This document shows positions 1-62,260 of a DNA stretch of 62,260 bases, piece by piece. The stretch's first letter is position 1, and every line of letters begins with the position of its first letter. Both the position numbers and the translations under genes were made by a program. The DNA comes from a virus (lineage: Duplodnaviria > Caudoviricetes). The DNA lies in the IMG/VR virus record IMGVR_UViG_3300048801_000006, positions 1 to 62,260 of that record, one strand, 5' to 3'. The notes beneath the pieces are model-generated. The model was not told where the DNA came from. It saw nothing but the letters and a program-made list of their open reading frames with translations, and did no database searches.

Positions 1-7778: not shown

Positions 7779-9302
7779 ATGCTGACCGCCGCTATGGCCA
7801 TGGACCGCGCAATGCAGCGAAGTGATTCGCGTTTCCAGATCGCGATGGATCGCGATTCGGTCCGTGAGAAGACCATCGACGGTCGCCTGATCGTCAAGCG
7901 GACCCACATTTCCAAGGCCAACGTCTGCCCGTACAAGGGCGAGGAGATTCCGGGTTGGCAGGACCTCGGCCTTGATCCGCAGCGTATCTATAATTTGCTA
8001 CGAGACCCGGATGAGTTGGCGAAGGCCGCGCCGACGCTGAATGGCGTGCAATTGCTCATAAAACATGTACCCGTCAGCGCAGACGACCATCAGCCGGACC
8101 TCACCGTTGGATCGCTCGGAACGGACGCGGAGTTCGATGGTGAGTACCTCGACAACTCGCTGTTCGTGAACGCGCAGGCGGCCATCGACGCCATCGAGTC
8201 CGGACGTCAGCGAGAGCTGTCAGCGGGCTATCACTACAAGCCGGACATGACACCGGGAAATTTCCGTGGTAGCGCATACGACGGAGTGATGAGGGACATC
8301 GTGTTCAACCACGTAGCCCTCGTGGAAGACGGACGAGCTGGACCCGACGTGGTCGTCGGAGACGAAGCACTCAAGGAGAGCAAGATGAAGTCGACCAAGT
8401 TTGCCATCGCGGTCATGAACACCGCCCGCGCCACGATCTCCCCGCTTCTGGCGATGGACGCCCGGATCACCCTGCCCTCGGCCTATCACGGCCTGACGGC
8501 CAAGAACTTCACCGAGAAGAAGGCCTCCCTGCTCGCGGACACCCGCTCGATGCTGGACGGCAAGCTCCGCAAGGGCATCGCGCTCGACGCTTCCATGGCC
8601 GATCTCTCGAAGGCCATCGACGCCTTCGGCGGCATCGAGGAGGCGGTTGACGCGGAAGCCGAGGAAGTCGAGGGAGCCGGCGAGGTCAAGCCGCTCGATC
8701 AGCCGGAGCAGAAGCTGGAGAAGAAGGAAGTCCCGAAAAGCGATCCGTCCAAGCCCGCCTTCGACGTCGAACCGTTCCGCGACTTCCTGCGCGGCAAGGG
8801 CATGGGCGAGGATGACATCGCTCAGGCCGAGTCGCATTTCCCGGCAACTTGGCGCGACATCGCGACCAACGAGAAGAAGACCGACACCACGCTCGACGCT
8901 GACAAGATGGAAGACAAAAAGGCCATGAAGGACATCGACGACAAGAACCTCGTCTCGAAGCCCGCCATGGACGCTGCCATCCAGAGCGCGGTCGCCGAGG
9001 TCAAGAAGACACAGCACGCGATCCGCGTTGCCATCTCCGAGGTCCAGCCGTGGGTCGGCGACCTGCCGCAGACCATGGCGTTCGACTCCGCCGCCGACGT
9101 CTACCGCCACGCGCTCGTGATGCGGAACGTCGATGGCGCGAAGACCATGCACCCCGACGCGCTGCAGGCGGTCCTCAAGACGCTGCCGCGCAACGGCGCG
9201 CGCCAGTCCGATCATCAGGCGGCTCCGGCGCTTGCGATGGACGCGGTGAGCAAGGCGATCAAGTACGCACCCGGCCTCGAAAACATCTCAAGCTCGCTCT
9301 GA
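7779..9302 (+). CDS. DUF2213-type head protein (putative prohead protease/scaffold)
   Basis: ISKANVCPY.G.EIP, ELSAGY, YDGVMRDI.FNHVALVEDGRAGPDV motifs; charged scaffold-like C-terminal half; position between MuF and capsid. Confidence 0.9.
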   Translation: MLTAAMAMDRAMQRSDSRFQIAMDRDSVREKTIDGRLIVKRTHISKANVCPYKGEEIPGWQDLGLDPQRIYNLLRDPDELAKAAPTLNGVQLLIKHVPVSADDHQPDLTVGSLGTDAEFDGEYLDNSLFVNAQAAIDAIESGRQRELSAGYHYKPDMTPGNFRGSAYDGVMRDIVFNHVALVEDGRAGPDVVVGDEALKESKMKSTKFAIAVMNTARATISPLLAMDARITLPSAYHGLTAKNFTEKKASLLADTRSMLDGKLRKGIALDASMADLSKAIDAFGGIEEAVDAEAEEVEGAGEVKPLDQPEQKLEKKEVPKSDPSKPAFDVEPFRDFLRGKGMGEDDIAQAESHFPATWRDIATNEKKTDTTLDADKMEDKKAMKDIDDKNLVSKPAMDAAIQSAVAEVKKTQHAIRVAISEVQPWVGDLPQTMAFDSAADVYRHALVMRNVDGAKTMHPDALQAVLKTLPRNGARQSDHQAAPALAMDAVSKAIKYAPGLENISSSL

Positions 9303-9360
9303 GTCGAGACCGGACCCCACTTCAAACGAACTTCGCGAAGACGCAGCAGGAGATTAGGCA

Positions 9361-10374
9361 ATGAGCAACTCGGGTGGTTTTCAGGTGCAGGTCGGCCTCC
9401 AGCCCGCCGTCGCTATCGCGGGCAACCGCGCTTCGCAGAACCCGATCTTCGATTATCCCGCCGGTCCCGGTGGTCTGGTCGCCGGATCGTCCCTGTTCGT
9501 CGGCCGCTTCGCGTGGGTAACGCCTCCGATCGATCCGAACGGCACTGACACGCTCGCGAACTCCTTCGGCAACGGTGCGCCGCAGGGCTTCATGATGCTG
9601 AACCAGCAGGCGCTGAACACCACCTTCCTGTCCTACGCGGGCATGCAGGTTCAGCCCGGCGCTCAGACCTCCCTCAAGGTCGGCGGTGACTTTTGGGTCG
9701 TTAACAGCGGCTCGACGGAAGCGGTCCCCGGTCAGAAGGCCTTCGCCTTCGTCGCCAGCGGCCTCGTAGCGTTCGCCGCGGCCGGCACCGTATTCGGCGG
9801 CGCATCCGCGACCGCCTCCTCGATTGCCGCCTCGACCTTCTCCGTGACCGCCTCTATCGCGGCTCCGTCCTCGCCGATCTCCGGCGCGGGCTCGATCATG
9901 ACCGTCACCACGGTCGGCTCCGGCACCGTGGTCGTCGGCGGCTCGATCTCCGGCACGGGTATCCCGACTGCTCCGGCTCCGACCATCTACTCGCAGTTGC
10001 TTCCGCTGCTGGCGGGTGAAGCGGTCGGCGGCATCGGTCGCTACCAGCTCGACACCGGCGAAGTCACCTTCGCCTCCGGTACCGTCTCCGGTACCTACGG
10101 CACGCTGACCATCGGTACCTTGGTCGGCTCCGTGACCTTCGCAGTCGGTGACGTGCTCACCGGCTCGGGCGTCACCGCCAACACCTTCATCACCGCGAAC
10201 ATCGCAGGCACCGGTGGTACCGGCGGCACGATGGTAGTGAACAAAAACACCGTGGTCTCGTCGACCACGATCACCGCCAGCCTCGCGGTCGAAACGGCGT
10301 TCATCGCGCGCTCGTCCGGCCTGAACGGTGAGCCGGTCTACATCAGCTCCTTCAAGGATGCTGGCAACAACTAA
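9361..10374 (+). CDS. head decoration/cement protein with two inserted Ser/Thr/Gly-rich beta-domains
   Basis: GFQ.QV..QPA.A.AG..AS.NP, GPGGLVAG, VGRFAW, GDFWV motifs of the decoration gene preceding the capsid in this phage group. Confidence 0.75.
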   Translation: MSNSGGFQVQVGLQPAVAIAGNRASQNPIFDYPAGPGGLVAGSSLFVGRFAWVTPPIDPNGTDTLANSFGNGAPQGFMMLNQQALNTTFLSYAGMQVQPGAQTSLKVGGDFWVVNSGSTEAVPGQKAFAFVASGLVAFAAAGTVFGGASATASSIAASTFSVTASIAAPSSPISGAGSIMTVTTVGSGTVVVGGSISGTGIPTAPAPTIYSQLLPLLAGEAVGGIGRYQLDTGEVTFASGTVSGTYGTLTIGTLVGSVTFAVGDVLTGSGVTANTFITANIAGTGGTGGTMVVNKNTVVSSTTITASLAVETAFIARSSGLNGEPVYISSFKDAGNN

Positions 10375-10427
10375 CGGCTCGACTGACTAGAGCTTGGACC
10401 ACACTTGAAAAGGCAGGAGTGACTTCG

Positions 10428-11534
10428 ATGGATCGTAATGCAGCAATCGCAGCGTGGAATGAGGTCGCGCCCGTCTATGCCGATGCCGGGCTGATCCTGC
10501 CCGGCACGAAGATGTTCGTGCCCGACGAATGGAAGAACTCGAACCGGTCTCTCTCGCAGCTCGCGATGGACGCCGCCGGGTTCCTTTCAACGGACCCGAA
10601 CGCCGCTCTGCCGATGATGCTGACGACCGCCATCGACCCGGACGTCATCCGCATCGTCTTCGCTCCTCTCCAGATCGCCAAAATCCTCGGCGGCGAGAAG
10701 AAGGCGGGCGACTGGCTCGAAGAGACCCGCATCTTCCCGGTCTTGGAAGAGACGGGCGAAGTGTCGAGCTACGACGACTTCTCGACGCAGGGCCGCGCGG
10801 GCATCAACTTCAACTACCCGCAGTTCCAGAGCTACCTGTTCCAGACCTTCGTCGCCTACGGCGAGCGGGAGACGGAGCGGGCCGGCCTGATGCGCATCAA
10901 CTACGTCGGTGAGCTAACCGGCGCGGCCTCTGGCTTGCTGAACCGCTTCGGCAACCTCTGCTACGCCTTCGGCATCGCGAACCTTCAGAACTACGGGCTG
11001 CTCAACAACCCGTACCTGACCGCCTACCTGTCCCCAGCCGTCAAGGCTTGGGGCGGCACCACGTGGTTCAACGCCGGCTCGCCGGCCGCGACCGCGAACG
11101 AGGTCTACAATGACATCTTGGCGGTGGTCGAACAGATCATCAACCAGACCAACGGCGCTATCGAAATGGACGCGCCGATGGTGCTCGCCGTTTCGCCGCA
11201 GTCCCAGCTGGCGATGAAGTTCACGAACAGCTTCGGCGTCTCCGTGGCGGACCTGCTCAAGCAGGGCTTCCCGAACATGAAGATCGTCCCGGCTCCGCAG
11301 TACGGCCAGCGGACCACCAACAACATCCAAGGCTACAGCGCCGTGGGTAACGTGTTTCAGGTCATCGTCGAGAAGATCGACAACCAGAAGGTCGCCTATC
11401 CCGCCTTCAACGAGAAGCTCCGCGCTCACAAGCTGATCCCGGAACCTTCGAGCTGGAAGCAGAAGATGACCTCCGGTGTTTGGGGCACCATCACGCGGAT
11501 GCCCATCGGCATCTCCGGCATGATCGGCGTCTGA
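10428..11534 (+). CDS. major capsid protein (DUF2184-like, HK97 fold)
   Basis: LAMDAA, GEKKAGDW, ETGEVSSYDD, YGERE.ERAG, YGLLNNP, EKLRAH, QKMTSGVWG; AGGAG RBS 8 nt before ATG 10428. Confidence 0.92.
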   Translation: MDRNAAIAAWNEVAPVYADAGLILPGTKMFVPDEWKNSNRSLSQLAMDAAGFLSTDPNAALPMMLTTAIDPDVIRIVFAPLQIAKILGGEKKAGDWLEETRIFPVLEETGEVSSYDDFSTQGRAGINFNYPQFQSYLFQTFVAYGERETERAGLMRINYVGELTGAASGLLNRFGNLCYAFGIANLQNYGLLNNPYLTAYLSPAVKAWGGTTWFNAGSPAATANEVYNDILAVVEQIINQTNGAIEMDAPMVLAVSPQSQLAMKFTNSFGVSVADLLKQGFPNMKIVPAPQYGQRTTNNIQGYSAVGNVFQVIVEKIDNQKVAYPAFNEKLRAHKLIPEPSSWKQKMTSGVWGTITRMPIGISGMIGV

Positions 11535-11559
11535 GAAATAACCCCCCAGCAAAAGTCCG

Positions 11560-11599
11560 GGGCCGGAGGGGACATGCCCTCCGGCCCTATTTGTTTTTT
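11560..11599 (+). terminator. rho-independent terminator after the capsid gene
   Basis: GGGCCGGAGGG-gacatg-CCCTCCGGCCC (11-bp stem) followed by tatttgttttt. Confidence 0.9.
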
Positions 11600-11652
11600 A
11601 TCGCTGATTGTGCATAAGTCTGCCTCGGCAAACACCCGAGGGGAGAAACCTG

Positions 11653-12300
11653 ATGGCGATGACGGCACAAGAGAAGCGCGAAGCCCGGGCGGCGAAGCGC
11701 GCAGCAGAGGCAGCCGCGGCGAAGGCGGCTGATCAGCCCACGGCGGCGGAGGCGCTCAACGCAGCGTCCATGCAGCGTCCGGACAGCGTCCGGGATGCGC
11801 ACGGTGAGATCGCCAAGCCGAAGAAGTCCGGGACCACCGTGACGGTCGCCTGCAAGCTCGGCGTGGCCTACCTCGACATTCAGCTCTGCCAGATCATCGA
11901 AAAGCGGGAGATGAGTTCGCAGGGAGCCAAGGACGTCAAGGAAGCGATCCGGGTCGGCAACGTCGTCCGGCTGCGCGGCACATCCTTCCCGCGCGGTACC
12001 CTACCGGAAGGCTTCCCGGAGAAACCGCTGATCGTCGCCGGCGCGGCCATGAACCCCGGCATCGACAAGGAGTGGTTCGACGAGTGGCTCCGCCAGAACA
12101 AGCTCAACCCGCTGGTCCAGAACGGCATGATCTTCGCGCACGAGAACCTCGACCACGTCACCGGTCAGGCGCGCGAGCAGATCGCGAATCAGAGCGGTCT
12201 CGAGCCGGTCGATCCGAAGAAGAAAGACCCGCGAGTCCCGAAACCGTCCCGCTCTGAGGTCTCGGAGATCGAGACCGGCGCGCGGACCGCAGCAGGTTAG
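11653..12300 (+). CDS. conserved phage protein downstream of the capsid gene
   Basis: GGAG RBS; VTVACKL...WF.EWL.QN..NPLV.NG.IFA motif typical of this position. Confidence 0.75.
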   Translation: MAMTAQEKREARAAKRAAEAAAAKAADQPTAAEALNAASMQRPDSVRDAHGEIAKPKKSGTTVTVACKLGVAYLDIQLCQIIEKREMSSQGAKDVKEAIRVGNVVRLRGTSFPRGTLPEGFPEKPLIVAGAAMNPGIDKEWFDEWLRQNKLNPLVQNGMIFAHENLDHVTGQAREQIANQSGLEPVDPKKKDPRVPKPSRSEVSEIETGARTAAG

Positions 12301-12311
12301 GAGAAACCATC

Positions 12312-12605
12312 ATGGTCAAGGTCGCTTGCTATCACCCGAACGGCGTCATGCTGAACCTATTCAAGCCCGGCTTCGATGACGGCACGGGCGTCAAGCAGAT
12401 GATCCGGGACGGCGTCGGTCACCGGCTCAATGGTCCGGACCGCGATTCGGAAAAGGCGCATCTTCCCGGCATCACGGAGGTCCCGGACGCGTGGATGGCG
12501 GAGTGGTTGAAGCAGAACGAACTCAACCCGATGGTCGCCATGAATCACATCTACGTCCTGAAAGAGGGCGAGGAGCCAAACCCTACGCCGCCGCCGGCGA
12601 AGTGA
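12312..12605 (+). CDS. short paralog of the preceding protein
   Basis: VKVACYHPNG...WMAEWLKQNELNPMV aligns with 11653..12300. Confidence 0.75.
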   Translation: MVKVACYHPNGVMLNLFKPGFDDGTGVKQMIRDGVGHRLNGPDRDSEKAHLPGITEVPDAWMAEWLKQNELNPMVAMNHIYVLKEGEEPNPTPPPAK

Positions 12606-12919
12606 ACTTCAACGAGACGATAGCCAAGAGCGTCGAACTCGACCGCCATTTGGCGCAATCTGTGGAGAAGACGATGGCTGAGATCGGCGGAAGTACGAAG
12701 ATGCTCGGGGAGATCGGCTCCCTGTTTGCTGACGTCCGGAAGGCGATGGAGGATGCGAAGCTCGGGATCGCCGGCGCAGCCTCCGAGCTGATGGTTGAGG
12801 TCAAGGGGCTGGAGCACATCCAGACCGCGATCCGCAGCGAGACAGAATCGGTGCGGAAGTTTAAGGTCCAGCTGCTCGGCAACGCGACCGGCGGAGAGAA
12901 CACCCCCGAGGGGACCTGA
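12602..12919 (+). CDS. hypothetical helical protein
   Basis: GTG start overlapping the previous stop; stop overlaps the next start. Confidence 0.6.
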   Translation: MNFNETIAKSVELDRHLAQSVEKTMAEIGGSTKMLGEIGSLFADVRKAMEDAKLGIAGAASELMVEVKGLEHIQTAIRSETESVRKFKVQLLGNATGGENTPEGT

Positions 12920-13440
12920 TGGCCATCACGCTCAACGGACCGCAGCTGGTCACGTTCGTCCAGAACGACTTCAACGCGATGTTCCCGGAGTTCATCGCCT
13001 GCGACCTGATCGCGGAGCAGAGCTGGTTCCTCCGCGCCAGCGTCCTGTGGGAAAACACGAGCAACAACCCCGCGTCCGGCGACACGGGGACGATGACGGT
13101 CCTGCTCTACCTACTGACCGCTCACATCGGCTGGCTCTCGGCCCCGCGCGATGGCTCCGGCAACCCAACAAGCGCCAGCCTAGCGGTCCAACCCGCGTCT
13201 CCCATCGTCGGCCGGATCAACACCGCCAGCGAGGGCTCCGTCTCCGTCGGCGCTGACATCGGTGACGCGGCCGCGGGCTCTCCCTCTCAGCCTTGGTACA
13301 TGCAGACCCGGTACGGCGCGGAGTTCTGGGCGGCGACCGCCGGCTACCGTCTCTCGGGCGCGACCTTCGTGCCTCCGGGCGGCATCGGCGTTCCTCCGGG
13401 CGTGATCCTCGGACCGGGCTGGAGCCGTGGAAGGTACTGA
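12919..13440 (+). CDS. head-tail adaptor (DUF4054-like)
   Basis: F.AMFPEF, LLYLLTAHI, VGRI..ASEGSVSV, WY.QTRYGAEFW. Confidence 0.88.
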   Translation: MAITLNGPQLVTFVQNDFNAMFPEFIACDLIAEQSWFLRASVLWENTSNNPASGDTGTMTVLLYLLTAHIGWLSAPRDGSGNPTSASLAVQPASPIVGRINTASEGSVSVGADIGDAAAGSPSQPWYMQTRYGAEFWAATAGYRLSGATFVPPGGIGVPPGVILGPGWSRGRY

Positions 13441-13442
13441 CC

Positions 13443-13931
13443 GTGGCTGAGATCAAGGGCGGCGACAAACTGTCCGCGAAGCTGCAAGCCATGGCCGGCA
13501 AGGTGACGTCCGCGCAGAGCGTCAAGGTCGGCTTCCTCGCTGACAAGACCTACCCGGACGGCACCCCGGTCGCGATGATCGCCGCCATTCAGAACTGGGG
13601 CGCGCCGTCGGTCGGCATCCCGGCCCGTCCGTTCTTCTCGAACATGATCAAGAACAAGAGCAAGGAGTGGGGTCCAGCCACCGGGGCGCTGCTGGTCGCC
13701 AACGACTATGACGCCGCGCGGACCCTCAATCAGGTCGGGGAAGCGGTGACGCGACAACTCCGCGAAAGTATTGTAGACACGAACTCGCCTCCGCTGGCCG
13801 AATCAACGCTGCGGAAGCGCGGGGTGTCCGGGATGGTCTATGACAAGACCAAGCCCTCGACCTTCGGAGCGAAGCCCCTCGTCGACACCGGGGTGATGCT
13901 CGACAGCGTGGACTATGAAGTGAAGACCTGA
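13443..13931 (+). CDS. neck/tail-completion protein
   Basis: VKVGFL...YPDGTPVA.IAA.Q.WG...IPARPFF, KPLVDTG.ML.SV.YEV. Confidence 0.8.
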   Translation: MAEIKGGDKLSAKLQAMAGKVTSAQSVKVGFLADKTYPDGTPVAMIAAIQNWGAPSVGIPARPFFSNMIKNKSKEWGPATGALLVANDYDAARTLNQVGEAVTRQLRESIVDTNSPPLAESTLRKRGVSGMVYDKTKPSTFGAKPLVDTGVMLDSVDYEVKT

Positions 13932-13938
13932 GTACCCC

Positions 13939-13954
13939 TCAACGTAACGCTAAC
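13939..13954 (+). promoter_or_regulatory. degenerate CtrA-like box TCAA-N7-CTAAC
   Basis: tcaa cgtaacg ctaac in the intergenic region ahead of the inserted cassette; two mismatches. Confidence 0.25.
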
Positions 13955-13987
13955 GCCCGCGTATACAGGGCCGAAGGAGAATAGAAA

Positions 13988-14587
13988 ATGGCGCGTTTCA
14001 CTCTTTGGTCCACGGACAAAGGCGAGCTTCCGGCGAACATCCCGCTGGTCAACAACTACACGGCGACCACCAACCCCGGCCCGAGCAACGACAGCTCTCA
14101 GGGCTACTCGACCGGCTCCGTCTGGTTCAACCAGACGCTCCAGACGATCTACTCCTGCATCAACGCCACCAAGGGCGCGGCGAACTGGACGGAGGTCGCG
14201 GCCAACGGCACGCCTATCGCGGATACCTCGGCGGCCTACAACGTCTCCGCGAGCGCGGTCACGTTCACGGCTACCGGCGCGCAGATCACGGGCGGCTCCG
14301 CCTTCGTCGAGCTGGACCTGACCGGCAACCCGGCTGGCGCGGCGAACGTCCAGCTCCCGACCGTCGCGCAGCTCCTCACCGCCATCGTCGGCCCGGCTCC
14401 GGGTGACACCTACGTCCTCCGCGTCAAGAACACGGCGAACTCCGCCGCGTGGACCGTGACGACGAACACCGGCTGGACGGTCAACGGTACCGCGGCCATC
14501 CAGACCGCGACGTGGCGCGACTTCATCGTCACGATCAACACGCTGACGACCTGCACGCTCCAGAACCTCGGCGCTGGCACCCTGTAA
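13988..14587 (+). CDS. putative virion structural protein (Thr/Ala-rich, beta-rich)
   Basis: AAGGAG RBS; NPGPSNDSSQGYSTGSVWFN resembles a fibre-protein motif. Confidence 0.65.
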   Translation: MARFTLWSTDKGELPANIPLVNNYTATTNPGPSNDSSQGYSTGSVWFNQTLQTIYSCINATKGAANWTEVAANGTPIADTSAAYNVSASAVTFTATGAQITGGSAFVELDLTGNPAGAANVQLPTVAQLLTAIVGPAPGDTYVLRVKNTANSAAWTVTTNTGWTVNGTAAIQTATWRDFIVTINTLTTCTLQNLGAGTL

Positions 14588-14660
14588 CAATCGGCCCCGA
14601 TTGTGAAACCGGGGAATCTGATGTAAGTCTCAAACCGACCCGTCTGAAAGGACCTCGATC

Positions 14661-15134
14661 ATGGCGAACTTTGAAGCACCTGTTCTGATCTCGGCAGTTG
14701 CCACCACGTACAAGACCACAGGCTTCCTCGCCGCAGGCGGCACCAAGCGCGCGCAGGTGTACGAGATCGAGATGGGTCATACCGGCGCGCTGGCTTCGAC
14801 CGATTGCCAGTGTCAGTGGGACCTCTCCCGAGCGGCCACCCCCTCGCTGGCGGCCACCGTCGTCGCGGCGAACGCCTTGGACACCGCGGACTACGTCGCG
14901 GCCACGCTGTTCTACAACGCGGCCACCGTCGAGCCGACCTACACCACCGCCGGCAACGGTCTGTCGCTCAAGTCTTGGGGCATCAACCAGCGCGGTTCGT
15001 ACCGCTGGCGCGCACTGGACGACGGCGACAACATCATCATCCCGGCTACGGGCGGCAACGGCCTCGGCCTCCGCGTCAACAGCTCGAACTTCACCGCCTC
15101 CGCCATCGGCAACATCAGCTTCATCGAGCGCTGA
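14661..15134 (+). CDS. putative small beta-sandwich structural protein
   Basis: AAAGGA RBS; strongly biased codons like the major structural genes. Confidence 0.65.
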   Translation: MANFEAPVLISAVATTYKTTGFLAAGGTKRAQVYEIEMGHTGALASTDCQCQWDLSRAATPSLAATVVAANALDTADYVAATLFYNAATVEPTYTTAGNGLSLKSWGINQRGSYRWRALDDGDNIIIPATGGNGLGLRVNSSNFTASAIGNISFIER

Positions 15135-15140
15135 TCAGCC

Positions 15141-15428
15141 ATGCCGGCGCTGCGTATCAAACCCGGCGGAATCAACACCTACTTCGACCCCGTCTACGGC
15201 GAGGTCGAAGCTCACTCCTCGACATGCTCGCACTGTCAGACGATCACCGATTTCCCGAGCCTCAAGCGGATGTTCGACCACGTCGAGATGTGCCGTGGTT
15301 GCATGAAGCTGATCTGCCTCAGATGCGTCGGGAAGGGCTGCCGCCCGTATGAGAAGGAAGCGGAGCGGCAGGAGCGAGAGCATCACCTTCAATCTCAAAT
15401 CCACAAGCAGGCGTGGCGCTGCTATTGA
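15141..15428 (+). CDS. Cys-rich zinc-finger protein
   Basis: CSHC, CRGC, ICLRC, GC. Confidence 0.7.
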   Translation: MPALRIKPGGINTYFDPVYGEVEAHSSTCSHCQTITDFPSLKRMFDHVEMCRGCMKLICLRCVGKGCRPYEKEAERQEREHHLQSQIHKQAWRCY

Positions 15429-15480
15429 GCCCGTCGTAAAAAGTCGATAGGTTTCCCGAACTTTCAAACGGGAGACCCTG

Positions 15481-15987
15481 ATGGGCATTTGCTCTGACTG
15501 CCGCCTCTGGCTCACCAAGCGCGTGACCAAGTACGAGGACGGCTCCGTCGTCGTGAACTACGAGTCGCCGCCCGGTAAGGCGCGCTGCGAGGTTCTAGGA
15601 ATCGAGACCGGGACGCAGTTCGGCTGCAACTCCTTCGAGGAGGGGCATGACCACATCGAGATCATGGCGACCAAGACCGGATCGCCGTGGCATCACTCCC
15701 ATTATGAGGACTGCCCGGACTGCAAGGGGCGCGGCATCCCGCAGGAATCAGAGGGATCATGCGCTCGCTGCTGCGGGACCGGCCACGTCCTGTTCTACGA
15801 TGACGGCTACGTCGGTGAAGAGCGGACGCGCCGGCACCCCAACGAGGGAGAGATCGGACCGCCGCCGAAGCCGACCTGTCCCGGCTGCTCCCGCGACATC
15901 GAAACATCTTGGAAGGCTTGCCCGTTCTGCGGCGTCAAGCTCGACCAGCCCGCAGACCCAATCCGCACATCGGAGTTCCCGCTATGA
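15481..15987 (+). CDS. Cys-rich protein with DnaJ-type zinc finger and zinc ribbon
   Basis: CSDC; CPDCKGRG and CARCCGTG (CxxCxGxG); CPGC...CPFCG. Confidence 0.7.
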   Translation: MGICSDCRLWLTKRVTKYEDGSVVVNYESPPGKARCEVLGIETGTQFGCNSFEEGHDHIEIMATKTGSPWHHSHYEDCPDCKGRGIPQESEGSCARCCGTGHVLFYDDGYVGEERTRRHPNEGEIGPPPKPTCPGCSRDIETSWKACPFCGVKLDQPADPIRTSEFPL

Positions 15988-18380
15988 AAAGTGAGCAGTT
16001 CTGGACGTGGTTCGACACCTTCGCCGCCCCGAAGCTCGGGACCTCCGAGGTCTTCCCGCGCGAGCGGACCTTCCGGAAGATGTTCGAGCATCTCGACTCG
16101 TTCGACCGACCGGTCCACATCATCGAGACCGGCTGCGTCGAGGACCCGGACAACTGGATCGGTAACGGCTGCTCGACCATCCTGTTTCAGAAGTACATCG
16201 AGACGCATCCGGCCTGCACCGCGCGCTCCGTCGAGATCATCCCGGAGAAGGTCGAGGTGGCGAAGAAGCTCTGCCCGAACGTCTATATGCACTGCGGGGA
16301 CAGCGTAGCGTTCCTCGGGGATCGAGACCTTTGGGATCATCCGGTAGATCTGCTCTACCTCGACGCCTCACACCATGACTGGATCAGGGAGGCTCCGTCT
16401 CAGGTCCATCATTACCGTGAGCTGATGGCCGCCTTGCCGCAGATGCACGCGCGGACCTTGGTGGTCGTCGATGACAGCGTGATCTCGGCCGACGATTATC
16501 CGCAGGCAAAGGTGATCGGCAAGGGCGGGCTGGTCGCGCAGTTCGCGCTTGAGGTCGGCGCGGATTTCGAGTTTTGCGACTATCAGGTCGGATTCACGAA
16601 CCTGACGAATGACGCGCCGAGGGACATGGATCAGGTCGAGGGCCTGATAGCCCGCGCGCGGGATCACGCGGAGGCTAACCGATCCATCGCCGCTGACCGG
16701 CTCTACCGGCTGGTCATGATCTCCACCCCTCCGCCGTGGAATGGACGCGCTCGGATCGCCCGAGGCGAGGCCTGCGCCAACTTCGCGCGCAACGCGCTCC
16801 ACATGAAGAAATACGGCGTGGCGATCGATTGGTACCGCTCCGCGCTGGACGCCGATCCCCGCGCCTCAGACTACCGCGTCGAGATGGTCCGGGCTCTCTG
16901 CGGTCTCGGTGCGCTGAACGTCGCGAAGCATGAGGCGGAGCTGGCCGCCAAGATCGAGCCGGAAAACCCGGCTGTGTGGTCATGCCTCGGCGGGGTCGAG
17001 GCGGACCTGATGAACGCGGAGGCTTGCACCGCGGCGTATGACCGGCAGCTCGGGGAGGCCGTCAAGCTGGATGACCCGGCGGCGATCTCGGCCGCGCTCC
17101 TGAACCGCGTGACCATAGCGGTCGATACGGAGGACTATGAGCTGGCCCGGACGCTCTGCTACCGGCTGATCGAGCTGGAGGTCCGCAAGGGTGACGCCTA
17201 CCACGTCCTCGCCATGATGGAGTACCGGCAGGCGAATCATGAGCGGTCCATCGAGCTGTTCGACAAGGCGCTGGCGGAGGGCGCGAGCAACCAGCCCATC
17301 GTTCACTGGAACAAGTCACTGCCGCTTCACTCTATCGGCCGGTACAAGGAGGGCTGGGAGGAGCACTATGAGGGCGGGATCAAGGAGGTCACGGTGCAGG
17401 CGATCTACGTGCCTCACCACCGATTCGCGCGTCCGGAATGGACCGGAGAGGCGTCGATCATGCTGGACCCGATCCTGAAAGAGGAGGAGCGGCCGACCGT
17501 CATCCACGTCCACACGGAGGCCGGCCACGGCGACAACATCGCGATCCTGCGCTACCTGCCGCTGCTGGCTGGGAACGGCTACAAGGTCCGCTACGAGTGC
17601 GACCCGTCGCTGATCGACCTCGTTAAGGACTCGATGCCGCAGATCGAGGTCATGCCGCGCGCGCTGGACTACCCGGGCGCTCTCGGGCTCAAGCCGTTCG
17701 ACTATCACATCCCCATCGGAGACCTGCCTCACGCCTTCGGGACGGACATAGACACGGTTCCGTGGTTCGGCCCGTACCTCAAGGCGGACCCGGACCTCAC
17801 CAGCCTCTATGGGCAGCACCTGACCGGCATCAAGGGTCGGAAGATCGGCCTGTGCTGGTCCTCCGGGATCAGGCGCAACCTGAACATATGGATGGAGCGG
17901 TACGGCTCGATGAAGTCGATGCACTTCCGGGACGTCGAGCGGCTGACGCACGATTCCGGGCCGGACGAGTTCATCTCCCTGCAAGTCGGTGACGGGCGCG
18001 CCGAGGGCCTTCCCGGCTTCGTCCGGGACGTCCTGCCGGAGAAGCCGACATGGGCGGAGACCGCCGCGCTGGTCGCTAACCTCGATCTGGTGATCACGGT
18101 GGACACCGCCATCGCGCATCTCGCCGGCGCGATGGGTAAGCCGGTGTGGGTCCTGATGCAGCGGAACGGCGCGAGCTGGCACTTCCTCTGCCACCGACCG
18201 GGGGCGAGCTGGAACACGTCCAGCCCGTGGTACCCGACCGCCCGGGTCTTCCGGCAGCACGACTTCGACAAGCTGGATTGGCGGGGAGCCGTGGATGATG
18301 TAGCAATAGCTCTCCGGGAACTGAGGGAGTCGGAAGATGGCGACGGCGAACTTAAACGACATGGCGATCCTCGCCACTGA
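15984..18380 (+). CDS. SAM methyltransferase-like + TPR + GT-B glycosyltransferase (GT9-like) fusion
   Basis: N-terminal IIETGC...GDSVAFL...DLLYLDA...VVVDD; central TPR-like helices; C-terminal E.GHGD.I..LRY, IGLCWS, LDLVITVDTAIAHLAGAMGKPVWVL, SPWYPTARVFRQ. Confidence 0.88.
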   Translation: MKSEQFWTWFDTFAAPKLGTSEVFPRERTFRKMFEHLDSFDRPVHIIETGCVEDPDNWIGNGCSTILFQKYIETHPACTARSVEIIPEKVEVAKKLCPNVYMHCGDSVAFLGDRDLWDHPVDLLYLDASHHDWIREAPSQVHHYRELMAALPQMHARTLVVVDDSVISADDYPQAKVIGKGGLVAQFALEVGADFEFCDYQVGFTNLTNDAPRDMDQVEGLIARARDHAEANRSIAADRLYRLVMISTPPPWNGRARIARGEACANFARNALHMKKYGVAIDWYRSALDADPRASDYRVEMVRALCGLGALNVAKHEAELAAKIEPENPAVWSCLGGVEADLMNAEACTAAYDRQLGEAVKLDDPAAISAALLNRVTIAVDTEDYELARTLCYRLIELEVRKGDAYHVLAMMEYRQANHERSIELFDKALAEGASNQPIVHWNKSLPLHSIGRYKEGWEEHYEGGIKEVTVQAIYVPHHRFARPEWTGEASIMLDPILKEEERPTVIHVHTEAGHGDNIAILRYLPLLAGNGYKVRYECDPSLIDLVKDSMPQIEVMPRALDYPGALGLKPFDYHIPIGDLPHAFGTDIDTVPWFGPYLKADPDLTSLYGQHLTGIKGRKIGLCWSSGIRRNLNIWMERYGSMKSMHFRDVERLTHDSGPDEFISLQVGDGRAEGLPGFVRDVLPEKPTWAETAALVANLDLVITVDTAIAHLAGAMGKPVWVLMQRNGASWHFLCHRPGASWNTSSPWYPTARVFRQHDFDKLDWRGAVDDVAIALRELRESEDGDGELKRHGDPRH

Positions 18381-18708
18381 CAGCGTGTTCGGCAGCCGGG
18401 TCTTTGCGGCTCTCATTCAGTTCTGCACGACCGTGGTGCCGAGTGAGACGATCACTTCCACCACGGTCCAGCTCCACGTAGCTCGCAAGAACTACGCGGC
18501 GCAGGTCCTGAACAACCCGAATCAGTACAAGCCGCTGTTCATCAACGCGGTCTCCTCGAACTCTATCGTCGCTAATGAGGCGACGGCGGCCGGGACGCTC
18601 GCCGGCATGACCGGCCAGCAGATCGCTACGGCGGCTCTGCTCTGCCTAGACACCGACATCAACAACGCGGTAGCGGCAGCGTTCAACGCGTTCATCTCCG
18701 GCATCTGA
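18337..18708 (+). CDS. hypothetical protein, possible fibre-associated protein or chaperone
   Basis: GGAG RBS; Ala-rich helical ORF directly before the Gly-rich protein. Confidence 0.65.
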   Translation: MATANLNDMAILATDSVFGSRVFAALIQFCTTVVPSETITSTTVQLHVARKNYAAQVLNNPNQYKPLFINAVSSNSIVANEATAAGTLAGMTGQQIATAALLCLDTDINNAVAAAFNAFISGI

Positions 18709-18751
18709 TTCGGCCTGACGCGGACTTAGCCGAACCGCCGGAGCTGCGCCG

Positions 18752-21706
18752 ATGGTCACTAAGGTCATCTTCCTAACCGCCGGAACGTCATGGACGATTC
18801 CGGGGGACTGGAACAACGGCAATAACTCCGTCGAGTGCATCGGTGGTGGTGGCGGTGGCGGCGGCGGTGACGCCAATGGTTCTGGTGCAGGCAGCGGTGG
18901 GGGCGGGGGTGGCTACTCCAAATCGACCAACGTAGTTCTTTCCGGATCAACCGTTTCCTATGCGATAGGTAGTCCCGGCTCGGGAGGGACCACCACTCCT
19001 ACGGCGGGTGGCAATGGTGGAGACACCACGTTTAATGCATCTGCAATTGTCGCGAAAGGTGGCAGTGGCGGTAGTGGCGGGGGCACCGCCATCGGTGGTG
19101 CTGGAGGTGTTCTAGGGACAGGAACAACTCGGTTCACTGGTGGAACAGGCGGTATCGGTGACGTTGCCGCCCCTTCTGGTGGTGGTGGCGGCGGCGGTGG
19201 TGCTGGCCTTCATGGAGCTGGGAATGTCGGTGGAACGTCCGGAGCGGGCTCGGGCGTTGGTGGCGCTGGGGGCACTGGAGATGCTGCTTTCGGCGGTAGC
19301 GCCGGGTCCAGTGGAGCCACTACTCCTACGGCTGGTGGCACTGGCGGTTCAGGCGCTGAATGGACGGCAACGAATACTTGGAACGGGACCACATACACCA
19401 ACACGACTCCGACAGGAGGGGCTGGCGGCGGTGGTGGCGGTGGGGGTGCCGCCAACGGAAGTGGAGATCGTGTCGGTGGTGCTGGCGGTAGCTATGGCGC
19501 TGGCGGTGGCGGCGGCGGATCGGATACCAATGCGCCATCTGGGTCGGCCGGTGGAGCCGGCACGGGCGGCCTAATCATCATCACTTACGTGTCCTTTATT
19601 GCGAGTGATCAGGGACTCCCGCAGACCTTCGCGAAAAAGCAGGCCAATCGATCCGGTGCTATCATGCGCGGCATAGATGAAGGCGTGTTCTCGCCGTTCG
19701 TCTTCTTCAACCCGACGCCGAAGTGGCCGCACTCCGCGCAGGACGTTCAGCCACCGGCACCGCGATTCGCTCAGCGCGCGGCGATGATGCCTAGTGACGC
19801 GGCTGACGGCGGCCGGTTCACTCAGATCAACTACCTTCCGTTCGGGTGGGAGGTTCAATCCGTTCAGCCTCCGCACATCAAGGTCGAGGCGCGGCACGGC
19901 GGCGTGGCGGTCGGCGAGCAGGGGACGGAGAACGTCTTCTACCCAGCGGGCTTGCCCTACTACAACTTCGGTTTCGAGAACCAGCCACCGCAGCCGCCGA
20001 GCCCGGTGCGGAGCTGGACCGGTTATCGCGGCGTCGGGATGCGCGGTGACGACGGCATCGTGAAGCAGTTCGCGAACTTCTTCCCGCTCGGGTTCGAGCA
20101 GGTCCCGCAGCCGCAGCCGCCGCGCTGGCCGCAGTGGAACATGCGCGGCCTGATCATGCCGAAGGATGACGGCACTCATGCGAAGTGGACCTATTGGGTG
20201 AGCGTCGGCTTCGAGGAAGTGCCGCAGCCGCAGCCGCCTCATCCTCGGCCGGAAAAGTCCGGTGCCGTCGCCTTCGGCGATCATGGACATCAGTACGTCT
20301 TTTATCCGCAGGCGATCTTCTATCAGTGGGGCTGGGACGTTCAGCCGCCGCAGCCGCCTAACCCGGTCAAGACGCCGCAGGTCCGCGCCGCCGCGATCAT
20401 GCCGCGCAATGACGGCAACCAAGGCACGTTCACGTTCTGGCGAAACTTCGGCTGGATGGTTCAGCCGCACCAGCCGCAGCATCGCGCGCCGGAGCTCAAG
20501 TTCGCGTCCATCGCTCCGCACGGCGATGACAGCAACTACGACCTCTACCGCCGCTGGTTCAACTTCAATTGGGAGAATCAGGCGTGGCAGCCGCCGCATC
20601 CGAAACCGGAGCGCAGTGGCGCGATCATGCCCGTCGAGCCCGGCAACGAATCGCTCTACGTCTACATCGTCGCCAACCTGATCCTGATGGGGTTCGATCA
20701 GGTCCCGCCGCTGGAGTCGTTCCGGGTTCGATATAATCGCGGCGCGGCACTCTCCAAGGATAACCTCGGGAACGTCGAGTCCGTGTTCTTCCTGCCTCCG
20801 CCCCCGATGGGTTGGGAGGTCCCGGCCTTCGAGCCGCGCTTCAACCGCTCTCCGTCCGGCTTCGCCGGGATGGCTCCGCGCGACGACGGCGTCTATGACC
20901 TGCTGCGCAACTTCCTGCCGTTCGGGTTCGAGGTTCAGCCACCGCAGCCGCCTTGGCCGCGCGTCCGGCTCGCCGGCGCGTTCGAGCCGTGGCAGATCAT
21001 GGCGGAAGCTCCGTTCTTCCTGCCGCCTCCGCCGATGGGCTGGGAGGTCGCGCCGCCGTTCTTCCGGCATCCCCGGCCGGAGCGGGCGGGAGCCGTCATG
21101 GCCGGCGAGCCGGGCAACGAGGCTCTGTATCAGTTCGTGACCCTGTTCCCGTGGGGGCATGAGCAGCCGTTCATCGCTCCTCGGGTAAGGTTCGAGCGGA
21201 GCGGGGCCGTCGCGCGGGGCTCGGACGGCACCGACGCGTTGTTTTCCGTTTTCCGGCCGGTAGGCTGGGCTCCGTCTGAGCCTGTCCTACGGCCTCGCTA
21301 CGGCTGGCACGGGCCGGAGGTGTTCGAGCAGGCGGTGGAGGCCTTCCCACTGTTCGCTCCGCTCCTGTGGGTCGATAACGCCAAGTTCGAGCAGATCAAG
21401 CCGTGGCCGCGCCGCGGTGGCGCTCTCGCGGTCGATCTCGAGATGACGAAGATACCGCCGCCGACGTTCGTGCTCGGAGCCTTCGACTTCCCGACCCCTC
21501 CGACCTATTACCGACGGCGCTACACCGGGGCGATCATGCCGTGGGAGAGCACGTTGTTCATCCCGCGCTACGCTCCGGTGTTCTACGCGACCTCGATCAT
21601 TACGCGGTACGGTGGGATCGTGAAGGTCACGCAGGCGTCCGCGCAGACCAACCTGACTTCGGGCGCGTCGAAAACCGTGGTAAAGGGCGAGAAGAAGGGA
21701 CAGTGA
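18752..21706 (+). CDS. polyglycine-domain protein with about 14 Pro/Gln/aromatic repeats (putative fibre/adhesin)
   Basis: aa 1-280: VECIGGGGGG...GGAG.GGLIIITY glycine-rich domain; remainder is about 39-aa repeats G(W/F)E.QPPQPP..P..ERSGA.M..DDG. Confidence 0.8.
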   Translation: MVTKVIFLTAGTSWTIPGDWNNGNNSVECIGGGGGGGGGDANGSGAGSGGGGGGYSKSTNVVLSGSTVSYAIGSPGSGGTTTPTAGGNGGDTTFNASAIVAKGGSGGSGGGTAIGGAGGVLGTGTTRFTGGTGGIGDVAAPSGGGGGGGGAGLHGAGNVGGTSGAGSGVGGAGGTGDAAFGGSAGSSGATTPTAGGTGGSGAEWTATNTWNGTTYTNTTPTGGAGGGGGGGGAANGSGDRVGGAGGSYGAGGGGGGSDTNAPSGSAGGAGTGGLIIITYVSFIASDQGLPQTFAKKQANRSGAIMRGIDEGVFSPFVFFNPTPKWPHSAQDVQPPAPRFAQRAAMMPSDAADGGRFTQINYLPFGWEVQSVQPPHIKVEARHGGVAVGEQGTENVFYPAGLPYYNFGFENQPPQPPSPVRSWTGYRGVGMRGDDGIVKQFANFFPLGFEQVPQPQPPRWPQWNMRGLIMPKDDGTHAKWTYWVSVGFEEVPQPQPPHPRPEKSGAVAFGDHGHQYVFYPQAIFYQWGWDVQPPQPPNPVKTPQVRAAAIMPRNDGNQGTFTFWRNFGWMVQPHQPQHRAPELKFASIAPHGDDSNYDLYRRWFNFNWENQAWQPPHPKPERSGAIMPVEPGNESLYVYIVANLILMGFDQVPPLESFRVRYNRGAALSKDNLGNVESVFFLPPPPMGWEVPAFEPRFNRSPSGFAGMAPRDDGVYDLLRNFLPFGFEVQPPQPPWPRVRLAGAFEPWQIMAEAPFFLPPPPMGWEVAPPFFRHPRPERAGAVMAGEPGNEALYQFVTLFPWGHEQPFIAPRVRFERSGAVARGSDGTDALFSVFRPVGWAPSEPVLRPRYGWHGPEVFEQAVEAFPLFAPLLWVDNAKFEQIKPWPRRGGALAVDLEMTKIPPPTFVLGAFDFPTPPTYYRRRYTGAIMPWESTLFIPRYAPVFYATSIITRYGGIVKVTQASAQTNLTSGASKTVVKGEKKGQ

Positions 21707-21707
21707 G

Positions 21708-22040
21708 ATGAGTCTAGCCGGATCGACCCAAGTTCTCGTGCGCGGCGCGACCATTCAGTTCGCGACGACCTTCTATGACGTCAACGGGGTGGTCCTGCAG
21801 CCGGACAACGCGACGGTGAACATCCTCCCGGCGCAGGCGACCACGCCGATCTCCGTCTCCATGACGCCTCCGAGCGGCGGCGGGGTCCAGTGGACGGCGA
21901 TGTGGGATACCCGCAACATCCCGGCTCCGCAGACGGTCTATTGGTCGATTCACACCGGGATCGGCGATCCGGTCCCCGTGACGGCCGAAGATGGTCAGTT
22001 CACGCTCTCCGCCAACCCGGCCAACCTCGCGAGCTTCTGA
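21708..22040 (+). CDS. small Ig-like structural protein
   Basis: Beta-strand pattern; translationally coupled on both sides. Confidence 0.6.
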   Translation: MSLAGSTQVLVRGATIQFATTFYDVNGVVLQPDNATVNILPAQATTPISVSMTPPSGGGVQWTAMWDTRNIPAPQTVYWSIHTGIGDPVPVTAEDGQFTLSANPANLASF

Positions 22041-22423
22041 TGAACCTGCACCAGATCGCCGGCCCGCTGATCGGTGCGGTCAACCCGATGACCCCGGTCT
22101 CCGTGAAGGTCTCGACCGGATGGACGACGAACCCGGACGGGACGCGAGTCCCGACCTACGCGGACCCGGTCTCGATCTTGGCGCAGGTCCAGCCGATCTC
22201 ATTCCGCGACATCCAGCAGATGGACGGCCTGAACCTGAACGGCAGCAGGCGGGTGTTCTACCTGTCGGGATCGGTCGAGGGCCTCAACCGCCCGACGAAT
22301 CAGGGCGGCGATCTGATAACATTCCCTGACGGAACGGTGTGGCTGGTCGCGATGGTCCTTGAGGGATACAGCTTCAGCGCTGGCTGGTGCAAGGTAGCGG
22401 CTACGCTGCAAAACGGGAGTTGA
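22040..22423 (+). CDS. head closure / head-tail joining protein
   Basis: MNLH.IA...I.AVNP...G.RVP.Y...AQVQP...GGDLI.F....WLV..VLE....WCK. Confidence 0.8.
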   Translation: MNLHQIAGPLIGAVNPMTPVSVKVSTGWTTNPDGTRVPTYADPVSILAQVQPISFRDIQQMDGLNLNGSRRVFYLSGSVEGLNRPTNQGGDLITFPDGTVWLVAMVLEGYSFSAGWCKVAATLQNGS

Positions 22424-22425
22424 AC

Positions 22426-23025
22426 ATGAACTTGATCTTGAACTTGAAAAACTTGATTGGGTCCGCGCTCGCGGTCCTCATCGCTCTGTCGGCTCCGGCG
22501 CGCGCGCAGGGCGTCGATCCGCTGAACATGCTCACCCCGCTCGGCAACTGCCAGATCAGCGCGGCGCAGCTCGTCGGCTCGGTCGGCCTCTCGGTCTGCA
22601 CGCGGTCCGTGATCGCGTCCGCGACCGGCTCCGGTACCAACCTGACCGTGACGACGCTGACCTCCGGCATCATCAAGGTCGGCGACGTCGTCGTCACCGG
22701 CGTCGGCATCCCGGTCGGCACGACCATCGTCTCTCAGACCAGCGGGACGCCCGGCGGCACCGGGGTCTACGTGACCTCCGTAGCGACCACGATCTCCGTC
22801 GCGGCTGCGAGCTTCGGCGGTGTCCCTCCGGGCGCGACCTACGCGTTCCTGCAGGCGGAGACGGCGAACGTGCGCTGGCGTGATGACGGCTCCGCGCCGA
22901 CGGCGGCCATCGGCAACCTCGTGCTGTTCGGCTTGGCGGGCTTCATCTACTCCGGGACGCTGCCGCGCATCCAGTTCATCGCGGCCTCCGGCTCGCCGAT
23001 CCTCGACGTGGCGTTCTATCGATGA
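22426..23025 (+). CDS. signal-peptide-bearing putative structural protein with one shared beta-domain
   Basis: Hydrophobic N-terminus ending ARA|Q; C-terminal VRWRDDG.APTA..G; located inside the tail operon. Confidence 0.7.
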   Translation: MNLILNLKNLIGSALAVLIALSAPARAQGVDPLNMLTPLGNCQISAAQLVGSVGLSVCTRSVIASATGSGTNLTVTTLTSGIIKVGDVVVTGVGIPVGTTIVSQTSGTPGGTGVYVTSVATTISVAAASFGGVPPGATYAFLQAETANVRWRDDGSAPTAAIGNLVLFGLAGFIYSGTLPRIQFIAASGSPILDVAFYR

Positions 23026-23762
23026 CGATCTCGGCCTCACCGACGACGTCGAACCTGCTGGCGGCGATGAGGTCCTTTCTCGTCGCCGTCGTGCCGTCCG
23101 ACGTTCAGGTGATCGCCGGCCAACCGAACCGCGTGGCCGAACCGTCCGTCCCGCGCTTTATCGTGATGTCTCCTCCGCGCTTCGAGCGGATCGAGTTCAA
23201 CACTGACGCCTATCTGGACTCGAAGTTCACCGCGGCGATCTCCGGGACGGTCATGAACGTCTCTGCTTTCGATCCGACCCTGAATGGCCCGATAACGGTG
23301 GGCTCGATCATCTACGGGGCTGACCTAGCGGTTCCGACGACGGTCACGGCTCTCGGGACCGGGACCGGCGGAACGGGCTCCTACACGGTCTCGCCGTCGC
23401 AGAATATCGCCAGCCGGACCATGTCGGCCGGTCAGCAGACCGTGACGATGCCGGCGAAGGCGACGATCCAGCTCGACTTTCACTCCGCTGATCAGACCTC
23501 CGGAGACCTCGCGAACACGGTCTCCGCGCTGCTGCGTGATTCGTTCGGCGTCAACCTGTTCGCGAATCAGTCACCCGCCTACGCGGTCCCGCTCTATGCG
23601 GATGACGCGCGTGAGCTGCCTTTCTACAACGCGGAACAGCAGCTTGAGTGGCGTTGGGTGGTGGATGCTTTGCTGCAAGCGAACATCGTGGTAAGCGTTC
23701 CGCAGCAGTTCGCGGACTCGGTGGCGCTGACCGTGACCGACGTTCAGGTGGCCTACCCATGA
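23022..23762 (+). CDS. tail terminator/neck protein with one inserted beta-domain
   Basis: GQPNRV.EP, IQLDFH, LLRD, PLYADD, NAEQQ.E.RW; directly before the sheath. Confidence 0.78.
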   Translation: MTISASPTTSNLLAAMRSFLVAVVPSDVQVIAGQPNRVAEPSVPRFIVMSPPRFERIEFNTDAYLDSKFTAAISGTVMNVSAFDPTLNGPITVGSIIYGADLAVPTTVTALGTGTGGTGSYTVSPSQNIASRTMSAGQQTVTMPAKATIQLDFHSADQTSGDLANTVSALLRDSFGVNLFANQSPAYAVPLYADDARELPFYNAEQQLEWRWVVDALLQANIVVSVPQQFADSVALTVTDVQVAYP

Positions 23763-23775
23763 TAAGGGGCTCCAA

Positions 23776-25782
23776 ATGACGACCATCCCGGCCTCAATCT
23801 ACATCGCGGTCACTCCGAGCGTCCTCGGCGCGGGCGGTTCAGAACTGGACGCCAACGGCGTCGTCCTGACGACCAGCAACCGCGTCCCGCTCGGCGCGGT
23901 CTACTCATTCGCGACCGCCGCGTCTGTCGCCGCCTTCTTCGGAGCGGCCTCCGTCGAGGCGCGCATCGCGGGCGGCGCGAGCGGTCTCGGCTCCGGCTAC
24001 TTCGGCGGCTACGCCGGCTCGGACGTCCTGCCGGGCGCGCTCCTGTTCGCGCAGTTCGCTCCGAACTCGAGCCCCGGCTACCTGTGGGGCGGCAACGCTG
24101 GCGCGGCCCTGACGCTCGCTCAGTTGCAGGCGCTGACCGGCTCCTTGAACGTCACCATCGACGGCGTTGCGCACAACGCAGCCTCGATCAACCTGTCCGC
24201 GGCGGTGAGCTTCTCCAGCGCGGCCGCTCTGATCCAGACCGGCATCAACGGGGCGATCCCGTCGATCTCGACCGGCGCGGCATCGAGCATCGCCGCCTCG
24301 ACGTTCTCCGTCGCGGGCTACATCTCCGGCAACGTCCTGACCGTTACGTCCGTGACCTCCGGCACCGTGGTCAGCGGCGCGGCGATCTCAGGCACCGGCG
24401 TCTCGGCGCTGACGACCATCGGCAACCAGCTCTCCGGAATCACCGGCGGCATCGGCACCTACTCGGTCAACAACTATCAGTCGGCCGGATCGGCTGGCTC
24501 TCCCATCGCGGCCATCGGCGGCACCTACGGCACGCTGACGGTCGGCGGCGCGGTGACGGGCGTGTGGGCGGTCGGTCAGACCGTCTCCGGCGGCACGACC
24601 GCGGCAGGCACGATCATCACGCAGCTAGGCACGGGCGTGGGCGGCACCGGCACCTACTTCGTCAACCTGACGCAGACGGTAACGAGCGCGGCTCTCGCTG
24701 GCGCTGGCACCCCGGCGACAGTGGCCTACGACTCGACCTCCGGCGCGTTCGTCATCACGTCCGGCAACGTCGGCCCGGTCTCGACCATCGCCTTCGCGAC
24801 CGGCACGCTGGCGACCTCGCTCCTGCTGACCTCCGCGACCGGAGCGTTCTTGCAGCAGGGCGCGGTGGCGCAGACGCCGGCGGCCTGCCTCAACGCCGTG
24901 GTCGCGAACACGACCAATTGGGTCACGTACATGAACGCGTACGACCCTGACGCGGCGAACGGCAACTTGCAGAAGCTCGCCTTCGCCGGCTGGAAGAACG
25001 CCTACCCGAACCGGTACGCCTACATCTGCTGGGACACCGACCCGACGCCTCGGCTGTCGGTCCCGGCGATCTCCAGCCTCGGCTACCTGCTGCAGAACAA
25101 CGGCGACTCCGGCACCTGCCTGATCTCCTCGCTGAGCGACCTGAACCAAGCCGCGTTCATCACCGGCGCGGCGGCGGCAATCGACTTCGAGGAGGCGAAC
25201 GGGCGCATCACCTTCGCCTTCAAGAACCAAGTCGGCCTCGTGTCGGACGTCACGACCGCGACGGCGGCGGTCAACCTCGGCGGCAACCCGCAGCAGTCCG
25301 GCTCGGTCGGCAACGGCTACAACTATTTCGGTGCCGTCGCCGCGGCGAACCAGAACTTCCTGTGGTTCCAGCGCGGCTCCGTGACCGGCTCCTTCAAGTG
25401 GCTGGACAGCTACATCAACATGATCTGGTGGACAAACCTCCTCCAGAACACGCTCGCGAACTTCCTCGGCACCATCAAGTCGGTCCCGTTCAACACCATC
25501 GGCGCGGGCCTAATCGAGCAGGCGCTCGCCAGCCCGATCCAAGCGGCGCTGAACTTCGGCGCGGCGCAGCCGGGCACGATCTCCTCCTCGCAGATCGCCT
25601 CCGTCAACGCGGCGGCCGGTACGAACATCGCCACGACGCTTCAAGCGCAGGGCTACTATCTCCAAGTGCTCCAGCAGTCCTCGACCGTCCGCGTCAATCG
25701 CGGGCCGTGGGCGATCACGCTGTGGTATTTGGATCGCGGTGCGGTTCAATCGATCGCGCTCAACACCGTCACGGTCCAGTGA
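23776..25782 (+). CDS. tail sheath protein (DUF3383-like) with two inserted beta-domains
   Basis: TIPAS....VTPSVL.AGG, YFGGY, A.IDF...NGRITFAFK.Q.GL, NGYNYFG, WLDSYIN.IW, LWY.D.G.VQ.I. Confidence 0.92.
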   Translation: MTTIPASIYIAVTPSVLGAGGSELDANGVVLTTSNRVPLGAVYSFATAASVAAFFGAASVEARIAGGASGLGSGYFGGYAGSDVLPGALLFAQFAPNSSPGYLWGGNAGAALTLAQLQALTGSLNVTIDGVAHNAASINLSAAVSFSSAAALIQTGINGAIPSISTGAASSIAASTFSVAGYISGNVLTVTSVTSGTVVSGAAISGTGVSALTTIGNQLSGITGGIGTYSVNNYQSAGSAGSPIAAIGGTYGTLTVGGAVTGVWAVGQTVSGGTTAAGTIITQLGTGVGGTGTYFVNLTQTVTSAALAGAGTPATVAYDSTSGAFVITSGNVGPVSTIAFATGTLATSLLLTSATGAFLQQGAVAQTPAACLNAVVANTTNWVTYMNAYDPDAANGNLQKLAFAGWKNAYPNRYAYICWDTDPTPRLSVPAISSLGYLLQNNGDSGTCLISSLSDLNQAAFITGAAAAIDFEEANGRITFAFKNQVGLVSDVTTATAAVNLGGNPQQSGSVGNGYNYFGAVAAANQNFLWFQRGSVTGSFKWLDSYINMIWWTNLLQNTLANFLGTIKSVPFNTIGAGLIEQALASPIQAALNFGAAQPGTISSSQIASVNAAAGTNIATTLQAQGYYLQVLQQSSTVRVNRGPWAITLWYLDRGAVQSIALNTVTVQ

Positions 25783-25792
25783 GGAAACGAAG

Positions 25793-26224
25793 ATGGGCGC
25801 AATTACCTCTGCCGACGTAGTCCTGACCCTGTCGGTCCCGCTGGTCTTCTCGAACCCGCAGCAGATTCAGGGCTTCTCCAACGAAGAGGCCTTCGACATC
25901 CCGGCGATCAAATCGGCGGAGACGATGATGGGCGTCGATGGGGTCCTCTCCGTCGGCTTCGTCTTCGTCCCGGTGATTCAGACGATCTCCCTGCAGGCGG
26001 ACTCGCTGTCGAACGCGCTGTTCGACGCGTGGTGGGCTCAGGCGCAATCGACGCATCAGACCTACCTCGCGAACGGCCTGATCAAGCTGCCGTCGATTCA
26101 GTCGAAGTGGACGCTCGTCGGCGGCGCGCTGACCAGCTACAAGCCCGCTCCGAACGCGAAGAAGCTCCTGCAGCCGCGCTCCTACGAGATCACGTGGCAG
26201 AGCATCCTGCCCGCACCGGGCTAG
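25793..26224 (+). CDS. tail tube protein
   Basis: ITSAD, QIQGFS, MGVDG.LS.GFV, I.LQADS.S, K.LQPR; follows the sheath. Confidence 0.88.
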   Translation: MGAITSADVVLTLSVPLVFSNPQQIQGFSNEEAFDIPAIKSAETMMGVDGVLSVGFVFVPVIQTISLQADSLSNALFDAWWAQAQSTHQTYLANGLIKLPSIQSKWTLVGGALTSYKPAPNAKKLLQPRSYEITWQSILPAPG

Positions 26225-26228
26225 CATC

Positions 26229-26705
26229 ATGGCGCGCAAGACCCGGACCGTCGTGGTCCCCAAGTTTCCGGCGTGTGAGAACCGTGACGAAGGCCGGACC
26301 TACTTCATCGAGGAGTGGCCGGCCGCGAAGGCGGACAACTGGATGCAGCGGCTCGCCTTCACCTTCAACAAGGGCGGCGGCTCTCTCCCGATGGACCTCG
26401 CCGGTATGGGCTGGGAAGGCATCGCGGTCGTCGGCCTGAACACCTTCCTGCGCGGAAGCGTAGAACCCTCGATCATGATCCCGCTCGGTGATGAGCTGCT
26501 GGAATGCGTCAAGGTCATCCGGGATATGCGGCACCCGGACGTGGCCTCCGCGCTGACGCTGGATGACGACATCGAGGAAGTGGCGACCCGCTGGTGGCTC
26601 CGTGATCAGGTCGTCAGCGTGCACACAAATTTTTCTTTTCTCGACGCCCTCTCGATCCTCGTGTCTACCATCATGTCGAAGACACCGAAGGCAGCGGACT
26701 CGTAG
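26229..26705 (+). CDS. tail assembly chaperone
   Basis: RD.G..Y.I.E.PA..A..W...DIEEV.T...LR; between tube and tape measure. Confidence 0.85.
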   Translation: MARKTRTVVVPKFPACENRDEGRTYFIEEWPAAKADNWMQRLAFTFNKGGGSLPMDLAGMGWEGIAVVGLNTFLRGSVEPSIMIPLGDELLECVKVIRDMRHPDVASALTLDDDIEEVATRWWLRDQVVSVHTNFSFLDALSILVSTIMSKTPKAADS

Positions 26706-26878
26706 AATATCCGAACCTGTCCCCCCGGGTCGGGATGCTCCTGTCCATCGATAAGTCGCTGATCGGGCCGCTCTCCACCACGCTTGGGCTGGAGGACCTC
26801 TATGACCTGATTGAGGTCGTCACCATCGACGCCTACAATGACCGGGTCATCGCCAAGCGGAATCGGAACAGGGAGTAG
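26627..26878 (+). other. -1 programmed frameshift site (A AAT TTT) and extended tail chaperone frame
   Basis: X XXY YYZ heptamer AAATTTT at 26627-26633 in frame 0; the -1 frame is open to TAG 26876-26878 (…EYPNL…LGLEDLYDLIEVVTIDAYN…). Confidence 0.85.
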
Positions 26879-26881
26879 CCC

Positions 26882-28306
26882 GTGGCGGAAGTCATAGACG
26901 AGCTGATCGTCGTCCTCGGTCTGGACACCCGGAAGTTCACGGAGGGCCAGCGTGAAGCCTTAGCAGCGTTCAAAAAGACGCAGGAAGGCGCGCAGAGCTT
27001 CGGTAAGGGGATCGAGGAATCGGGCGTCAAGATGGCTGAGATGTTCGGCGTCTTGAAGAAGGGCATCCTCGGCGTGGTCGGCGGGATAGTCGGGAACGCG
27101 GGCGTTCAGTTCGTCAAGCAGGTCGGTGACATGGACGCCGCTACCGGGCGGTGGGCCAAGACCATCAACACCAGCATCCCGAACCTCTCGACGTGGGAGG
27201 GCATGATCTCGCAGATTCACGGATCGGCCGGAGCCGCCGCGTCCGCGCTGAACGCCATGCAGCAAGAGCTCAACATGTTGAGGTTCGGTGGCAAGGCAGC
27301 CAGCCCGGAGTTCAACGCGCTGATGAACAACGCCGGGATCAACCCGATGACGGATGACGCTGACCCCGCCTATCGGAAGGCGCAGGCGTGGATCGAGAAC
27401 CAGATCAAATCCGGGAGCATGGACGCTAGCAAGGCGGCTACGTGGCTGAACTTCATGCCCGGAATGAATCAGGACATGATCAACCTGATGACCGACAACT
27501 TCAAAAAGCTGGAGGAGGCGGCGAAGGCGGTCGGCCGCGCGTCGAAGGAATCGGCGGACGCCGGGGCCTCCTTGCAGAAGACCGGTTCGCTGATCGGCCA
27601 GTATTGGGACAGCGTTTCCCGTCGAGTTACGACGGCTACCAGCAGCATTTGGGACGGCATCAACAAGATCATGGAGCAGGGGCACTACGCTCCGCGCGGT
27701 AGCATGATGGACCGGATGACTCAGTGGTTGACCGGCAAGGATGAAATGGGAGACGCGAAGAAGCACCTCGCGGAGGGCCTGAGCGCCGGCAGCGGTCGCG
27801 CGAGCGCGGCGGACCGTGAGGCGTGGATCAGGCAGATGGCGGCGTCCATGAACATCGACCCGGACATCGCGGTCCGCGTAGCGAAGTCCGAAGGCTTCAA
27901 CGCCTATAGCGGAGACAACGGAACGTCGATGGGAGACTTCCAGCTCCACGTCACTCCGGGCGGCAAAGGAAAGGCTGTGGGCGATCAATTCCGCGCGGCT
28001 ACCGGGCTCGACCAGAATGACCCGAAAAACGAGCGCGCGATGGATGAGTTCGCTCTCAAGAACGCGGCGGCCAACGGCTGGGGTGACTATCACGGAGCGG
28101 CTCGCGTCGGGATCGGCCAGTGGCAGGGGATCGGCGCGCGCGGTGCCGCCTCCGCTCGCGGCATGGGTCCTCAAAGCTCCGTCAGCGTCCAGCAGAACAA
28201 CACGTTCAACATCAAGTCTACCGACCCGCAGATGGCGGCCACGGAGGTCGGCGGGCATTTGAAGCGCCAAGGAATGGTCCTCGGCGGAGACACGGGGCTC
28301 GCATAA
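26882..28306 (+). CDS. tape measure protein with C-terminal lysozyme-like domain
   Basis: VIDEL.V.LGLD..KF N-terminus; helical body; VAKSEG...GDFQLH resembles a lysozyme/SLT catalytic pattern. Confidence 0.85.
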   Translation: MAEVIDELIVVLGLDTRKFTEGQREALAAFKKTQEGAQSFGKGIEESGVKMAEMFGVLKKGILGVVGGIVGNAGVQFVKQVGDMDAATGRWAKTINTSIPNLSTWEGMISQIHGSAGAAASALNAMQQELNMLRFGGKAASPEFNALMNNAGINPMTDDADPAYRKAQAWIENQIKSGSMDASKAATWLNFMPGMNQDMINLMTDNFKKLEEAAKAVGRASKESADAGASLQKTGSLIGQYWDSVSRRVTTATSSIWDGINKIMEQGHYAPRGSMMDRMTQWLTGKDEMGDAKKHLAEGLSAGSGRASAADREAWIRQMAASMNIDPDIAVRVAKSEGFNAYSGDNGTSMGDFQLHVTPGGKGKAVGDQFRAATGLDQNDPKNERAMDEFALKNAAANGWGDYHGAARVGIGQWQGIGARGAASARGMGPQSSVSVQQNNTFNIKSTDPQMAATEVGGHLKRQGMVLGGDTGLA

Positions 28307-28933
28307 ATGGCAAACGTACCGAACCTACCGGGCGTCCCGTCGCTGTCGAGCTATACCTCGAACACGCTCTCGCTCCTGATCTCCGACGCGATCTCGATCA
28401 TCAACGCGTTCTTCGGACCGCAGTGGGGAATCTTCCTGAACGGGGCGCAGGTCATCCCGTACAACTCCGTGCTGGATTTCGACTACAAGCAGGACTGGCC
28501 GCTCTCAGACTACCCGGTCGAAGACGGCGGCTTTCAAAGCTATGACAAGGTCCAGCTCCCGTTCGACATCAAGATCAGGCTCGCGTCCGGAGGCACGGAG
28601 GCGGAGCGGCAGGCGCTCCTTGCCGCGGTTGATTTCTACGCGAACTCTCTGGAGCTGTTTGACGTCATCACCCCGGAGAAGGCCTACACGAGCTGCAACA
28701 TCACGCACTACGATTATAAGCGGTCCTCTCACAACGGCGTCGGCGTCATCGTGGTAGACCTCTGGTTCATCGAGGTCCGCGTGACGGCGACCTCGACCTA
28801 CACGAACACGCAGTCCCCGGGCGTAGCGGGACCGCAGAGCAGCGGTGCGGTAACTCCGGAAGCGGCTCCGCAGGCGTTCCAGCAGCGGTGGGGCGCATTC
28901 ACTTCACTGAGTGGCGTTCAGGGAGGTCACTGA
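28307..28933 (+). CDS. baseplate / distal tail (tube initiator-like) protein
   Basis: PGVPSL, QWGIF, SDYPVE.G.F.SYDKV..P, ..TPE..Y, EVRV. Confidence 0.82.
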   Translation: MANVPNLPGVPSLSSYTSNTLSLLISDAISIINAFFGPQWGIFLNGAQVIPYNSVLDFDYKQDWPLSDYPVEDGGFQSYDKVQLPFDIKIRLASGGTEAERQALLAAVDFYANSLELFDVITPEKAYTSCNITHYDYKRSSHNGVGVIVVDLWFIEVRVTATSTYTNTQSPGVAGPQSSGAVTPEAAPQAFQQRWGAFTSLSGVQGGH

Positions 28934-28934
28934 C

Positions 28935-29252
28935 ATGCAGGTCATCCCGGTCCAAGCGATCCCGAATCAAAAGTTGCAGGTCTTCCTCGTCAACCAGTCG
29001 ATCACGATCAACATCTATCAGCTCGCCTATGGCCTGTTCATGGACGTGTACGTCGGCAACAGCCTGATCGTGGCCGGGGTGATCTGTGAGAACCTGAACC
29101 GGATCATCCGTGACCTCTACCTCGGGTTCGTCGGCGACTTCGTGTTCATCGACGGCAACGGGACTGACACTGACCCGGTCTACACAGGCCTCGGCGCTCA
29201 GTATCAGCTCCTGTACCTCGAAACGACGGACCTCCCGGCGGGGAGCGGCTAA
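28935..29252 (+). CDS. baseplate plug-like protein
   Basis: IP.QAIPNQ, GV.C.N, YLGF.GD..F.D..G...DP.Y.GLG..Y.L.Y. Confidence 0.8.
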   Translation: MQVIPVQAIPNQKLQVFLVNQSITINIYQLAYGLFMDVYVGNSLIVAGVICENLNRIIRDLYLGFVGDFVFIDGNGTDTDPVYTGLGAQYQLLYLETTDLPAGSG

Positions 29253-30268
29253 TGGCTGATCTGATCAAGGTCCCGGTCACGGGCGGGCAGACCGATAGCC
29301 CTATCCTGCAAGCTCCGGCGACGTCATTCCAGTCGCAGGCCAGCTTCATCCAGCGTTTCATGGAGGTCACGATTGCGCTCGACCCGAACGCGGGCTCTGG
29401 TCAGCCCAATGAGTTCACCGGGTCCGGGTCGAATAACATCACGCTCTCCGGCTTCCGGATGTCCGCGCACATCGAATGGAACGGGTCTCCGTCCGCCGCT
29501 ACCGCATCACTCCGAATCTACGGCTTGACGCCGAGCACCATGAACCAGCTCTCCGTGCTGGGAATCGTCTTCAACTCGACGCAGAAAAACACGATCACGA
29601 TCTCGGCCGGCAACGCGCAGGGGATGACGCCGATCTTCGGCGGTACGATCCAGACCGCGATGGCAAACTACAACGCCGCGCCGAACGTCCCGTTCATGAT
29701 CGAAGCCAAGACCGGCTACTTCAATCAGGTCGTCCCGGTGGCTGCGTCCAGCTTCCCGGGCTCGACGGACGTAGCGACCATCATGCAGGGCTTCGCCTCA
29801 CAGATGCAGCTGCTGTTCGAGAACAACGGCATCAGCAAGCAGATTCCGCCCTCCTACTTTTCCGGGACGCTTTGGGATCAGGTCCAGAAGTGCGCCAAGG
29901 CAGCGCAGATCAAAGCGGAGAGGGTGGACGCCGGCAGCAAGCTCGCGATCTATCCGATCGGTGGCTCCCGGACTTCTCAGCAGGGCAGCGGGCCGATCCC
30001 TCTGGTCTCCGCCGCTACCGGGATGATCGGCTACCCGACCTTCGCGGCGAACTCCTACATGACGGTCAAGACGATCTTCAATCCGCAGATTTATCAGGGC
30101 TGCAACATTCAGGTGCAAAGCTCCGGGCTCCCGCAGGCCAACGCGACTTGGACGGTCCAGAAGGTTGACCTCGATCTCGAATCGCTCACCCCGAAGGGGA
30201 AGTGGGAGATGACCCTCATGTGCTACAAGAAGGGCTTCGCGGCTCCGCCACCGACAGGGTCACACTGA
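29252..30268 (+). CDS. baseplate hub protein
   Basis: L.IYGL....MNQLS, I.I.AG, IF.G.I, FENNG, TGMIGYP, L.S.TP.G.W. Confidence 0.82.
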   Translation: MADLIKVPVTGGQTDSPILQAPATSFQSQASFIQRFMEVTIALDPNAGSGQPNEFTGSGSNNITLSGFRMSAHIEWNGSPSAATASLRIYGLTPSTMNQLSVLGIVFNSTQKNTITISAGNAQGMTPIFGGTIQTAMANYNAAPNVPFMIEAKTGYFNQVVPVAASSFPGSTDVATIMQGFASQMQLLFENNGISKQIPPSYFSGTLWDQVQKCAKAAQIKAERVDAGSKLAIYPIGGSRTSQQGSGPIPLVSAATGMIGYPTFAANSYMTVKTIFNPQIYQGCNIQVQSSGLPQANATWTVQKVDLDLESLTPKGKWEMTLMCYKKGFAAPPPTGSH

Positions 30269-30269
30269 C

Positions 30270-31016
30270 ATGGCCTATGGATACGCCGATCCCGGAGCCT
30301 TCGACACGGAGCTAAACGCGATCTCCTTCATCGTCACCCGCATGATGGCGAAGATGGATACCATGAAGCCCGTCAAGGTGAAGACGGTTCACGGCGGAGG
30401 CGTAGCGGCGGCAGGGACCGTGGACGTGATCCCGCTCGTCAGTCAGGTGGACGGAAACGGCTACGGGACACCCCACGGCATAGTCTACGGCATCCCGTGG
30501 TCTCGAGTTCAGGGCGGCAAGGCCGCGATCATCTGCGACCCGGTCGCCGGGGACATCGGTTACGTCATTGCGGCGGATCGTGACACTTCCGTTGTCCGGG
30601 CTACGGGCGCGGCCGGGCTCCCCGGCTCCGGGCGCACCTTTGACATCTCTGACGGAATCTACGCCGGGGCCTGCTTCAATCAGGCCGCGCCGACCACCTA
30701 CATCCAGTTCAAGGCGGACGGGGGCCTCAAGTTCGTCGACGGCTTCGGAAACGTGATAGAAACCAGCTCGACGGGAATCGCCATCACCCCGGGCTCCGGG
30801 CTCCCGGTAACGGTGACGGGGAACATGGTCGTGACGGGCGCACTCCAACTCGGCGGAAGCATCGTGGCTCAGAACGGAACCACCTACACCGGCAACATCG
30901 TTACAAGCGGCAACGTATCGGCCGGCAACGTCATCGCGAATCCGGGCGCGTCTCAGGTCACGCTGCTCTCTCACATCCACTCCGCGCTCAACGCAGCGCC
31001 GGTACCGGGGCATTAA
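30270..31016 (+). CDS. baseplate spike (gp138/gpV-like)
   Basis: VDV.PLV.Q.DG, R.QGG..AII.DP..GDIG....ADRD.S, C-terminal HIH metal-binding tip. Confidence 0.87.
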   Translation: MAYGYADPGAFDTELNAISFIVTRMMAKMDTMKPVKVKTVHGGGVAAAGTVDVIPLVSQVDGNGYGTPHGIVYGIPWSRVQGGKAAIICDPVAGDIGYVIAADRDTSVVRATGAAGLPGSGRTFDISDGIYAGACFNQAAPTTYIQFKADGGLKFVDGFGNVIETSSTGIAITPGSGLPVTVTGNMVVTGALQLGGSIVAQNGTTYTGNIVTSGNVSAGNVIANPGASQVTLLSHIHSALNAAPVPGH

Positions 31017-31019
31017 GCG

Positions 31020-31406
31020 ATGGCATCGACGCTCCTCCTTGATCAGCAGAGCTGGGACCTCGTTCTTAACGCGGCGGGGAACATCGCCGTCGCGGCCGAG
31101 CCCTACTCCTTGGCGCAGGACGCCGCGAGCGCGATCAAGACCTTCATCGGGGAGTGCTATTGGGATACCACCATCGGTATCCCGTACCTCACTCAGGTCT
31201 TCACCGGAAACCCGCCGTCGGTCTCCCTTCTCAAGCAGCTGTTCGTCGAGGCGGCGCTGACCGTCCCTGACGTGGCGGCTGCGGCGGTCTTCCTGATCGA
31301 GGCGGGCGGGCGCGCGCTCTCCGGTCAGGTCCAAGTCAAATCCGCATCGACGGGGACCGTTAGTGCGGCTACCTTCACGACGAGCAACCCGCAGGGGATA
31401 GGCTGA
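31020..31406 (+). CDS. baseplate wedge (gp25-like)
   Basis: LLLD...WDL.L...GNIA.A..PYS.AQD.ASAI.TF.GEC..DT..GIPY. Confidence 0.82.
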
Positions 31407-33271
31407 TGGCCGCCGGAACGACGAACGTCCCCTCGATCCAGTTCACCAGCGTCGGCTTCGTCGCGCCCTCCGGGCCTGCCGTGCTGGCCGGCGTCCAGCT
31501 CGACATCTCCGGGGCGTTCGGCAACGCGCTGAACTATGGCCTGACCACCCCGCAGGGACAGCTCGCGCAGTCTTGGGGCGCGATGATCGCGAACGCGAAC
31601 GCGACCTTCGTCTACTTCGCTCAGCAGATTGATCCGGCCTACGCCTCCGGACGCTTTCAGGACGCCATCGGCCGCATCTACTACATGACGCGGAACGCGG
31701 CGCAGCCGACCGCTCTCCAGATCACCTGCAACGGCGCGCAGGGCGTGGTGATCGCCATCGGGACCCTGATCCAAGACCCGGCTGGAAACCTCTATCAGTG
31801 CACGCAGGCCGGAACGATACCGGCTGGCGGCTCGATCACGCTGGCGTTCGCCGCGACCATTCCGGGCCCGACCGCGGTGCCGGCCACGGTCACGATCTAT
31901 CAGGCGCTGCCCGGCTGGGACTCGGCCTCCGTGACCTCCGGAGCGGTCGGAACGAACGTCGAAAGCCGCGCAGCCTTCGAGTCCCGCCGTCAGTCCTCCG
32001 TCGCCAGCAACAGCTTCGGAGCCATCGGCTCGATCATCGGGGCGGTCGCCGCGGTGCCGGGCGTCCTCGACTATTACGGCTACAGCAACAACACGGCCTC
32101 GCCCTTCATCATTAACGGCGTGACCATCCCGGCCTATTCGGTCTACGTCTGCGTGGCTGGTGGCGTCTCGACCGCCGTGGCGGCCGCGATCCTGTCGAAG
32201 AAAAGCCCGGGCGCGCCGATGTACGGCAACACCGCCGTGACGGTCTATGACACCAACCCGCTTTATTCCTCGCCGATCCCCTACGTGATCACCTATCAAA
32301 TCCCGACCGCCCTGCAGGTCCTGTTCAAGGTCACGCTGGTCAACTCCACGGCTGTTCCGAGCAGCGCCGCCACGCAGGTAGCGAGCGCGCTCGTGGCGGC
32401 GTTCGCCGGCGGTACCCTCACGGCCAGCTTCACCGGCTCGGTCTCCGGCACGACGCTGACGGTCTCGGCGGTGGCTTCCGGCACCATCGCCGTTGGTCAG
32501 GTCATCTCCGACCTGACGGGCAGCCTTCTCGCGAACACGATCATCACGGCGCTGGGGACCGGCACGGGCGGCATCGGGACCTACTCCGTCAGCATCAGCC
32601 AGAACGTCATCAGCGAGTCGATGACGTCAGCGACGACCTCGAACGTCGCGACCCCGCGCGCGCGGATCAACTCGCTGCTCTACGCGAACACCTACGTCCC
32701 GGCGATCTCCGCTCTCGGCTCATGGGCGCAGGTCGCGGCTATCTCCATCGGCTCCGCCAACCAGACGGACGCGGTCTGCCTCGGCAAGATCGTCGGCACG
32801 CTGCTGACGGTCCCGACCGGCGGCGTCGTCTCCGGCACCATAGCGGTCGGTGACTACATCACGGACGCCTACGGCCGGATCATCAACGGCACCTACGTCG
32901 TCTCGTTCGGCACCGGCACCGGCGGCGTCGGCACGTACAACGTCAACAACACGCAGACCGTCTCCGGCGCGAGCTTCACGGGCGCAGGCTCCGGAACGAA
33001 CCTGACGGCCTCCGCCGTGACCGGCACCATCGGGATCGGTGACACGGTCGCCGGCACCGGCATCGGCGCGGGCGTGACCATCCTCAGTCAGACCTCCGGC
33101 ACGGCCGGCGGCGCGGGCGTCTACGTCACGTCCGCCACGACGACCGCCAGCGGCACGATCACGGCGAACGAGACGATCTCCTTCGCGCAGGCCAACCACA
33201 CCAACGTGCAGGTCAACGCCAACCAGATCCCGCAGCTCAGCGCGGCGAACATCGTAGTGGTGACGACGTGA
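31406..33271 (+). CDS. baseplate J-like protein with three inserted beta-domains
   Basis: [45 protein letters not shown]....GNT. Confidence 0.9.
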
Positions 33272-33939
33272 CGGTCGCGCAGGTCCCATATCCGCGCTAC
33301 GCGGCCGGAGCTTCTCCGGGGCAGAACAGCATCGGTCAGTTTCAGATCGGCATCTCGCCCATCGGGACGATCTCGCCGTTCGACCCGTTCTCCACGATTA
33401 TGTCTCAGTACGCCGACTCGCCGATCCTGCTCGGTCTGATCACGTCCTTCAACGCGGCCATGGATCAGACGCAAAACATCGAGACGCTCTACGACATGCT
33501 TTGGAACATCGCCTCCGCGACCGGCTACGGGCTGGACGTGTGGGGGCGAATCGTCGGCGTCAGCCGCGCGCTCTCCTTCCCCGGAGGCACGCCATACCTC
33601 GGCTTCAACGAGCCCGGCGGCTGGACCGGCTTCGGGCAGGGCATCCTGTTCTCCGGCGGCGGCACGACGACGAACTACAACCTGTCGGACTCGGACTATC
33701 GCCGGCTGATCATGGCGAAGGCGGCTGGCAACATATCGAGCGGCTCGATCCCGGCGATCAACGCGATCCTGCTGGCGCTTTTCCCGCTGCGCGGCAACTG
33801 CTACGTCGTGGACGGTCTCAACATGAGCCTGACCTACACCTTTCAGTTTCCGCTCTCGATCATCGAGCAGGCGATCATCGTGCAGACCGGCGTCTTGCCC
33901 AATCCGTGCGGCGTGGTAATTAATATCTCTCAGCTCTGA
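33268..33939 (+). CDS. baseplate protein (DUF2612-like)
   Basis: [42 protein letters not shown]. Confidence 0.88.
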
Positions 33940-33956
33940 TCGCAGGGAATCGAAAC

Positions 33957-35087
33957 ATGAAGCGGGTTCTGTCGCTCCTCTTGGTAGCCGCCCTCGCCAT
34001 CCCCGGCCTCGCCTACGCGCTGACGGCTGCGTCCGTGCCGCCGAAGTTCGGCATCCCGTGGGCCAACGGAGCGGGCGCGGCCTACGTCCGCTCGATCCCG
34101 TCCAGCTCGCAGATCGGTATTCAGAACTGCGCGGCCTCGCTGCCGGACGGCTTCCCGCCCCTGACGTTCGTCCCCGCGGCCGGCGGCGGCTGTCCTCCGT
34201 TCGGTCAGGACTTCAACGGCATCCTGCGCCAGCTCTCTCAGTGGAATCAGTGGCAGGCGGCAGGCGGTCCGGTCTTCTTCGACTCGGCGTTCTCGACGGC
34301 CATCGGCGGCTACCCGAACGGAGCGGTGCTGAACTCGACGATCACGCCCGGCACGACGTGGATGTCGACCATCGACAACAACACGAACAACCCGGACGGA
34401 GCCACGCCGACCGGATGGATTCAGGAGCCCGGTCAAATCCCCATCGGGACCCCGGTTCAGTCGCTCTCTACGACCATCCCGACCGGCTACATCTCCGCCA
34501 ACGGCCTGACCATCGGTGACGGCTCGTCGAACGCGACGAACCGCGCGGCCGCTGACACGCAGTTCCTGTTCACCTTCGTCTGGAACAACTGCCCGGTCGC
34601 TCAGTGCCCGATCTACACCAGCCTCGGCTCGGGCTCGACCAAGACGACCGCCGCGGCTGACTTCTCCGCGCACAAGCAGCTCGCCGTCTGGAACATGAAC
34701 GGTGCCGGCCTGATGGGCGCGGACAACCAGAACGGCACGACCTCGACGAACTTGAGCTCAGTCCCGGTCGTCATCGGCAGCCGTACCGCTCCGGGCTCGA
34801 TCCTCGGTGAGAACCTGCACACGCTGGTCTCGGCTGAAAACGGTCAGCACAACCACGCCATCACGGAGCCGAACGGTGGCCTCGGTCATAACCACAGTTA
34901 CAACTTGGCGATCAACTCCGGCGGCACCGCCGGCGGCGGCGGCCTCTCTCCGTTCTACAACTATTCGGGAACGACGACCGGCAACACCGTCACCGGCATC
35001 ACGATCAACAATAGCCCGGTCTCGGCCACGACTCCGCACAACACCGTCGCGCGCAGCCTCATCGTTTACTGGAACCTGAAACTATGA
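33957..35087 (+). CDS. tail fibre protein with an N-terminal signal peptide
   Basis: Baseplate-attachment motif ASLPDGFPPLT...GG.PP.GQDFNGIL...AIGGYP.GA; collar-like PTGYISANG.TIG; HxH knob motifs; preceded by MKRVLSLLLVAALAIPGLAYA. Confidence 0.85.
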   Translation: MKRVLSLLLVAALAIPGLAYALTAASVPPKFGIPWANGAGAAYVRSIPSSSQIGIQNCAASLPDGFPPLTFVPAAGGGCPPFGQDFNGILRQLSQWNQWQAAGGPVFFDSAFSTAIGGYPNGAVLNSTITPGTTWMSTIDNNTNNPDGATPTGWIQEPGQIPIGTPVQSLSTTIPTGYISANGLTIGDGSSNATNRAAADTQFLFTFVWNNCPVAQCPIYTSLGSGSTKTTAAADFSAHKQLAVWNMNGAGLMGADNQNGTTSTNLSSVPVVIGSRTAPGSILGENLHTLVSAENGQHNHAITEPNGGLGHNHSYNLAINSGGTAGGGGLSPFYNYSGTTTGNTVTGITINNSPVSATTPHNTVARSLIVYWNLKL

Positions 35088-35749
35088 CCCGCCGCCTCCT
35101 CGCAGCTCTCCTCCTCCTGATCGCCGGGCTCAGCCCGGTCTTCGCTCAGTCGCAACCCGGCTGGACCTACGGCTACGTGCCGACGACCGCGCAGTGGAAC
35201 ACGATCTTCGCGAGCAAGCAGGACTATGCCGGCGCGCCGCCTTGCCTGAGCACCGGCTGTACGATGACGGGTGAGCTGGCGACGGCGGCATCGACGACCG
35301 CGACCTCCGGCTTGAACGTCGGCATCGGCGTCAACCCAACCTCTCCTCAGACGGGTGACGTGTGGCTGACGGCGACCGGAGGATGGTTCCGGATCGGCAG
35401 CGTGACCTACTCCGCCGCGCTCACCGCGCAGCCGGTCTTCTATCCGGCTGCACCGACCGTCGCGTCCGGCTTCTGCACCAGCCCGACCATCAGCGCCCCC
35501 AACGGGACGGCGGCGTTCACCTTGACCATCGGGACGGGCTGCGCGGGTGGCGTCGGCGTCCTGACCATGCCGACCACGGCGACCGGCTGGGTCTGTCACT
35601 TCAATGACCTGACGACCCCGGCGAACGTCCCGGTCCAGACCTCGAGCGGCGTCACGCAGGTCGGCATCACGAACTACGCGCGCAACACCGGCGCGACTCA
35701 GAACTTCACCAACAGCGACGTGATCAACGCGCAGTGCACGGCGTTCTGA
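35084..35749 (+). CDS. secondary fibre / receptor-binding-like protein with a signal peptide
   Basis: MTRRLLAALLLLIAGLSPVFA|Q; W..G.VPT..QWN..FASKQD, G.TMTG.L, P.SP..GD.W fibre motifs; 6 Cys. Confidence 0.7.
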   Translation: MTRRLLAALLLLIAGLSPVFAQSQPGWTYGYVPTTAQWNTIFASKQDYAGAPPCLSTGCTMTGELATAASTTATSGLNVGIGVNPTSPQTGDVWLTATGGWFRIGSVTYSAALTAQPVFYPAAPTVASGFCTSPTISAPNGTAAFTLTIGTGCAGGVGVLTMPTTATGWVCHFNDLTTPANVPVQTSSGVTQVGITNYARNTGATQNFTNSDVINAQCTAF

Positions 35750-35750
35750 C

Positions 35751-36581
35751 ATGCAGCACCCCTTCACGATCCTCAAGCCGGAATACACTTCGCTGCTGGC
35801 GGCGATGGTGGTTCGGCCGGACCGCGAGCATCTGGTTGATCAGGTCGCCACGCGGCTCCTGACGCACAAGACGCGCTATCAGGACGTGACGGACCGCAAC
35901 GGCGTCCCGGTCATCTTCATCGCGACCTCTTTCGAGCGCGAGGCTTCCAGCGACTTCACGAAGAACCCGGCGCAGGGCTGGCCGCTCGCGGGTCACTCCC
36001 GCTGGGTCCCGCACAACGGACCGTTCCGGACGTGGCTCGACGCGGCGGTCACCGCCTATCACCTGAACGGCCTCGACCGCGTCGGCGCGGGCAACTGGAC
36101 GTGGGAGCTGATCTGCTTCTACGGCGAGCTGTTCAACGGCATGGGCTATCGAGACTTTCACCGGATGCACTCCCCGTACCTGTGGGGCGGGACGAACATC
36201 CAGACCGTCGGCAAATACACGTCGGACGGAGAGTTCGACGCCGGCCACATGGACGGGCAGCTCGGGATCATCCCGGTCGCGCGCCGGATGGCCCAGCTCG
36301 ATCCGTCGCTGGCGCTGCCGGCGGCTGTTTACGTTCCGGCTCCTCCGGTAGCCTCCGGCCTGTCCGTGGCTGCCGAGCACCCGGAAGCGGACGCGAAATG
36401 GGTGCAAGCGACCCTCGGCTCCCTCGGCTACTCCGTCCACGTTGACGGCTCCTACGGGCGGGAGACGATGCGCGCGGTGGCGGACTTCCAGCGGGACTAC
36501 GCACTCGAAGTCGACGGCCTCGCCGGACCGAAGACGATCTCCGGTCTCAAGGAAGCTCTCGCGAACGTGGTGATAGCATGA
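35751..36581 (+). CDS. endolysin (lysozyme-like domain + peptidoglycan-binding domain)
   Basis: ERE.S, FNGMGY, SPYLWGGT, GKY.SDG; C-terminal VDG.YG.ET.RAV..FQ....L.VDG.AGPKT (PG_binding_1 pattern). Confidence 0.88.
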   Translation: MQHPFTILKPEYTSLLAAMVVRPDREHLVDQVATRLLTHKTRYQDVTDRNGVPVIFIATSFEREASSDFTKNPAQGWPLAGHSRWVPHNGPFRTWLDAAVTAYHLNGLDRVGAGNWTWELICFYGELFNGMGYRDFHRMHSPYLWGGTNIQTVGKYTSDGEFDAGHMDGQLGIIPVARRMAQLDPSLALPAAVYVPAPPVASGLSVAAEHPEADAKWVQATLGSLGYSVHVDGSYGRETMRAVADFQRDYALEVDGLAGPKTISGLKEALANVVIA

Positions 36582-36787
36582 TCACGAAGGCCAAGGTCCT
36601 GCAGGCGGTCGAGGACGCGTTCATCGAGCGGATCAAGACCGCCTATGACCTGATGGCGCAGCACGAGATCGTCGAGGATCACGACGAGGTCCAGAAGCAG
36701 TTCGAGCGGTCCATCGGCATCGCGGAGGACGCGCTCTCACGAGCCACCGTAGTTATCAACAGGATTTTCATCGAGCCGGGGGAATGA
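36578..36787 (+). CDS. hypothetical protein
   Basis: ATGA-type overlap with the endolysin stop. Confidence 0.55.
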   Translation: MITKAKVLQAVEDAFIERIKTAYDLMAQHEIVEDHDEVQKQFERSIGIAEDALSRATVVINRIFIEPGE

Positions 36788-37416
36788 TTATGGAACAAGC
36801 TGACAAGGTCCTCATCCGGATCGCGCTCGCTGCGGCGCTGATCATGCTCCTCCTGATGACCGTCCCGTCCTTCGCGCAGTTCGCGGAAGCGCAGCCCGGA
36901 GGTCCGGTCGCTATCGGTCAGCAGATGGCGCAGGTCCATCCCGGTACCGGTGGCGTTGCCATCGTTCAGGCTCCGGCGGTCGCGGCTCCGAGCGGCGGCG
37001 TCATCCAGCTCTCGGTCTTCGGCTGGCTCCAGCCCTACGTGGACTCACTGGTTCAGGCTCTCCTCGCGGCCGGGCTCGCTTGGATCGGCAAGTCGAAGTA
37101 CACGCAGTGGATGGATCAGTCGGCGCGGGATGCGCTCGGGACCTTCACGAAGAACGCCGCCTCCTCCCTGATCGCGGACGGCTTCGTCCACATGCAGGGC
37201 AAGACGGTCTCCGTTCCGAGCGCGGCTATCGCCACGGAGGTCTCTACCGCTATGGACCGCATCCCGGACGCCATGAAGCGGTTCGGCCTGACCCCGGGCG
37301 CGCTGACGCAGAAGATCATCGACGCGATCCCGCAGACGACCGCCGGCGCGGCGCTGATCGTCAATGCCCACGCGGCTGAACCCGCCACGCAGCTCCCGCC
37401 GACTGTCCCGGCATAA
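36784..37416 (+). CDS. membrane protein, possible holin
   Basis: N-terminal hydrophobic segment, second TM near LVQALLAAGLAWI; lies in the lysis region. Confidence 0.55.
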   Translation: MIMEQADKVLIRIALAAALIMLLLMTVPSFAQFAEAQPGGPVAIGQQMAQVHPGTGGVAIVQAPAVAAPSGGVIQLSVFGWLQPYVDSLVQALLAAGLAWIGKSKYTQWMDQSARDALGTFTKNAASSLIADGFVHMQGKTVSVPSAAIATEVSTAMDRIPDAMKRFGLTPGALTQKIIDAIPQTTAGAALIVNAHAAEPATQLPPTVPA

Positions 37417-37531
37417 GGCGGTTCATCGGCGGCGTCAGCATCGGTCTTTGCATCGCCTATCTGGTCGCCACCGTCGCGCTCAGTCACCCAGCGGTGCTTC
37501 ACAGCTTCAAGGTTTCTATGGGAGAGGTCAG

Positions 37532-38011
37532 ATGACGATCAGGCTCCGCTTCGTTCAAGGCTCCGGGTTCAGCTCCGGGCTGATCGAGTACCGGGAGGGC
37601 GTCTGCATGCCCTTCACTCCGTCTCACGTTGAATGCGTGGACCCCGTCAACGGCCACCAGATCGGCCAGCACATGGGCGGGGGAATGCAAAGCCGCGAGC
37701 CCGGCTATGACGTTCCGTTCAACGCCGAGCTTTTCCTCGACCTTCCGGCGACCGACCAGCAGACCGCTGATTTCTACGCGGGCGCGCGGGCGGCTATCGG
37801 GGAACCCTATGATTGGAAGTCGATCCTCGGCTTCGCGCTCCCGGGGCATTTTCACGAAAAATACAACGCGATCTGCTCCGCGAAGATGACGCAGCTCCTC
37901 CGCAAGGTGGACTGGTTCCCGAGCAAGCTCCCGCTGTGCGTCCCGTTCCATTGCATCGACCCGCGTGACCTCCTCCTGATCCTGTCCGCGATTATCGAGG
38001 TCCGGCACTGA
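37532..38011 (+). CDS. permuted papain-like (NlpC/P60, YiiX-like) enzyme
   Basis: SHVE (His) before GEPYDW and ICS (Cys), the permuted catalytic order. Confidence 0.72.
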   Translation: MTIRLRFVQGSGFSSGLIEYREGVCMPFTPSHVECVDPVNGHQIGQHMGGGMQSREPGYDVPFNAELFLDLPATDQQTADFYAGARAAIGEPYDWKSILGFALPGHFHEKYNAICSAKMTQLLRKVDWFPSKLPLCVPFHCIDPRDLLLILSAIIEVRH

Positions 38012-38262
38012 TGAAGTCGCTCCGCATCCGCTGCATGGCGTATGACGCCAAGGGCGAGCGGGAGCCCATGACCTCGATCCAAGTCTGCTTCGAGGACGAC
38101 GAGACGGACCATGAGCGGGCCAAGCGAAAGGTTCTGGTTCACGTCTTCCGGGAGCTGGACCGCTACGGGCTCAGTGAGGCGCTCAACAGCATCGGCATCC
38201 TCGATCAGCATGGCCGGCGCGCGAAAGAGGAAGCGGACCGGGTCTTGAAGGACTGGCAATGA
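38011..38262 (+). CDS. hypothetical protein
   Basis: Coupled to the previous stop. Confidence 0.55.
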   Translation: MKSLRIRCMAYDAKGEREPMTSIQVCFEDDETDHERAKRKVLVHVFRELDRYGLSEALNSIGILDQHGRRAKEEADRVLKDWQ

Positions 38263-38320
38263 CCAAGGTTCAGAAAAGGCGGGCGGCTTCATCGAAGGGA
38301 TGGCGGACCCGCAAGAAAAT

Positions 38321-38345
38321 GGCGGAAGCCCGAAAGGCCTCCGCC
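38321..38345. terminator. GC hairpin between convergent genes, probable terminator
   Basis: GGCGGAAGCC-cgaaa-GGCCTCCGCC. Confidence 0.5.
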
Positions 38346-38363
38346 GCTTCCCGTGAAATAAAA

Positions 38364-38615
38364 TCAATGCTCGACGACGTAGGTCTCACTCAACTCACAC
38401 GAGTCACACTCGAAAGTCTGAAGATCGTAGCCGGTTGAAGCAGGTTCAATACAAGACAGCTTCATCAGGCTTCCGCAGGTCAGGCAGGTCATGCGGGGCA
38501 TGTCCTGCGCTTGAAAGATCAGGTTCGGAAACAAGTTTAACGCGCTCATCGGTTCAACCTCCCAGTTGTGATGCGAATCCGCGTTAGGCCTCTTTTCCCT
38601 GTGCCGTATGGTCAA
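38364..38615 (-). CDS. small zinc-ribbon protein (moron-like; start uncertain)
   Basis: CLTCG..M...IEP......TFEC.SC; opposite strand, AT-richer surroundings. Confidence 0.6.
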   Translation of the reverse strand: MTIRHREKRPNADSHHNWEVEPMSALNLFPNLIFQAQDMPRMTCLTCGSLMKLSCIEPASTGYDLQTFECDSCELSETYVVEH

Positions 38616-38752
38616 TAGAGCACAGTGCTGTCGATTATTTGAGATGAGTGGTGCAAAAACGGCACACGGGTCGATAATTTTCTACGGGTTCCCCGACTCT
38701 CCCCGCGCGGGCGTAGGCTGGCCGCCTTTCTTCAAACCAAAGGGGATCAATC

Positions 38753-39448
38753 ATGAAGCGCGTTATTCTTGCCGCCGTAGCGGCTCTCATTGCTCTACCG
38801 GCTCTCGCCGCAGACCTGACCACCAAGGCGCAGGGCAACTTCCTGTCAGCCGGTTATCCGACCACGAAGTGCGGCTTCTACTATGGCGCGGGGACCGGCG
38901 GCTCGGCCGGCGCGGTCAACGGTGCCGCCGTCGGCACGCAGATCGTTCAGGGCCAGCTCGACGCCATCCTCGGCTACGCCTGCCCGTTCGCAACCAACGC
39001 GTTCTGGTTCGCGGAGGGATCGATCGGATTCAACAACATCAACGGCAGCGTCAACGGTCTCGCGCTCTCCGGTCCGCTGGTGATGATCCAGCGCGCGGGC
39101 GCGGGCTCTCCGATCAATCAGCTCTTCAACCCGTTCGGGTCGAACCTGTCCCTGCCGGCGCTCCCGCTCCTCCCGACCGGCGTCACTCCGGGCGTGGCGA
39201 CCGGCTACCTGTTCGCCGGCATGGTCGAGCAGGACATCGCCGCTCAGGTCCTCAACGGTCACACCCACCAGTGGGTCGTGGCTCCGATGATCGGCTTCGG
39301 CATGCTGACGCGGCTGAACGGAAACGCCGCGGTTGTCGATACGTGGGCGGGCTGGCAGATGAACTCTCAGTCCTTCTGCCCCGGTGGCGGCAACTCCTGC
39401 GCCAAGCTCGGCAACGCGGCTCGAGTTGGAGTGTCGTTCAAGTACTGA
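38753..39448 (+). CDS. outer-membrane beta-barrel protein, Omp25/RopB-like
   Basis: Signal peptide ending ALA|ADL..KA, GFY.G..GG, terminal RVGVSFKY aromatic beta-signal. Confidence 0.75.
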   Translation: MKRVILAAVAALIALPALAADLTTKAQGNFLSAGYPTTKCGFYYGAGTGGSAGAVNGAAVGTQIVQGQLDAILGYACPFATNAFWFAEGSIGFNNINGSVNGLALSGPLVMIQRAGAGSPINQLFNPFGSNLSLPALPLLPTGVTPGVATGYLFAGMVEQDIAAQVLNGHTHQWVVAPMIGFGMLTRLNGNAAVVDTWAGWQMNSQSFCPGGGNSCAKLGNAARVGVSFKY

Positions 39449-39548
39449 TGTTGGCGGTTTTTGCATCACCGGCCCGGTTCGATTAAATGTCGAGCCGGGC
39501 CTTTCTACGAATCGTGGTAAGGGTTCCATCAGGAAAGGTTGCGAAGTG

Positions 39549-39854
39549 ATGGCAGATGGACCCGACTTCTGGATTCAGATCGGTATCAAAATGCCGGACC
39601 TCGTGGCGGGGTTCGCCGGTGGCGTCGTCAACGCGTTCGTGTTCAAGCGAGCGGACCCGTTCTCGATCATCGGTTCCATGATCGTCGGCGCGCTGACGGC
39701 CAACTATTTGTCGGAATCTGTCGGGCACTATATCGGAACGACTGCCGGAGCATCGGCGTTCATCGTGGGGCTGGCTGGGATGGCCATCTGCCAAGGCGTC
39801 GTCGAAGCGGCGAAGTCGTGGAGGCCATTCCAAGACAGGACGAATCAGCCATGA
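39549..39854 (+). CDS. holin-like membrane protein
   Basis: Three small Gly-rich TM segments, charged C-terminus. Confidence 0.65.
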   Translation: MADGPDFWIQIGIKMPDLVAGFAGGVVNAFVFKRADPFSIIGSMIVGALTANYLSESVGHYIGTTAGASAFIVGLAGMAICQGVVEAAKSWRPFQDRTNQP

Positions 39855-40258
39855 CCAGCATCGAACGGTTATTCGACTGGATCAACCTTGACATGTTCCA
39901 CACATTCCTCGCGGTGCTGGGCGTCGTTGAGACGATCTACGTGATGCAGCTCTCGAACTTCTATGTCGCGAAGGAGGAGCACCATCCTCCGGAGTGGGTG
40001 ATGGAGCTGCAACGGTTCGGGCTCGCCATGCTGGCCTTGGCGTTCTGCTGGTCCCTGATCTACGCGGAGAACCGCCACTGGACGCCGTGGCCTCCGGACG
40101 TGATGATCATCGCGGTCGTCGATGGCATCCTCGCCGTCCGCGTCGGGGTGATCTGCCGGAACATCCGGTCGGTCGGCCTGCGCTGGTGGTCCTTCAACCT
40201 GATGATCGAGCACGAGCTGCTCAAGTCCGCACACCAGAAGAAGATGCACAGCAAATGA
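39851..40258 (+). CDS. 3-TM membrane protein
   Basis: YVMQL...LALAFCWSL.YA...W.PD; coupled to the holin-like gene. Confidence 0.65.
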   Translation: MTSIERLFDWINLDMFHTFLAVLGVVETIYVMQLSNFYVAKEEHHPPEWVMELQRFGLAMLALAFCWSLIYAENRHWTPWPPDVMIIAVVDGILAVRVGVICRNIRSVGLRWWSFNLMIEHELLKSAHQKKMHSK

Positions 40259-40563
40259 TCGACGTCCTCCACGCCGCGATCTCGATCTCCGGGGCGATCC
40301 TCGCCGCCTACGTCATGCAGCTGACGACGCACCTGAACGAGCGCGAGTATGATCCGGTCTACCTGCGCTGGATACGCCGGCTCGCCATGACGCTCCTCGC
40401 GCTCTCGATGCTCTGGTCGCTCTACGCGCAGGAGACCACGGAAGTGTGGCTGCCCGACTTCTGCATGGACAGCATGATCGTCATCATCCTGATCCTCCAA
40501 GCGGTCGCCATCCATCGGCGGCTCCTTCGGGATGGCGACCGGTGGCCGTTCTGCCGGACCTGA
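40255..40563 (+). CDS. 3-TM membrane protein, paralog of the previous gene
   Basis: YVMQL...LALSMLWSLYA...WLPD. Confidence 0.65.
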   Translation: MIDVLHAAISISGAILAAYVMQLTTHLNEREYDPVYLRWIRRLAMTLLALSMLWSLYAQETTEVWLPDFCMDSMIVIILILQAVAIHRRLLRDGDRWPFCRT

Positions 40564-40639
40564 TTCGCTGAGAAGGTCAATCCTGTTTCAGCTCTCCCCG
40601 CTGAGGTAGAACGTCCCTCCGAAAAACAGGGGGGACCCC

Positions 40640-41296
40640 ATGAAACCGATCATCTTGGCGGCAGCCGCGGTGCTGCTCCTGACCTCCGGCTCCGCCGAGG
40701 CTCGCCGGCTCCAGCCGGGCGGCCTCCACCCGGATTGCAACGTCCTGTGGCCGTGCGTGGCTCCGGAACGCCCGGTTCGAGCCCGGAAGGCGGTTTCCCA
40801 CCCTTCGGGGCACGTCCGGAAGGCCCCGCGCCGGGCTAGCGCGCCTCGTCGGCAGGTTTCCCGGTCTCCGGAGCTATCTCCGCCCGCGCGCGCGCCGGAG
40901 AGGCTCCTACCGCCCTCCGGCAACGCCCCAGCCATCCCCGGACCCGGCAGGGCGGTCGCCGCGCTCGTGGGGATCGTCCCGGGGCTGGCGTCTAAGGTGG
41001 CGGAGATCGTCACGACGTGCGGCTCGATGATCCTTTCCAGCCATCGGCACACCTACGTGGCGGGGACGCACCGGATCAGCCTCCACGCCTCCGGGCGGGC
41101 GGTGGACGTCGCCGGAAACCCGTCCTGCATCTATTCGATGCTGCACGGCTGGCCGGGAGGGTATTCGGTGGACTACGGAGCCGTTCGGCACGTTCACATC
41201 AGCTTGGGCGGTCGGGAGGACGGCACCCGGTTCGTGCACGGCGGTCGCCATCATGGCCGTGGACACCGCCATCGGCATTCTCGACATCATCGATGA
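40640..41296 (+). CDS. secreted peptidase M15-like zinc D,D-peptidase
   Basis: Signal peptide ending AEA; SLHASGRAVD and HVHIS zinc motifs; His/Arg-rich tail. Confidence 0.78.
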   Translation: MKPIILAAAAVLLLTSGSAEARRLQPGGLHPDCNVLWPCVAPERPVRARKAVSHPSGHVRKAPRRASAPRRQVSRSPELSPPARAPERLLPPSGNAPAIPGPGRAVAALVGIVPGLASKVAEIVTTCGSMILSSHRHTYVAGTHRISLHASGRAVDVAGNPSCIYSMLHGWPGGYSVDYGAVRHVHISLGGREDGTRFVHGGRHHGRGHRHRHSRHHR

Positions 41297-41371
41297 ATCA
41301 GGTATGAAGGATTCAGGCGGTTGACGGTCTTAGCCCCGGTGGCTGCCTCGTTCCTCCCAGAACGCGACGGG

Positions 41372-41415
41372 TCGAGCCGCCCCGCTAAACGCCCCCAAGC
41401 AAGAGGGCGGCTCGA
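41372..41415. terminator. inverted repeat at the convergence of late and early arms
   Basis: TCGAGCCGCCC ...22 nt... GGGCGGCTCGA (11-bp arms). Confidence 0.55.
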
Positions 41416-41421
41416 TCTCGC

Positions 41422-42159
41422 TTAACGCCCGCCTCCGAATGGAAACTGTCGCACCAGCAGGTCCTCGGGGATCGGCGTGCGGCCCGACATCTGCTTCATG
41501 AAGAACGGCACCGCTTCTTCCTCGCACTCGTGCTTGATCGCGTAGAACCATTGCGGCTTGGCCCAGCGGTGGCCTTGCCCAGTCTCGCCTCCGGCGATCA
41601 GCCAGTCGGGCATCACCTTGTGGCCGGTGATCGTCAGCGGACCTATCGCCGGCTCATAGCTGATGAAGCGGACGCGCGCGGGGACCTTCTGCAGCATCGG
41701 CCAGCGGCGATCAAAGGCGGCCTGATCCTCGCACGTCGTCCCGATCCAGACGTTCGGCGGGATCACGGCCGGAGCCATCAGCCCGATGTTCTCCGGACGC
41801 TTCGTCAGCAGCAGCCAGTCGATCTGCGGCGTGGCGTTGATCATGGTCCAGAGGTCGCCGCGCGCACCGTCCGGAGCCTTGTTGTCGAACACGTCCGCGA
41901 GCGAAGCGCAGAACACGCGCTGCCGATGACCGTGCTGAGCTTGGAACGCGGAGAAGTGCCGGTTCCAGATGATCGGCTCGCGCCAGTTCGCCGCGCTGGT
42001 TCGCCTGCGCTCGCCATGCGGCCCCCACTCGACGCGGTGCAGCCGCTTGTCCATCAGCGTTTCCGCATAACAATGATCGCATCCGGCGGAGACCTTCTGG
42101 CATCCGATCCACGGATTGAACGTCGAGTCCGTCCACGCGATTTCTGTTTTCTCGCCCAC
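41422..42159 (-). CDS. DUF5131 (gp37/gp68) family radical-SAM-like protein
   Basis: I.WTD.TFNPW.GC.KVS.GC.HCYAE, RVFCASLADVF, LLTKRPEN, RFIS.EP, GGETG, FFMKQ. Confidence 0.92.
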   Translation of the reverse strand: MGEKTEIAWTDSTFNPWIGCQKVSAGCDHCYAETLMDKRLHRVEWGPHGERRRTSAANWREPIIWNRHFSAFQAQHGHRQRVFCASLADVFDNKAPDGARGDLWTMINATPQIDWLLLTKRPENIGLMAPAVIPPNVWIGTTCEDQAAFDRRWPMLQKVPARVRFISYEPAIGPLTITGHKVMPDWLIAGGETGQGHRWAKPQWFYAIKHECEEEAVPFFMKQMSGRTPIPEDLLVRQFPFGGGR

Positions 42160-42317
42160 TAGCCCGGTCCTTCCTTTGCTCGGCATCCCTCGATCAGCAT
42201 CCCGCCGATCTCGGTGCCAGTTGTCTTGGTGTCGCATCGCGGCGCGAAGATGCACTGAAAAAGCAGCGTCCACGTCAGGGCCACGATCAGGATCGCGATG
42301 ATCAGGGGCTTGTTCAT
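42159..42317 (-). CDS. small membrane protein
   Basis: MNKPLIIAILIVALTWTLL; coupled overlaps. Confidence 0.5.
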   Translation of the reverse strand: MNKPLIIAILIVALTWTLLFQCIFAPRCDTKTTGTEIGGMLIEGCRAKEGPG

Positions 42318-42493
42318 CACACCCCGCACTTCGGGCATCCGTGAACCCAATCGTTGCCGACCTTGCGGGTCCGCCATCCGTCCCGCTTCGCCGCCGCCCA
42401 TACGTCCTTGAACTCCGCGTCCTCGTCTCCGGAGAAGACCTCGTCGCACGAGTCGCACTCGATCAGCACCTTGCTCCCTTGTCGATCGATCAT
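42317..42493 (-). CDS. small zinc-binding protein (58 aa)
   Basis: IECDSC...AKRDGW...HGCPKC; coupled overlaps; below the ORF-track cutoff. Confidence 0.6.
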   Translation of the reverse strand: MIDRQGSKVLIECDSCDEVFSGDEDAEFKDVWAAAKRDGWRTRKVGNDWVHGCPKCGV

Positions 42494-42620
42494 CACTTGC
42501 CTCCCTGTTCTGCGGTTTCCAGTAACAACTTCGCGGCGCGGAGCATGGCGATTGCCTGCCCGAACCGTCTCTCCTTCACCGCCACGTCAACGGCGTCGAG
42601 TAGCGACCTGATCTGCGCTC

Positions 42621-43130
42621 TCACTTCTTCCTCCTGCTGAACGGTCTCGATGGGATTTTCTGTTTCGCCAGATTCGAGGATTTTTTTGCAAATCCTTTGC
42701 TGGCGAACGGCTTCTTCGGTTTCGGTGGGCGCTCTCTCCGGCGCTGGCGCTTGATCAGGGCTATGTCGGAGAACTGCCCGTGCTCTCCCCTGATCCGCGT
42801 CTTGACGTCATGGGAGCCCTCGAACTGCGCGCCGTGAGGGCGGTAGAGGAGATACTCCGGATCGTTCGCGTCCGGGACGTAGCGATCAAACTTACCCTGC
42901 CTATTCCATGTCTGCGGACGGAGCGCGAGCGGCGGATCATGGTCGAGGCGGAGGTCCTTGATCTCACAGGTCCGGAGCTTGGCGAGGCGTCCCTGCAAGA
43001 TAACCAGCAGGGACGTGTGCTTGCGCTTCCACTCCTCGATCACGGCGTCCGGCCATAGCTCCCCGAGCTGGCGGAGCAGGACGCGGCATTTGACCTCCAG
43101 CGGGATCGACGGTCGATACAGCCGCGCCAT
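42621..43130 (-). CDS. HNH-like protein with basic tail
   Basis: LRLDHDPPLALR...DANDP..L......H..KT; Lys/Arg-rich C-terminus. Confidence 0.55.
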   Translation of the reverse strand: MARLYRPSIPLEVKCRVLLRQLGELWPDAVIEEWKRKHTSLLVILQGRLAKLRTCEIKDLRLDHDPPLALRPQTWNRQGKFDRYVPDANDPEYLLYRPHGAQFEGSHDVKTRIRGEHGQFSDIALIKRQRRRERPPKPKKPFASKGFAKKSSNLAKQKIPSRPFSRRKK

Positions 43131-43257
43131 CAGGTCCACCAGAACGCAAGTATCGTAACTGCCAGCGCCGCCGAGAGAAGCCCGAACATCATCTCCGTCT
43201 GCTCCCGGTCAAGCCGCCGGTTCTCCGCCTCCGCCTTTTTGATCTCATCAAAAAACA

Positions 43258-43872
43258 TCATGCAGCCCTCAGTATTTCATCGATGTTAATTTTTGAGACC
43301 TGAAAAGAGAGCGCCACGACCTCCGGGTTGGCTTCCCATGACCCGGAGCCGTTCAGGCTGCTCCACAAGTTTGCGAAGCCGCCACGGTGAGAGACTGGGA
43401 TGAAGTAGTCCTCCCCGACATCACCGACGCGGATCGACTTACGGAACTCAACGCCCGCTCCCTCTGCGCGCGCGTCCGCCTCCGTGATGTTCTGGAGGCG
43501 CTCCGTCTTGACGCTGGTGATCGTCAGCGTCAGCCGGGAGAACTGGCGCGGTAGATGGATCGACGGGCGCGGCTTGCACCAGTCCCCCTCCTGCGGATCG
43601 CCGTCCGCCCAATACCAGATGGGCGTCGAGCGCGACCAGAACCTCGGCCCGAGCTGACGGCTCTGCGCCCACGGTCCGGAGAAGTTTTCCCGGACCCACA
43701 GCCGGTCTCCCGGCTGCACCTTCGCCCACATAGACGGAATCGGCGCGGACTCCACGTTGCTCCCGCGCATAGTCCAGCGGCCGAAGTAAGAGAGCCGCCG
43801 CGTCATGGTCTTCTGTCCGGAGAGGAGCGCGCAGACCATAGGCGCGGAGAAGATGATCGGAATGTCCTTCAT
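43258..43872 (-). CDS. ASCH/PUA-like phage protein
   Basis: PIIFSAPMV.ALL.G.KT.TRR, PGDRLWVRE, PSIHLPR..SRLTL, ERLQ.ITE.DA.AEG, W.ANP.V. Confidence 0.85.
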   Translation of the reverse strand: MKDIPIIFSAPMVCALLSGQKTMTRRLSYFGRWTMRGSNVESAPIPSMWAKVQPGDRLWVRENFSGPWAQSRQLGPRFWSRSTPIWYWADGDPQEGDWCKPRPSIHLPRQFSRLTLTITSVKTERLQNITEADARAEGAGVEFRKSIRVGDVGEDYFIPVSHRGGFANLWSSLNGSGSWEANPEVVALSFQVSKINIDEILRAA

Positions 43873-44188
43873 GGCTCCATCTCCTCCTTGGTCCAGTGTC
43901 CCCGCCACATGCGGCGTATCTCTCCAACCTCCTGACGCGCGGCGGACCACATGCCGACGACGGCGGCTATCGGTATGACGATCACCGCGTAGATCAGGAG
44001 CTGGAGCTTGTTGAGCGGTGCGGTCATCGGCCCCGCCCTCCGCCCTTGTTCTTCCGACCGCCGCCGCCTTTGACCTTGGCGATCTGCTGGCGGAGCTCAG
44101 CCTTCGACGGAGCTGGTCGCTTCGACGCGTTGTTCTCGCGCATGGCGCGGAGAGCGAGTTCTTTCGGTCCCGGTGGTTGTGACATGGT

Positions 44189-44650
44189 CTACCTCCCTTT
44201 GATGATGTGCTTCGTGATCTGCTTCGCATCGCGGACCACGGCCAAGCCGCGAGCCTCGATGCTGTGGATAGTTTTTTCCGCCGCGTTGACGGCTGCGCGC
44301 CAGTACCTCGGGGTTTTCATTCCGTGAGCATTGATCAGGTCGTAGATGGCTACCGCCAAGGCGGAGCGGTCCTTGCAAACCTCTCTGACTCGATCCTCTG
44401 TAGCTCGGCGGTTCGCGGCTTCCTCATCGATCTGAACGCCGAGCCGGTCGTTTTCAATTATCAGCGCAGCAGCCCTCTGCTGCTCCTGTTCGAGGGTCCG
44501 CCTCTCCGCCTCATACTTGCTGACCTTGGCGCATAGGGCGCTGATCGTTTCCTCAAGGAAAACTCGACCGCGCTTCTCCTCCGCCAGCGAGTCTCTCTCG
44601 ACCGTGGCGTCGATCAGCCTCTCCAGTAACCAATCTTCGATAGCCGTCAT
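44189..44650 (-). CDS. coiled-coil hypothetical protein
   Basis: GGAGG RBS; heptad-like composition. Confidence 0.6.
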   Translation of the reverse strand: MTAIEDWLLERLIDATVERDSLAEEKRGRVFLEETISALCAKVSKYEAERRTLEQEQQRAAALIIENDRLGVQIDEEAANRRATEDRVREVCKDRSALAVAIYDLINAHGMKTPRYWRAAVNAAEKTIHSIEARGLAVVRDAKQITKHIIKGR

Positions 44651-44664
44651 TTCGTCCTCCCAGC

Positions 44665-44982
44665 TTACTCGGCGGATTCGCCGCCGAACGATTCGAGTGC
44701 CTGCTTGATGAAAGGCCAGTGTCGCACGATGACCTGCGCGGCTCCGGCCATCCGGTCCCGGTCATAACCGAGAGCGGTCTTGCTCCGCGCTATCGCGGTG
44801 AGCGCGCGTTCGAGGTCCGCGAGCGCGGTAGATCGCGGCAGGTCCAGCCGAGCCCTGATCTCTTTCGCCACCGCCTTGAGGGCCTTGACGTTGTCAGTGG
44901 CCCGCTCATTCCGTCCGAGCCGGACGATCACCTGCTCTATGACCGCGAGCTGATCTTCCAGCGAGATGACGTTGAGGCTCAT
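44665..44982 (-). CDS. hypothetical protein
   Basis: Coupled in the early operon. Confidence 0.6.
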   Translation of the reverse strand: MSLNVISLEDQLAVIEQVIVRLGRNERATDNVKALKAVAKEIRARLDLPRSTALADLERALTAIARSKTALGYDRDRMAGAAQVIVRHWPFIKQALESFGGESAE

Positions 44983-45521
44983 GCAGCCCTCCCGGCGTTC
45001 TTCCGCAACTCAGCCGGCGTAGTCCGGGACATCGAGGCGACGATCTCCAAGACGGCTTTGCTGCTCGCCTGAAAGGCCTCCTTCTTCATCGCCGGGACCG
45101 ACTGCGACATGGCGTATTTGACGACGAGCGCGGGACCGTGGACGCTGATCTGCGCGTAGGGTGACGCCTTCCGGATCGACTTCGCGGCTTGGAGCGCGTC
45201 CTTCGGAGTGCTGTAGATTTCCTCCGTCAGCGTGCAGTAGCCAGCCTGACAAAGCGCCCACTCCCGCAGATGCTCCGCGCTCGGGAACCGACCGTCGAAC
45301 TCCTCCGCGAGGTTCTTCCACGCCTCCTTGACCTGCGCGAAATATCCGCGGTGCTGCGACATCGACCGCTCCTCGGAAGTGATCAGAGGGTACTGCTCAT
45401 CGACGGCGTAGAGTTCGTCGTAAAGCCGGTTGAAGCGCGGCAACGGGATCATCGCGCGCTCGACGAAGACGTTCCTGACGCTGACATACATGATCGGCCT
45501 GACGCGCAGCGGCTTCCTCAT
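44979..45521 (-). CDS. recombination-associated phage protein (DUF1367/NinB-like)
   Basis: ERSM.QH..YFA....AW.NL...FPSAEHLR.WAL...GY...SQS...M.K..FQ.S; follows YqaJ. Confidence 0.6.
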   Translation of the reverse strand: MRKPLRVRPIMYVSVRNVFVERAMIPLPRFNRLYDELYAVDEQYPLITSEERSMSQHRGYFAQVKEAWKNLAEEFDGRFPSAEHLREWALCQAGYCTLTEEIYSTPKDALQAAKSIRKASPYAQISVHGPALVVKYAMSQSVPAMKKEAFQASSKAVLEIVASMSRTTPAELRKNAGRAA

Positions 45522-46183
45522 GGCTCCATCCTGTTCCGCAGCCGGGCTACGAGCTGCTTGAGTTCGTGGTTGAAGATTTCGATCTGGTTGTGCATCTCGC
45601 GGATGTAGGCGTCGTCACGCTGGACCGTGACGGTGTAGTCCGGCATTCCCGGGTAAAAGATTTTGAAGTCCCAACTGTCCCGCTCGAACACGAGCATGTT
45701 GCCGTGGACCTGCGCGCGGTGCTCCGGAGAGAGGCGCGGCGCGCCCTTCTCGATCAGCGGGATCATCAGGTCCGGTCGCATGGTCTTGGTCTCCAGACCG
45801 GAGCCGAATCCGATCAGGCCGTCCGGGCTGGCTCCGCACCGCTTGAGACCGGAGAAGTTGACGCCGAGGCCGACGCGCACGATCTCGACCCCGCGCCTGC
45901 GCTCATGGTCCGCGATGGCCTCCGGCTCCATCTCCTTGCCGCGCTCCATCGCGCGCGACTTGAAGGTCTCCTCCGCCGCGCGCCCGGTCACGATCTCGCC
46001 GGCCAGCCGGTACAGGTAGTCACGGCGGGTCAGTGACGGCCCGCCCTCCCTTCCGTTCGCCATGATGGAGGCGAAGTGAGACGCGGTCGGAAGGCCGAGC
46101 CGCGCCTCGAACCATTCCGGAGACCCTTGAACGACGTCGAGGATCACGAGCTGGCTCTTGGGCTTCGGTGCGGGCTTCTTCAT
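45518..46183 (-). CDS. YqaJ / lambda-exonuclease family protein
   Basis: QGSPEWF..R.G.PTAS, M.RG.E.EP.A, GASPDGL, LETK, QV.G. Confidence 0.92.
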   Translation of the reverse strand: MKKPAPKPKSQLVILDVVQGSPEWFEARLGLPTASHFASIMANGREGGPSLTRRDYLYRLAGEIVTGRAAEETFKSRAMERGKEMEPEAIADHERRRGVEIVRVGLGVNFSGLKRCGASPDGLIGFGSGLETKTMRPDLMIPLIEKGAPRLSPEHRAQVHGNMLVFERDSWDFKIFYPGMPDYTVTVQRDDAYIREMHNQIEIFNHELKQLVARLRNRMEP

Positions 46184-46383
46184 GGCCGCTCCACGAAGAT
46201 GCGCTGTCCGTCACGGCGCAGCGTGATCGTTCCGCCGTCGAAGATCAGCACGGACCCCAGAATGTCGTGCGCCATCCAGCACGTCCGGTTGAACTCTAGA
46301 GTCCGAATACAGATAGGCTCCTTGGGACCCATCGGCCGACCTTCCCAATCCGCTATGATGTCGAACACCATGAGGACCGTCAC
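46180..46383 (-). CDS. hypothetical protein
   Basis: GTG overlapping the ERF stop; stop overlaps the YqaJ start. Confidence 0.5.
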   Translation of the reverse strand: MTVLMVFDIIADWEGRPMGPKEPICIRTLEFNRTCWMAHDILGSVLIFDGGTITLRRDGQRIFVERP

Positions 46384-47318
46384 GACTTCGCCGCCTTCTT
46401 TGCGTGGTGGTCGCTGATCCGCTTCTTCGCGGCGGCGAACAGGTTGGCCGGCAGGTCGCCCGGCTCCTTGAGCCCGTAGGTGGCGCAGAAGTTCGGATCG
46501 CTGATCCCGGCCCACGTCAGGAGGTTCATGATCTCCTCAAGCTGCTTGGGCGTGATCTTCGTGAGCTGCTCCGGAGCGTCCGTGAAGCCGTCCTTGGAGC
46601 GGACGAAGTCTCCCTTGTAGCCGTCCGTGTCCGCGTCCTCGATTGCCTCGCTGATGATGTTGAGGAGCGCGATGGTGCAGTAGCGTTTGCCGTAGCTCTG
46701 CGAGGAACCCCAGCCTTGCAGGTTGTTCTTCGAGCCGGAGGTCTCGGCCGGCAGCGGGAACGCTGTCGTCTGCTCGTGGCCGTAGCCCTTCAAGTGTCCG
46801 CGCACGAGCAGCCTGCCGTCCGGCATAGGCTCCGTCGAGAATGACAGCGTGAAGCCGTGCTTCTGGAGGAGCGGGCCGCAGACCTTCATGATGTTCGCGA
46901 ACGTCGCGTAGGGCGTGGACTGCTGCACCTTGCCGTCCCGCTCTCCGGATGAGGTCTTGGCCCTGATCTCGATCTTACGGTCCGCGCGGATCACCGGCAG
47001 CTCACCCTGCAACAGGATGAACGCGTCGTTGAACGCCTTCTTCGCGTCCCGCGCCTCGATGCGCTCCTGCACGTCGAGCATGGCGTTCATCTTCGCCGCG
47101 TCACAGGCGGGATCGCGGACGGCGAGCGCGATGACCTCAAGCAGGGACCGTGGCGCTGTGACGGCGACCTGCTGCTGCGGCTGGTGGACCGCGACGGCTG
47201 TTGATGGCTTCTTTGTCGCCTTCATTTGCTTGACGACCTTCTTTGCCTCGGCGTTGCTCATCGGCGCGGGCTTCTTCTTCGGCGCGGCTTTTATCGGTAG
47301 TTCTGGTTGGGCAGTCAT
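46380..47318 (-). CDS. ERF family single-strand annealing protein
   Basis: YA.F..I.....P.L.KHGF.L.F, SGSKN..Q..GS..SYGKRY....LLNI....D.DG. Confidence 0.9.
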   Translation of the reverse strand: MTAQPELPIKAAPKKKPAPMSNAEAKKVVKQMKATKKPSTAVAVHQPQQQVAVTAPRSLLEVIALAVRDPACDAAKMNAMLDVQERIEARDAKKAFNDAFILLQGELPVIRADRKIEIRAKTSSGERDGKVQQSTPYATFANIMKVCGPLLQKHGFTLSFSTEPMPDGRLLVRGHLKGYGHEQTTAFPLPAETSGSKNNLQGWGSSQSYGKRYCTIALLNIISEAIEDADTDGYKGDFVRSKDGFTDAPEQLTKITPKQLEEIMNLLTWAGISDPNFCATYGLKEPGDLPANLFAAAKKRISDHHAKKAAKS

Positions 47319-47355
47319 GCGATTCTCCTGCGGGTTAATTGTCGATAATTATAGA

Positions 47356-47676
47356 TCAGACCTCGACCATTGGGAAACCGGAGTTCGGGCTCCGGATGAA
47401 CTTGGCGGGGATGGATTTGAAGGCTTTGATGTTGTCGATGGAGTCCATAGCCATCGTGAAGTCCTCGCCCTTCTCATCGATGAACTTCGCAAGGACGGTG
47501 TTCTGCGCCTTCGGAACATAGCCGACGCGCCGCCCGTGGATGTAGACGGCTACCGCGTTCGGATCGAACGGGTTCTGAGGCTCCCTGACGAGCGTGGCCT
47601 CTGTTCCCACGGGAAGGAGCGTCACGAACTCCTCCGACTTCTGATGGTTCAGGCCGACGATAGAGTAGGTCTTCAT
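47356..47676 (-). CDS. HIRAN domain protein
   Basis: IVG..H, L.REP.NP.DPNAV.V......GYVP. Confidence 0.85.
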   Translation of the reverse strand: MKTYSIVGLNHQKSEEFVTLLPVGTEATLVREPQNPFDPNAVAVYIHGRRVGYVPKAQNTVLAKFIDEKGEDFTMAMDSIDNIKAFKSIPAKFIRSPNSGFPMVEV

Positions 47677-48029
47677 TTCAAATAATACCTTCTGATGTTG
47701 CCGCTGTAGGGCTGCGTCTCTTGAAGCTGAGACATGGTGGTCCAGACCCGGAGGTAGGCGTCGTGCAACGCCTGCTCCTCCGGGGTAATGGAGTCTTTGA
47801 AGTTCGAGTAGGTGATCCGGTCGATCTCCCGAGCCATCGCCTCCTTGACGTCCGTCTTGGAGACTACGGCGCGGAACGCGTAGTCGGTCTTGGTGTCCTT
47901 CCGGACCTTGACCAGCCGGCCGAAGACCTTCTGGATGTCTCCGGCTCGCCGCGCGCGGACGAGAAGCTCACCGCGCTCACAGTCCTTGTGGACGATGGAG
48001 AGGAAGGCGTCGTTCAAGCAAATCCACAT
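47673..48029 (-). CDS. conserved hypothetical protein
   Basis: MWICLND.FLSIV...LLVRAR..GDI...DY.FR...I.Y.NFK.S. Confidence 0.7.
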   Translation of the reverse strand: MWICLNDAFLSIVHKDCERGELLVRARRAGDIQKVFGRLVKVRKDTKTDYAFRAVVSKTDVKEAMAREIDRITYSNFKDSITPEEQALHDAYLRVWTTMSQLQETQPYSGNIRRYYLK

Positions 48030-48409
48030 TACAGCGCACCCGCTAAATCCCGGACGATCATCCGCTTCTTCGGGTCGAGCTTGACGAAGGTCTCCGCCAG
48101 CTCCGCCGCGCCGTGAGCGGCGAAGAATCGGGCGACGACGGTGTTCGTCTTTCCGTCGGTCTTCATGTGCGGCGCTCCTTCGAAAAACCAGCCAACGTCC
48201 ATGCGGAGAGTTTCGGCGAGCAGGACCAAGGCTCCGCACGAGATACGGTTCGTGCCGCGCTCGTATTTCTGAACTTGCTGGAAGCTGACGCCGAGAGCAT
48301 CGGCTAGCTTGTCTTGCGAGAGGTCCGCCGCGTTGCGGGCTGCGCGGAGCTTGAGGCCGATGTAGATGTCAATCTCGTTGGCGGTTCGTTTTTTGGAAGG
48401 CTTCTTCAT
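48029..48409 (-). CDS. XRE-family HTH transcriptional regulator
   Basis: D..IG.KLR..R....SQ..LA..LGVSFQQVQKYERG.NRI, the alphaproteobacterial XRE pattern. Confidence 0.9.
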   Translation of the reverse strand: MKKPSKKRTANEIDIYIGLKLRAARNAADLSQDKLADALGVSFQQVQKYERGTNRISCGALVLLAETLRMDVGWFFEGAPHMKTDGKTNTVVARFFAAHGAAELAETFVKLDPKKRMIVRDLAGAL

Positions 48410-48456
48410 CGAGGTTCTCCACTTTTGATTCCCCAAATTTCCTTCGCGCGCTCCGT

Positions 48457-48819
48457 TCAGGGCTTGTGGGCGCGGTCGTACTCGTTGAGCTTCTCGTAGA
48501 ACTCCGGGTTTCCGGGCTCCCCGTTGACGCGGCAGTCGCAGCCGTTGCCGGAGCCGATCAGGTGAGCGGCGGCCTCACTCATGGCGGCGGCGACGTCTGG
48601 TGGGCGGTCCTCCTCATACGGATTGACGACGAGACCGCAGCTTGAGTTGTGGTCCGCGTCGAACCGAAGCGCGGGACACGGTCCCGGTCGATCTCCGAAT
48701 AGGTGAGCCGCCAGCGGACAGAGAGACGCTATGCAGCAGATGCCGCACCGCGTGCACGGCTCCCCGTGCTTGGGCTTCCGTGCGAGAAGCTCTCTCGGAG
48801 CGATGAACCCCAGCTTCAC
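48457..48819 (-). CDS. Cys-rich (Zn or Fe-S) protein
   Basis: KP.HG.PC.RCG.CC....CP, GPCPAL, CGL, G.GCD. Confidence 0.7.
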   Translation of the reverse strand: MKLGFIAPRELLARKPKHGEPCTRCGICCIASLCPLAAHLFGDRPGPCPALRFDADHNSSCGLVVNPYEEDRPPDVAAAMSEAAAHLIGSGNGCDCRVNGEPGNPEFYEKLNEYDRAHKP

Positions 48820-49073
48820 GTCACGCTCTCCGCCAGCGTCTCGATCTCGGTCCAGACGGCCTCCAGCCGGTTGACCCGGTCCAGTTGCTCGCGCTGCGCG
48901 CGGTAGAGCTTGATCGCCGCCTCCGAGGAGCCTTGCGGGAGGTAGTCTCTCCCGTTGGGCGCGGCCTGATGCAACGCGTCGATGGCTTTCCGGAGCATGG
49001 TCATCGCCTCAAGGTATTGCTCAAGGAGCTGACGGCGGCTCGTACCGTTCAAGTTGACCTCAGGTACTTGCAT
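48816..49073 (-). CDS. hypothetical protein
   Basis: P.V.LNGTS...L...PNGRDY.PQG. Confidence 0.65.
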   Translation of the reverse strand: MQVPEVNLNGTSRRQLLEQYLEAMTMLRKAIDALHQAAPNGRDYLPQGSSEAAIKLYRAQREQLDRVNRLEAVWTEIETLAESVT

Positions 49074-49461
49074 CGCCGACCTCCCCTCTCGGCAGGCCGA
49101 GAGCGTTCCAGACCTCATCCGGTATGAAGGCAACTCGCCGTCGCGCGATCTCCTCGGCGAGCGCCTCCGGCTGGACGAAGCGCCTCATGGCCTCCTCCCG
49201 GAGGACGATCCACGCTCCGGTCCGGTAGGGGTTGTCCCCGCCCTCGCCGTCACGGGTGCTGATGCAGATGATTCCCTGCTTCATGTACCCGGCGCACTCG
49301 TCGCAGGGCTCCTTGTTCCAGACCGCGTTGCGCAGTGCCTCCCGGTCCCCCGGAAGGCGACCGGCGAGAATGATCTCGTTCTTCGGCTTGTTGCAGAAGA
49401 AGCAGAGAGGGATGGCCGGGTTGACCCCGTGCGCATCACTGAGACGGATGCTCCGGCTCAT
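49060..49461 (-). CDS. hypothetical zinc-binding protein
   Basis: HGVNP...CFFC...PCDEC...NPYRTG. Confidence 0.65.
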   Translation of the reverse strand: MSRSIRLSDAHGVNPAIPLCFFCNKPKNEIILAGRLPGDREALRNAVWNKEPCDECAGYMKQGIICISTRDGEGGDNPYRTGAWIVLREEAMRRFVQPEALAEEIARRRVAFIPDEVWNALGLPRGEVGDAST

Positions 49462-49631
49462 CGGACCTCCTCCTCAAGGCCTTCTGCAGCGGAGTCGCAA
49501 TCATCCGCTATGCAGGTCCCGTCGCATGGCACTTCGTCATAGAAGTGCATGGCCTCCGGACAGTGTTCCCGGATTATGATCGCGGCTATCCGGAGCATCT
49601 CAGCCGCGCGGGCTTTCGGGGTCTTAGCCAT
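49458..49631 (-). CDS. hypothetical protein
   Basis: FYDE..CDG.CIADDC; coupled overlaps. Confidence 0.5.
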   Translation of the reverse strand: MAKTPKARAAEMLRIAAIIIREHCPEAMHFYDEVPCDGTCIADDCDSAAEGLEEEVR

Positions 49632-50494
49632 TACCGGACCACCGACTTCGGTCGGTCGCCGATTGCCGCGCCCGCCATCTGCTGCTTGTGGCCGGTGTTC
49701 TTCGCCCACTGGCGCAGCGCCTTCTCCTTGGCGTCGAGCGAGATGAAGGGCCAGAGCGCGTCACGGTCGAGCTTGTTGGCGTCCTCGACCTCCGCGTAGA
49801 ACTCACGCGCCATCGTGGACAGCGTCCCATCCGCTCCGCGCTGCCGCATGATGTCGGCCGGACGCGCGAGCGTCTCGACGTAGGCCGCCTCCGCCTTGTC
49901 CTCCGCGACCTGAGCCTCGATCCGCGCCGCGCTCGACTGCGTCTCGACCTCAACCGCGGCGGCCTCCTTGACCGCCTGCGTCTCCGGCTTGCGCGCGCGC
50001 TCCGCCGCCAGCCGCTTCTCCTCCGCCTCCTTGGCGAGCCTCTCCTGCTCCGCGCGCGCGGCGGCGGCCTTCCGGGCCTCCTCCGCCGCGATCTGCCGAC
50101 GCCGCTCCTGCTCCGCCAGAAGGACCCGCGTGTCGTAGTCCGTCAGCCGCGCGTTGAGCGAGTCGCCGATGCCGTCCTTCGCGCGCTTGTCACGCTTGAG
50201 CAGCTTGTCGAGCATCCCGTTGAAGAACTGATCGCAGCCTTGGCCGCGCCGCAGGTGAGGCATCTTCTCCAGCTCGCGGACCCCGTCGATCCGCTTGCCC
50301 TGATCCCGGATGCTCTTGATCAGGGAGACGACGCGGGACTTGGTCGCCTCGTCCTCGATCTTCTCCGGTATCTCGCTCGCGGCGGCGATGAGGTCTTCGA
50401 CCTGAACGCCCATGTTCTGGTAGTCCACCGAGAGACGGCGGACCTCCTCGTTCGCGAAGTCGATGCTTTGGGTGTTGTCGCCGATCATGCTCAT
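49631..50494 (-). CDS. coiled-coil phage protein
   Basis: IGDN N-terminus, R..EK.P.L......D.FF, long Ala/Glu coiled coil. Confidence 0.7.
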   Translation of the reverse strand: MSMIGDNTQSIDFANEEVRRLSVDYQNMGVQVEDLIAAASEIPEKIEDEATKSRVVSLIKSIRDQGKRIDGVRELEKMPHLRRGQGCDQFFNGMLDKLLKRDKRAKDGIGDSLNARLTDYDTRVLLAEQERRRQIAAEEARKAAAARAEQERLAKEAEEKRLAAERARKPETQAVKEAAAVEVETQSSAARIEAQVAEDKAEAAYVETLARPADIMRQRGADGTLSTMAREFYAEVEDANKLDRDALWPFISLDAKEKALRQWAKNTGHKQQMAGAAIGDRPKSVVR

Positions 50495-50629
50495 AGCTTT
50501 AAGCCTCCATCATGGTGTTGAGCGCGGAGAGAAGCTCCGCCTTGGTTGGGAAGGCGTATCGGCCTTCGTTTTTTTCGTTGTTCGTGATGTAGAGGAGCCA
50601 CCCGTTTGAGATGCGCTCGATTCGGTATT

Positions 50630-51109
50630 TCACTTGGGGTCCTTTCTCGGTTGGAAGTCTGCGCGGCCTTCAATCAGGTCCGCGATGGTGTTGCGGCTGT
50701 AGAAGCCGTCGAGCAGTCCGTAGTGCTCATTCAGGGAGAGGGCTTCGAGGAGGTAGCTCGTAGAGAACGCCACGCCGAAATAGTCCGTGACGCGGTCGTG
50801 CGCGTCTCCGCTCAAGGTCCGGTCGATGAGGTTGCCGTCCGCGCCTACGTTCCAAGCGTGATGGATCGGGACGCCGTACACGGAGACGTAGCCCTCGACG
50901 TAGGTCAGCTTGTTGCTCAGGGCTTCGTTGGTCGCGTTCCGGAAGCACTCCTGCGGCCGCGCGCGGCGACCGGAGAAGGTCTCAGGTCCCGGCCGGTACG
51001 TCCTGCCGTACTTGAGCATGAACCTGTCGATCTCCATCCCGCCGACCTGACCCAACTTCTCGAAAGCGGAGACGCGGAAAATCAGATGCTCTTTCATGGT
51101 CTCCATCAC
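50630..51109 (-). CDS. conserved phage protein with a Cys/His motif (transglutaminase-like)
   Basis: ECF.NA...YVEGY...PI.HAW......ID.T...Y.GV. Confidence 0.65.
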   Translation of the reverse strand: MMETMKEHLIFRVSAFEKLGQVGGMEIDRFMLKYGRTYRPGPETFSGRRARPQECFRNATNEALSNKLTYVEGYVSVYGVPIHHAWNVGADGNLIDRTLSGDAHDRVTDYFGVAFSTSYLLEALSLNEHYGLLDGFYSRNTIADLIEGRADFQPRKDPK

Positions 51110-51273
51110 GCCTCCTCCTCCGGACCTGTCACGCGGTATTGAAACGCGGAGTTGGTCTCAGCGCATTGGTCCGCGTACCATTGAGCGGCAACGCGGACGT
51201 TGAAGGCTGCGATCTTTTCAAAGAACGGGTAGGTCGATTTGCACTCGACAACGCAGGGCAGCACCTTCTCCAT
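51106..51273 (-). CDS. hypothetical protein
   Basis: PFFE.IAAFN...A..YA..C......YRV. Confidence 0.5.
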   Translation of the reverse strand: MEKVLPCVVECKSTYPFFEKIAAFNVRVAAQWYADQCAETNSAFQYRVTGPEEEA

Positions 51274-51761
51274 CAGACCCTCCTCTGCCGCATGCCGGGA
51301 GGAGCGGCGATCTCGTGCTCGACCACGTCGCGCTTGCCGTCGTCGTCGATGGCGACCGGCATCCGGATCGTCGGATCGGTGAAAGCCCAAAGGTGATACT
51401 TGTTGCTGGTATCCACGAGCCGGGACTCGGCCGGATAAATCTCGAAGGCCTCGCACTCATCGCCAACCATCTGGTTCTTGATCAGTTGCCGGTGCCGCCA
51501 GTCGAACACCGCAGCGCCATCGACGCGGCGGATGTTGATGTGCAGCATCTCCGCCTTGAAGGCGTCGTTGTAAAAAGGCCGGACCTGAACCTGATAGATG
51601 TCGTTGCGCCAGTAGGTGCATTGGTTGTCGTAGGCGTCCAGCTTGGCGACCGCTTCCTCGCGGGTTAGCTGGTAGGCCGCCATCGTGGCGGTGATGATCT
51701 TCTCGTCGTTCTTGCTGCCGAAGATCGTCGCGGGTTGCAGCGGCTTCCACTTGTAGGCCAT
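51273..51761 (-). CDS. conserved phage protein
   Basis: ND.YQV...H..IRR.D....DWR..Q.IKN...G.E.EA.E.YPAESRLVD..N.YHLW. Confidence 0.8.
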   Translation of the reverse strand: MAYKWKPLQPATIFGSKNDEKIITATMAAYQLTREEAVAKLDAYDNQCTYWRNDIYQVQVRPFYNDAFKAEMLHINIRRVDGAAVFDWRHRQLIKNQMVGDECEAFEIYPAESRLVDTSNKYHLWAFTDPTIRMPVAIDDDGKRDVVEHEIAAPPGMRQRRV

Positions 51762-51873
51762 CCGATCGCTCCATGATTGGGGTACGTCGCACCACCAATC
51801 TATGAACTTTTATCCCCTAAGTCCACGAGGTCCGTGGCTTGTCCGGACCCAAATTTGGTGGTAGGTCTCCGCC

Positions 51874-52149
51874 ATGACCGAGAAAATCATGCAGCAAAAC
51901 CTCCTCGCGCTCGCGCAGACCTACGCCACGGCGAAGGGGTGGGCACTTTCTACGGTCAGCAAGGAAATACACGGGAACCATATGTTTCTTGAGAAGTATC
52001 TAACGGGTGAGATGTCTCCGACGACGAAGACCTACTTCCTGATGGTCAATCGTCTGCGGCAGAAATGGCCTCGGGGAACGCCGTGGCCGGTGACGGCCTC
52101 AACGCCGAAGTTGGGGAAAAAAGTCGATGAAGGGTTCAGCGAGGGCTAG
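51874..52149 (+). CDS. Cro-like DNA-binding protein
   Basis: First gene of the rightward arm; LA..YA.A....STVS..I.G...F...WP....WP pattern. Confidence 0.6.
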   Translation: MTEKIMQQNLLALAQTYATAKGWALSTVSKEIHGNHMFLEKYLTGEMSPTTKTYFLMVNRLRQKWPRGTPWPVTASTPKLGKKVDEGFSEG

Positions 52150-52178
52150 TGCCTGATTCGCGAATCCGATAGGGGTTC

Positions 52179-52388
52179 GTGATGGCTGAAATACTCAAGA
52201 AAGAGCGCACCGTTTGGGTCAGCATCCCGCTCGATCCGGAGACCGCTGCGCGCCTGCAGAACCTCTCGGACTTCTGCCATGCGGAGCCGGTCAAGGTGGC
52301 CGCCTCCCTTCTGCATGACATCCTCAAAGACGATGAAGAGTACAACCTGCCAGCCGCGATCAGCGTCGGGTCGGCCACGATCAACTGA
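52179..52388 (+). CDS. small putative DNA-binding protein
   Basis: Ribbon-helix-helix-like VSIPLDPETAARL; CII-like position. Confidence 0.5.
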   Translation: MMAEILKKERTVWVSIPLDPETAARLQNLSDFCHAEPVKVAASLLHDILKDDEEYNLPAAISVGSATIN

Positions 52389-52408
52389 CACCCCAACAGG
52401 AGAGACGC

Positions 52409-52909
52409 ATGACGAAAGTCAGTGACGGAAGCGTAGGAACCAAGATCGAGACCATCGTGATCTTCCCGCCGGCATCGCTGGTGAAGAGTCTCGAAAAAGA
52501 CAAACGTGAGACCAAGCAGCGGACGCAGTCCATGTCCGGCCTGCTGGGTGAGAAGATCGCCAAGGCGGTCGAGGAGAAGCATCTCGACCGCAAGGCGTTC
52601 AGCATGGCCTGCCAGTTGAACGCGCTCGACGATCAGCGGCTCCACATCACCTACATGAACCTGCTCAAGTATTGCGAGGACCTCGGCATCACCAAGCGCG
52701 CCACCGCGCAGGAGGAGCTGTTCGACGCGGAGGAGGCGGAGGAGGAGAAGGAGCCGGTCGGCAAGCTGGCTGACGTCAAGCCTGCCAAGCCCGCGAAGGC
52801 GGCGAAGGCGGCCAAGGAAGCGCCGGCCAAACCGAAGGGACGCGCTCCCCGCGCGGTCGCGGAAGCTGAGGCCGGCAGCAACGTCACCGACTTCAAGCCT
52901 ATGCACTGA
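52409..52909 (+). CDS. GapR/DUF2312-like nucleoid-associated protein with Lys/Ala tail
   Basis: AGGAG RBS; KHLDRKAF...L..LD......L.KY.EDLG resembles the GapR core. Confidence 0.45.
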   Translation: MTKVSDGSVGTKIETIVIFPPASLVKSLEKDKRETKQRTQSMSGLLGEKIAKAVEEKHLDRKAFSMACQLNALDDQRLHITYMNLLKYCEDLGITKRATAQEELFDAEEAEEEKEPVGKLADVKPAKPAKAAKAAKEAPAKPKGRAPRAVAEAEAGSNVTDFKPMH

Positions 52910-52910
52910 C

Positions 52911-53408
52911 ATGAATGAGCAGCCGGTCTTTCCAGCCTTGGAGCGACCGGCGCTCGTCCTCGGCCCGGTCTTCCTCGCGTTCGAGTTGGAGGGGAAGCCG
53001 GGCCACAAGGCGCGGCACCGGTCGCGCATCGTCTTCCCGAAGGTCGGCAAGGCCTTCATCCACAACTACCCGGACCCGGACACCGAGGCCTATGAGGCGG
53101 TGCTGGCCGAGGTCGCCGCGCTCTACATGCGCCGCAGACCGCCGACCGAGAATCCGGTCTCCCTGCTCGTCCATTCCTTTCGAGGCGTTCCCGTGAGCTG
53201 GTCCCGAAAGGATCAGGAGGCCGCGCTCGCCGGAGTGATCCGGCCGACGTCGAAGCCGGATTGGGACAACTACGGCAAGATCACCGACGCGCTGAACAAG
53301 ATCGTCTGGATGGATGACAGCCAAGTCGTCGACGGTCGCGTCATCAAACTCTATTCCGCGGTGCCGGCCCTACGCATAGAGGTCAGGGAGTTTCTACATC
53401 CATCTTGA
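52911..53408 (+). CDS. rusA: RusA family Holliday junction resolvase
   Basis: G.P..K.R.R, PTSKPDWDNYGK..DALN.IVW.DDSQVV....K.Y. Confidence 0.92.
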   Translation: MNEQPVFPALERPALVLGPVFLAFELEGKPGHKARHRSRIVFPKVGKAFIHNYPDPDTEAYEAVLAEVAALYMRRRPPTENPVSLLVHSFRGVPVSWSRKDQEAALAGVIRPTSKPDWDNYGKITDALNKIVWMDDSQVVDGRVIKLYSAVPALRIEVREFLHPS

Positions 53409-53510
53409 AGTTTTAACCGCTATTTTTTGAGCTGGGACATCGTTGTGGAAAGCCGACGGCGTTTCAGCCTAGCGTAACCGGCGACTGATTCGTGGGGGAT
53501 CAAATCCAAA

Positions 53511-54197
53511 ATGGCCAAGGCGCGCGGCGGTGTTTCTCACCGCCTACTTCTTTTGCAAGGCATAGAGCGGAACGCGCGGCAGCAGATCGACGCGGTCGAG
53601 CTGCTCTCCCGGCTGCCTGACCGCGCGGCGGCCATGTTCTTCTTCGATCCTCAGTACCGCGCCGTGCTCGACAAGATGGCCTTCGGCAACGAGGGAGCGC
53701 GGCAGACCGGCCGGGCCGGCCTCAAATCCATGAGCGATGACCGGATCGCCTTCATCATCGAGGAGGCGGACCGCGTCCTCCGGCCGTCCGGCCACCTGAT
53801 GCTCTGGATGGACAAGTTCTCCCTCGCCTCCGGTCACTGCCACCGATGGTTCCGGCGCGTCCCGGACCTCCAGATCGTCGACCTGATCCACTGGAACAAG
53901 ATGCGGCCCGGCATGGGCAGGCGCGCGCGCTGCGTCTCCGAGTACCTGATGGTGCTCCAGAAGACGCCAACTCGAGCGAAGGGTATCTGGAACGATCATG
54001 GCATCCGCGACTCATGGTCAGAGTCCTCTGATCGCCGCATCCACGTTCACGCCAAGCCGCACATCCTGACGGAGCGGCTGATCCGCGCGGCGACCAAGCG
54101 CGGAGACCTCATCATCGACCCTTGCGCCGGCGGCTATGGCGTCCTCGACGCCTGCCTCGCCTCCGGACGCGAGTTCATAGGAGGAGACCTGATCTGA
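53511..54197 (+). CDS. DNA N6-adenine/N4-cytosine methyltransferase (beta class)
   Basis: Motif IV DPQY precedes H.H.KP and motif I IDPCAGG. Confidence 0.85.
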   Translation: MAKARGGVSHRLLLLQGIERNARQQIDAVELLSRLPDRAAAMFFFDPQYRAVLDKMAFGNEGARQTGRAGLKSMSDDRIAFIIEEADRVLRPSGHLMLWMDKFSLASGHCHRWFRRVPDLQIVDLIHWNKMRPGMGRRARCVSEYLMVLQKTPTRAKGIWNDHGIRDSWSESSDRRIHVHAKPHILTERLIRAATKRGDLIIDPCAGGYGVLDACLASGREFIGGDLI

Positions 54198-54403
54198 TGC
54201 CGAGAGACCTCAAAGCCCACGAGCACGGCAAGAGAGCGCGGGCGCGCCGCGAGTTCGCGCTCCAGCGCCGCGACCTCCGGGAGCCGTCCACTCCGCGCGC
54301 GGCTGCTGCTGGCGTGACCTCCCACGCGGTCAAGAAAATCGACACGGACACGCGCGCGGCGATTGACGCCTTCCTGCGAGCGAAGAACGGAGGAGCCCAA
54401 TGA
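54197..54403 (+). CDS. hypothetical protein
   Basis: Coupled overlaps on both sides. Confidence 0.5.
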   Translation: MPRDLKAHEHGKRARARREFALQRRDLREPSTPRAAAAGVTSHAVKKIDTDTRAAIDAFLRAKNGGAQ

Positions 54404-55227
54404 CTAAGGAGAGGTTGCCGTGGTTTCAGTGCTATCCATCGAAACTGCTCGGCGCGCTCGCCGGGATGCCTCCCGACGTTGGCTACACCTACACCGTCGT
54501 CCTCCTTCGGACGTACGAGGTTTGCGGTCCTTGTCCGGACACGGAGGAGGTCCTCGCGCGGAGGACGGGACTGAGCCGCAGGAAGATCAGCACGTCGATT
54601 GAGTGGTTGATAGCTCAAGGCAAACTGACCCGCATCGAGGGAGGATTAGCTAACCCATTCGCATCGGAGGTCTTAGCGGAATCGGCGGCGTTTTATAACG
54701 GCCGGAAAAAAGCTGGAAAGGCTGGCGCTGAAAAGCGTTGGCAAAAACCCAAGGAGAATCAAGGAAAGGAGGATGGCTCAGCCATTGCGGAGCCAATGGC
54801 AAACGATAGCCACTTACACTTACAGAAGAAGAAAGAAAGAACGGAAGCTAACGCTTCCGGCGCTGAAGCGCCGATCTACACCGATTCCCGGCACGAACTT
54901 TGGGGTGAGGGAATCCCCATCCTGATGAGCTTGGGGATGGCGGAGAAGTCGGCGCGCGGCATGGTGGGCCGCTGGCTCAAGCAGGCCGGGGATGATGCGC
55001 AGAAGGTCCTCAGCGTCATCCAGCGAGCGAGGGACCTCCGCGTCATCGACCCGATGCCGTGGATCACGAAGGCAATCACAACAGGAGGAGCGAATGGAAA
55101 AACTACCGATGCCAAGGTTGGGTTCTCAGGGATCGCCGCCCGTCTCAGGCAGCAGGCCCGGGCAGATGATGAGGCCGAACTATTCCGGCCCCGCCCCGAA
55201 GATTTGCAACCAGTTAACCGACGTTGA
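54400..55227 (+). CDS. replication initiator (DUF1376/YdaU-like)
   Basis: LPWF..YP...L, winged-helix N-terminus, AGKAGA.KRW, MANDS. Confidence 0.75.
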   Translation: MTKERLPWFQCYPSKLLGALAGMPPDVGYTYTVVLLRTYEVCGPCPDTEEVLARRTGLSRRKISTSIEWLIAQGKLTRIEGGLANPFASEVLAESAAFYNGRKKAGKAGAEKRWQKPKENQGKEDGSAIAEPMANDSHLHLQKKKERTEANASGAEAPIYTDSRHELWGEGIPILMSLGMAEKSARGMVGRWLKQAGDDAQKVLSVIQRARDLRVIDPMPWITKAITTGGANGKTTDAKVGFSGIAARLRQQARADDEAELFRPRPEDLQPVNRR

Positions 55228-55684
55228 CATCCCGCGCATGGTTTGGAGCACGTGGACGGAGGCTGGCAAGTCACGACAACTGCGTCGTCCGCTTCTGGAC
55301 GCCGAGAGAAACATGCTTGAGGCCCGGAAGGCGGAGCTGGAGCCGTGGGTCGCACCGTTCGACCGCTCCGCAGACACGAAGGTGGCGCTGGCCCTGTCAG
55401 ATATGTTCGGCGGGTTCACGTCCATGCGGCAGAGCGGAGAGGAGGCGGCGGCTCGGTTGGACGCCGCGATGCGCGTCCTGTCTGACTTCCCCGCGTGGGC
55501 CATCGAGAAGGCCTGTCGATCGATTCAGGCCAACGGTGTTTGGCGCGACGGGAAGTTCGAGCGGCAGTGGCCGCCTTCGGACGCGGAGATCATCAAGGAG
55601 GTCCGGGATCAGGTCCGGCTCTACATGGACGTGTACCGCTCGGCGGTGTCTCTCCTGACGGCGGAGGTCGAAGATGAAGCATGA
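55094..55684 (+). CDS. putative helicase loader / replication partner
   Basis: AGGAGG RBS; L.DFPAWAI..AC...WPP...EI pattern; directly after the initiator. Confidence 0.6.
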   Translation: MEKLPMPRLGSQGSPPVSGSRPGQMMRPNYSGPAPKICNQLTDVDIPRMVWSTWTEAGKSRQLRRPLLDAERNMLEARKAELEPWVAPFDRSADTKVALALSDMFGGFTSMRQSGEEAAARLDAAMRVLSDFPAWAIEKACRSIQANGVWRDGKFERQWPPSDAEIIKEVRDQVRLYMDVYRSAVSLLTAEVEDEA

Positions 55685-55967
55685 ACCGTTCGATCCGGAG
55701 GACCCGAAGGACATCGTAGCGGACAACTTCCGCAAGGAGGTGATGCTGGCGTTCCTCAACGCCGGGAAGGTCACGCTGTTCCGAGAGCTTTCTGAGCAGG
55801 ACAAGCTCGAAGCCTTCATGGCCGGCGCTCTGACCGGATGCTTGGTGGTGGCGCTGACACACTTCAAGCCGGAGAACTGGGAGAAGGTTCACGAGGCCGC
55901 CGTCGCGACCATCAAGGAAGCCCGGCATCAGGCAGAGGGAATCGTCCGTCAGGAGTTGAAGTCATGA
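55674..55967 (+). CDS. hypothetical protein
   Basis: GGAGG RBS; coupled. Confidence 0.6.
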   Translation: MKHEPFDPEDPKDIVADNFRKEVMLAFLNAGKVTLFRELSEQDKLEAFMAGALTGCLVVALTHFKPENWEKVHEAAVATIKEARHQAEGIVRQELKS

Positions 55968-56389
55968 AGCGGACCTCCTACGATTCTGAGTACGACAAGG
56001 TTCGCCGCGCCGCCGCTCCTCGGGCCGCGCCGCAGCCGAAGCCGATGGACCGCGTGATGACACCGCGTGAGGCGGACCGCGCGCAGGTTCAGGACATCAT
56101 CGATGAGATGCACGCGCGGGAGCAGGAGCGGGAGGAGGCGGAGCGCGTGGCGCGGCAGGAGCGCAACGTCGAGGACGCCAAGCGGTCTGCGGAGTTCAAC
56201 CGCCGCGCCATCCTTCGGGAGTATTCCGAGCGCGGGCTGGCTCCGCCGTACCCGCTCGTCGCGCTCGAAACGCTGCTGTTCTGCGGATGGAAGATCGTGG
56301 AGGGACGGCTGGAACGCCCACCGCCGCCGCCGACCAAGGAGGAGCGGGAGGCGCGTCGGAAAAGCTACAGCAACGATGGAGGGACGTGA
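55964..56389 (+). CDS. hypothetical protein
   Basis: ATGA overlap; charged helical. Confidence 0.55.
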   Translation: MKRTSYDSEYDKVRRAAAPRAAPQPKPMDRVMTPREADRAQVQDIIDEMHAREQEREEAERVARQERNVEDAKRSAEFNRRAILREYSERGLAPPYPLVALETLLFCGWKIVEGRLERPPPPPTKEEREARRKSYSNDGGT

Positions 56390-56583
56390 TGGTCAAGCGC
56401 ATATGCATAATCTACCCGGACGCCTCCTTGGCCGTGATGAGCGGTCAGGAGGGTCCGGTCGTGGCGGTCAACACCGCGCGCAAGCTGTGCCGCGGTTACA
56501 ACAGGCAGGCTCCGGACAAGAAGGACCACGCGCAGTTCGGCGAGATCGAGGTTGACCTGATGAGCTTCAAGGAGCTTCTATAG
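56389..56583 (+). CDS. hypothetical protein
   Basis: TGATG overlap. Confidence 0.5.
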   Translation: MVKRICIIYPDASLAVMSGQEGPVVAVNTARKLCRGYNRQAPDKKDHAQFGEIEVDLMSFKELL

Positions 56584-56615
56584 CCGTCGATTCTAATCGA
56601 CTGCACAGGGAGCCC

Positions 56616-57185
56616 ATGATGGCGAAGAACGCTACCGCCGCGAAGATCAACCCGTCGAAGCTCTGGCCGCTCGACAAGATCAAGGACTACCCGCACAACC
56701 CCCGGACTCATCCACCCGCGCAGATCAAGCTGCTGGCGGAGCTGATGCGCAAGTTCGGACCGGATCAGGACATCGTGGTCGATGAGATGGGCGTAATCCT
56801 CAAGGGTCACGGGCGCAAGATGGCGGCCACTGAGGCCGGCCTCGCGAAGTATCCGGTGACGCAGCGGATCGGTCTCTCGGAGAACGACAAGGCCGCGCTG
56901 CGGATCAGCGACAATCAGGTGGCGCTGCTGTCCGGCTGGGACTCGGAGCTGATCCGGTTCGAGATCGAGAAGCTCAAACGCGATGACTACCCCATCGAGC
57001 TGCTCGGCTTCGGTGAGGCGCAGCTGGTCTCCTTCACCACGCAGCCATCAGCACCGGACGAGTTCGCGGCGTTCGGTGAGGACATCGCCACGGAGCACGA
57101 GTGCCCGAAGTGCCACTACCGCTGGTCCGGCAAGACCGGCGCGGAGCCGCCTCCGGAGGAGAAGCCGAGGGCGAAGAAGAAGTGA
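56616..57185 (+). CDS. ParB/Srx N-terminal domain protein with zinc ribbon
   Basis: YP.NPRTH...QI..L......FG....IVVD....IL.GHGR..AA, I.DN......WD, CPKC.Y.W. Confidence 0.88.
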   Translation: MMAKNATAAKINPSKLWPLDKIKDYPHNPRTHPPAQIKLLAELMRKFGPDQDIVVDEMGVILKGHGRKMAATEAGLAKYPVTQRIGLSENDKAALRISDNQVALLSGWDSELIRFEIEKLKRDDYPIELLGFGEAQLVSFTTQPSAPDEFAAFGEDIATEHECPKCHYRWSGKTGAEPPPEEKPRAKKK

Positions 57186-57324
57186 AGTGCCGCTCCTGAT
57201 GCACTACCGGTCGGATGACGACAGGCACTGGAAGACGCGCAACCTCGACCTCGAACCGAGCCTGACCGTCACCGTAGTCGGGATCGGCGGAGGCGACTTC
57301 ATCTTGGAAGAAACGGGACAGCCC

Positions 57325-58713
57325 ATGAGCAGCAAGATCATCAAGCCGCCGTACCGCGTCCCGCTGATGCGCGAGATCAACGCGCTGGAGCCGAACGGCT
57401 TCAAGGTGATCTCGACGTTCGCCGGCTGCGGTGGCTCCTCGCTCGGCTACCGGATGGCGGGCTTCAAGGTCCTGTGGGCTTCCGAGTTCATCGACGCGGC
57501 GCGCAAGGTCTACGAGGAGAACGCCACGAAGGGAACGCTGGTGGACGGTCGGGACATCCGGCTCGTCGATCCGCTGGAGGTCCTCAAGGCGCTCAAGCTC
57601 AAGCCGGGAGAGCTGGACGTGCTGGACGGCTCGCCGCCGTGCGCCTCATTCTCTACCGCCGGCAAGCGGGAGAAGCATTGGGGCGAGGAGAAAAAATACA
57701 GCGACAAGGTTCAGCGCACCGACGACCTGTTCTTCGAGTACGTGCGATTCCTCAAGGCCATCAAGCCGAAGGTGTTCGTCGCGGAGAACGTCTCCGGTCT
57801 CGTGAAGGGGACGGCCAAGGGTTATTTTCTCGAGATTTTGCGCGAGATGAAGGCCTGCGGCTACCGCGTGGAGGCGCGGCTGCTGGACGCGCAATGGCTC
57901 GGCGTCCCGCAGGCGCGGCAGAGGATCATATTTCAAGGCGTGCGCGAGGACCTCGACCTGCCGCCTGCGTACCCGACGCCGCAGCCGCACCGCTACAGCG
58001 TCCGTGACGCGCTGCCGAACCTGACGCGCGTGATCCATGATACGGGCGGAGAGTGGTCCACCGGAGATGTGACGAACCGGCCGAGCCCGACGATCACGGT
58101 CGGCGTCAACTCATTCAACTCAAGCCACTTCAAGGTCGAGGGCGCGACCGGCTTCGACCGGCACGCTGGGCAATCGATCGACAAGCCTATGCCGTCCGTG
58201 ATGGCGAAGCGCGCGGTCGGCCTGATCGGAAAGGTCGAGGTCGAGACGGACATCTCCGGTCAGGCCATCGGCCGCGAGTATGACAAGCTGAACCCCGGTG
58301 AGGCCTCCGAGAAGTATTTCAGCTTGGTTCGCGCGGATGCGAACGAGCCCAGCCCGACCGTCACCGCGGCGGGCGGCCAGAACTCCGGCATCGCCTGCGT
58401 GGTCCACCCGACGGAGAAACGGAAGTTCAGCATCGCGGAGCTCAAGCGCATCTGCGCCTTCCCGGATGACTTCGCGCTTTCCGGTTCCTACGCGCAGCAG
58501 TGGGAGCGGCTCGGTCGAGCCGTCCCACCGTTGATGATGAAGGCGATAGCGGAGGCGGTCAGGGACGGTGTCCTGCGGCCAGCGCAGTCCAGAACGTCCG
58601 CGCGCGCTCCTCGTTCGACGGATCGTTCCACCAGCGGTTCACCCCGGAAGGGTGCGGGGCCCAAGCGAAGCTCGCCTCCCAATGCGGCTCGAAGGCCAGC
58701 GCCGGCATCGTGA
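57325..58713 (+). CDS. DNA cytosine-5 methyltransferase
   Basis: FAGCGG (I), GSPPC (IV), ENV (VI), Q.RQR (VIII), R...FPDDF (IX), G.AVPP (X); start could extend to 57187. Confidence 0.95.
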   Translation: MSSKIIKPPYRVPLMREINALEPNGFKVISTFAGCGGSSLGYRMAGFKVLWASEFIDAARKVYEENATKGTLVDGRDIRLVDPLEVLKALKLKPGELDVLDGSPPCASFSTAGKREKHWGEEKKYSDKVQRTDDLFFEYVRFLKAIKPKVFVAENVSGLVKGTAKGYFLEILREMKACGYRVEARLLDAQWLGVPQARQRIIFQGVREDLDLPPAYPTPQPHRYSVRDALPNLTRVIHDTGGEWSTGDVTNRPSPTITVGVNSFNSSHFKVEGATGFDRHAGQSIDKPMPSVMAKRAVGLIGKVEVETDISGQAIGREYDKLNPGEASEKYFSLVRADANEPSPTVTAAGGQNSGIACVVHPTEKRKFSIAELKRICAFPDDFALSGSYAQQWERLGRAVPPLMMKAIAEAVRDGVLRPAQSRTSARAPRSTDRSTSGSPRKGAGPKRSSPPNAARRPAPAS

Positions 58714-59002
58714 GCCGGAAAGCGGCCGCGTTGACCGCGCCTAAGACGACCACGGAGCGGTGGCGGAGCCCCGCTCGCAGGTTTTCCGCGAGCCCCCGTG
58801 CTTCCCCCCTCCCGAGGTACAGATCACCTCTCTCCGCCTTCCCCGGCCACGCGTCGAGCAGGTTCCGGCGCTCGAACCGGTCGAGGAAGTCCGGATGGCT
58901 CAGGCCGCACAAAGCGGCGAGCCGCCGCCCGGATTTACCGGACAGCGGCTCAGCGGGATCGGACAGGCGTGACGGTGCCTGCCCGATGATGATGATCTTC
59001 AA
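58559..59002 (-). CDS. uracil-DNA glycosylase-like protein
   Basis: IIIGQAP, G.SG.RL, NL...P, LG, PHPSG.NRWWN; TTG start overlapping the upstream stop. Confidence 0.78.
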   Translation of the reverse strand: MKIIIIGQAPSRLSDPAEPLSGKSGRRLAALCGLSHPDFLDRFERRNLLDAWPGKAERGDLYLGRGEARGLAENLRAGLRHRSVVVLGAVNAAAFRLTMPALAFEPHWEASFAWAPHPSGVNRWWNDPSNEERARTFWTALAAGHRP

Positions 59003-59289
59003 GAGGACGCCCACCCGAAGAACAGCCACTCTCCGTCGCGGAGCTTGACGCATCCTGCCGCTCCCCACTTGTCGGCGATCCGCGAGTCGTCCTGCTCCAT
59101 CAGCTCCGTCGCGTACCGTGCTGGGTCATGCCCGTCCGGGACCTCGATCTCGGTGAAGTCGTGCTTCTCCGCTAGGGTCCCGGAATAACCGGCGTGACCG
59201 TGATCGTAGAGTGCTTGATCACGAGCCTGCTTGAAGGCGGCGGCGGCGGTCTTGCCGCGACCGACGTCCATGAACTCCTGCGCGCCCAT
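58999..59289 (-). CDS. conserved phage hypothetical protein
   Basis: MGA..F...AF..A...A.Y.HGH.GYSGT.AEK...DKWG.A.C...WLFFGWAS. Confidence 0.75.
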   Translation of the reverse strand: MGAQEFMDVGRGKTAAAAFKQARDQALYDHGHAGYSGTLAEKHDFTEIEVPDGHDPARYATELMEQDDSRIADKWGAAGCVKLRDGEWLFFGWASS

Positions 59290-60047
59290 CAGGCCTTCCC
59301 TCCCTTCATCGTCGCGAAGAACACGGTCTCCTCCGCGACGTTCTTCTTCAGCTCCAGCTTCGCGCCGACCTTGTCGCAGACGCGGCGGAGCGTGACCCGG
59401 CACTTCTTCCAGCCGAGATTCTTGCACATCTCCGCCTCGGTGGCTCCCTGCTCCCGGAGGACCATGTCGAGCATGATGGCCTGCTTGGAGCCGGTCCGGA
59501 GCCCGTCCGGACGGTCAGAGGCTGCCTTCGGCGCGGTCGCCGGCTTGGCAGGTGCCTTCACCGCCTTCGCCGGAGCGGGCTTCTCGGCGGGCTTCGCTAC
59601 CGCCTTGGCGGGTGCCTTCGCCGGAGCCGGAGCCTTGGCAGGAGCCGGAGCCTTGGCAGGAGCCGGAGCCTTGGCTTTGGCGGGTGCCTTGGCCTTGACC
59701 GGAGCCTTGGCGGCTGCGGGCTTCTTGGCGGGGGCGGTCTTGGTCTCGGTGCTCGTAGTCGTCATGGTGGTCTCCTTGGCGGACTTCGCCGCCGGTTTGG
59801 GGTGGGTGTTCTTCAACTCCTTGAGCCGGGCGAACCGCTCGGCCTTCTTCTTCGCGTCCGCCGCCTCGATCTCCTTGCGGAGCTTCTTGGTGGCGGGGTC
59901 TTCGTCCTTGACGGGAGCCTTGAGGTCCTTCGGCGTGGTGAGCTTGCGGCCCTTCCACACCGCCTTGCGCTCCTCCGGAGAGATGATGAGGGCCTCCGGC
60001 AAGCCGTCCGCCACCATCATCTCCTGCTGCTTAGTCAGATCGATCAT
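59289..60047 (-). CDS. DUF3489-like HTH protein with histone H1-like PAKA repeats
   Basis: R.GSKQA....M..R..GAT..E....GW C-terminus; Lys/Ala/Pro-rich linker. Confidence 0.75.
   Translation of the reverse strand: MIDLTKQQEMMVADGLPEALIISPEERKAVWKGRKLTTPKDLKAPVKDEDPATKKLRKEIEAADAKKKAERFARLKELKNTHPKPAAKSAKETTMTTTSTETKTAPAKKPAAAKAPVKAKAPAKAKAPAPAKAPAPAKAPAPAKAPAKAVAKPAEKPAPAKAVKAPAKPATAPKAASDRPDGLRTGSKQAIMLDMVLREQGATEAEMCKNLGWKKCRVTLRRVCDKVGAKLELKKNVAEETVFFATMKGGKA
59623..59675. repeat. 18-bp tandem repeat, about 3 copies (encodes AKAPAP)
   Basis: ggagccggagccttggca at 59623, 59641 and 59659 (last copy 17/18). Confidence 0.9.
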
Positions 60048-60056
60048 GCTGTCTCC

Positions 60057-60401
60057 TCAGCCCTTGTGGTCGTGCCATGAATGGCCGCCGTCGTGAGAGT
60101 GGACGCCGGCCGCTAAAGCCGCGCGGTCAACTGACCGTCCGGCGATCTGTTCCGCCCTCGCTATGGCGGCCTTGGTCAGGGAGGACCCCGTGACCATGAG
60201 GCGGCGGTACGCGCAGGCGTCCGTCACCCCGTCCTTCTCGGAGTCCGTCATGCCGATGAAGGTGATCCCGCCCTTGGGACCGACCTTGACCTGCACCCGG
60301 TTCTTCCGGATCAGCTCATCGAGGAAGGAGACCACCTCGCGGACCTCCTTCGCTCGCTGCTGGATCGTCTGACCCCTCTTGAGACGCGTGTCGCAGGGCA
60401 T
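60057..60401 (-). CDS. conserved hypothetical protein in the AAA-ATPase cluster
   Basis: MPCD...GV.DACAYR...G.HSHDGG..W. Confidence 0.7.
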   Translation of the reverse strand: MPCDTRLKRGQTIQQRAKEVREVVSFLDELIRKNRVQVKVGPKGGITFIGMTDSEKDGVTDACAYRRLMVTGSSLTKAAIARAEQIAGRSVDRAALAAGVHSHDGGHSWHDHKG

Positions 60402-60402
60402 C

Positions 60403-61185
60403 TCAAATCTCCACGTTGAGCGGCTTGACCTTCGGAGCCTTCGCGGAGGCTACCGGCTGGAGATCGAGCGCGGCGGCTACGGCGACCGGGGCGGAGACCG
60501 CCTTGGCCTCGTCGAGGTCGAGGAAGGCGGTACGCGCCTCCATGACCTTCTTGATCGCCAGCGTGTCGATCTCCTTGGCGGCTTGGTCTCCGGCGGCCAC
60601 CAGCTTCTTCGCGGCGTTGCGCGCGGCCTCGACCGCGATCTGGACGCGGGCCTGAGCCTCCGGGGAGAGCATATTGCCGATCTCCTTGGCCTTGGCGGCG
60701 GCCTCGCGGATCGCCTTCACGTCTACGTTCTTGATGCCGAGTTGCATGTCCTCCAAGAGGTCGCGGACCTCGGAGTTGATCGCCTTGACCGCCTCGACGT
60801 CGTCGGAGGCGACCTTGCCGGAGATCACGTAGACGGAGATGCGCGTCAGCTCCGCCGTCTCATTGAACTCCGTGGCGAGGTCCTGCGCGGCCTTGATCGC
60901 CACCGCCAGCTCCTCCGCCGCGGATTCCGGGCAGAGGAGACCGAACGCGGAGTGGGTGCAGCGGGAGAGGATCAGGGACCGCGCCTTGGAGCGGACCTTG
61001 CGCGCGCGCTCGAACTCCTCCGGGAGCGTAATGACGCGGGAGGTCTCCCAGCGGGCGAGGGCCTTGCCCTCCTCCGTCAGGTGATCCGCCTCGATCTCGA
61101 TCTTCTGGTAGTTGATGCCGCCCCTGACGGAGGTCTTGAGCGAGACGAGGAGGCCGGGGCGGAGAGTGGAGGTGTTGAGGGTCAT
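60403..61185 (-). CDS. helical protein (DUF3150-like) in the AAA-ATPase cluster
   Basis: AAGGA RBS; LRPG.LVSL.T...G...FGLLCP; strong codon bias. Confidence 0.6.
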   Translation of the reverse strand: MTLNTSTLRPGLLVSLKTSVRGGINYQKIEIEADHLTEEGKALARWETSRVITLPEEFERARKVRSKARSLILSRCTHSAFGLLCPESAAEELAVAIKAAQDLATEFNETAELTRISVYVISGKVASDDVEAVKAINSEVRDLLEDMQLGIKNVDVKAIREAAAKAKEIGNMLSPEAQARVQIAVEAARNAAKKLVAAGDQAAKEIDTLAIKKVMEARTAFLDLDEAKAVSAPVAVAAALDLQPVASAKAPKVKPLNVEI

Positions 61186-61225
61186 GTGATGTTCCTTGTT
61201 GAGGTTCGGGGTTGATGGTCGGTGG

Positions 61226-62260: not shown

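Follow-up and report, generated by a model that had tools for sequence, protein, structure and literature searches.

A recurrent gene block lying between Neck1 and collar genes in an uncultured contractile-tailed phage, a candidate accessory adhesin or fibre module with its own protein glycosyltransferase

The window analyzed here is a stretch of 62,260 nucleotides from a virus of the Caudoviricetes (IMG/VR record IMGVR_UViG_3300048801_000006), whose source is an uncultured, contractile-tailed phage. Eight genes, named c1 to c8, sit in its late structural operon, between a Neck1 or tail-completion gene on the left (13443..13931, plus strand; phrog_222 'tail completion or Neck1', E 5e-40) and a collar gene on the right (22040..22423, plus strand). 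The latter matches PF22755 (E217 collar gp28, E217_gp28) above its cut-off, with 29.9 bits against 27 over profile positions 12-106 of 110, and phrog_1912 with an E-value of 5e-34. A first-pass annotation of the same DNA had described eight co-oriented genes between neck and head-closure genes, and eight plus-strand ORFs are indeed found from 13988 to 22040. In more distant relatives, namely Aeromonas phage 4_D05 and the IMG/VR locus L006, a collar-type gene comes directly after Neck1, so that, measured against this conserved order, the eight genes are an insertion. The c4 and c5 genes overlap, as do the c8 and collar genes, and no promoter-like or terminator-like sites were seen between genes within the block. 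An ordinary tail fibre is encoded elsewhere in the genome (33957-35087, phrog_12796). We also observe that five structural proteins of the phage have a small surface domain in common, which might need modification.

A codon-adaptation proxy, which is crude because its reference set consists of the capsid and sheath genes themselves, gave 0.80 for c1, the highest value within the block, 0.70 for both c2 and the capsid gene, 0.76 for the sheath gene, and 0.55-0.63 for the remaining genes. No match was returned by a megablast search with window positions 8000-30000, nor by tblastn with c2 and c7 in 50,697 GenBank phage records. No cultured phage is known to carry either c2 or c7.

The most conserved gene of the core is c2 (14661..15134, plus strand), with homologues in 361 cluster representatives at E<=1e-3 and in 309 viral stretches. 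Its product of 157 residues is rich in Ala (16.6%) and Thr (10.8%), as first noted, and its AF2 model is all-beta and confident (pLDDT 94.1, pTM 0.87), in line with the small beta protein initially proposed. The best structural matches are generic jelly rolls, namely the Ena1B pilus subunit (Z 9.0), the KHP40 trimeric cement protein (Z 8.7, rmsd 2.6, 102 residues aligned), and the STNV coat protein (Z 8.6), followed by further cement-type proteins (KHP30, Z 8.2; the Pam1 capsid accessory protein, 7.1; the BPP-1 jelly-roll cement protein, 6.4), while satellite-virus coats score 8.1-8.6. According to the search tool, such scores, up to 9.0, are within the range that common folds reach. Foldseek found no PDB match for c2 at E<=1e-3, and none of the 77 family members compared with PHROG had a match. 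Together with the codon usage given above, the model lets c2 be described as a predicted jelly-roll protein that looks abundant.

Directly downstream lies c3 (15141..15428, plus strand), a protein of 95 residues including eight Cys. Across 59 distinct sequences, each of eight metal ligands (C29, H31, C32, C51, C54, C59, C62, and C67) is retained in 97-100%, and alignment A10 shows them invariant or almost so, which agrees with the initial description of c3 as a zinc-finger-type protein; a profile search in the PDB returned nothing below E 0.05. Of the 80 c2-anchored loci, 75 have enough downstream DNA, and 71 of these have c3 no more than 2.5 kb beyond c2; c3 appears to be an obligate neighbour of c2 and a two-zinc mini-protein, as predicted from these ligands. 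In another phage type, the c2-c3 pair is located between the portal and capsid genes. Directly after the pair, 22 of the 80 loci have a gene for a fibre-like protein whose N-terminus is conserved and whose C-terminal domains vary, one of them being Gly-rich. About two thirds of the c2-c3 loci have no c4, c5, or c7 detectable by the HMMs used, and therefore the c2-c3 pair needs no glycosylation.

The c4 product (15481..15987, plus strand; 168 residues) has 13 Cys. The DnaJ-type CxxCxGxG motif that had been pointed out in it is present twice, as CPDCKGRG at residue 78 and CARCCGTG at residue 94, and is accompanied by a C-terminal zinc ribbon (CPGC/CPFC at 133/147). Among 21 distinct homologues, 17 keep at least one exact motif (two in 6, one in 11). 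Pfam zinc-ribbon families are matched weakly, and the c4 profile found nothing in the PDB below E 0.05. These motifs, which are those of DnaJ-type zinc fingers, suggest that c4 binds zinc. The gene is present in 23 of the 80 c2-anchored loci, most of which also carry c5.

The enzyme of the block is encoded by c5 (15984..18380, plus strand; 798 residues counted from the ATG of an ORF that is open from 15909). It had been annotated as a methyltransferase-TPR-glycosyltransferase fusion, and the three parts fare differently. The TPR region (~230-470) is clear: residues 262-436 match several Pfam TPR families, and a profile built from 12 homologues finds consensus TPR proteins (E 5e-99), the human OGT TPR (6e-25), and the SPINDLY TPR (3e-14) in the PDB. 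The GT9-like domain (~475-798) matches Glyco_transf_9 (PF01075) with 26.2-27.6 bits, above the cut-off of 22, and so do 13 out of 13 homologues (best E 1.1e-7), over just ~40 residues (profile positions 167-205 of 247). In the PDB, this domain finds WaaC (E 0.09, through the same ~40-residue motif), WaaF, and an unrelated helicase, with E-values from 0.09 to ~1; it is thus a putative glycosyltransferase recognized only via a ~40-residue nucleotide-sugar motif. The N-terminal domain (~1-215), similar to SAM methyltransferases, stays under the Methyltransf_24 cut-off (19.6 bits against 26.3) and finds support in phrog_24975, which matches residues 13-204 with an E-value of 8.5e-33. It occurs as a separate gene of ~236 aa in two loci (L015 and L027), and we call it methyltransferase-like.

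The relatives of the c5 glycosyltransferase domain are cellular, with at least 636 bacterial stretches at 31-39% identity. The four bacterial homologues that we examined are TPR-plus-glycosyltransferase proteins of 574-670 aa, and one relative, from Azospirillum halopraeferens, adjoins genes for FlgE and FlgK. Flagellar hook or rod genes are near the glycosyltransferase homologue in only 5 of 76 bacterial loci, and therefore the analogy to the flagellin glycosyltransferase FlmG, discussed below, is purely architectural. Neither c1-c4, c6-c8, nor the fused methyltransferase was found in any of these 76 loci. A prophage origin of the bacterial relatives was considered and set aside, as no other module gene accompanies them. 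A weak phage match, MW202713.1, bears its depositor's label 'glycosyltransferase tibC'.

The c7 gene (18752..21706, plus strand) encodes 984 residues in three parts. Residues 1-295 (18752..19636) contain 36.9% Gly and are followed by 12-15 Pro-rich tandem repeats with a period of ~36-40 aa (19637..21298), as expected from the polyglycine plus long-repeat protein first reported, and by a C-terminal domain (residues 850-984, 21299..21706). The N-terminal region is matched by PF21722 (Gly_rich_2) over residues 11-247 and profile positions 4-218 of 226, with 17.9 bits (E 0.0033) against a cut-off of 24.3, and by phrog_863 with an E-value of 1.8e-5. In other proteins Gly_rich_2 scores 61.4 bits (c7-family member P0077), and 27.8 and 31.2 bits (two standalone proteins of L021). 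The Gly-rich domain of c7 is thus probably a diverged Gly_rich_2 member, though below threshold. GC3 is 0.52 in the Gly-rich part versus ~0.84 in the rest of the gene. N-terminal domains differ across the 87 members of the c7 family and include Gly_rich_2 and Laminin_G_3, making this part of c7 a candidate exchangeable adhesin head.

The repeats of c7-type proteins, with the consensus NFFPWGWEVQPPQPPHPRPERAGAIMRGDDGIEAPF, number 1171 units in 88 proteins by iterated HMM (minimum 4, median 13, maximum 24); in the window's c7, 13 anchor positions were seen and the iterated HMM detects 12 units. The consensus has no conserved Ser or Thr, and therefore the repeats are no obvious O-glycan carrier; on this ground we ruled out a mucin-like Ser/Thr glycan carrier. 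The AF2 model of c7 has a whole-model pLDDT of 40.9 and an unstructured repeat region, and therefore neither 'stalk' nor 'scaffold' is established for the repeats. A role as tail ruler or sheath-lying protein was also rejected: the paired lengths of tape-measure protein and c7 are 474/984 aa in the window, 472/1462 in G011, 523/~1356 in G001, and 614/1323 in G010, so that tape-measure proteins of 474 and 472 aa go with c7 proteins of 984 and 1462 aa. As c7 length does not track tail length, c7 is no ruler. Scanning viral contigs with a pattern from the single c7 protein yielded no relative.

The C-terminal domain is the only part of the c7 model to reach a pLDDT of 57-76. At E<=1e-3 it has a counterpart at the C-terminus of 14 of the 86 other family proteins, the most similar being those of P0002 (57%) and P0003 (52%), and by tblastn among the loci it is found only where c7 abuts c8 and the collar gene. 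The c8 gene (21708..22040, plus strand), whose stop overlaps the collar start codon, encodes 110 residues, and its homologues, at 54-70% identity, were found only in L005, G001, L026, L031, and L036, always between c7 and the collar gene. That c8 and the c7 C-terminal domain are confined to loci with c7 next to the collar gene speaks for the neck in this lineage. A complex prediction for the collar protein, the c7 C-terminal domain, and c8 (partner c8) gave a score of 0.00 and 'no answer', which speaks neither for nor against binding. In the ESM Atlas, c8 falls in all-viral clusters, with a TM score of 0.74 to part of a head-completion/gp6-like connector cluster; solely from these leads, c8 is probably Ig-like.

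The two remaining genes are variable. The c1 product (13988..14587, plus strand; 199 residues) is rich in Thr (17.6%) and Ala (14.6%), again as first noted. Its residues 14-118 match phrog_33012 (E 1.5e-7), and its nearest ESM Atlas clusters are all viral, one of them having PF18454 (Mtd_N) in 81% of its members. Only G001 yielded a full-length homologue (61% identity), and the last 83 residues have a 39%-identical match in L087/L088. These similarities suggest a variable, receptor-binding-like protein outside the conserved core. Given the likeness to Mtd_N, a diversity-generating retroelement acting on c1 was considered and rejected: no template/variable repeat pair involving c1 is present among the direct repeats, and the PHROG matches of the larger ORFs outside the cassette include no reverse transcriptase. 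The Ala/Thr/Asn-rich c6 (18337..18708, plus strand; 123 residues) has no family match in Pfam and PHROG scans, one clear homologue (L049, 36% identity), and weak HMM matches in L091-L093.

We identified c7- and c2-anchored loci with reduced alignments, the sequences in A1 and A4 being too diverse for the locus finder. The same gene order is present in G001, a record of 73 kb that has terminal repeats and an estimated completeness of 100%: Neck1, c1 (61% identity), c2 (57%), c3 (67%), c4 (41%), and c5 (52%), then five extra genes, and then c7 (32%), c8 (62%), and the collar gene (55%). More generally, 15 c7-anchored viral loci extend at least 6 kb upstream of c7, and this upstream DNA contains c5 in 14 of them and the full c2-c3-c4-c5 set in 11. 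From the other side, c5 comes after c2 in 23 of the 61 c2-anchored loci having at least 4 kb downstream, and c7 repeats are present in 14 of the 16 c5-containing c2-anchored loci with at least 9 kb downstream and never in those without c5. In the two exceptions (L057 and L058), other large proteins have different Pro-rich tandem repeats of ~36-40 aa. The co-conservation that the first-pass annotation had proposed to look for is therefore present, c2-c3-c4-c5 and a c7-type repeat protein being syntenic in many related viral contigs. One locus, L028, has a c7-type gene without c2-c5 within 7.9 kb upstream, and no c5 was found in its 33-kb, 50%-complete record. In five records with c7-type genes, c5 was not found; these records are fragmentary, so an empty result shows nothing there. 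Besides c7, the 45 variable genes scanned after the core include 3 Laminin_G_3 lectin folds and 2 standalone Gly_rich_2 proteins.

In the window, G001, L036, and L046, the module is located between Neck1 and the collar gene, whereas in L016/L020 it precedes the capsid gene and in L035 it follows the collar gene. The c2-c3-c4-c5 core and c7 thus move as one unit among three genomic positions, and because the module is also found before the capsid gene or after the collar gene, it is not tied to the head-tail junction, where it had first been placed. The proposal of a module is supported for c2-c5 and c7; it does not extend to c1 and c6, which are not conserved, or to c8, which is conserved only where c7 abuts the collar gene.

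A conserved core, c2-c5, is thus accompanied by fast-changing lectin-like and Gly-rich proteins and by a long Pro-rich repeat protein with 4-24 repeats. We propose, with a probability of roughly one half, that the block encodes an accessory adhesin or fibre of the virion together with a dedicated protein glycosyltransferase in the style of FlmG/OGT, a module known from genes alone. A position in the late operon is no proof that a product is in the particle. In the mechanism that we envisage, c2, aided by c3, would form a particle-bound or repeating base of an extra appendage, and c7 would be a long flexible stalk presenting the exchangeable adhesin head, fixed near the collar, in this lineage, via its C-terminal domain and c8. 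The c5 enzyme would work like FlmG or OGT: in the cytoplasm, its TPR arm would hold a module protein for the glycosyltransferase domain to add a sugar, and the fused methyltransferase might then methylate that sugar. The c4 protein may be an assembly helper. Such an appendage could give the phage low-affinity or alternative host attachment besides its ordinary baseplate fibre.

A more specific arrangement, which we regard as unlikely, is that each of the 12-24 Pro-rich repeats of c7 docks one c2, giving a 'beads on a string' fibre threaded on a scaffold, with TPR-guided glycosylation and an adhesin head that can be exchanged. In that case the repeat sequence would co-evolve with c2, which is hinted at by the markedly different YGYE... 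and GWSIVLPDL... repeats found beside the most divergent c2 and c5 genes. We know of no phage with a scaffold-threaded appendage of this kind.

The alternative that survives best, doubtful as it is, places the module on the capsid: c2 would sit on the capsid lattice as a cement protein or minor capsid component of jelly-roll fold, c7 and the lectin-like and Gly-rich proteins would hang from c2 as head fibres, and the position at the neck would be incidental. The matches of c2 to KHP40, KHP30, Pam1, and BPP-1 proteins are consistent with this, as are its codon-adaptation proxy, crude but equal to that of the capsid gene, and the gene positions elsewhere, c2-c3 between portal and capsid genes and the whole module just upstream of the capsid gene in L016/L020. 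There is also a partial precedent in Agrobacterium phage Milano, whose capsid, by the published description, is decorated with a minor protein of jelly-roll fold and a linking protein of Ig type (PMC10491603). However, the cement-type Z scores are no higher than those of unrelated jelly rolls such as the Ena pilus subunit and satellite-virus coats, and the confinement of c8 and the c7 C-terminal domain to loci where c7 abuts the collar gene points to the neck instead.

It is less probable again that the block is a host-directed moron, in which c5 would glycosylate host flagellin or pilin, or the products would remodel the cell in superinfection exclusion or lysogenic conversion, the other proteins being absent from the virion. 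Accessory genes unrelated to the particle can ride in late operons, the glycosyltransferase domain has the many cellular relatives described above, and flagellar genes neighbour some of them, including FlgE and FlgK in A. halopraeferens. Against this, the other module genes and the fused methyltransferase are missing from all 76 bacterial loci, c5 always has phage-only neighbours that encode domains of adhesin or fibre type, and the module lies inside strings of head, neck, and tail genes at all three positions; on informal inspection, neither signal peptides nor membrane proteins were noticed. Least probable of all is an assembly-only module, in which chaperones, enzymes, and a disordered scaffolding protein would serve morphogenesis, for example of the ordinary tail fibre or of sheath decorations, and be absent from the particle: it would suit the DnaJ-type motifs of c4, the small zinc protein c3, the predicted disorder of c7, and the small surface domain of five structural proteins that perhaps needs modification, but the lectin-like and Gly-rich domains and the fast-evolving N-terminal head of c7 typify exposed receptor-binding parts rather than chaperones, and the independence of c7 length from tail length leaves no ruler.

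Accessory fibres and particle glycosylation shape the adhesion range of phages and how phages are recognized. To our knowledge, the known cases are few, namely T4 whiskers, the A-1(L) neck fibres, and glycosylated mycobacteriophages. The set described here is recurrent and portable and consists almost entirely of unnamed families, including a jelly-roll family, its zinc-protein partner, and a 36-aa repeat family. It is linked to a type of protein glycosyltransferase for which few bacterial substrates are known, and it supplies a short list of candidate substrates and partners that are testable by co-expression without the host. The rapid turnover of lectin-like and Gly-rich heads also provides a natural system for studies of adhesin-domain swapping.

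Judged by titles and the beginnings of abstracts, none of the papers found on phage virion glycosylation and glycosyltransferases describes this module, and we found no paper joining phage neck, virion fibre, glycosyltransferase, and tetratricopeptide. Among known systems, the autotransporter heptosyltransferases TibC and AAH are related to GT9 and act on repeats of the adhesins TibA and AIDA-I, which are encoded alongside. TibC is not known to have a TPR arm, and TibC and AAH use a conserved Ser in the adhesin repeats, whereas the c7 repeats have none, and the PDB profile matches of the c5 glycosyltransferase domain are only WaaC, WaaF, and an unrelated helicase. As for the Gly-rich head, gp38 forms a polyglycine-II sandwich. 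In the Gp38-type polyglycine adhesins of T-even-like phages, the glycine-rich domain is described as the receptor-binding tip of the fibre (PMC12032242); compared with that description, the Gly-rich domain of c7 is located at the N-terminus of a repeat protein and matches Gly_rich_2 below threshold.

For the enzyme, the nearest analog is FlmG, the flagellin O-glycosyltransferase of Caulobacter crescentus, a soluble protein with an N-terminal TPR domain, which binds the flagellin substrates, and a C-terminal GT-B-type domain, reported to modify filament subunits in the cytoplasm before assembly (PMC7591256). The four bacterial c5 homologues have the same two-domain build and a similar size (574-670 aa versus 596 aa for FlmG), a likeness of architecture only. 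Unlike FlmG, c5 is phage-encoded, has a fused N-terminal methyltransferase, and lies among phage-only genes. That phage glycosyltransferases can glycosylate the particle proteins of their own phage is reported for the mycobacteriophage Che8 and its relatives (PMC11256854, citing Freeman et al. 2023). These siphoviruses infect actinobacteria, carry their glycosyltransferase genes close to the right end of the genome, and, as far as that account describes them, differ from the module in having neither a TPR fusion, nor jelly-roll and zinc-protein partners, nor a repeat protein.

For the appendage itself, two myophages can be compared by description. Milano, like the phage studied here, has Neck1 and collar proteins, and its surface additionally bears a small jelly-roll protein and one of Ig type; nevertheless, these form a disulfide-linked capsid cement encoded beside the capsid gene, and the account mentions no zinc proteins, enzyme, or repeat protein (PMC10491603). 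The Anabaena myophage A-1(L) carries a bead-chain neck fibre made of gp82, gp81, and gp80, with a neck anchor, ~14 small globular trimers, and a distal carbohydrate-binding head (PMC10966104). In that fibre, as described, the beads join head to tail with no repeat-protein scaffold, and the genes are far from other structural genes and come with no enzymes. The A-1(L) fibre is nonetheless an accessory, flexible fibre fixed at a myophage neck, which is close to the picture drawn in the first-pass annotation.

An ORF listing of the window recovers the eight genes that the first-pass annotation had placed between the neck and head-closure genes, all of them on the + strand (c1 to c8, 13988-22040). 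Relatives have Neck1 and collar genes as neighbours: Neck1 of Aeromonas phage 4_D05 overlaps the beginning of the collar-type gene, and the spacing between the two is 8 bp in the IMG/VR locus L006 and ~440 bp in L007 and L008. Judged by gene order, the block is an insertion relative to the ancestral arrangement.

The first-pass annotation had named co-occurrence elsewhere as its own test, and the cassette genes are indeed syntenic in many viral loci. G001, a related viral record (73,233 bp, terminal repeats, estimated completeness 100%), shows the order Neck1, c1, c2, c3, c4, c5, five additional genes, a c7-type gene, c8 and collar, with identities to the window of 61% (c1), 57% (c2), 67% (c3), 41% (c4), 52% (c5), 32% (c7-type), 62% (c8) and 55% (collar), and its block spans the ends of that record. 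The five extra genes (11421-16807 of locus L011, the G001 version) encode proteins of 214, 746, 114, 488 and 244 aa, and the Gly-rich domain makes up the C-terminal half of the separate 488-aa protein instead of heading the repeat protein.

Alignment of c7 against viral contigs gave 21 loci, including near-identical stretches from two different records (L016 and L020), and c7 is preceded by 6 kb or more in 15 of the 21. In 14 of these 15, c5 lies upstream of c7; the ordered set c2-c3-c4-c5 is found in 11, the other three being truncated by the locus edge. One locus, L028, has a c7-type gene with none of these four genes nearby. The c2 alignment gave 309 matching stretches, from which 80 loci were retained, some sharing contigs with the c7-anchored set. 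By HMM scanning, c3 follows c2 at a distance of no more than 2.5 kb in 71 of the 75 loci that extend far enough. Where 4 kb or more of downstream sequence is available (61 loci), 23 contain c5, and of the 16 c5-containing loci that extend 9 kb or more, 14 also have c7 repeats; no locus among the 80 has c7 repeats but lacks c5. Three positions were observed: between Neck1 and collar (window, G001, L036, L046), upstream of the capsid gene (L016/L020), and immediately after the collar gene (L035). That the internal order is kept while the genomic address changes is good evidence for a functional module.

The window, an entire IMG/VR virus record (62,260 bp, linear class, estimated completeness 86%), has no close relative by megablast among 50,697 GenBank phage records, where its capsid protein reaches a top identity of 42.5%. 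Pfam and PHROG family matches reveal a contractile-tail morphogenesis string in standard order on the + strand over ~1-36 kb: a portal fusion (1110-5921), followed by a MuF-like head protein, protease and minor head protein; the capsid protein (10419-11534) and a DUF4054 protein; Neck1 (13443-13931) and the cassette; the collar (22040-22423; PF22755, E217 gp28) and a 200-aa protein; the terminator (23022-23762), followed by DUF3383 sheath, tube, chaperone, tape measure (474 aa), and baseplate hub and wedge; and, after the baseplate genes and before the endolysin, a tail fibre of ordinary type (33957-35087).

The portal gene is a single ORF of 1603 aa, in which a portal domain (phrog_146, residues 93-595) is joined to a long extension ending in a match to the head-maturation-protease family phrog_595 (residues 1350-1602); a 73-nt stretch occurs twice within the ORF, at 2937 and 4443 (77% identity). 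Immediately 3' of the capsid gene lies a strong GC-rich hairpin of 12 pairs plus a T-run (11559-11588), probably an attenuator setting an excess of capsid protein. No other + strand site from 11 to 24 kb resembles a terminator, and between the block genes a simple scan detected neither promoter-like nor terminator-like sequences. Five structural proteins have in common a small domain of ~60-70 aa (pattern '...SG..LTVT.V.SG ... GTGTGG.GTY.V'), namely the minor head protein (9885-10176), the 200-aa post-collar protein (22629-22669), the terminator (23336-23415), the sheath (24324-24688) and the baseplate wedge (32443-33029). Its family matches are phrog_21413 and phrog_38233 ('tail fiber protein'), and it looks like a surface decoration domain shared across head, neck, tail and baseplate. 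It also seems to have been inserted into the collar protein of L016/L020, where the collar match (21298-21873) is split into residues 1-43 and 44-125 and the ~200 bp between the pieces resemble the domain, with a sheath-like match at 21442-21606. Towards the end of the window, a cluster of DNA-modification and partition-type genes (53511-58713) includes a DNA methyltransferase-like protein (53511-54197), a ParB-like protein (56616-57185) and a 576-aa DNA methyltransferase (56983-58713). Two ORFs that overlap on opposite strands (59194-60096, +; 59289-60047, -) both span a tandem array of 18-nt units (59584-59735), present as six overlapping 62-nt copies with 66-82% identity.

Among the core genes, c2 (14661-15134) is, like c1, Thr/Ala-rich by composition, as annotated at first pass. 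Its predicted structure is a confident all-beta single jelly roll (pLDDT 94.1), with top matches to the Ena1B pilus subunit (Z 9.0), the KHP40 trimeric cement (8.7) and satellite-virus coats (8.1-8.6), followed by the HFTV1 turret (7.9) and TNF-like ligands and lectins (6.7-7.7), scores in the range that common folds reach; the predicted fold is a generic jelly roll. Against predicted viral structures it matches solely uncharacterised phage proteins (TM up to 0.80). At E<=1e-3 the family has 361 cluster representatives, each a standalone protein ~150-165 aa long, and none of 77 members matches a PHROG family. The two proteins read as zinc fingers are both Cys-rich: c3 (15141-15428) has 8 Cys, and c4 (15481-15987) has 13, with two DnaJ-type CxxCxGxG motifs followed by a zinc ribbon at the C-terminus. 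In c3, seven of the Cys and a single His are near-invariant, putative ligands that would suffice for two zinc sites, and a profile search found no PDB relative of c3 below E 0.05.

By its distribution, the c2-c3 pair is more widespread than the cassette and independent of c4, c5 and c7. In distant loci (c2 identity 33-42%), it lies between the portal (phrog_1216) and capsid (phrog_1357) genes of another type of phage. A fibre-like protein whose first ~115 aa are conserved and whose C-terminal region varies occurs in 24 of the 80 c2-anchored loci, its gene beginning directly 3' of c3 in 22 of them; the variable region of the L087 protein is a Gly-rich domain whose end is much like that of c7. 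Two unrelated genomic settings thus both link the pair to fibre-like genes that bear adhesins.

The enzyme c5 (15984-18380) was proposed to be a methyltransferase-TPR-glycosyltransferase fusion. The TPR repeats and a GT9-type nucleotide-sugar motif are borne out, the glycosyltransferase domain being recognised by this single motif only; the methyltransferase-like N-terminus is sub-threshold in Pfam and matches phrog_24975 (E 8.5e-33), and some modules encode the methyltransferase separately. Profile searches match the TPR repeats of c5 to the arms of the same kind in OGT and SPINDLY. For the glycosyltransferase part, at least 636 relatives are found in bacteria (31-39% identity), and the four examined are all TPR-plus-glycosyltransferase proteins of 574-670 aa, one of them adjoined by FlgE and FlgK genes. 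Flagellar genes lie within the fetched flanks of just 5 of 76 bacterial loci, and none of the 76 has other module genes or a fused methyltransferase. FlmG of Caulobacter, whose TPR domain is described as binding flagellins, has the same build as these bacterial relatives (PMC7591256); its likeness to c5 is architectural only.

The description of c7 (18752-21706) as a polyglycine and long-repeat protein holds: its N-terminal 295 residues (18752-19636) are 37% Gly and precede repeats of 36-40 aa. At E<=1e-3 its family counts 87 members, 554-1712 aa long and all unnamed, and the repeats are common to the family (1171 units in 88 proteins; 4 to 24 per protein, median 13), without a conserved Ser or Thr in the consensus. 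The N-terminal domains differ, with Gly_rich_2 in P0077 and Laminin_G_3 in P0079. Within c7, GC3 is 0.52 in the Gly-rich part versus ~0.84 in the remainder (19637-21706), the codon-adaptation proxy is 0.24 there versus 0.59 in the repeat part, and an alternative gene call begins at GTG 19589, exactly at the head/repeat junction (P0001, 705 aa). These features are consistent with, and suggest, a recently acquired or swapped head. For the C-terminal domain (21299-21706), tblastn matches among the loci are confined to a subset of c8-bearing records; structure prediction of c7 gave no usable model. Two c5-containing loci, L057 and L058, whose modules are the most divergent, lack c7 repeats and encode large downstream proteins (L057 15964-20016, L058 14438-17335) with other Pro-rich tandem repeats (~36-40 aa, ~17 or more; 'QYGYELTSP..R..RKPDLPVPL' and 'P.GWSIVLPDLPAFRR'), one of them preceded by a Gly-rich head. 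In these loci the overall layout thus survives a change of repeat sequence.

The remaining genes are variable or lineage-specific. A full-length homologue of c1 (13988-14587) is found in G001 only, and the sole homologue of c6 (18337-18708) is in L049 (36% identity). The suggestion that c8 (21708-22040) is a small Ig-like protein stands as to size, and some of its ESM Atlas neighbours, which are viral, are Ig-like; it occurs in five other records (L005, G001, L026, L031, L036), always between c7 and the collar gene. Fast-changing genes occupy 2-6 kb between c5 and c7. In a Pfam scan, 35 of 45 proteins from this interval have no family; the others include three with Laminin_G_3 (concanavalin-like lectin), two with standalone Gly_rich_2, and one each with a Vgb-lyase-type propeller, a pectate-lyase-like and a methyltransferase match. 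Several proteins of ~220-240 aa have their N-terminal domain in common with c7-family proteins.

The block is real and conserved, consists mostly of unnamed families, and is probably structural. We give a probability of about 0.5 to its being an accessory virion-surface module with its own TPR-guided protein glycosyltransferase. Synteny, mobility, domain identities, adhesin-type variable genes and the separate ordinary tail fibre are direct observations, as is the codon usage of c1 and c2: by a proxy that is crude, given that its reference set is the capsid and sheath genes themselves, c1 (0.80) and c2 (0.70) are level with capsid (0.70) and sheath (0.76). The location, contacts and chemistry of the parts we infer. 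In such a module, c2, with c3, would form an abundant base, particle-bound or repeating; c7 would be a long flexible stalk bearing a swappable adhesin head, anchored near the collar in this lineage via its C-terminal domain and c8; c5 would glycosylate one or more module proteins before assembly, guided by its TPR, and methylate the sugar; and c4 would be a helper. Against this reading we count the repeats devoid of conserved Ser/Thr, the unusable c7 model, the one-motif glycosyltransferase, the purely architectural FlmG likeness and L028. We consider it unlikely that the block is a capsid-decoration system, and more doubtful still that it is a host-directed moron. A set serving assembly only is very improbable.

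Our literature searches found no published description of such a module. Particle glycosylation by phage-encoded enzymes is reported for mycobacteriophages (PMC11256854), the neck fibres of A-1(L) are bead chains with a distal carbohydrate-binding head (PMC10966104), and phage Milano has jelly-roll and Ig-type surface proteins (PMC10491603). None of these, as far as the cited accounts describe them, joins a jelly-roll/zinc-protein pair, a methyltransferase-TPR-glycosyltransferase and a Pro-rich repeat protein. The module falls among the known themes of accessory phage appendages and particle glycosylation.

Follow-up and report, generated by a model that had tools for sequence, protein, structure and literature searches.

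Three genes of an uncultured soil-type phage begin with Sec-type leaders and carry paired cysteines; they encode a tail fibre, a short member of a second fibre family, and a protein of the neck module. The window analysed here is the whole of the virus record (62,260 nucleotides), which contains a complete myovirus-type (contractile-tailed) structural module. The explanation to which we lean is that the three proteins are virion appendages that have acquired cleavable Sec leaders and that join the particle after export; we infer the export, the cleavage, and the oxidation, as well as the time and place of joining. The first-pass annotation had pointed to three such leaders and to 4, 6, and 2 cysteines in the fibre, the next gene, and gene 22426, some of them within QNCAAS and GGCPP: the ORFs exist as it described them, their starts are leaders by the rule used here, and the cysteines are where it had placed them.

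The fibre gene (33957-35087, plus strand) encodes 376 amino acids, divided into a leader of 21 codons (33957..34019) and a mature fibre (34020..35087) whose assignment draws on PHROG matches, an AF2 model, and cysteine statistics. Its ATG lies 17 nt after the stop codon of the DUF2612 gene and has AGGGA 8 nt upstream. The leader consists of an n-region with K2 and R3, a hydrophobic core (LSLLLVAALAI), and AYA at positions -3 to -1, so that signal peptidase I is predicted to cut before L22, where the sequence continues with LTAASVPPKF. Residues 22 to about 160 constitute the N-terminal docking domain, in which C58 (codon 34128-34130) is part of QNCAAS and C79 (codon 34191-34193) is part of GGCPP; the other two cysteines, C212 and C217 (codons spanning 34590-34607), are in a central domain that AF2 models confidently. 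Residues 40-90 are poor in the AF2 monomer (pLDDT 40-66). The C-terminal part is His-rich and, we presume, resembles collar domains; the phage tail collar domain (PF07484) itself was not matched there in Pfam at E <= 0.01, and at this threshold Pfam gives no family for either the fibre or the 221-residue protein encoded next to it.

On sequence grounds, the fibre is a variant of the tail fibre of the Bcep781 type (PHROG 12796, 38625, and 8763), from which it is set apart by the leader before the conserved domain. It matches the tail-fibre profiles phrog_8763 (8.1e-29), phrog_12796 (8.6e-28), and phrog_38625 (3.4e-19), with the matches starting at fibre residue 27, which corresponds to profile positions 6-7, and 1398 and 6371 homologues of it were found. 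It lies directly downstream of the genes for a Baseplate_J-like wedge protein (31406..33271, plus strand) and a DUF2612 baseplate protein (33268..33939, plus strand; Pfam 1.2e-50), both without a leader, in the order found in Burkholderia phage Bcep43 and Acetobacter phage phiAO1; DUF2612 is immediately upstream of the fibre in 39/40 leader-bearing loci and in 74/92 leaderless ones. The fibres of these two phages, gp31 of Bcep43 (a Bcep781-type myophage) and PhiAO1_340, are 42-44% identical to that of the window over about 130 residues of the N-terminal domain and have in common with it the docking motif GFPP...GG.PP.G.D.NG. However, their Met is directly at the conserved domain, without a leader, and they have no cysteine at the two motif positions, whereas the fibre of the window has a 21-residue leader and two cysteine pairs. 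The statement that fibres normally lack signal peptides therefore holds for the cultured relatives examined. A Foldseek comparison of the fibre model with the PDB gave no match at E <= 0.001; the only rows, all weak, were N-terminal anchors of Acinetobacter phage tailspikes and the Pa193 fibre.

The leaders were called with our own rule based on hydrophobicity, charge, and an AxA motif, which is liberal and has a background rate of 7.3% (205/2823) among plus-strand ORFs of at least 100 amino acids in the same loci; it found nothing leader-like in 106 DUF2612 homologues or 123 Baseplate_J homologues from these loci, and the leaders exceed what chance would give. The GC3 of the three leaders (0.86-0.90) is like that of the mature parts (0.88-0.94), so the leaders look like coding sequence. 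Among 264 fibre homologues compared, 143 are leader-bearing and 121 leaderless. In the former, the leader has a median length of 20 residues, K or R occurs within the first eight residues in 141/143, position -3 is A in 122/143, and position -1 is small in every case (A in 126, G in 14, and S in 3). By the (-3,-1) rule, small residues at these two positions characterise sites for signal peptidase I and not signal anchors. The residue at +1 (L in 69 and M in 49 of the 143) aligns with the initiator Met of 112/121 leaderless homologues, in which the frame upstream of the start is closed or not leader-like. K or R at +2 to +6 is found in 5/143 leader-bearing as against 21/119 leaderless fibres (Fisher p 1.4e-4, uncorrected for kinship). 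The alignment thus bears out the position of the leader directly before the conserved attachment domain, and the cleavage point derived from it agrees with the mature N-termini that had been expected, LTAASV and QSQPGW. Two other types of leader are ruled out: a lipoprotein, since there is no lipobox and +1 in the fibre family is L, M, or I but never Cys, and a Tat leader, since the RR in the leader of the 221-residue protein is not conserved in its family and the cores are very hydrophobic. Taken together, these comparisons support the view that the leaders are real, conserved, and of the Sec/signal-peptidase-I type, and that they immediately precede the conserved docking domain at the N-terminus.

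The survey of homologues that had been proposed, for the co-occurrence of leaders and cysteine pairs, gave a clear split. C58 and C79 are both present in 131/143 leader-bearing but only 2/121 leaderless fibres, one of these two having a visibly truncated leader; they co-vary, occurring together in 131/264 and one alone in 1/264, and in the DNA loci either of them is found in 0/92 leaderless fibres. C212 and C217 are both present in 100/102 leader-bearing as against 3/48 leaderless fibres, and 37/48 of the latter have a single cysteine. These counts support the conclusion that the cysteine pairs are almost confined to leader-bearing relatives. Since 12/143 leader-bearing fibres lack C58/C79, an exported fibre can do without the disulfide between them.

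Kinship weakens these counts. FastTree on 264 rows of the short docking domain gives 21 and 16 changes, with only 3-4 independent pairs on supported branches; with IQ-TREE (quick) on 148 rows from the representative search, again for the short docking domain, there are 12 and 7 changes and a single supported pair. In an AU test, a tree with every leader-bearing fibre in one clade was not rejected (p 0.339). Repeated correlated evolution is therefore unsupported within the fibre family, where the leader and each of the cysteine pairs may each have arisen once or a few times.

The second fibre gene (35084-35749, plus strand; 221 amino acids) starts at an ATG that overlaps the stop codon of the first fibre (ATGA). 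A leader of 21 codons (35084..35146) ends with VFA, and the mature protein (35147..35749), a short member of the second fibre family, begins with QSQPGW. It comprises the N-terminal motif PGWTYGYVPTTAQWNTIFASKQD, a CxxxxC pair (C54/C59), and a C-terminal beta-sandwich domain containing C131/C153 and C171/C218; C131 and C153 are both present in 5/7 and both absent in 2/7 of the proteins compared. A leader is present in 40/52 distinct members of the family, and the leaderless members start at the same motif. Peptidase_S74 and tail-spike PHROG domains occur on leader-bearing members, and cysteine counts are even in 31/39 leader-bearing proteins. When leaders are counted per locus, both fibres have one in 19 loci and neither has one in 12, while in 22 the leader is confined to fibre 2; the converse, a leader on fibre 1 alone, occurs in 0. 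The AF2 model of the 221-residue protein is poor (mean pLDDT 51.9), and in VIA-align it matched only generic beta-sandwiches (Z <= 6.2) and no specific fold; its Atlas matches are clusters of viral hypothetical proteins, with a weak lead to Gp53-like_C. A tblastn search of cultured phages with this protein gave no match; a search with the fibre 2 of a Rhizobium prophage (L007) gave matches to the central domain in 11 records, none of them N-terminal, and neither query found a leader-bearing member among cultured phages. Related leader-bearing fibre genes are present in three cultured strains that are not pathogenic: Bradyrhizobium oropedii Pear76, in which both fibres have leaders, Rhizobium freirei PRF 81, and Labrys sp. 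La1.

The third gene (22426-23025, plus strand; 199 amino acids) starts 2 nt after the stop codon of the collar gene. Its leader (22426..22506; 27 codons) ends with ARA and is followed by QG, and the mature neck-module protein (22507..23025) has a conserved cysteine pair (C42/C58) and a small domain that is also present in the J, sheath, and terminator proteins. Both the leader and the pair are found in 59/69 homologues, and no full-length leaderless member was seen among these 69. Downstream of the fibres lies the endolysin gene (35751..36581, plus strand), whose product has a PG_binding_1 domain and no leader seen at its N-terminus, and after which the lysis region starts. A crude scan of that region of the window for lipobox candidates, as a lead to spanins, found none; ORFs with a lipobox occur up to 7 kb downstream in 5/27 leader-bearing as against 28/60 leaderless loci, a comparison affected by the long fibre-2 genes that displace the lysis genes in leader-bearing loci. 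No match to the DSBA family was found within the 62-kb record.

The relation of the fibre to the baseplate was examined by modelling three copies of fibre residues 22-160 with DUF2612. The complex scored 0.81 and the best control 0.11; in the calibration, this mark was reached by 58/80 solved complexes and 2/110 mismatched pairs. The model was built from our own alignments and in a 3+1 layout unlike that of the calibration, and its score may owe something to a resemblance to solved baseplate-fibre complexes. Contacts agree to at least 94% between the three runs, and the partner has a pLDDT of at least 59. The modelled interface involves fibre residues 58, 66, 70-74, 77-84, and 86 and a loop of DUF2612 (residues 106-134); identity among leader-bearing homologues is 86% at this interface and 58% elsewhere in the domain. 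The model thus predicts that the mature fibre trimer docks, at its cysteine-bearing motif, onto the leaderless DUF2612 baseplate protein.

How might these proteins be explained other than as exported parts of the virion? They might be exported and oxidised but work in the cell envelope during infection or lysogeny, for instance masking or destroying receptors, and thus stop the adsorption of other phages or that of progeny to debris, while the virion uses other receptor-binding parts. Leaders and cysteine pairs would be equally expected on these grounds, and the known leader-bearing proteins encoded beside fibre genes (Llp of T5, Cor, and Lom and Bor of lambda) are non-structural. Other surface parts do exist, given the three C-terminal copies of a small decoration domain in the J protein and a 984-residue repeat protein (18752-21706) with a weak PHROG match to 'tail fiber assembly'; moreover, since the record is only 86% complete, the phage may have a further, leaderless fibre gene. 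We nevertheless consider this explanation unlikely. Within the record, the fibre gene alone is homologous to the canonical fibre (1 match), and it occupies the canonical slot, its docking motif is better conserved than the rest of the domain, its mature domain is modelled onto the DUF2612 loop, and the cleavage point recreates the canonical N-terminus, none of which an envelope function would need; in addition, the genes belong to the late structural operon, with a translationally coupled start, and they have no lipobox. The last point, together with the homology to fibres, rules out a superinfection-exclusion lipoprotein of the Llp/Cor type. An intermediate explanation, in our view improbable, is that only a part of each protein is exported (because of an inefficient leader, late saturation of Sec, or a start at the old initiator), with the cytoplasmic share building the virion and the exported share having a side function. 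The Met kept at +1, the old initiator position, in 49/143 leader-bearing homologues means that a second, cytoplasmic isoform could be made, and the fibres with a leader but without C58/C79 point the same way. However, L rather than M is the commonest residue at +1, the gene of the window has CTG (Leu) there, and the only alternative start nearby is a GTG at V27 with no evident ribosome-binding site; furthermore, the cysteine pairs in the docking motif suggest that the fibre is competent to dock when oxidised, and a single unpaired cysteine is typical of leaderless forms rather than leader-bearing ones.

The leader itself could also be read differently. If it were cleaved poorly or not at all, it would be a membrane anchor, with the fibres tethered to the inner membrane until lysis releases them or lets them be picked up; the leader, of 21 residues, does have a strong hydrophobic core, but the small residue at -1 in all 143 homologues, the A at -3 in most of them, and the fixed distance to the conserved domain form a signature of signal peptidase I that makes an anchor very improbable. 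Finally, the leader-like stretch might not be made at all, translation starting downstream, as high-GC DNA yields long open frames upstream of true starts and the PHROG profiles match only from residue 27. Such an internal start, which the first-pass annotation had itself named as fatal to its reading, is hardly credible: the leader, with its n-h-c features and AxA, is conserved in 143 diverged homologues, has a coding-type GC3 (0.90 in the fibre), and abuts the upstream gene, its frame being bounded by a stop 17 nt before the ATG that AGGGA precedes. Such starts are found in 0/229 control genes of the same loci, and in leaderless homologues the upstream frame has no comparable leader.

Known systems offer partial parallels to exported virion appendages. 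In the filamentous Ff phages, g3p is a host-recognition protein of the virion that is made with a cleavable Sec leader and acquires its disulfides in the periplasm; however, Ff particles are assembled at the envelope and extruded through it, whereas the phage of the window is tailed, with a head, tail, and baseplate of cytoplasmic origin, and there is no sequence relation. The long tail fibres of T4 come from a separate assembly line and are added last, and fibreless particles and free fibres can join on mixing, but both lines are cytoplasmic and the T4 fibres, unlike that of the window, lack a leader. Lastly, Llp, Cor, Lom, and Bor are phage proteins that are exported and whose genes lie within or next to the tail-fibre region; Llp blocks the receptor. 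They are lipoproteins or outer-membrane proteins of small size with no relation to fibres, whereas the proteins of the window have no lipobox, are homologous to fibres, and have kept a domain for docking on the baseplate.

If the three proteins are indeed appendages that join after export, their route might be as follows. The fibre, the second fibre, and the neck-module protein would be translated late and exported through Sec, and signal peptidase I would cut exactly where leaderless fibres start, so that the mature N-terminus would be the canonical one. The cysteine pairs would then be oxidised in the periplasm, one pair stapling the docking motif itself, and the leader-bearing parts would thus fold apart from the rest of the particle: the head, the tail, and the baseplate, including the leaderless DUF2612 and J proteins, would be built in the cytoplasm. 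Exported parts and particles would meet only when the holin breaches the inner membrane or when the cell lyses, and the docking of the fibre trimer onto the DUF2612 loop would be the last assembly step. Against this route, joining after lysis would dilute the partners.

Textbooks describe the assembly of tailed phages as wholly cytoplasmic. A wider reading, which we hold more tentatively, is that a widespread group of phages of soil bacteria completes its virions outside the cytoplasm, with exported, stapled fibres and a neck appendage that dock after the holin has opened the inner membrane. On this reading, joining may take place during a brief stage when the mixed contents have not yet escaped from the outer membrane, and the finding of leaders on fibre 2 before fibre 1, and never the reverse, would reflect an outside-in conversion of the appendages to periplasmic folding. 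In a full-text search of the literature, no paper was found that describes tail fibres with leaders in tailed phages, and passages of PMC12633290, PMC13412088, PMC11924767, PMC3517404, and PMC3322345 contain nothing bearing on them.

If such fibres do mature in the periplasm, the last step of assembly is divided between two sides of a membrane and tied to lysis. The folding of the fibres would then depend on the Sec, signal peptidase, and Dsb systems of the host, which would count as new host factors in infection and might offer routes to resistance. To produce such receptor-binding proteins recombinantly, one would have to express them in the periplasm, and those gene callers and annotation pipelines that distrust or trim leaders on structural proteins would be mislabelling them.

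The window is a linear, complete IMG/VR virus record (62,260 nt; CheckV completeness 86%) and encodes a contractile-tailed phage. Its structural genes open with those for a portal, a MuF-like protein, a protease and the major head protein, followed by neck and collar proteins (E217 gp28-like, 21890-22423), gene 22426 (22426-23025), located between the collar and the tail terminator, the tail terminator itself (23022-23762), a DUF3383 sheath (23776-25782), and then the tube, chaperone, tape measure and hub. A gp25-like wedge precedes Baseplate_J (31406-33271), after which come the DUF2612 protein (33268-33939), the fibre (33957-35087), a 221-aa protein (35084-35749) and an endolysin with a PG_binding_1 domain (35751-36581). 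The order Baseplate_J, DUF2612, fibre is shared with Burkholderia phage Bcep43 and Acetobacter phage phiAO1. The portal gene is unusually large, being a 1603-aa ORF (1110-5921) with its portal domain at residues 93-595 plus weak nudix-like and head-protease-like stretches. A cassette between the neck and collar genes (13988-22040) encodes an 823-aa protein (phrog_24975), a repeat protein of 984 aa that weakly matches a "tail fiber assembly" PHROG and, according to the first sequence-only reading, a methyltransferase-TPR-glycosyltransferase fusion.

The first-pass annotation had assigned Sec-type leaders to the fibre, the 221-aa protein and the product of gene 22426, and a re-reading of the window recovered the three ORFs and their N-termini exactly as it described them. 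The DUF2612 stop and the fibre ATG are 17 nt apart, and AGGGA stands 8 nt before this ATG; the start of the 221-aa gene overlaps the fibre stop (ATGA), and gene 22426 starts 2 nt past the collar gene; the third-position GC of the leaders (0.86-0.90) is the same as that of the mature coding parts. Since PHROG tail-fibre profiles match the fibre only from residue 27 (profile positions 6-7), and since the Bcep43 and phiAO1 fibres have their Met directly at the conserved domain whereas the window's fibre has a leader before it, the leader is an addition to the canonical fibre.

Fibre homologues were gathered from the best 120 of 1398 found by a word-indexed search and the best 150 representatives of 6371 found by an exhaustive search, giving 267 proteins, of which 264 have the N-terminal domain. 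A leader was called when at least 18 residues preceded P28 and a 10-residue window had a Kyte-Doolittle mean of at least 2.0; by this rule, 143 of the 264 bear a leader and 121 do not. The leaders have a median length of 20 residues, with K or R within the first eight in 141 of the 143, A at position −3 in 122, and A (126), G (14) or S (3) at −1. Position +1 is mostly L (69), M (49) or I (10), and the same alignment column holds the initiator Met in 112 of the 121 leaderless homologues; cleavage by signal peptidase I would therefore restore the canonical fibre N-terminus. This column, aligned with residue 22 and with its Met (49/143) and Leu (69/143), resembles the relic of an N-terminal extension over an old start. 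K or R at +2 to +6 disfavours Sec export and occurs in 5/143 leader-bearing versus 21/119 leaderless homologues, counts that ignore kinship. Applied to neighbouring genes as a control, the same liberal search found no leader-like in-frame start for 106 DUF2612 and 123 Baseplate_J homologues from the same loci; overall, 7.3% of plus-strand ORFs of at least 100 aa pass the rule. Where leaderless homologues were read from DNA, the frame before the start either closes within a few codons or does not resemble a leader. One leader-bearing fibre, 49% identical to that of the window, lies at 2958-4148 of locus L003, a 5-kb contig of a Terracidiphilus-labelled MAG (Acidobacteriota), and every other named carrier is from the Pseudomonadota; this reflects either a wide host range or a mis-binned contig.

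The leaders go together with paired cysteines. The fibre has Cys at 58, 79, 212 and 217, the first two each lying within one of the docking domain's two most conserved motifs. Both C58 and C79 are present in 131/143 leader-bearing versus 2/121 leaderless homologues (proteins P0040 and P0132, the latter with a visibly truncated leader), and one leaderless homologue has a single Cys of this pair. The other 12 leader-bearing fibres (e.g., P0052, P0111, P0133 and P0171) have neither, carrying Gly or Val instead; C212/C217 are present in all three of them that share the central domain. These 12 may represent an intermediate stage, in which the leader came first and the docking-motif disulfide later. 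A second, independent set was read from DNA and comprises 132 loci of GTDB genomes and IMG/VR; 40 of its fibres bear a leader, of which 28 have both Cys, eight have neither and four were scored with the second only, the search pattern for the first motif having failed there; none of its 92 leaderless fibres has either Cys. Among proteins sharing the central domain, C212 and C217 occur together in 100/102 leader-bearing versus 3/48 leaderless fibres, and 37 of these 48 have C217 alone. Past residue 155, the Cys count is even and non-zero in 101/129 fibres with leader plus pair, and odd in 72/119 leaderless fibres.

The 221-aa protein (Cys 54, 59, 131, 153, 171 and 218) has few close relatives (six), and the N-termini of all complete ones are leader-like. 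Within the C-terminal domain, all seven sequences keep C171 and C218; five have both C131 and C153, and two have neither. Its mature N-terminal motif, ..P.W.YG.VPT..QWN..F..KQD, marks a second fibre family, with 52 distinct members in the fetched loci, 75 to 1645 aa in length. A leader ending in A-x-A ahead of Q/G-S/T-S-P is found in 40 of them; the 12 scored as leaderless start at the motif itself, although inspection of the one from locus L005 revealed a leader. Peptidase_S74 intramolecular-chaperone domains and matches to tail-spike/tail-fibre PHROGs identify the leader-bearing members as fibre proteins. The Cys count is even in 31/39 of these members, and two more pair sites, C...C flanking the motif (six cases) and PPC....GC after it (four), occur only in leader-bearing members. 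By locus, leaders are on both fibres in 19 cases, on the second only in 22, on neither in 12 and on the first only in none.

The gene 22426 protein has Cys at 42 and 58, and 59 of its 69 relatives combine, by our rule, a leader with a conserved Cys pair; of the others, two fall below threshold yet are leader-like, four are fragments and four have a leader with a variant motif, and no full-length leaderless relative was seen among the 69. It shares a small domain (phrog_21413/phrog_38233 matches) with the tail terminator, where this is N-terminal, the sheath, where it is an insertion, and Baseplate_J, which has three C-terminal copies; other phages have the domain joined to capsid cement proteins (PF23982/PF22758).

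A FastTree phylogeny of the docking domain, built after removal of both Cys columns, requires at least 21 changes in leader state and 16 in pair state, with only three to four independent contrasts on supported branches; all differing contrasts point one way but are too few for a test. A quick IQ-TREE tree of 148 representatives gives 12 and seven changes and one supported independent contrast, and one clade uniting every leader-bearing fibre is not rejected by an AU test (p 0.339). The leader, and likewise each pair, may therefore have had a single origin or a few origins within the fibre family. The stronger argument comes from recurrence: other sites and unrelated families show the same leader/Cys pattern.

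Three copies of fibre residues 22-160 were modelled with the DUF2612 protein from our own alignments. The complex scored 0.81 (runs 0.81, 0.81 and 0.79; best control 0.11), a mark reached by 58/80 solved complexes and 2/110 mismatched pairs, the 3+1 layout being unlike the calibration; contact agreement was at least 94% and partner pLDDT at least 59. Such a pass speaks for likeness rather than binding, related baseplate-fibre complexes having already been solved. The modelled interface joins fibre residues 58, 66, 70-74, 77-84 and 86 to DUF2612 residues 106-134, so the Cys-bearing motif is the predicted socket. Identity to the window's fibre is 86% in leader-bearing versus 72% in leaderless homologues at the interface positions, and 58% versus 56% over residues 100-155. 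Since DUF2612 is leaderless in 106/106 homologues and the fibre has a leader, the inner membrane would separate the predicted partners until lysis.

By sequence and position, the fibre belongs to the Bcep781-type family, from which, among the features compared, it departs in a single one: the fibres of that family start at the domain. The nearest known functional likeness is filamentous-phage g3p, a leader-bearing, disulfide-bonded receptor-binding virion protein; the nearest precedent for fibres joining last is T4, whose fibres attach late. Within the reach of a full-text search of the literature, no description of leader-bearing fibres in tailed phages was found. The occurrence of leaders and paired Cys on three virion-module proteins is confirmed.

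The most likely explanation is that the three proteins would leave the cytoplasm through Sec, be cleaved at AYA|L (fibre), VFA|Q (221-aa protein) and ARA|Q (gene 22426 protein), have their Cys pairs oxidised in the periplasm and dock onto cytoplasm-built particles after holin action and lysis have brought the two compartments together. The evidence points strongly to export and oxidative folding; the joining of fibres to particles at lysis is plausible. The same leaders would fit receptor maskers or decoys that are exported but stay out of the virion, an unlikely reading of proteins with a predicted docking partner. Dual targeting, with a cytoplasmic isoform, is less probable: Met at +1, kept in 49/143 leader-bearing fibres, could permit two isoforms in some phages, but the window's +1 codon is CTG. 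An uncleaved leader serving as an anchor is more doubtful still, given the A-x-A ends, and a start-codon artefact is scarcely credible beside the conservation of the leaders among homologues.

The endolysin shows no N-terminal leader, consistent with holin-dependent opening of the inner membrane. After the lysis genes, a 231-aa gene (38753-39448) with a classical leader (ALA|ADL), a terminal aromatic residue and no Pfam or PHROG match may be an outer-membrane-protein moron. A crude lipobox scan of the window's lysis region (35700-41500) found no o-spanin-like ORF, and lipobox ORFs lie in the 7 kb that follow the fibre in 5/27 leader-bearing versus 28/60 leaderless loci (L055-L134), a comparison confounded by long second-fibre genes. 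If the pattern is real, late rupture of the outer membrane could leave fibres and particles a chamber in which to mix.
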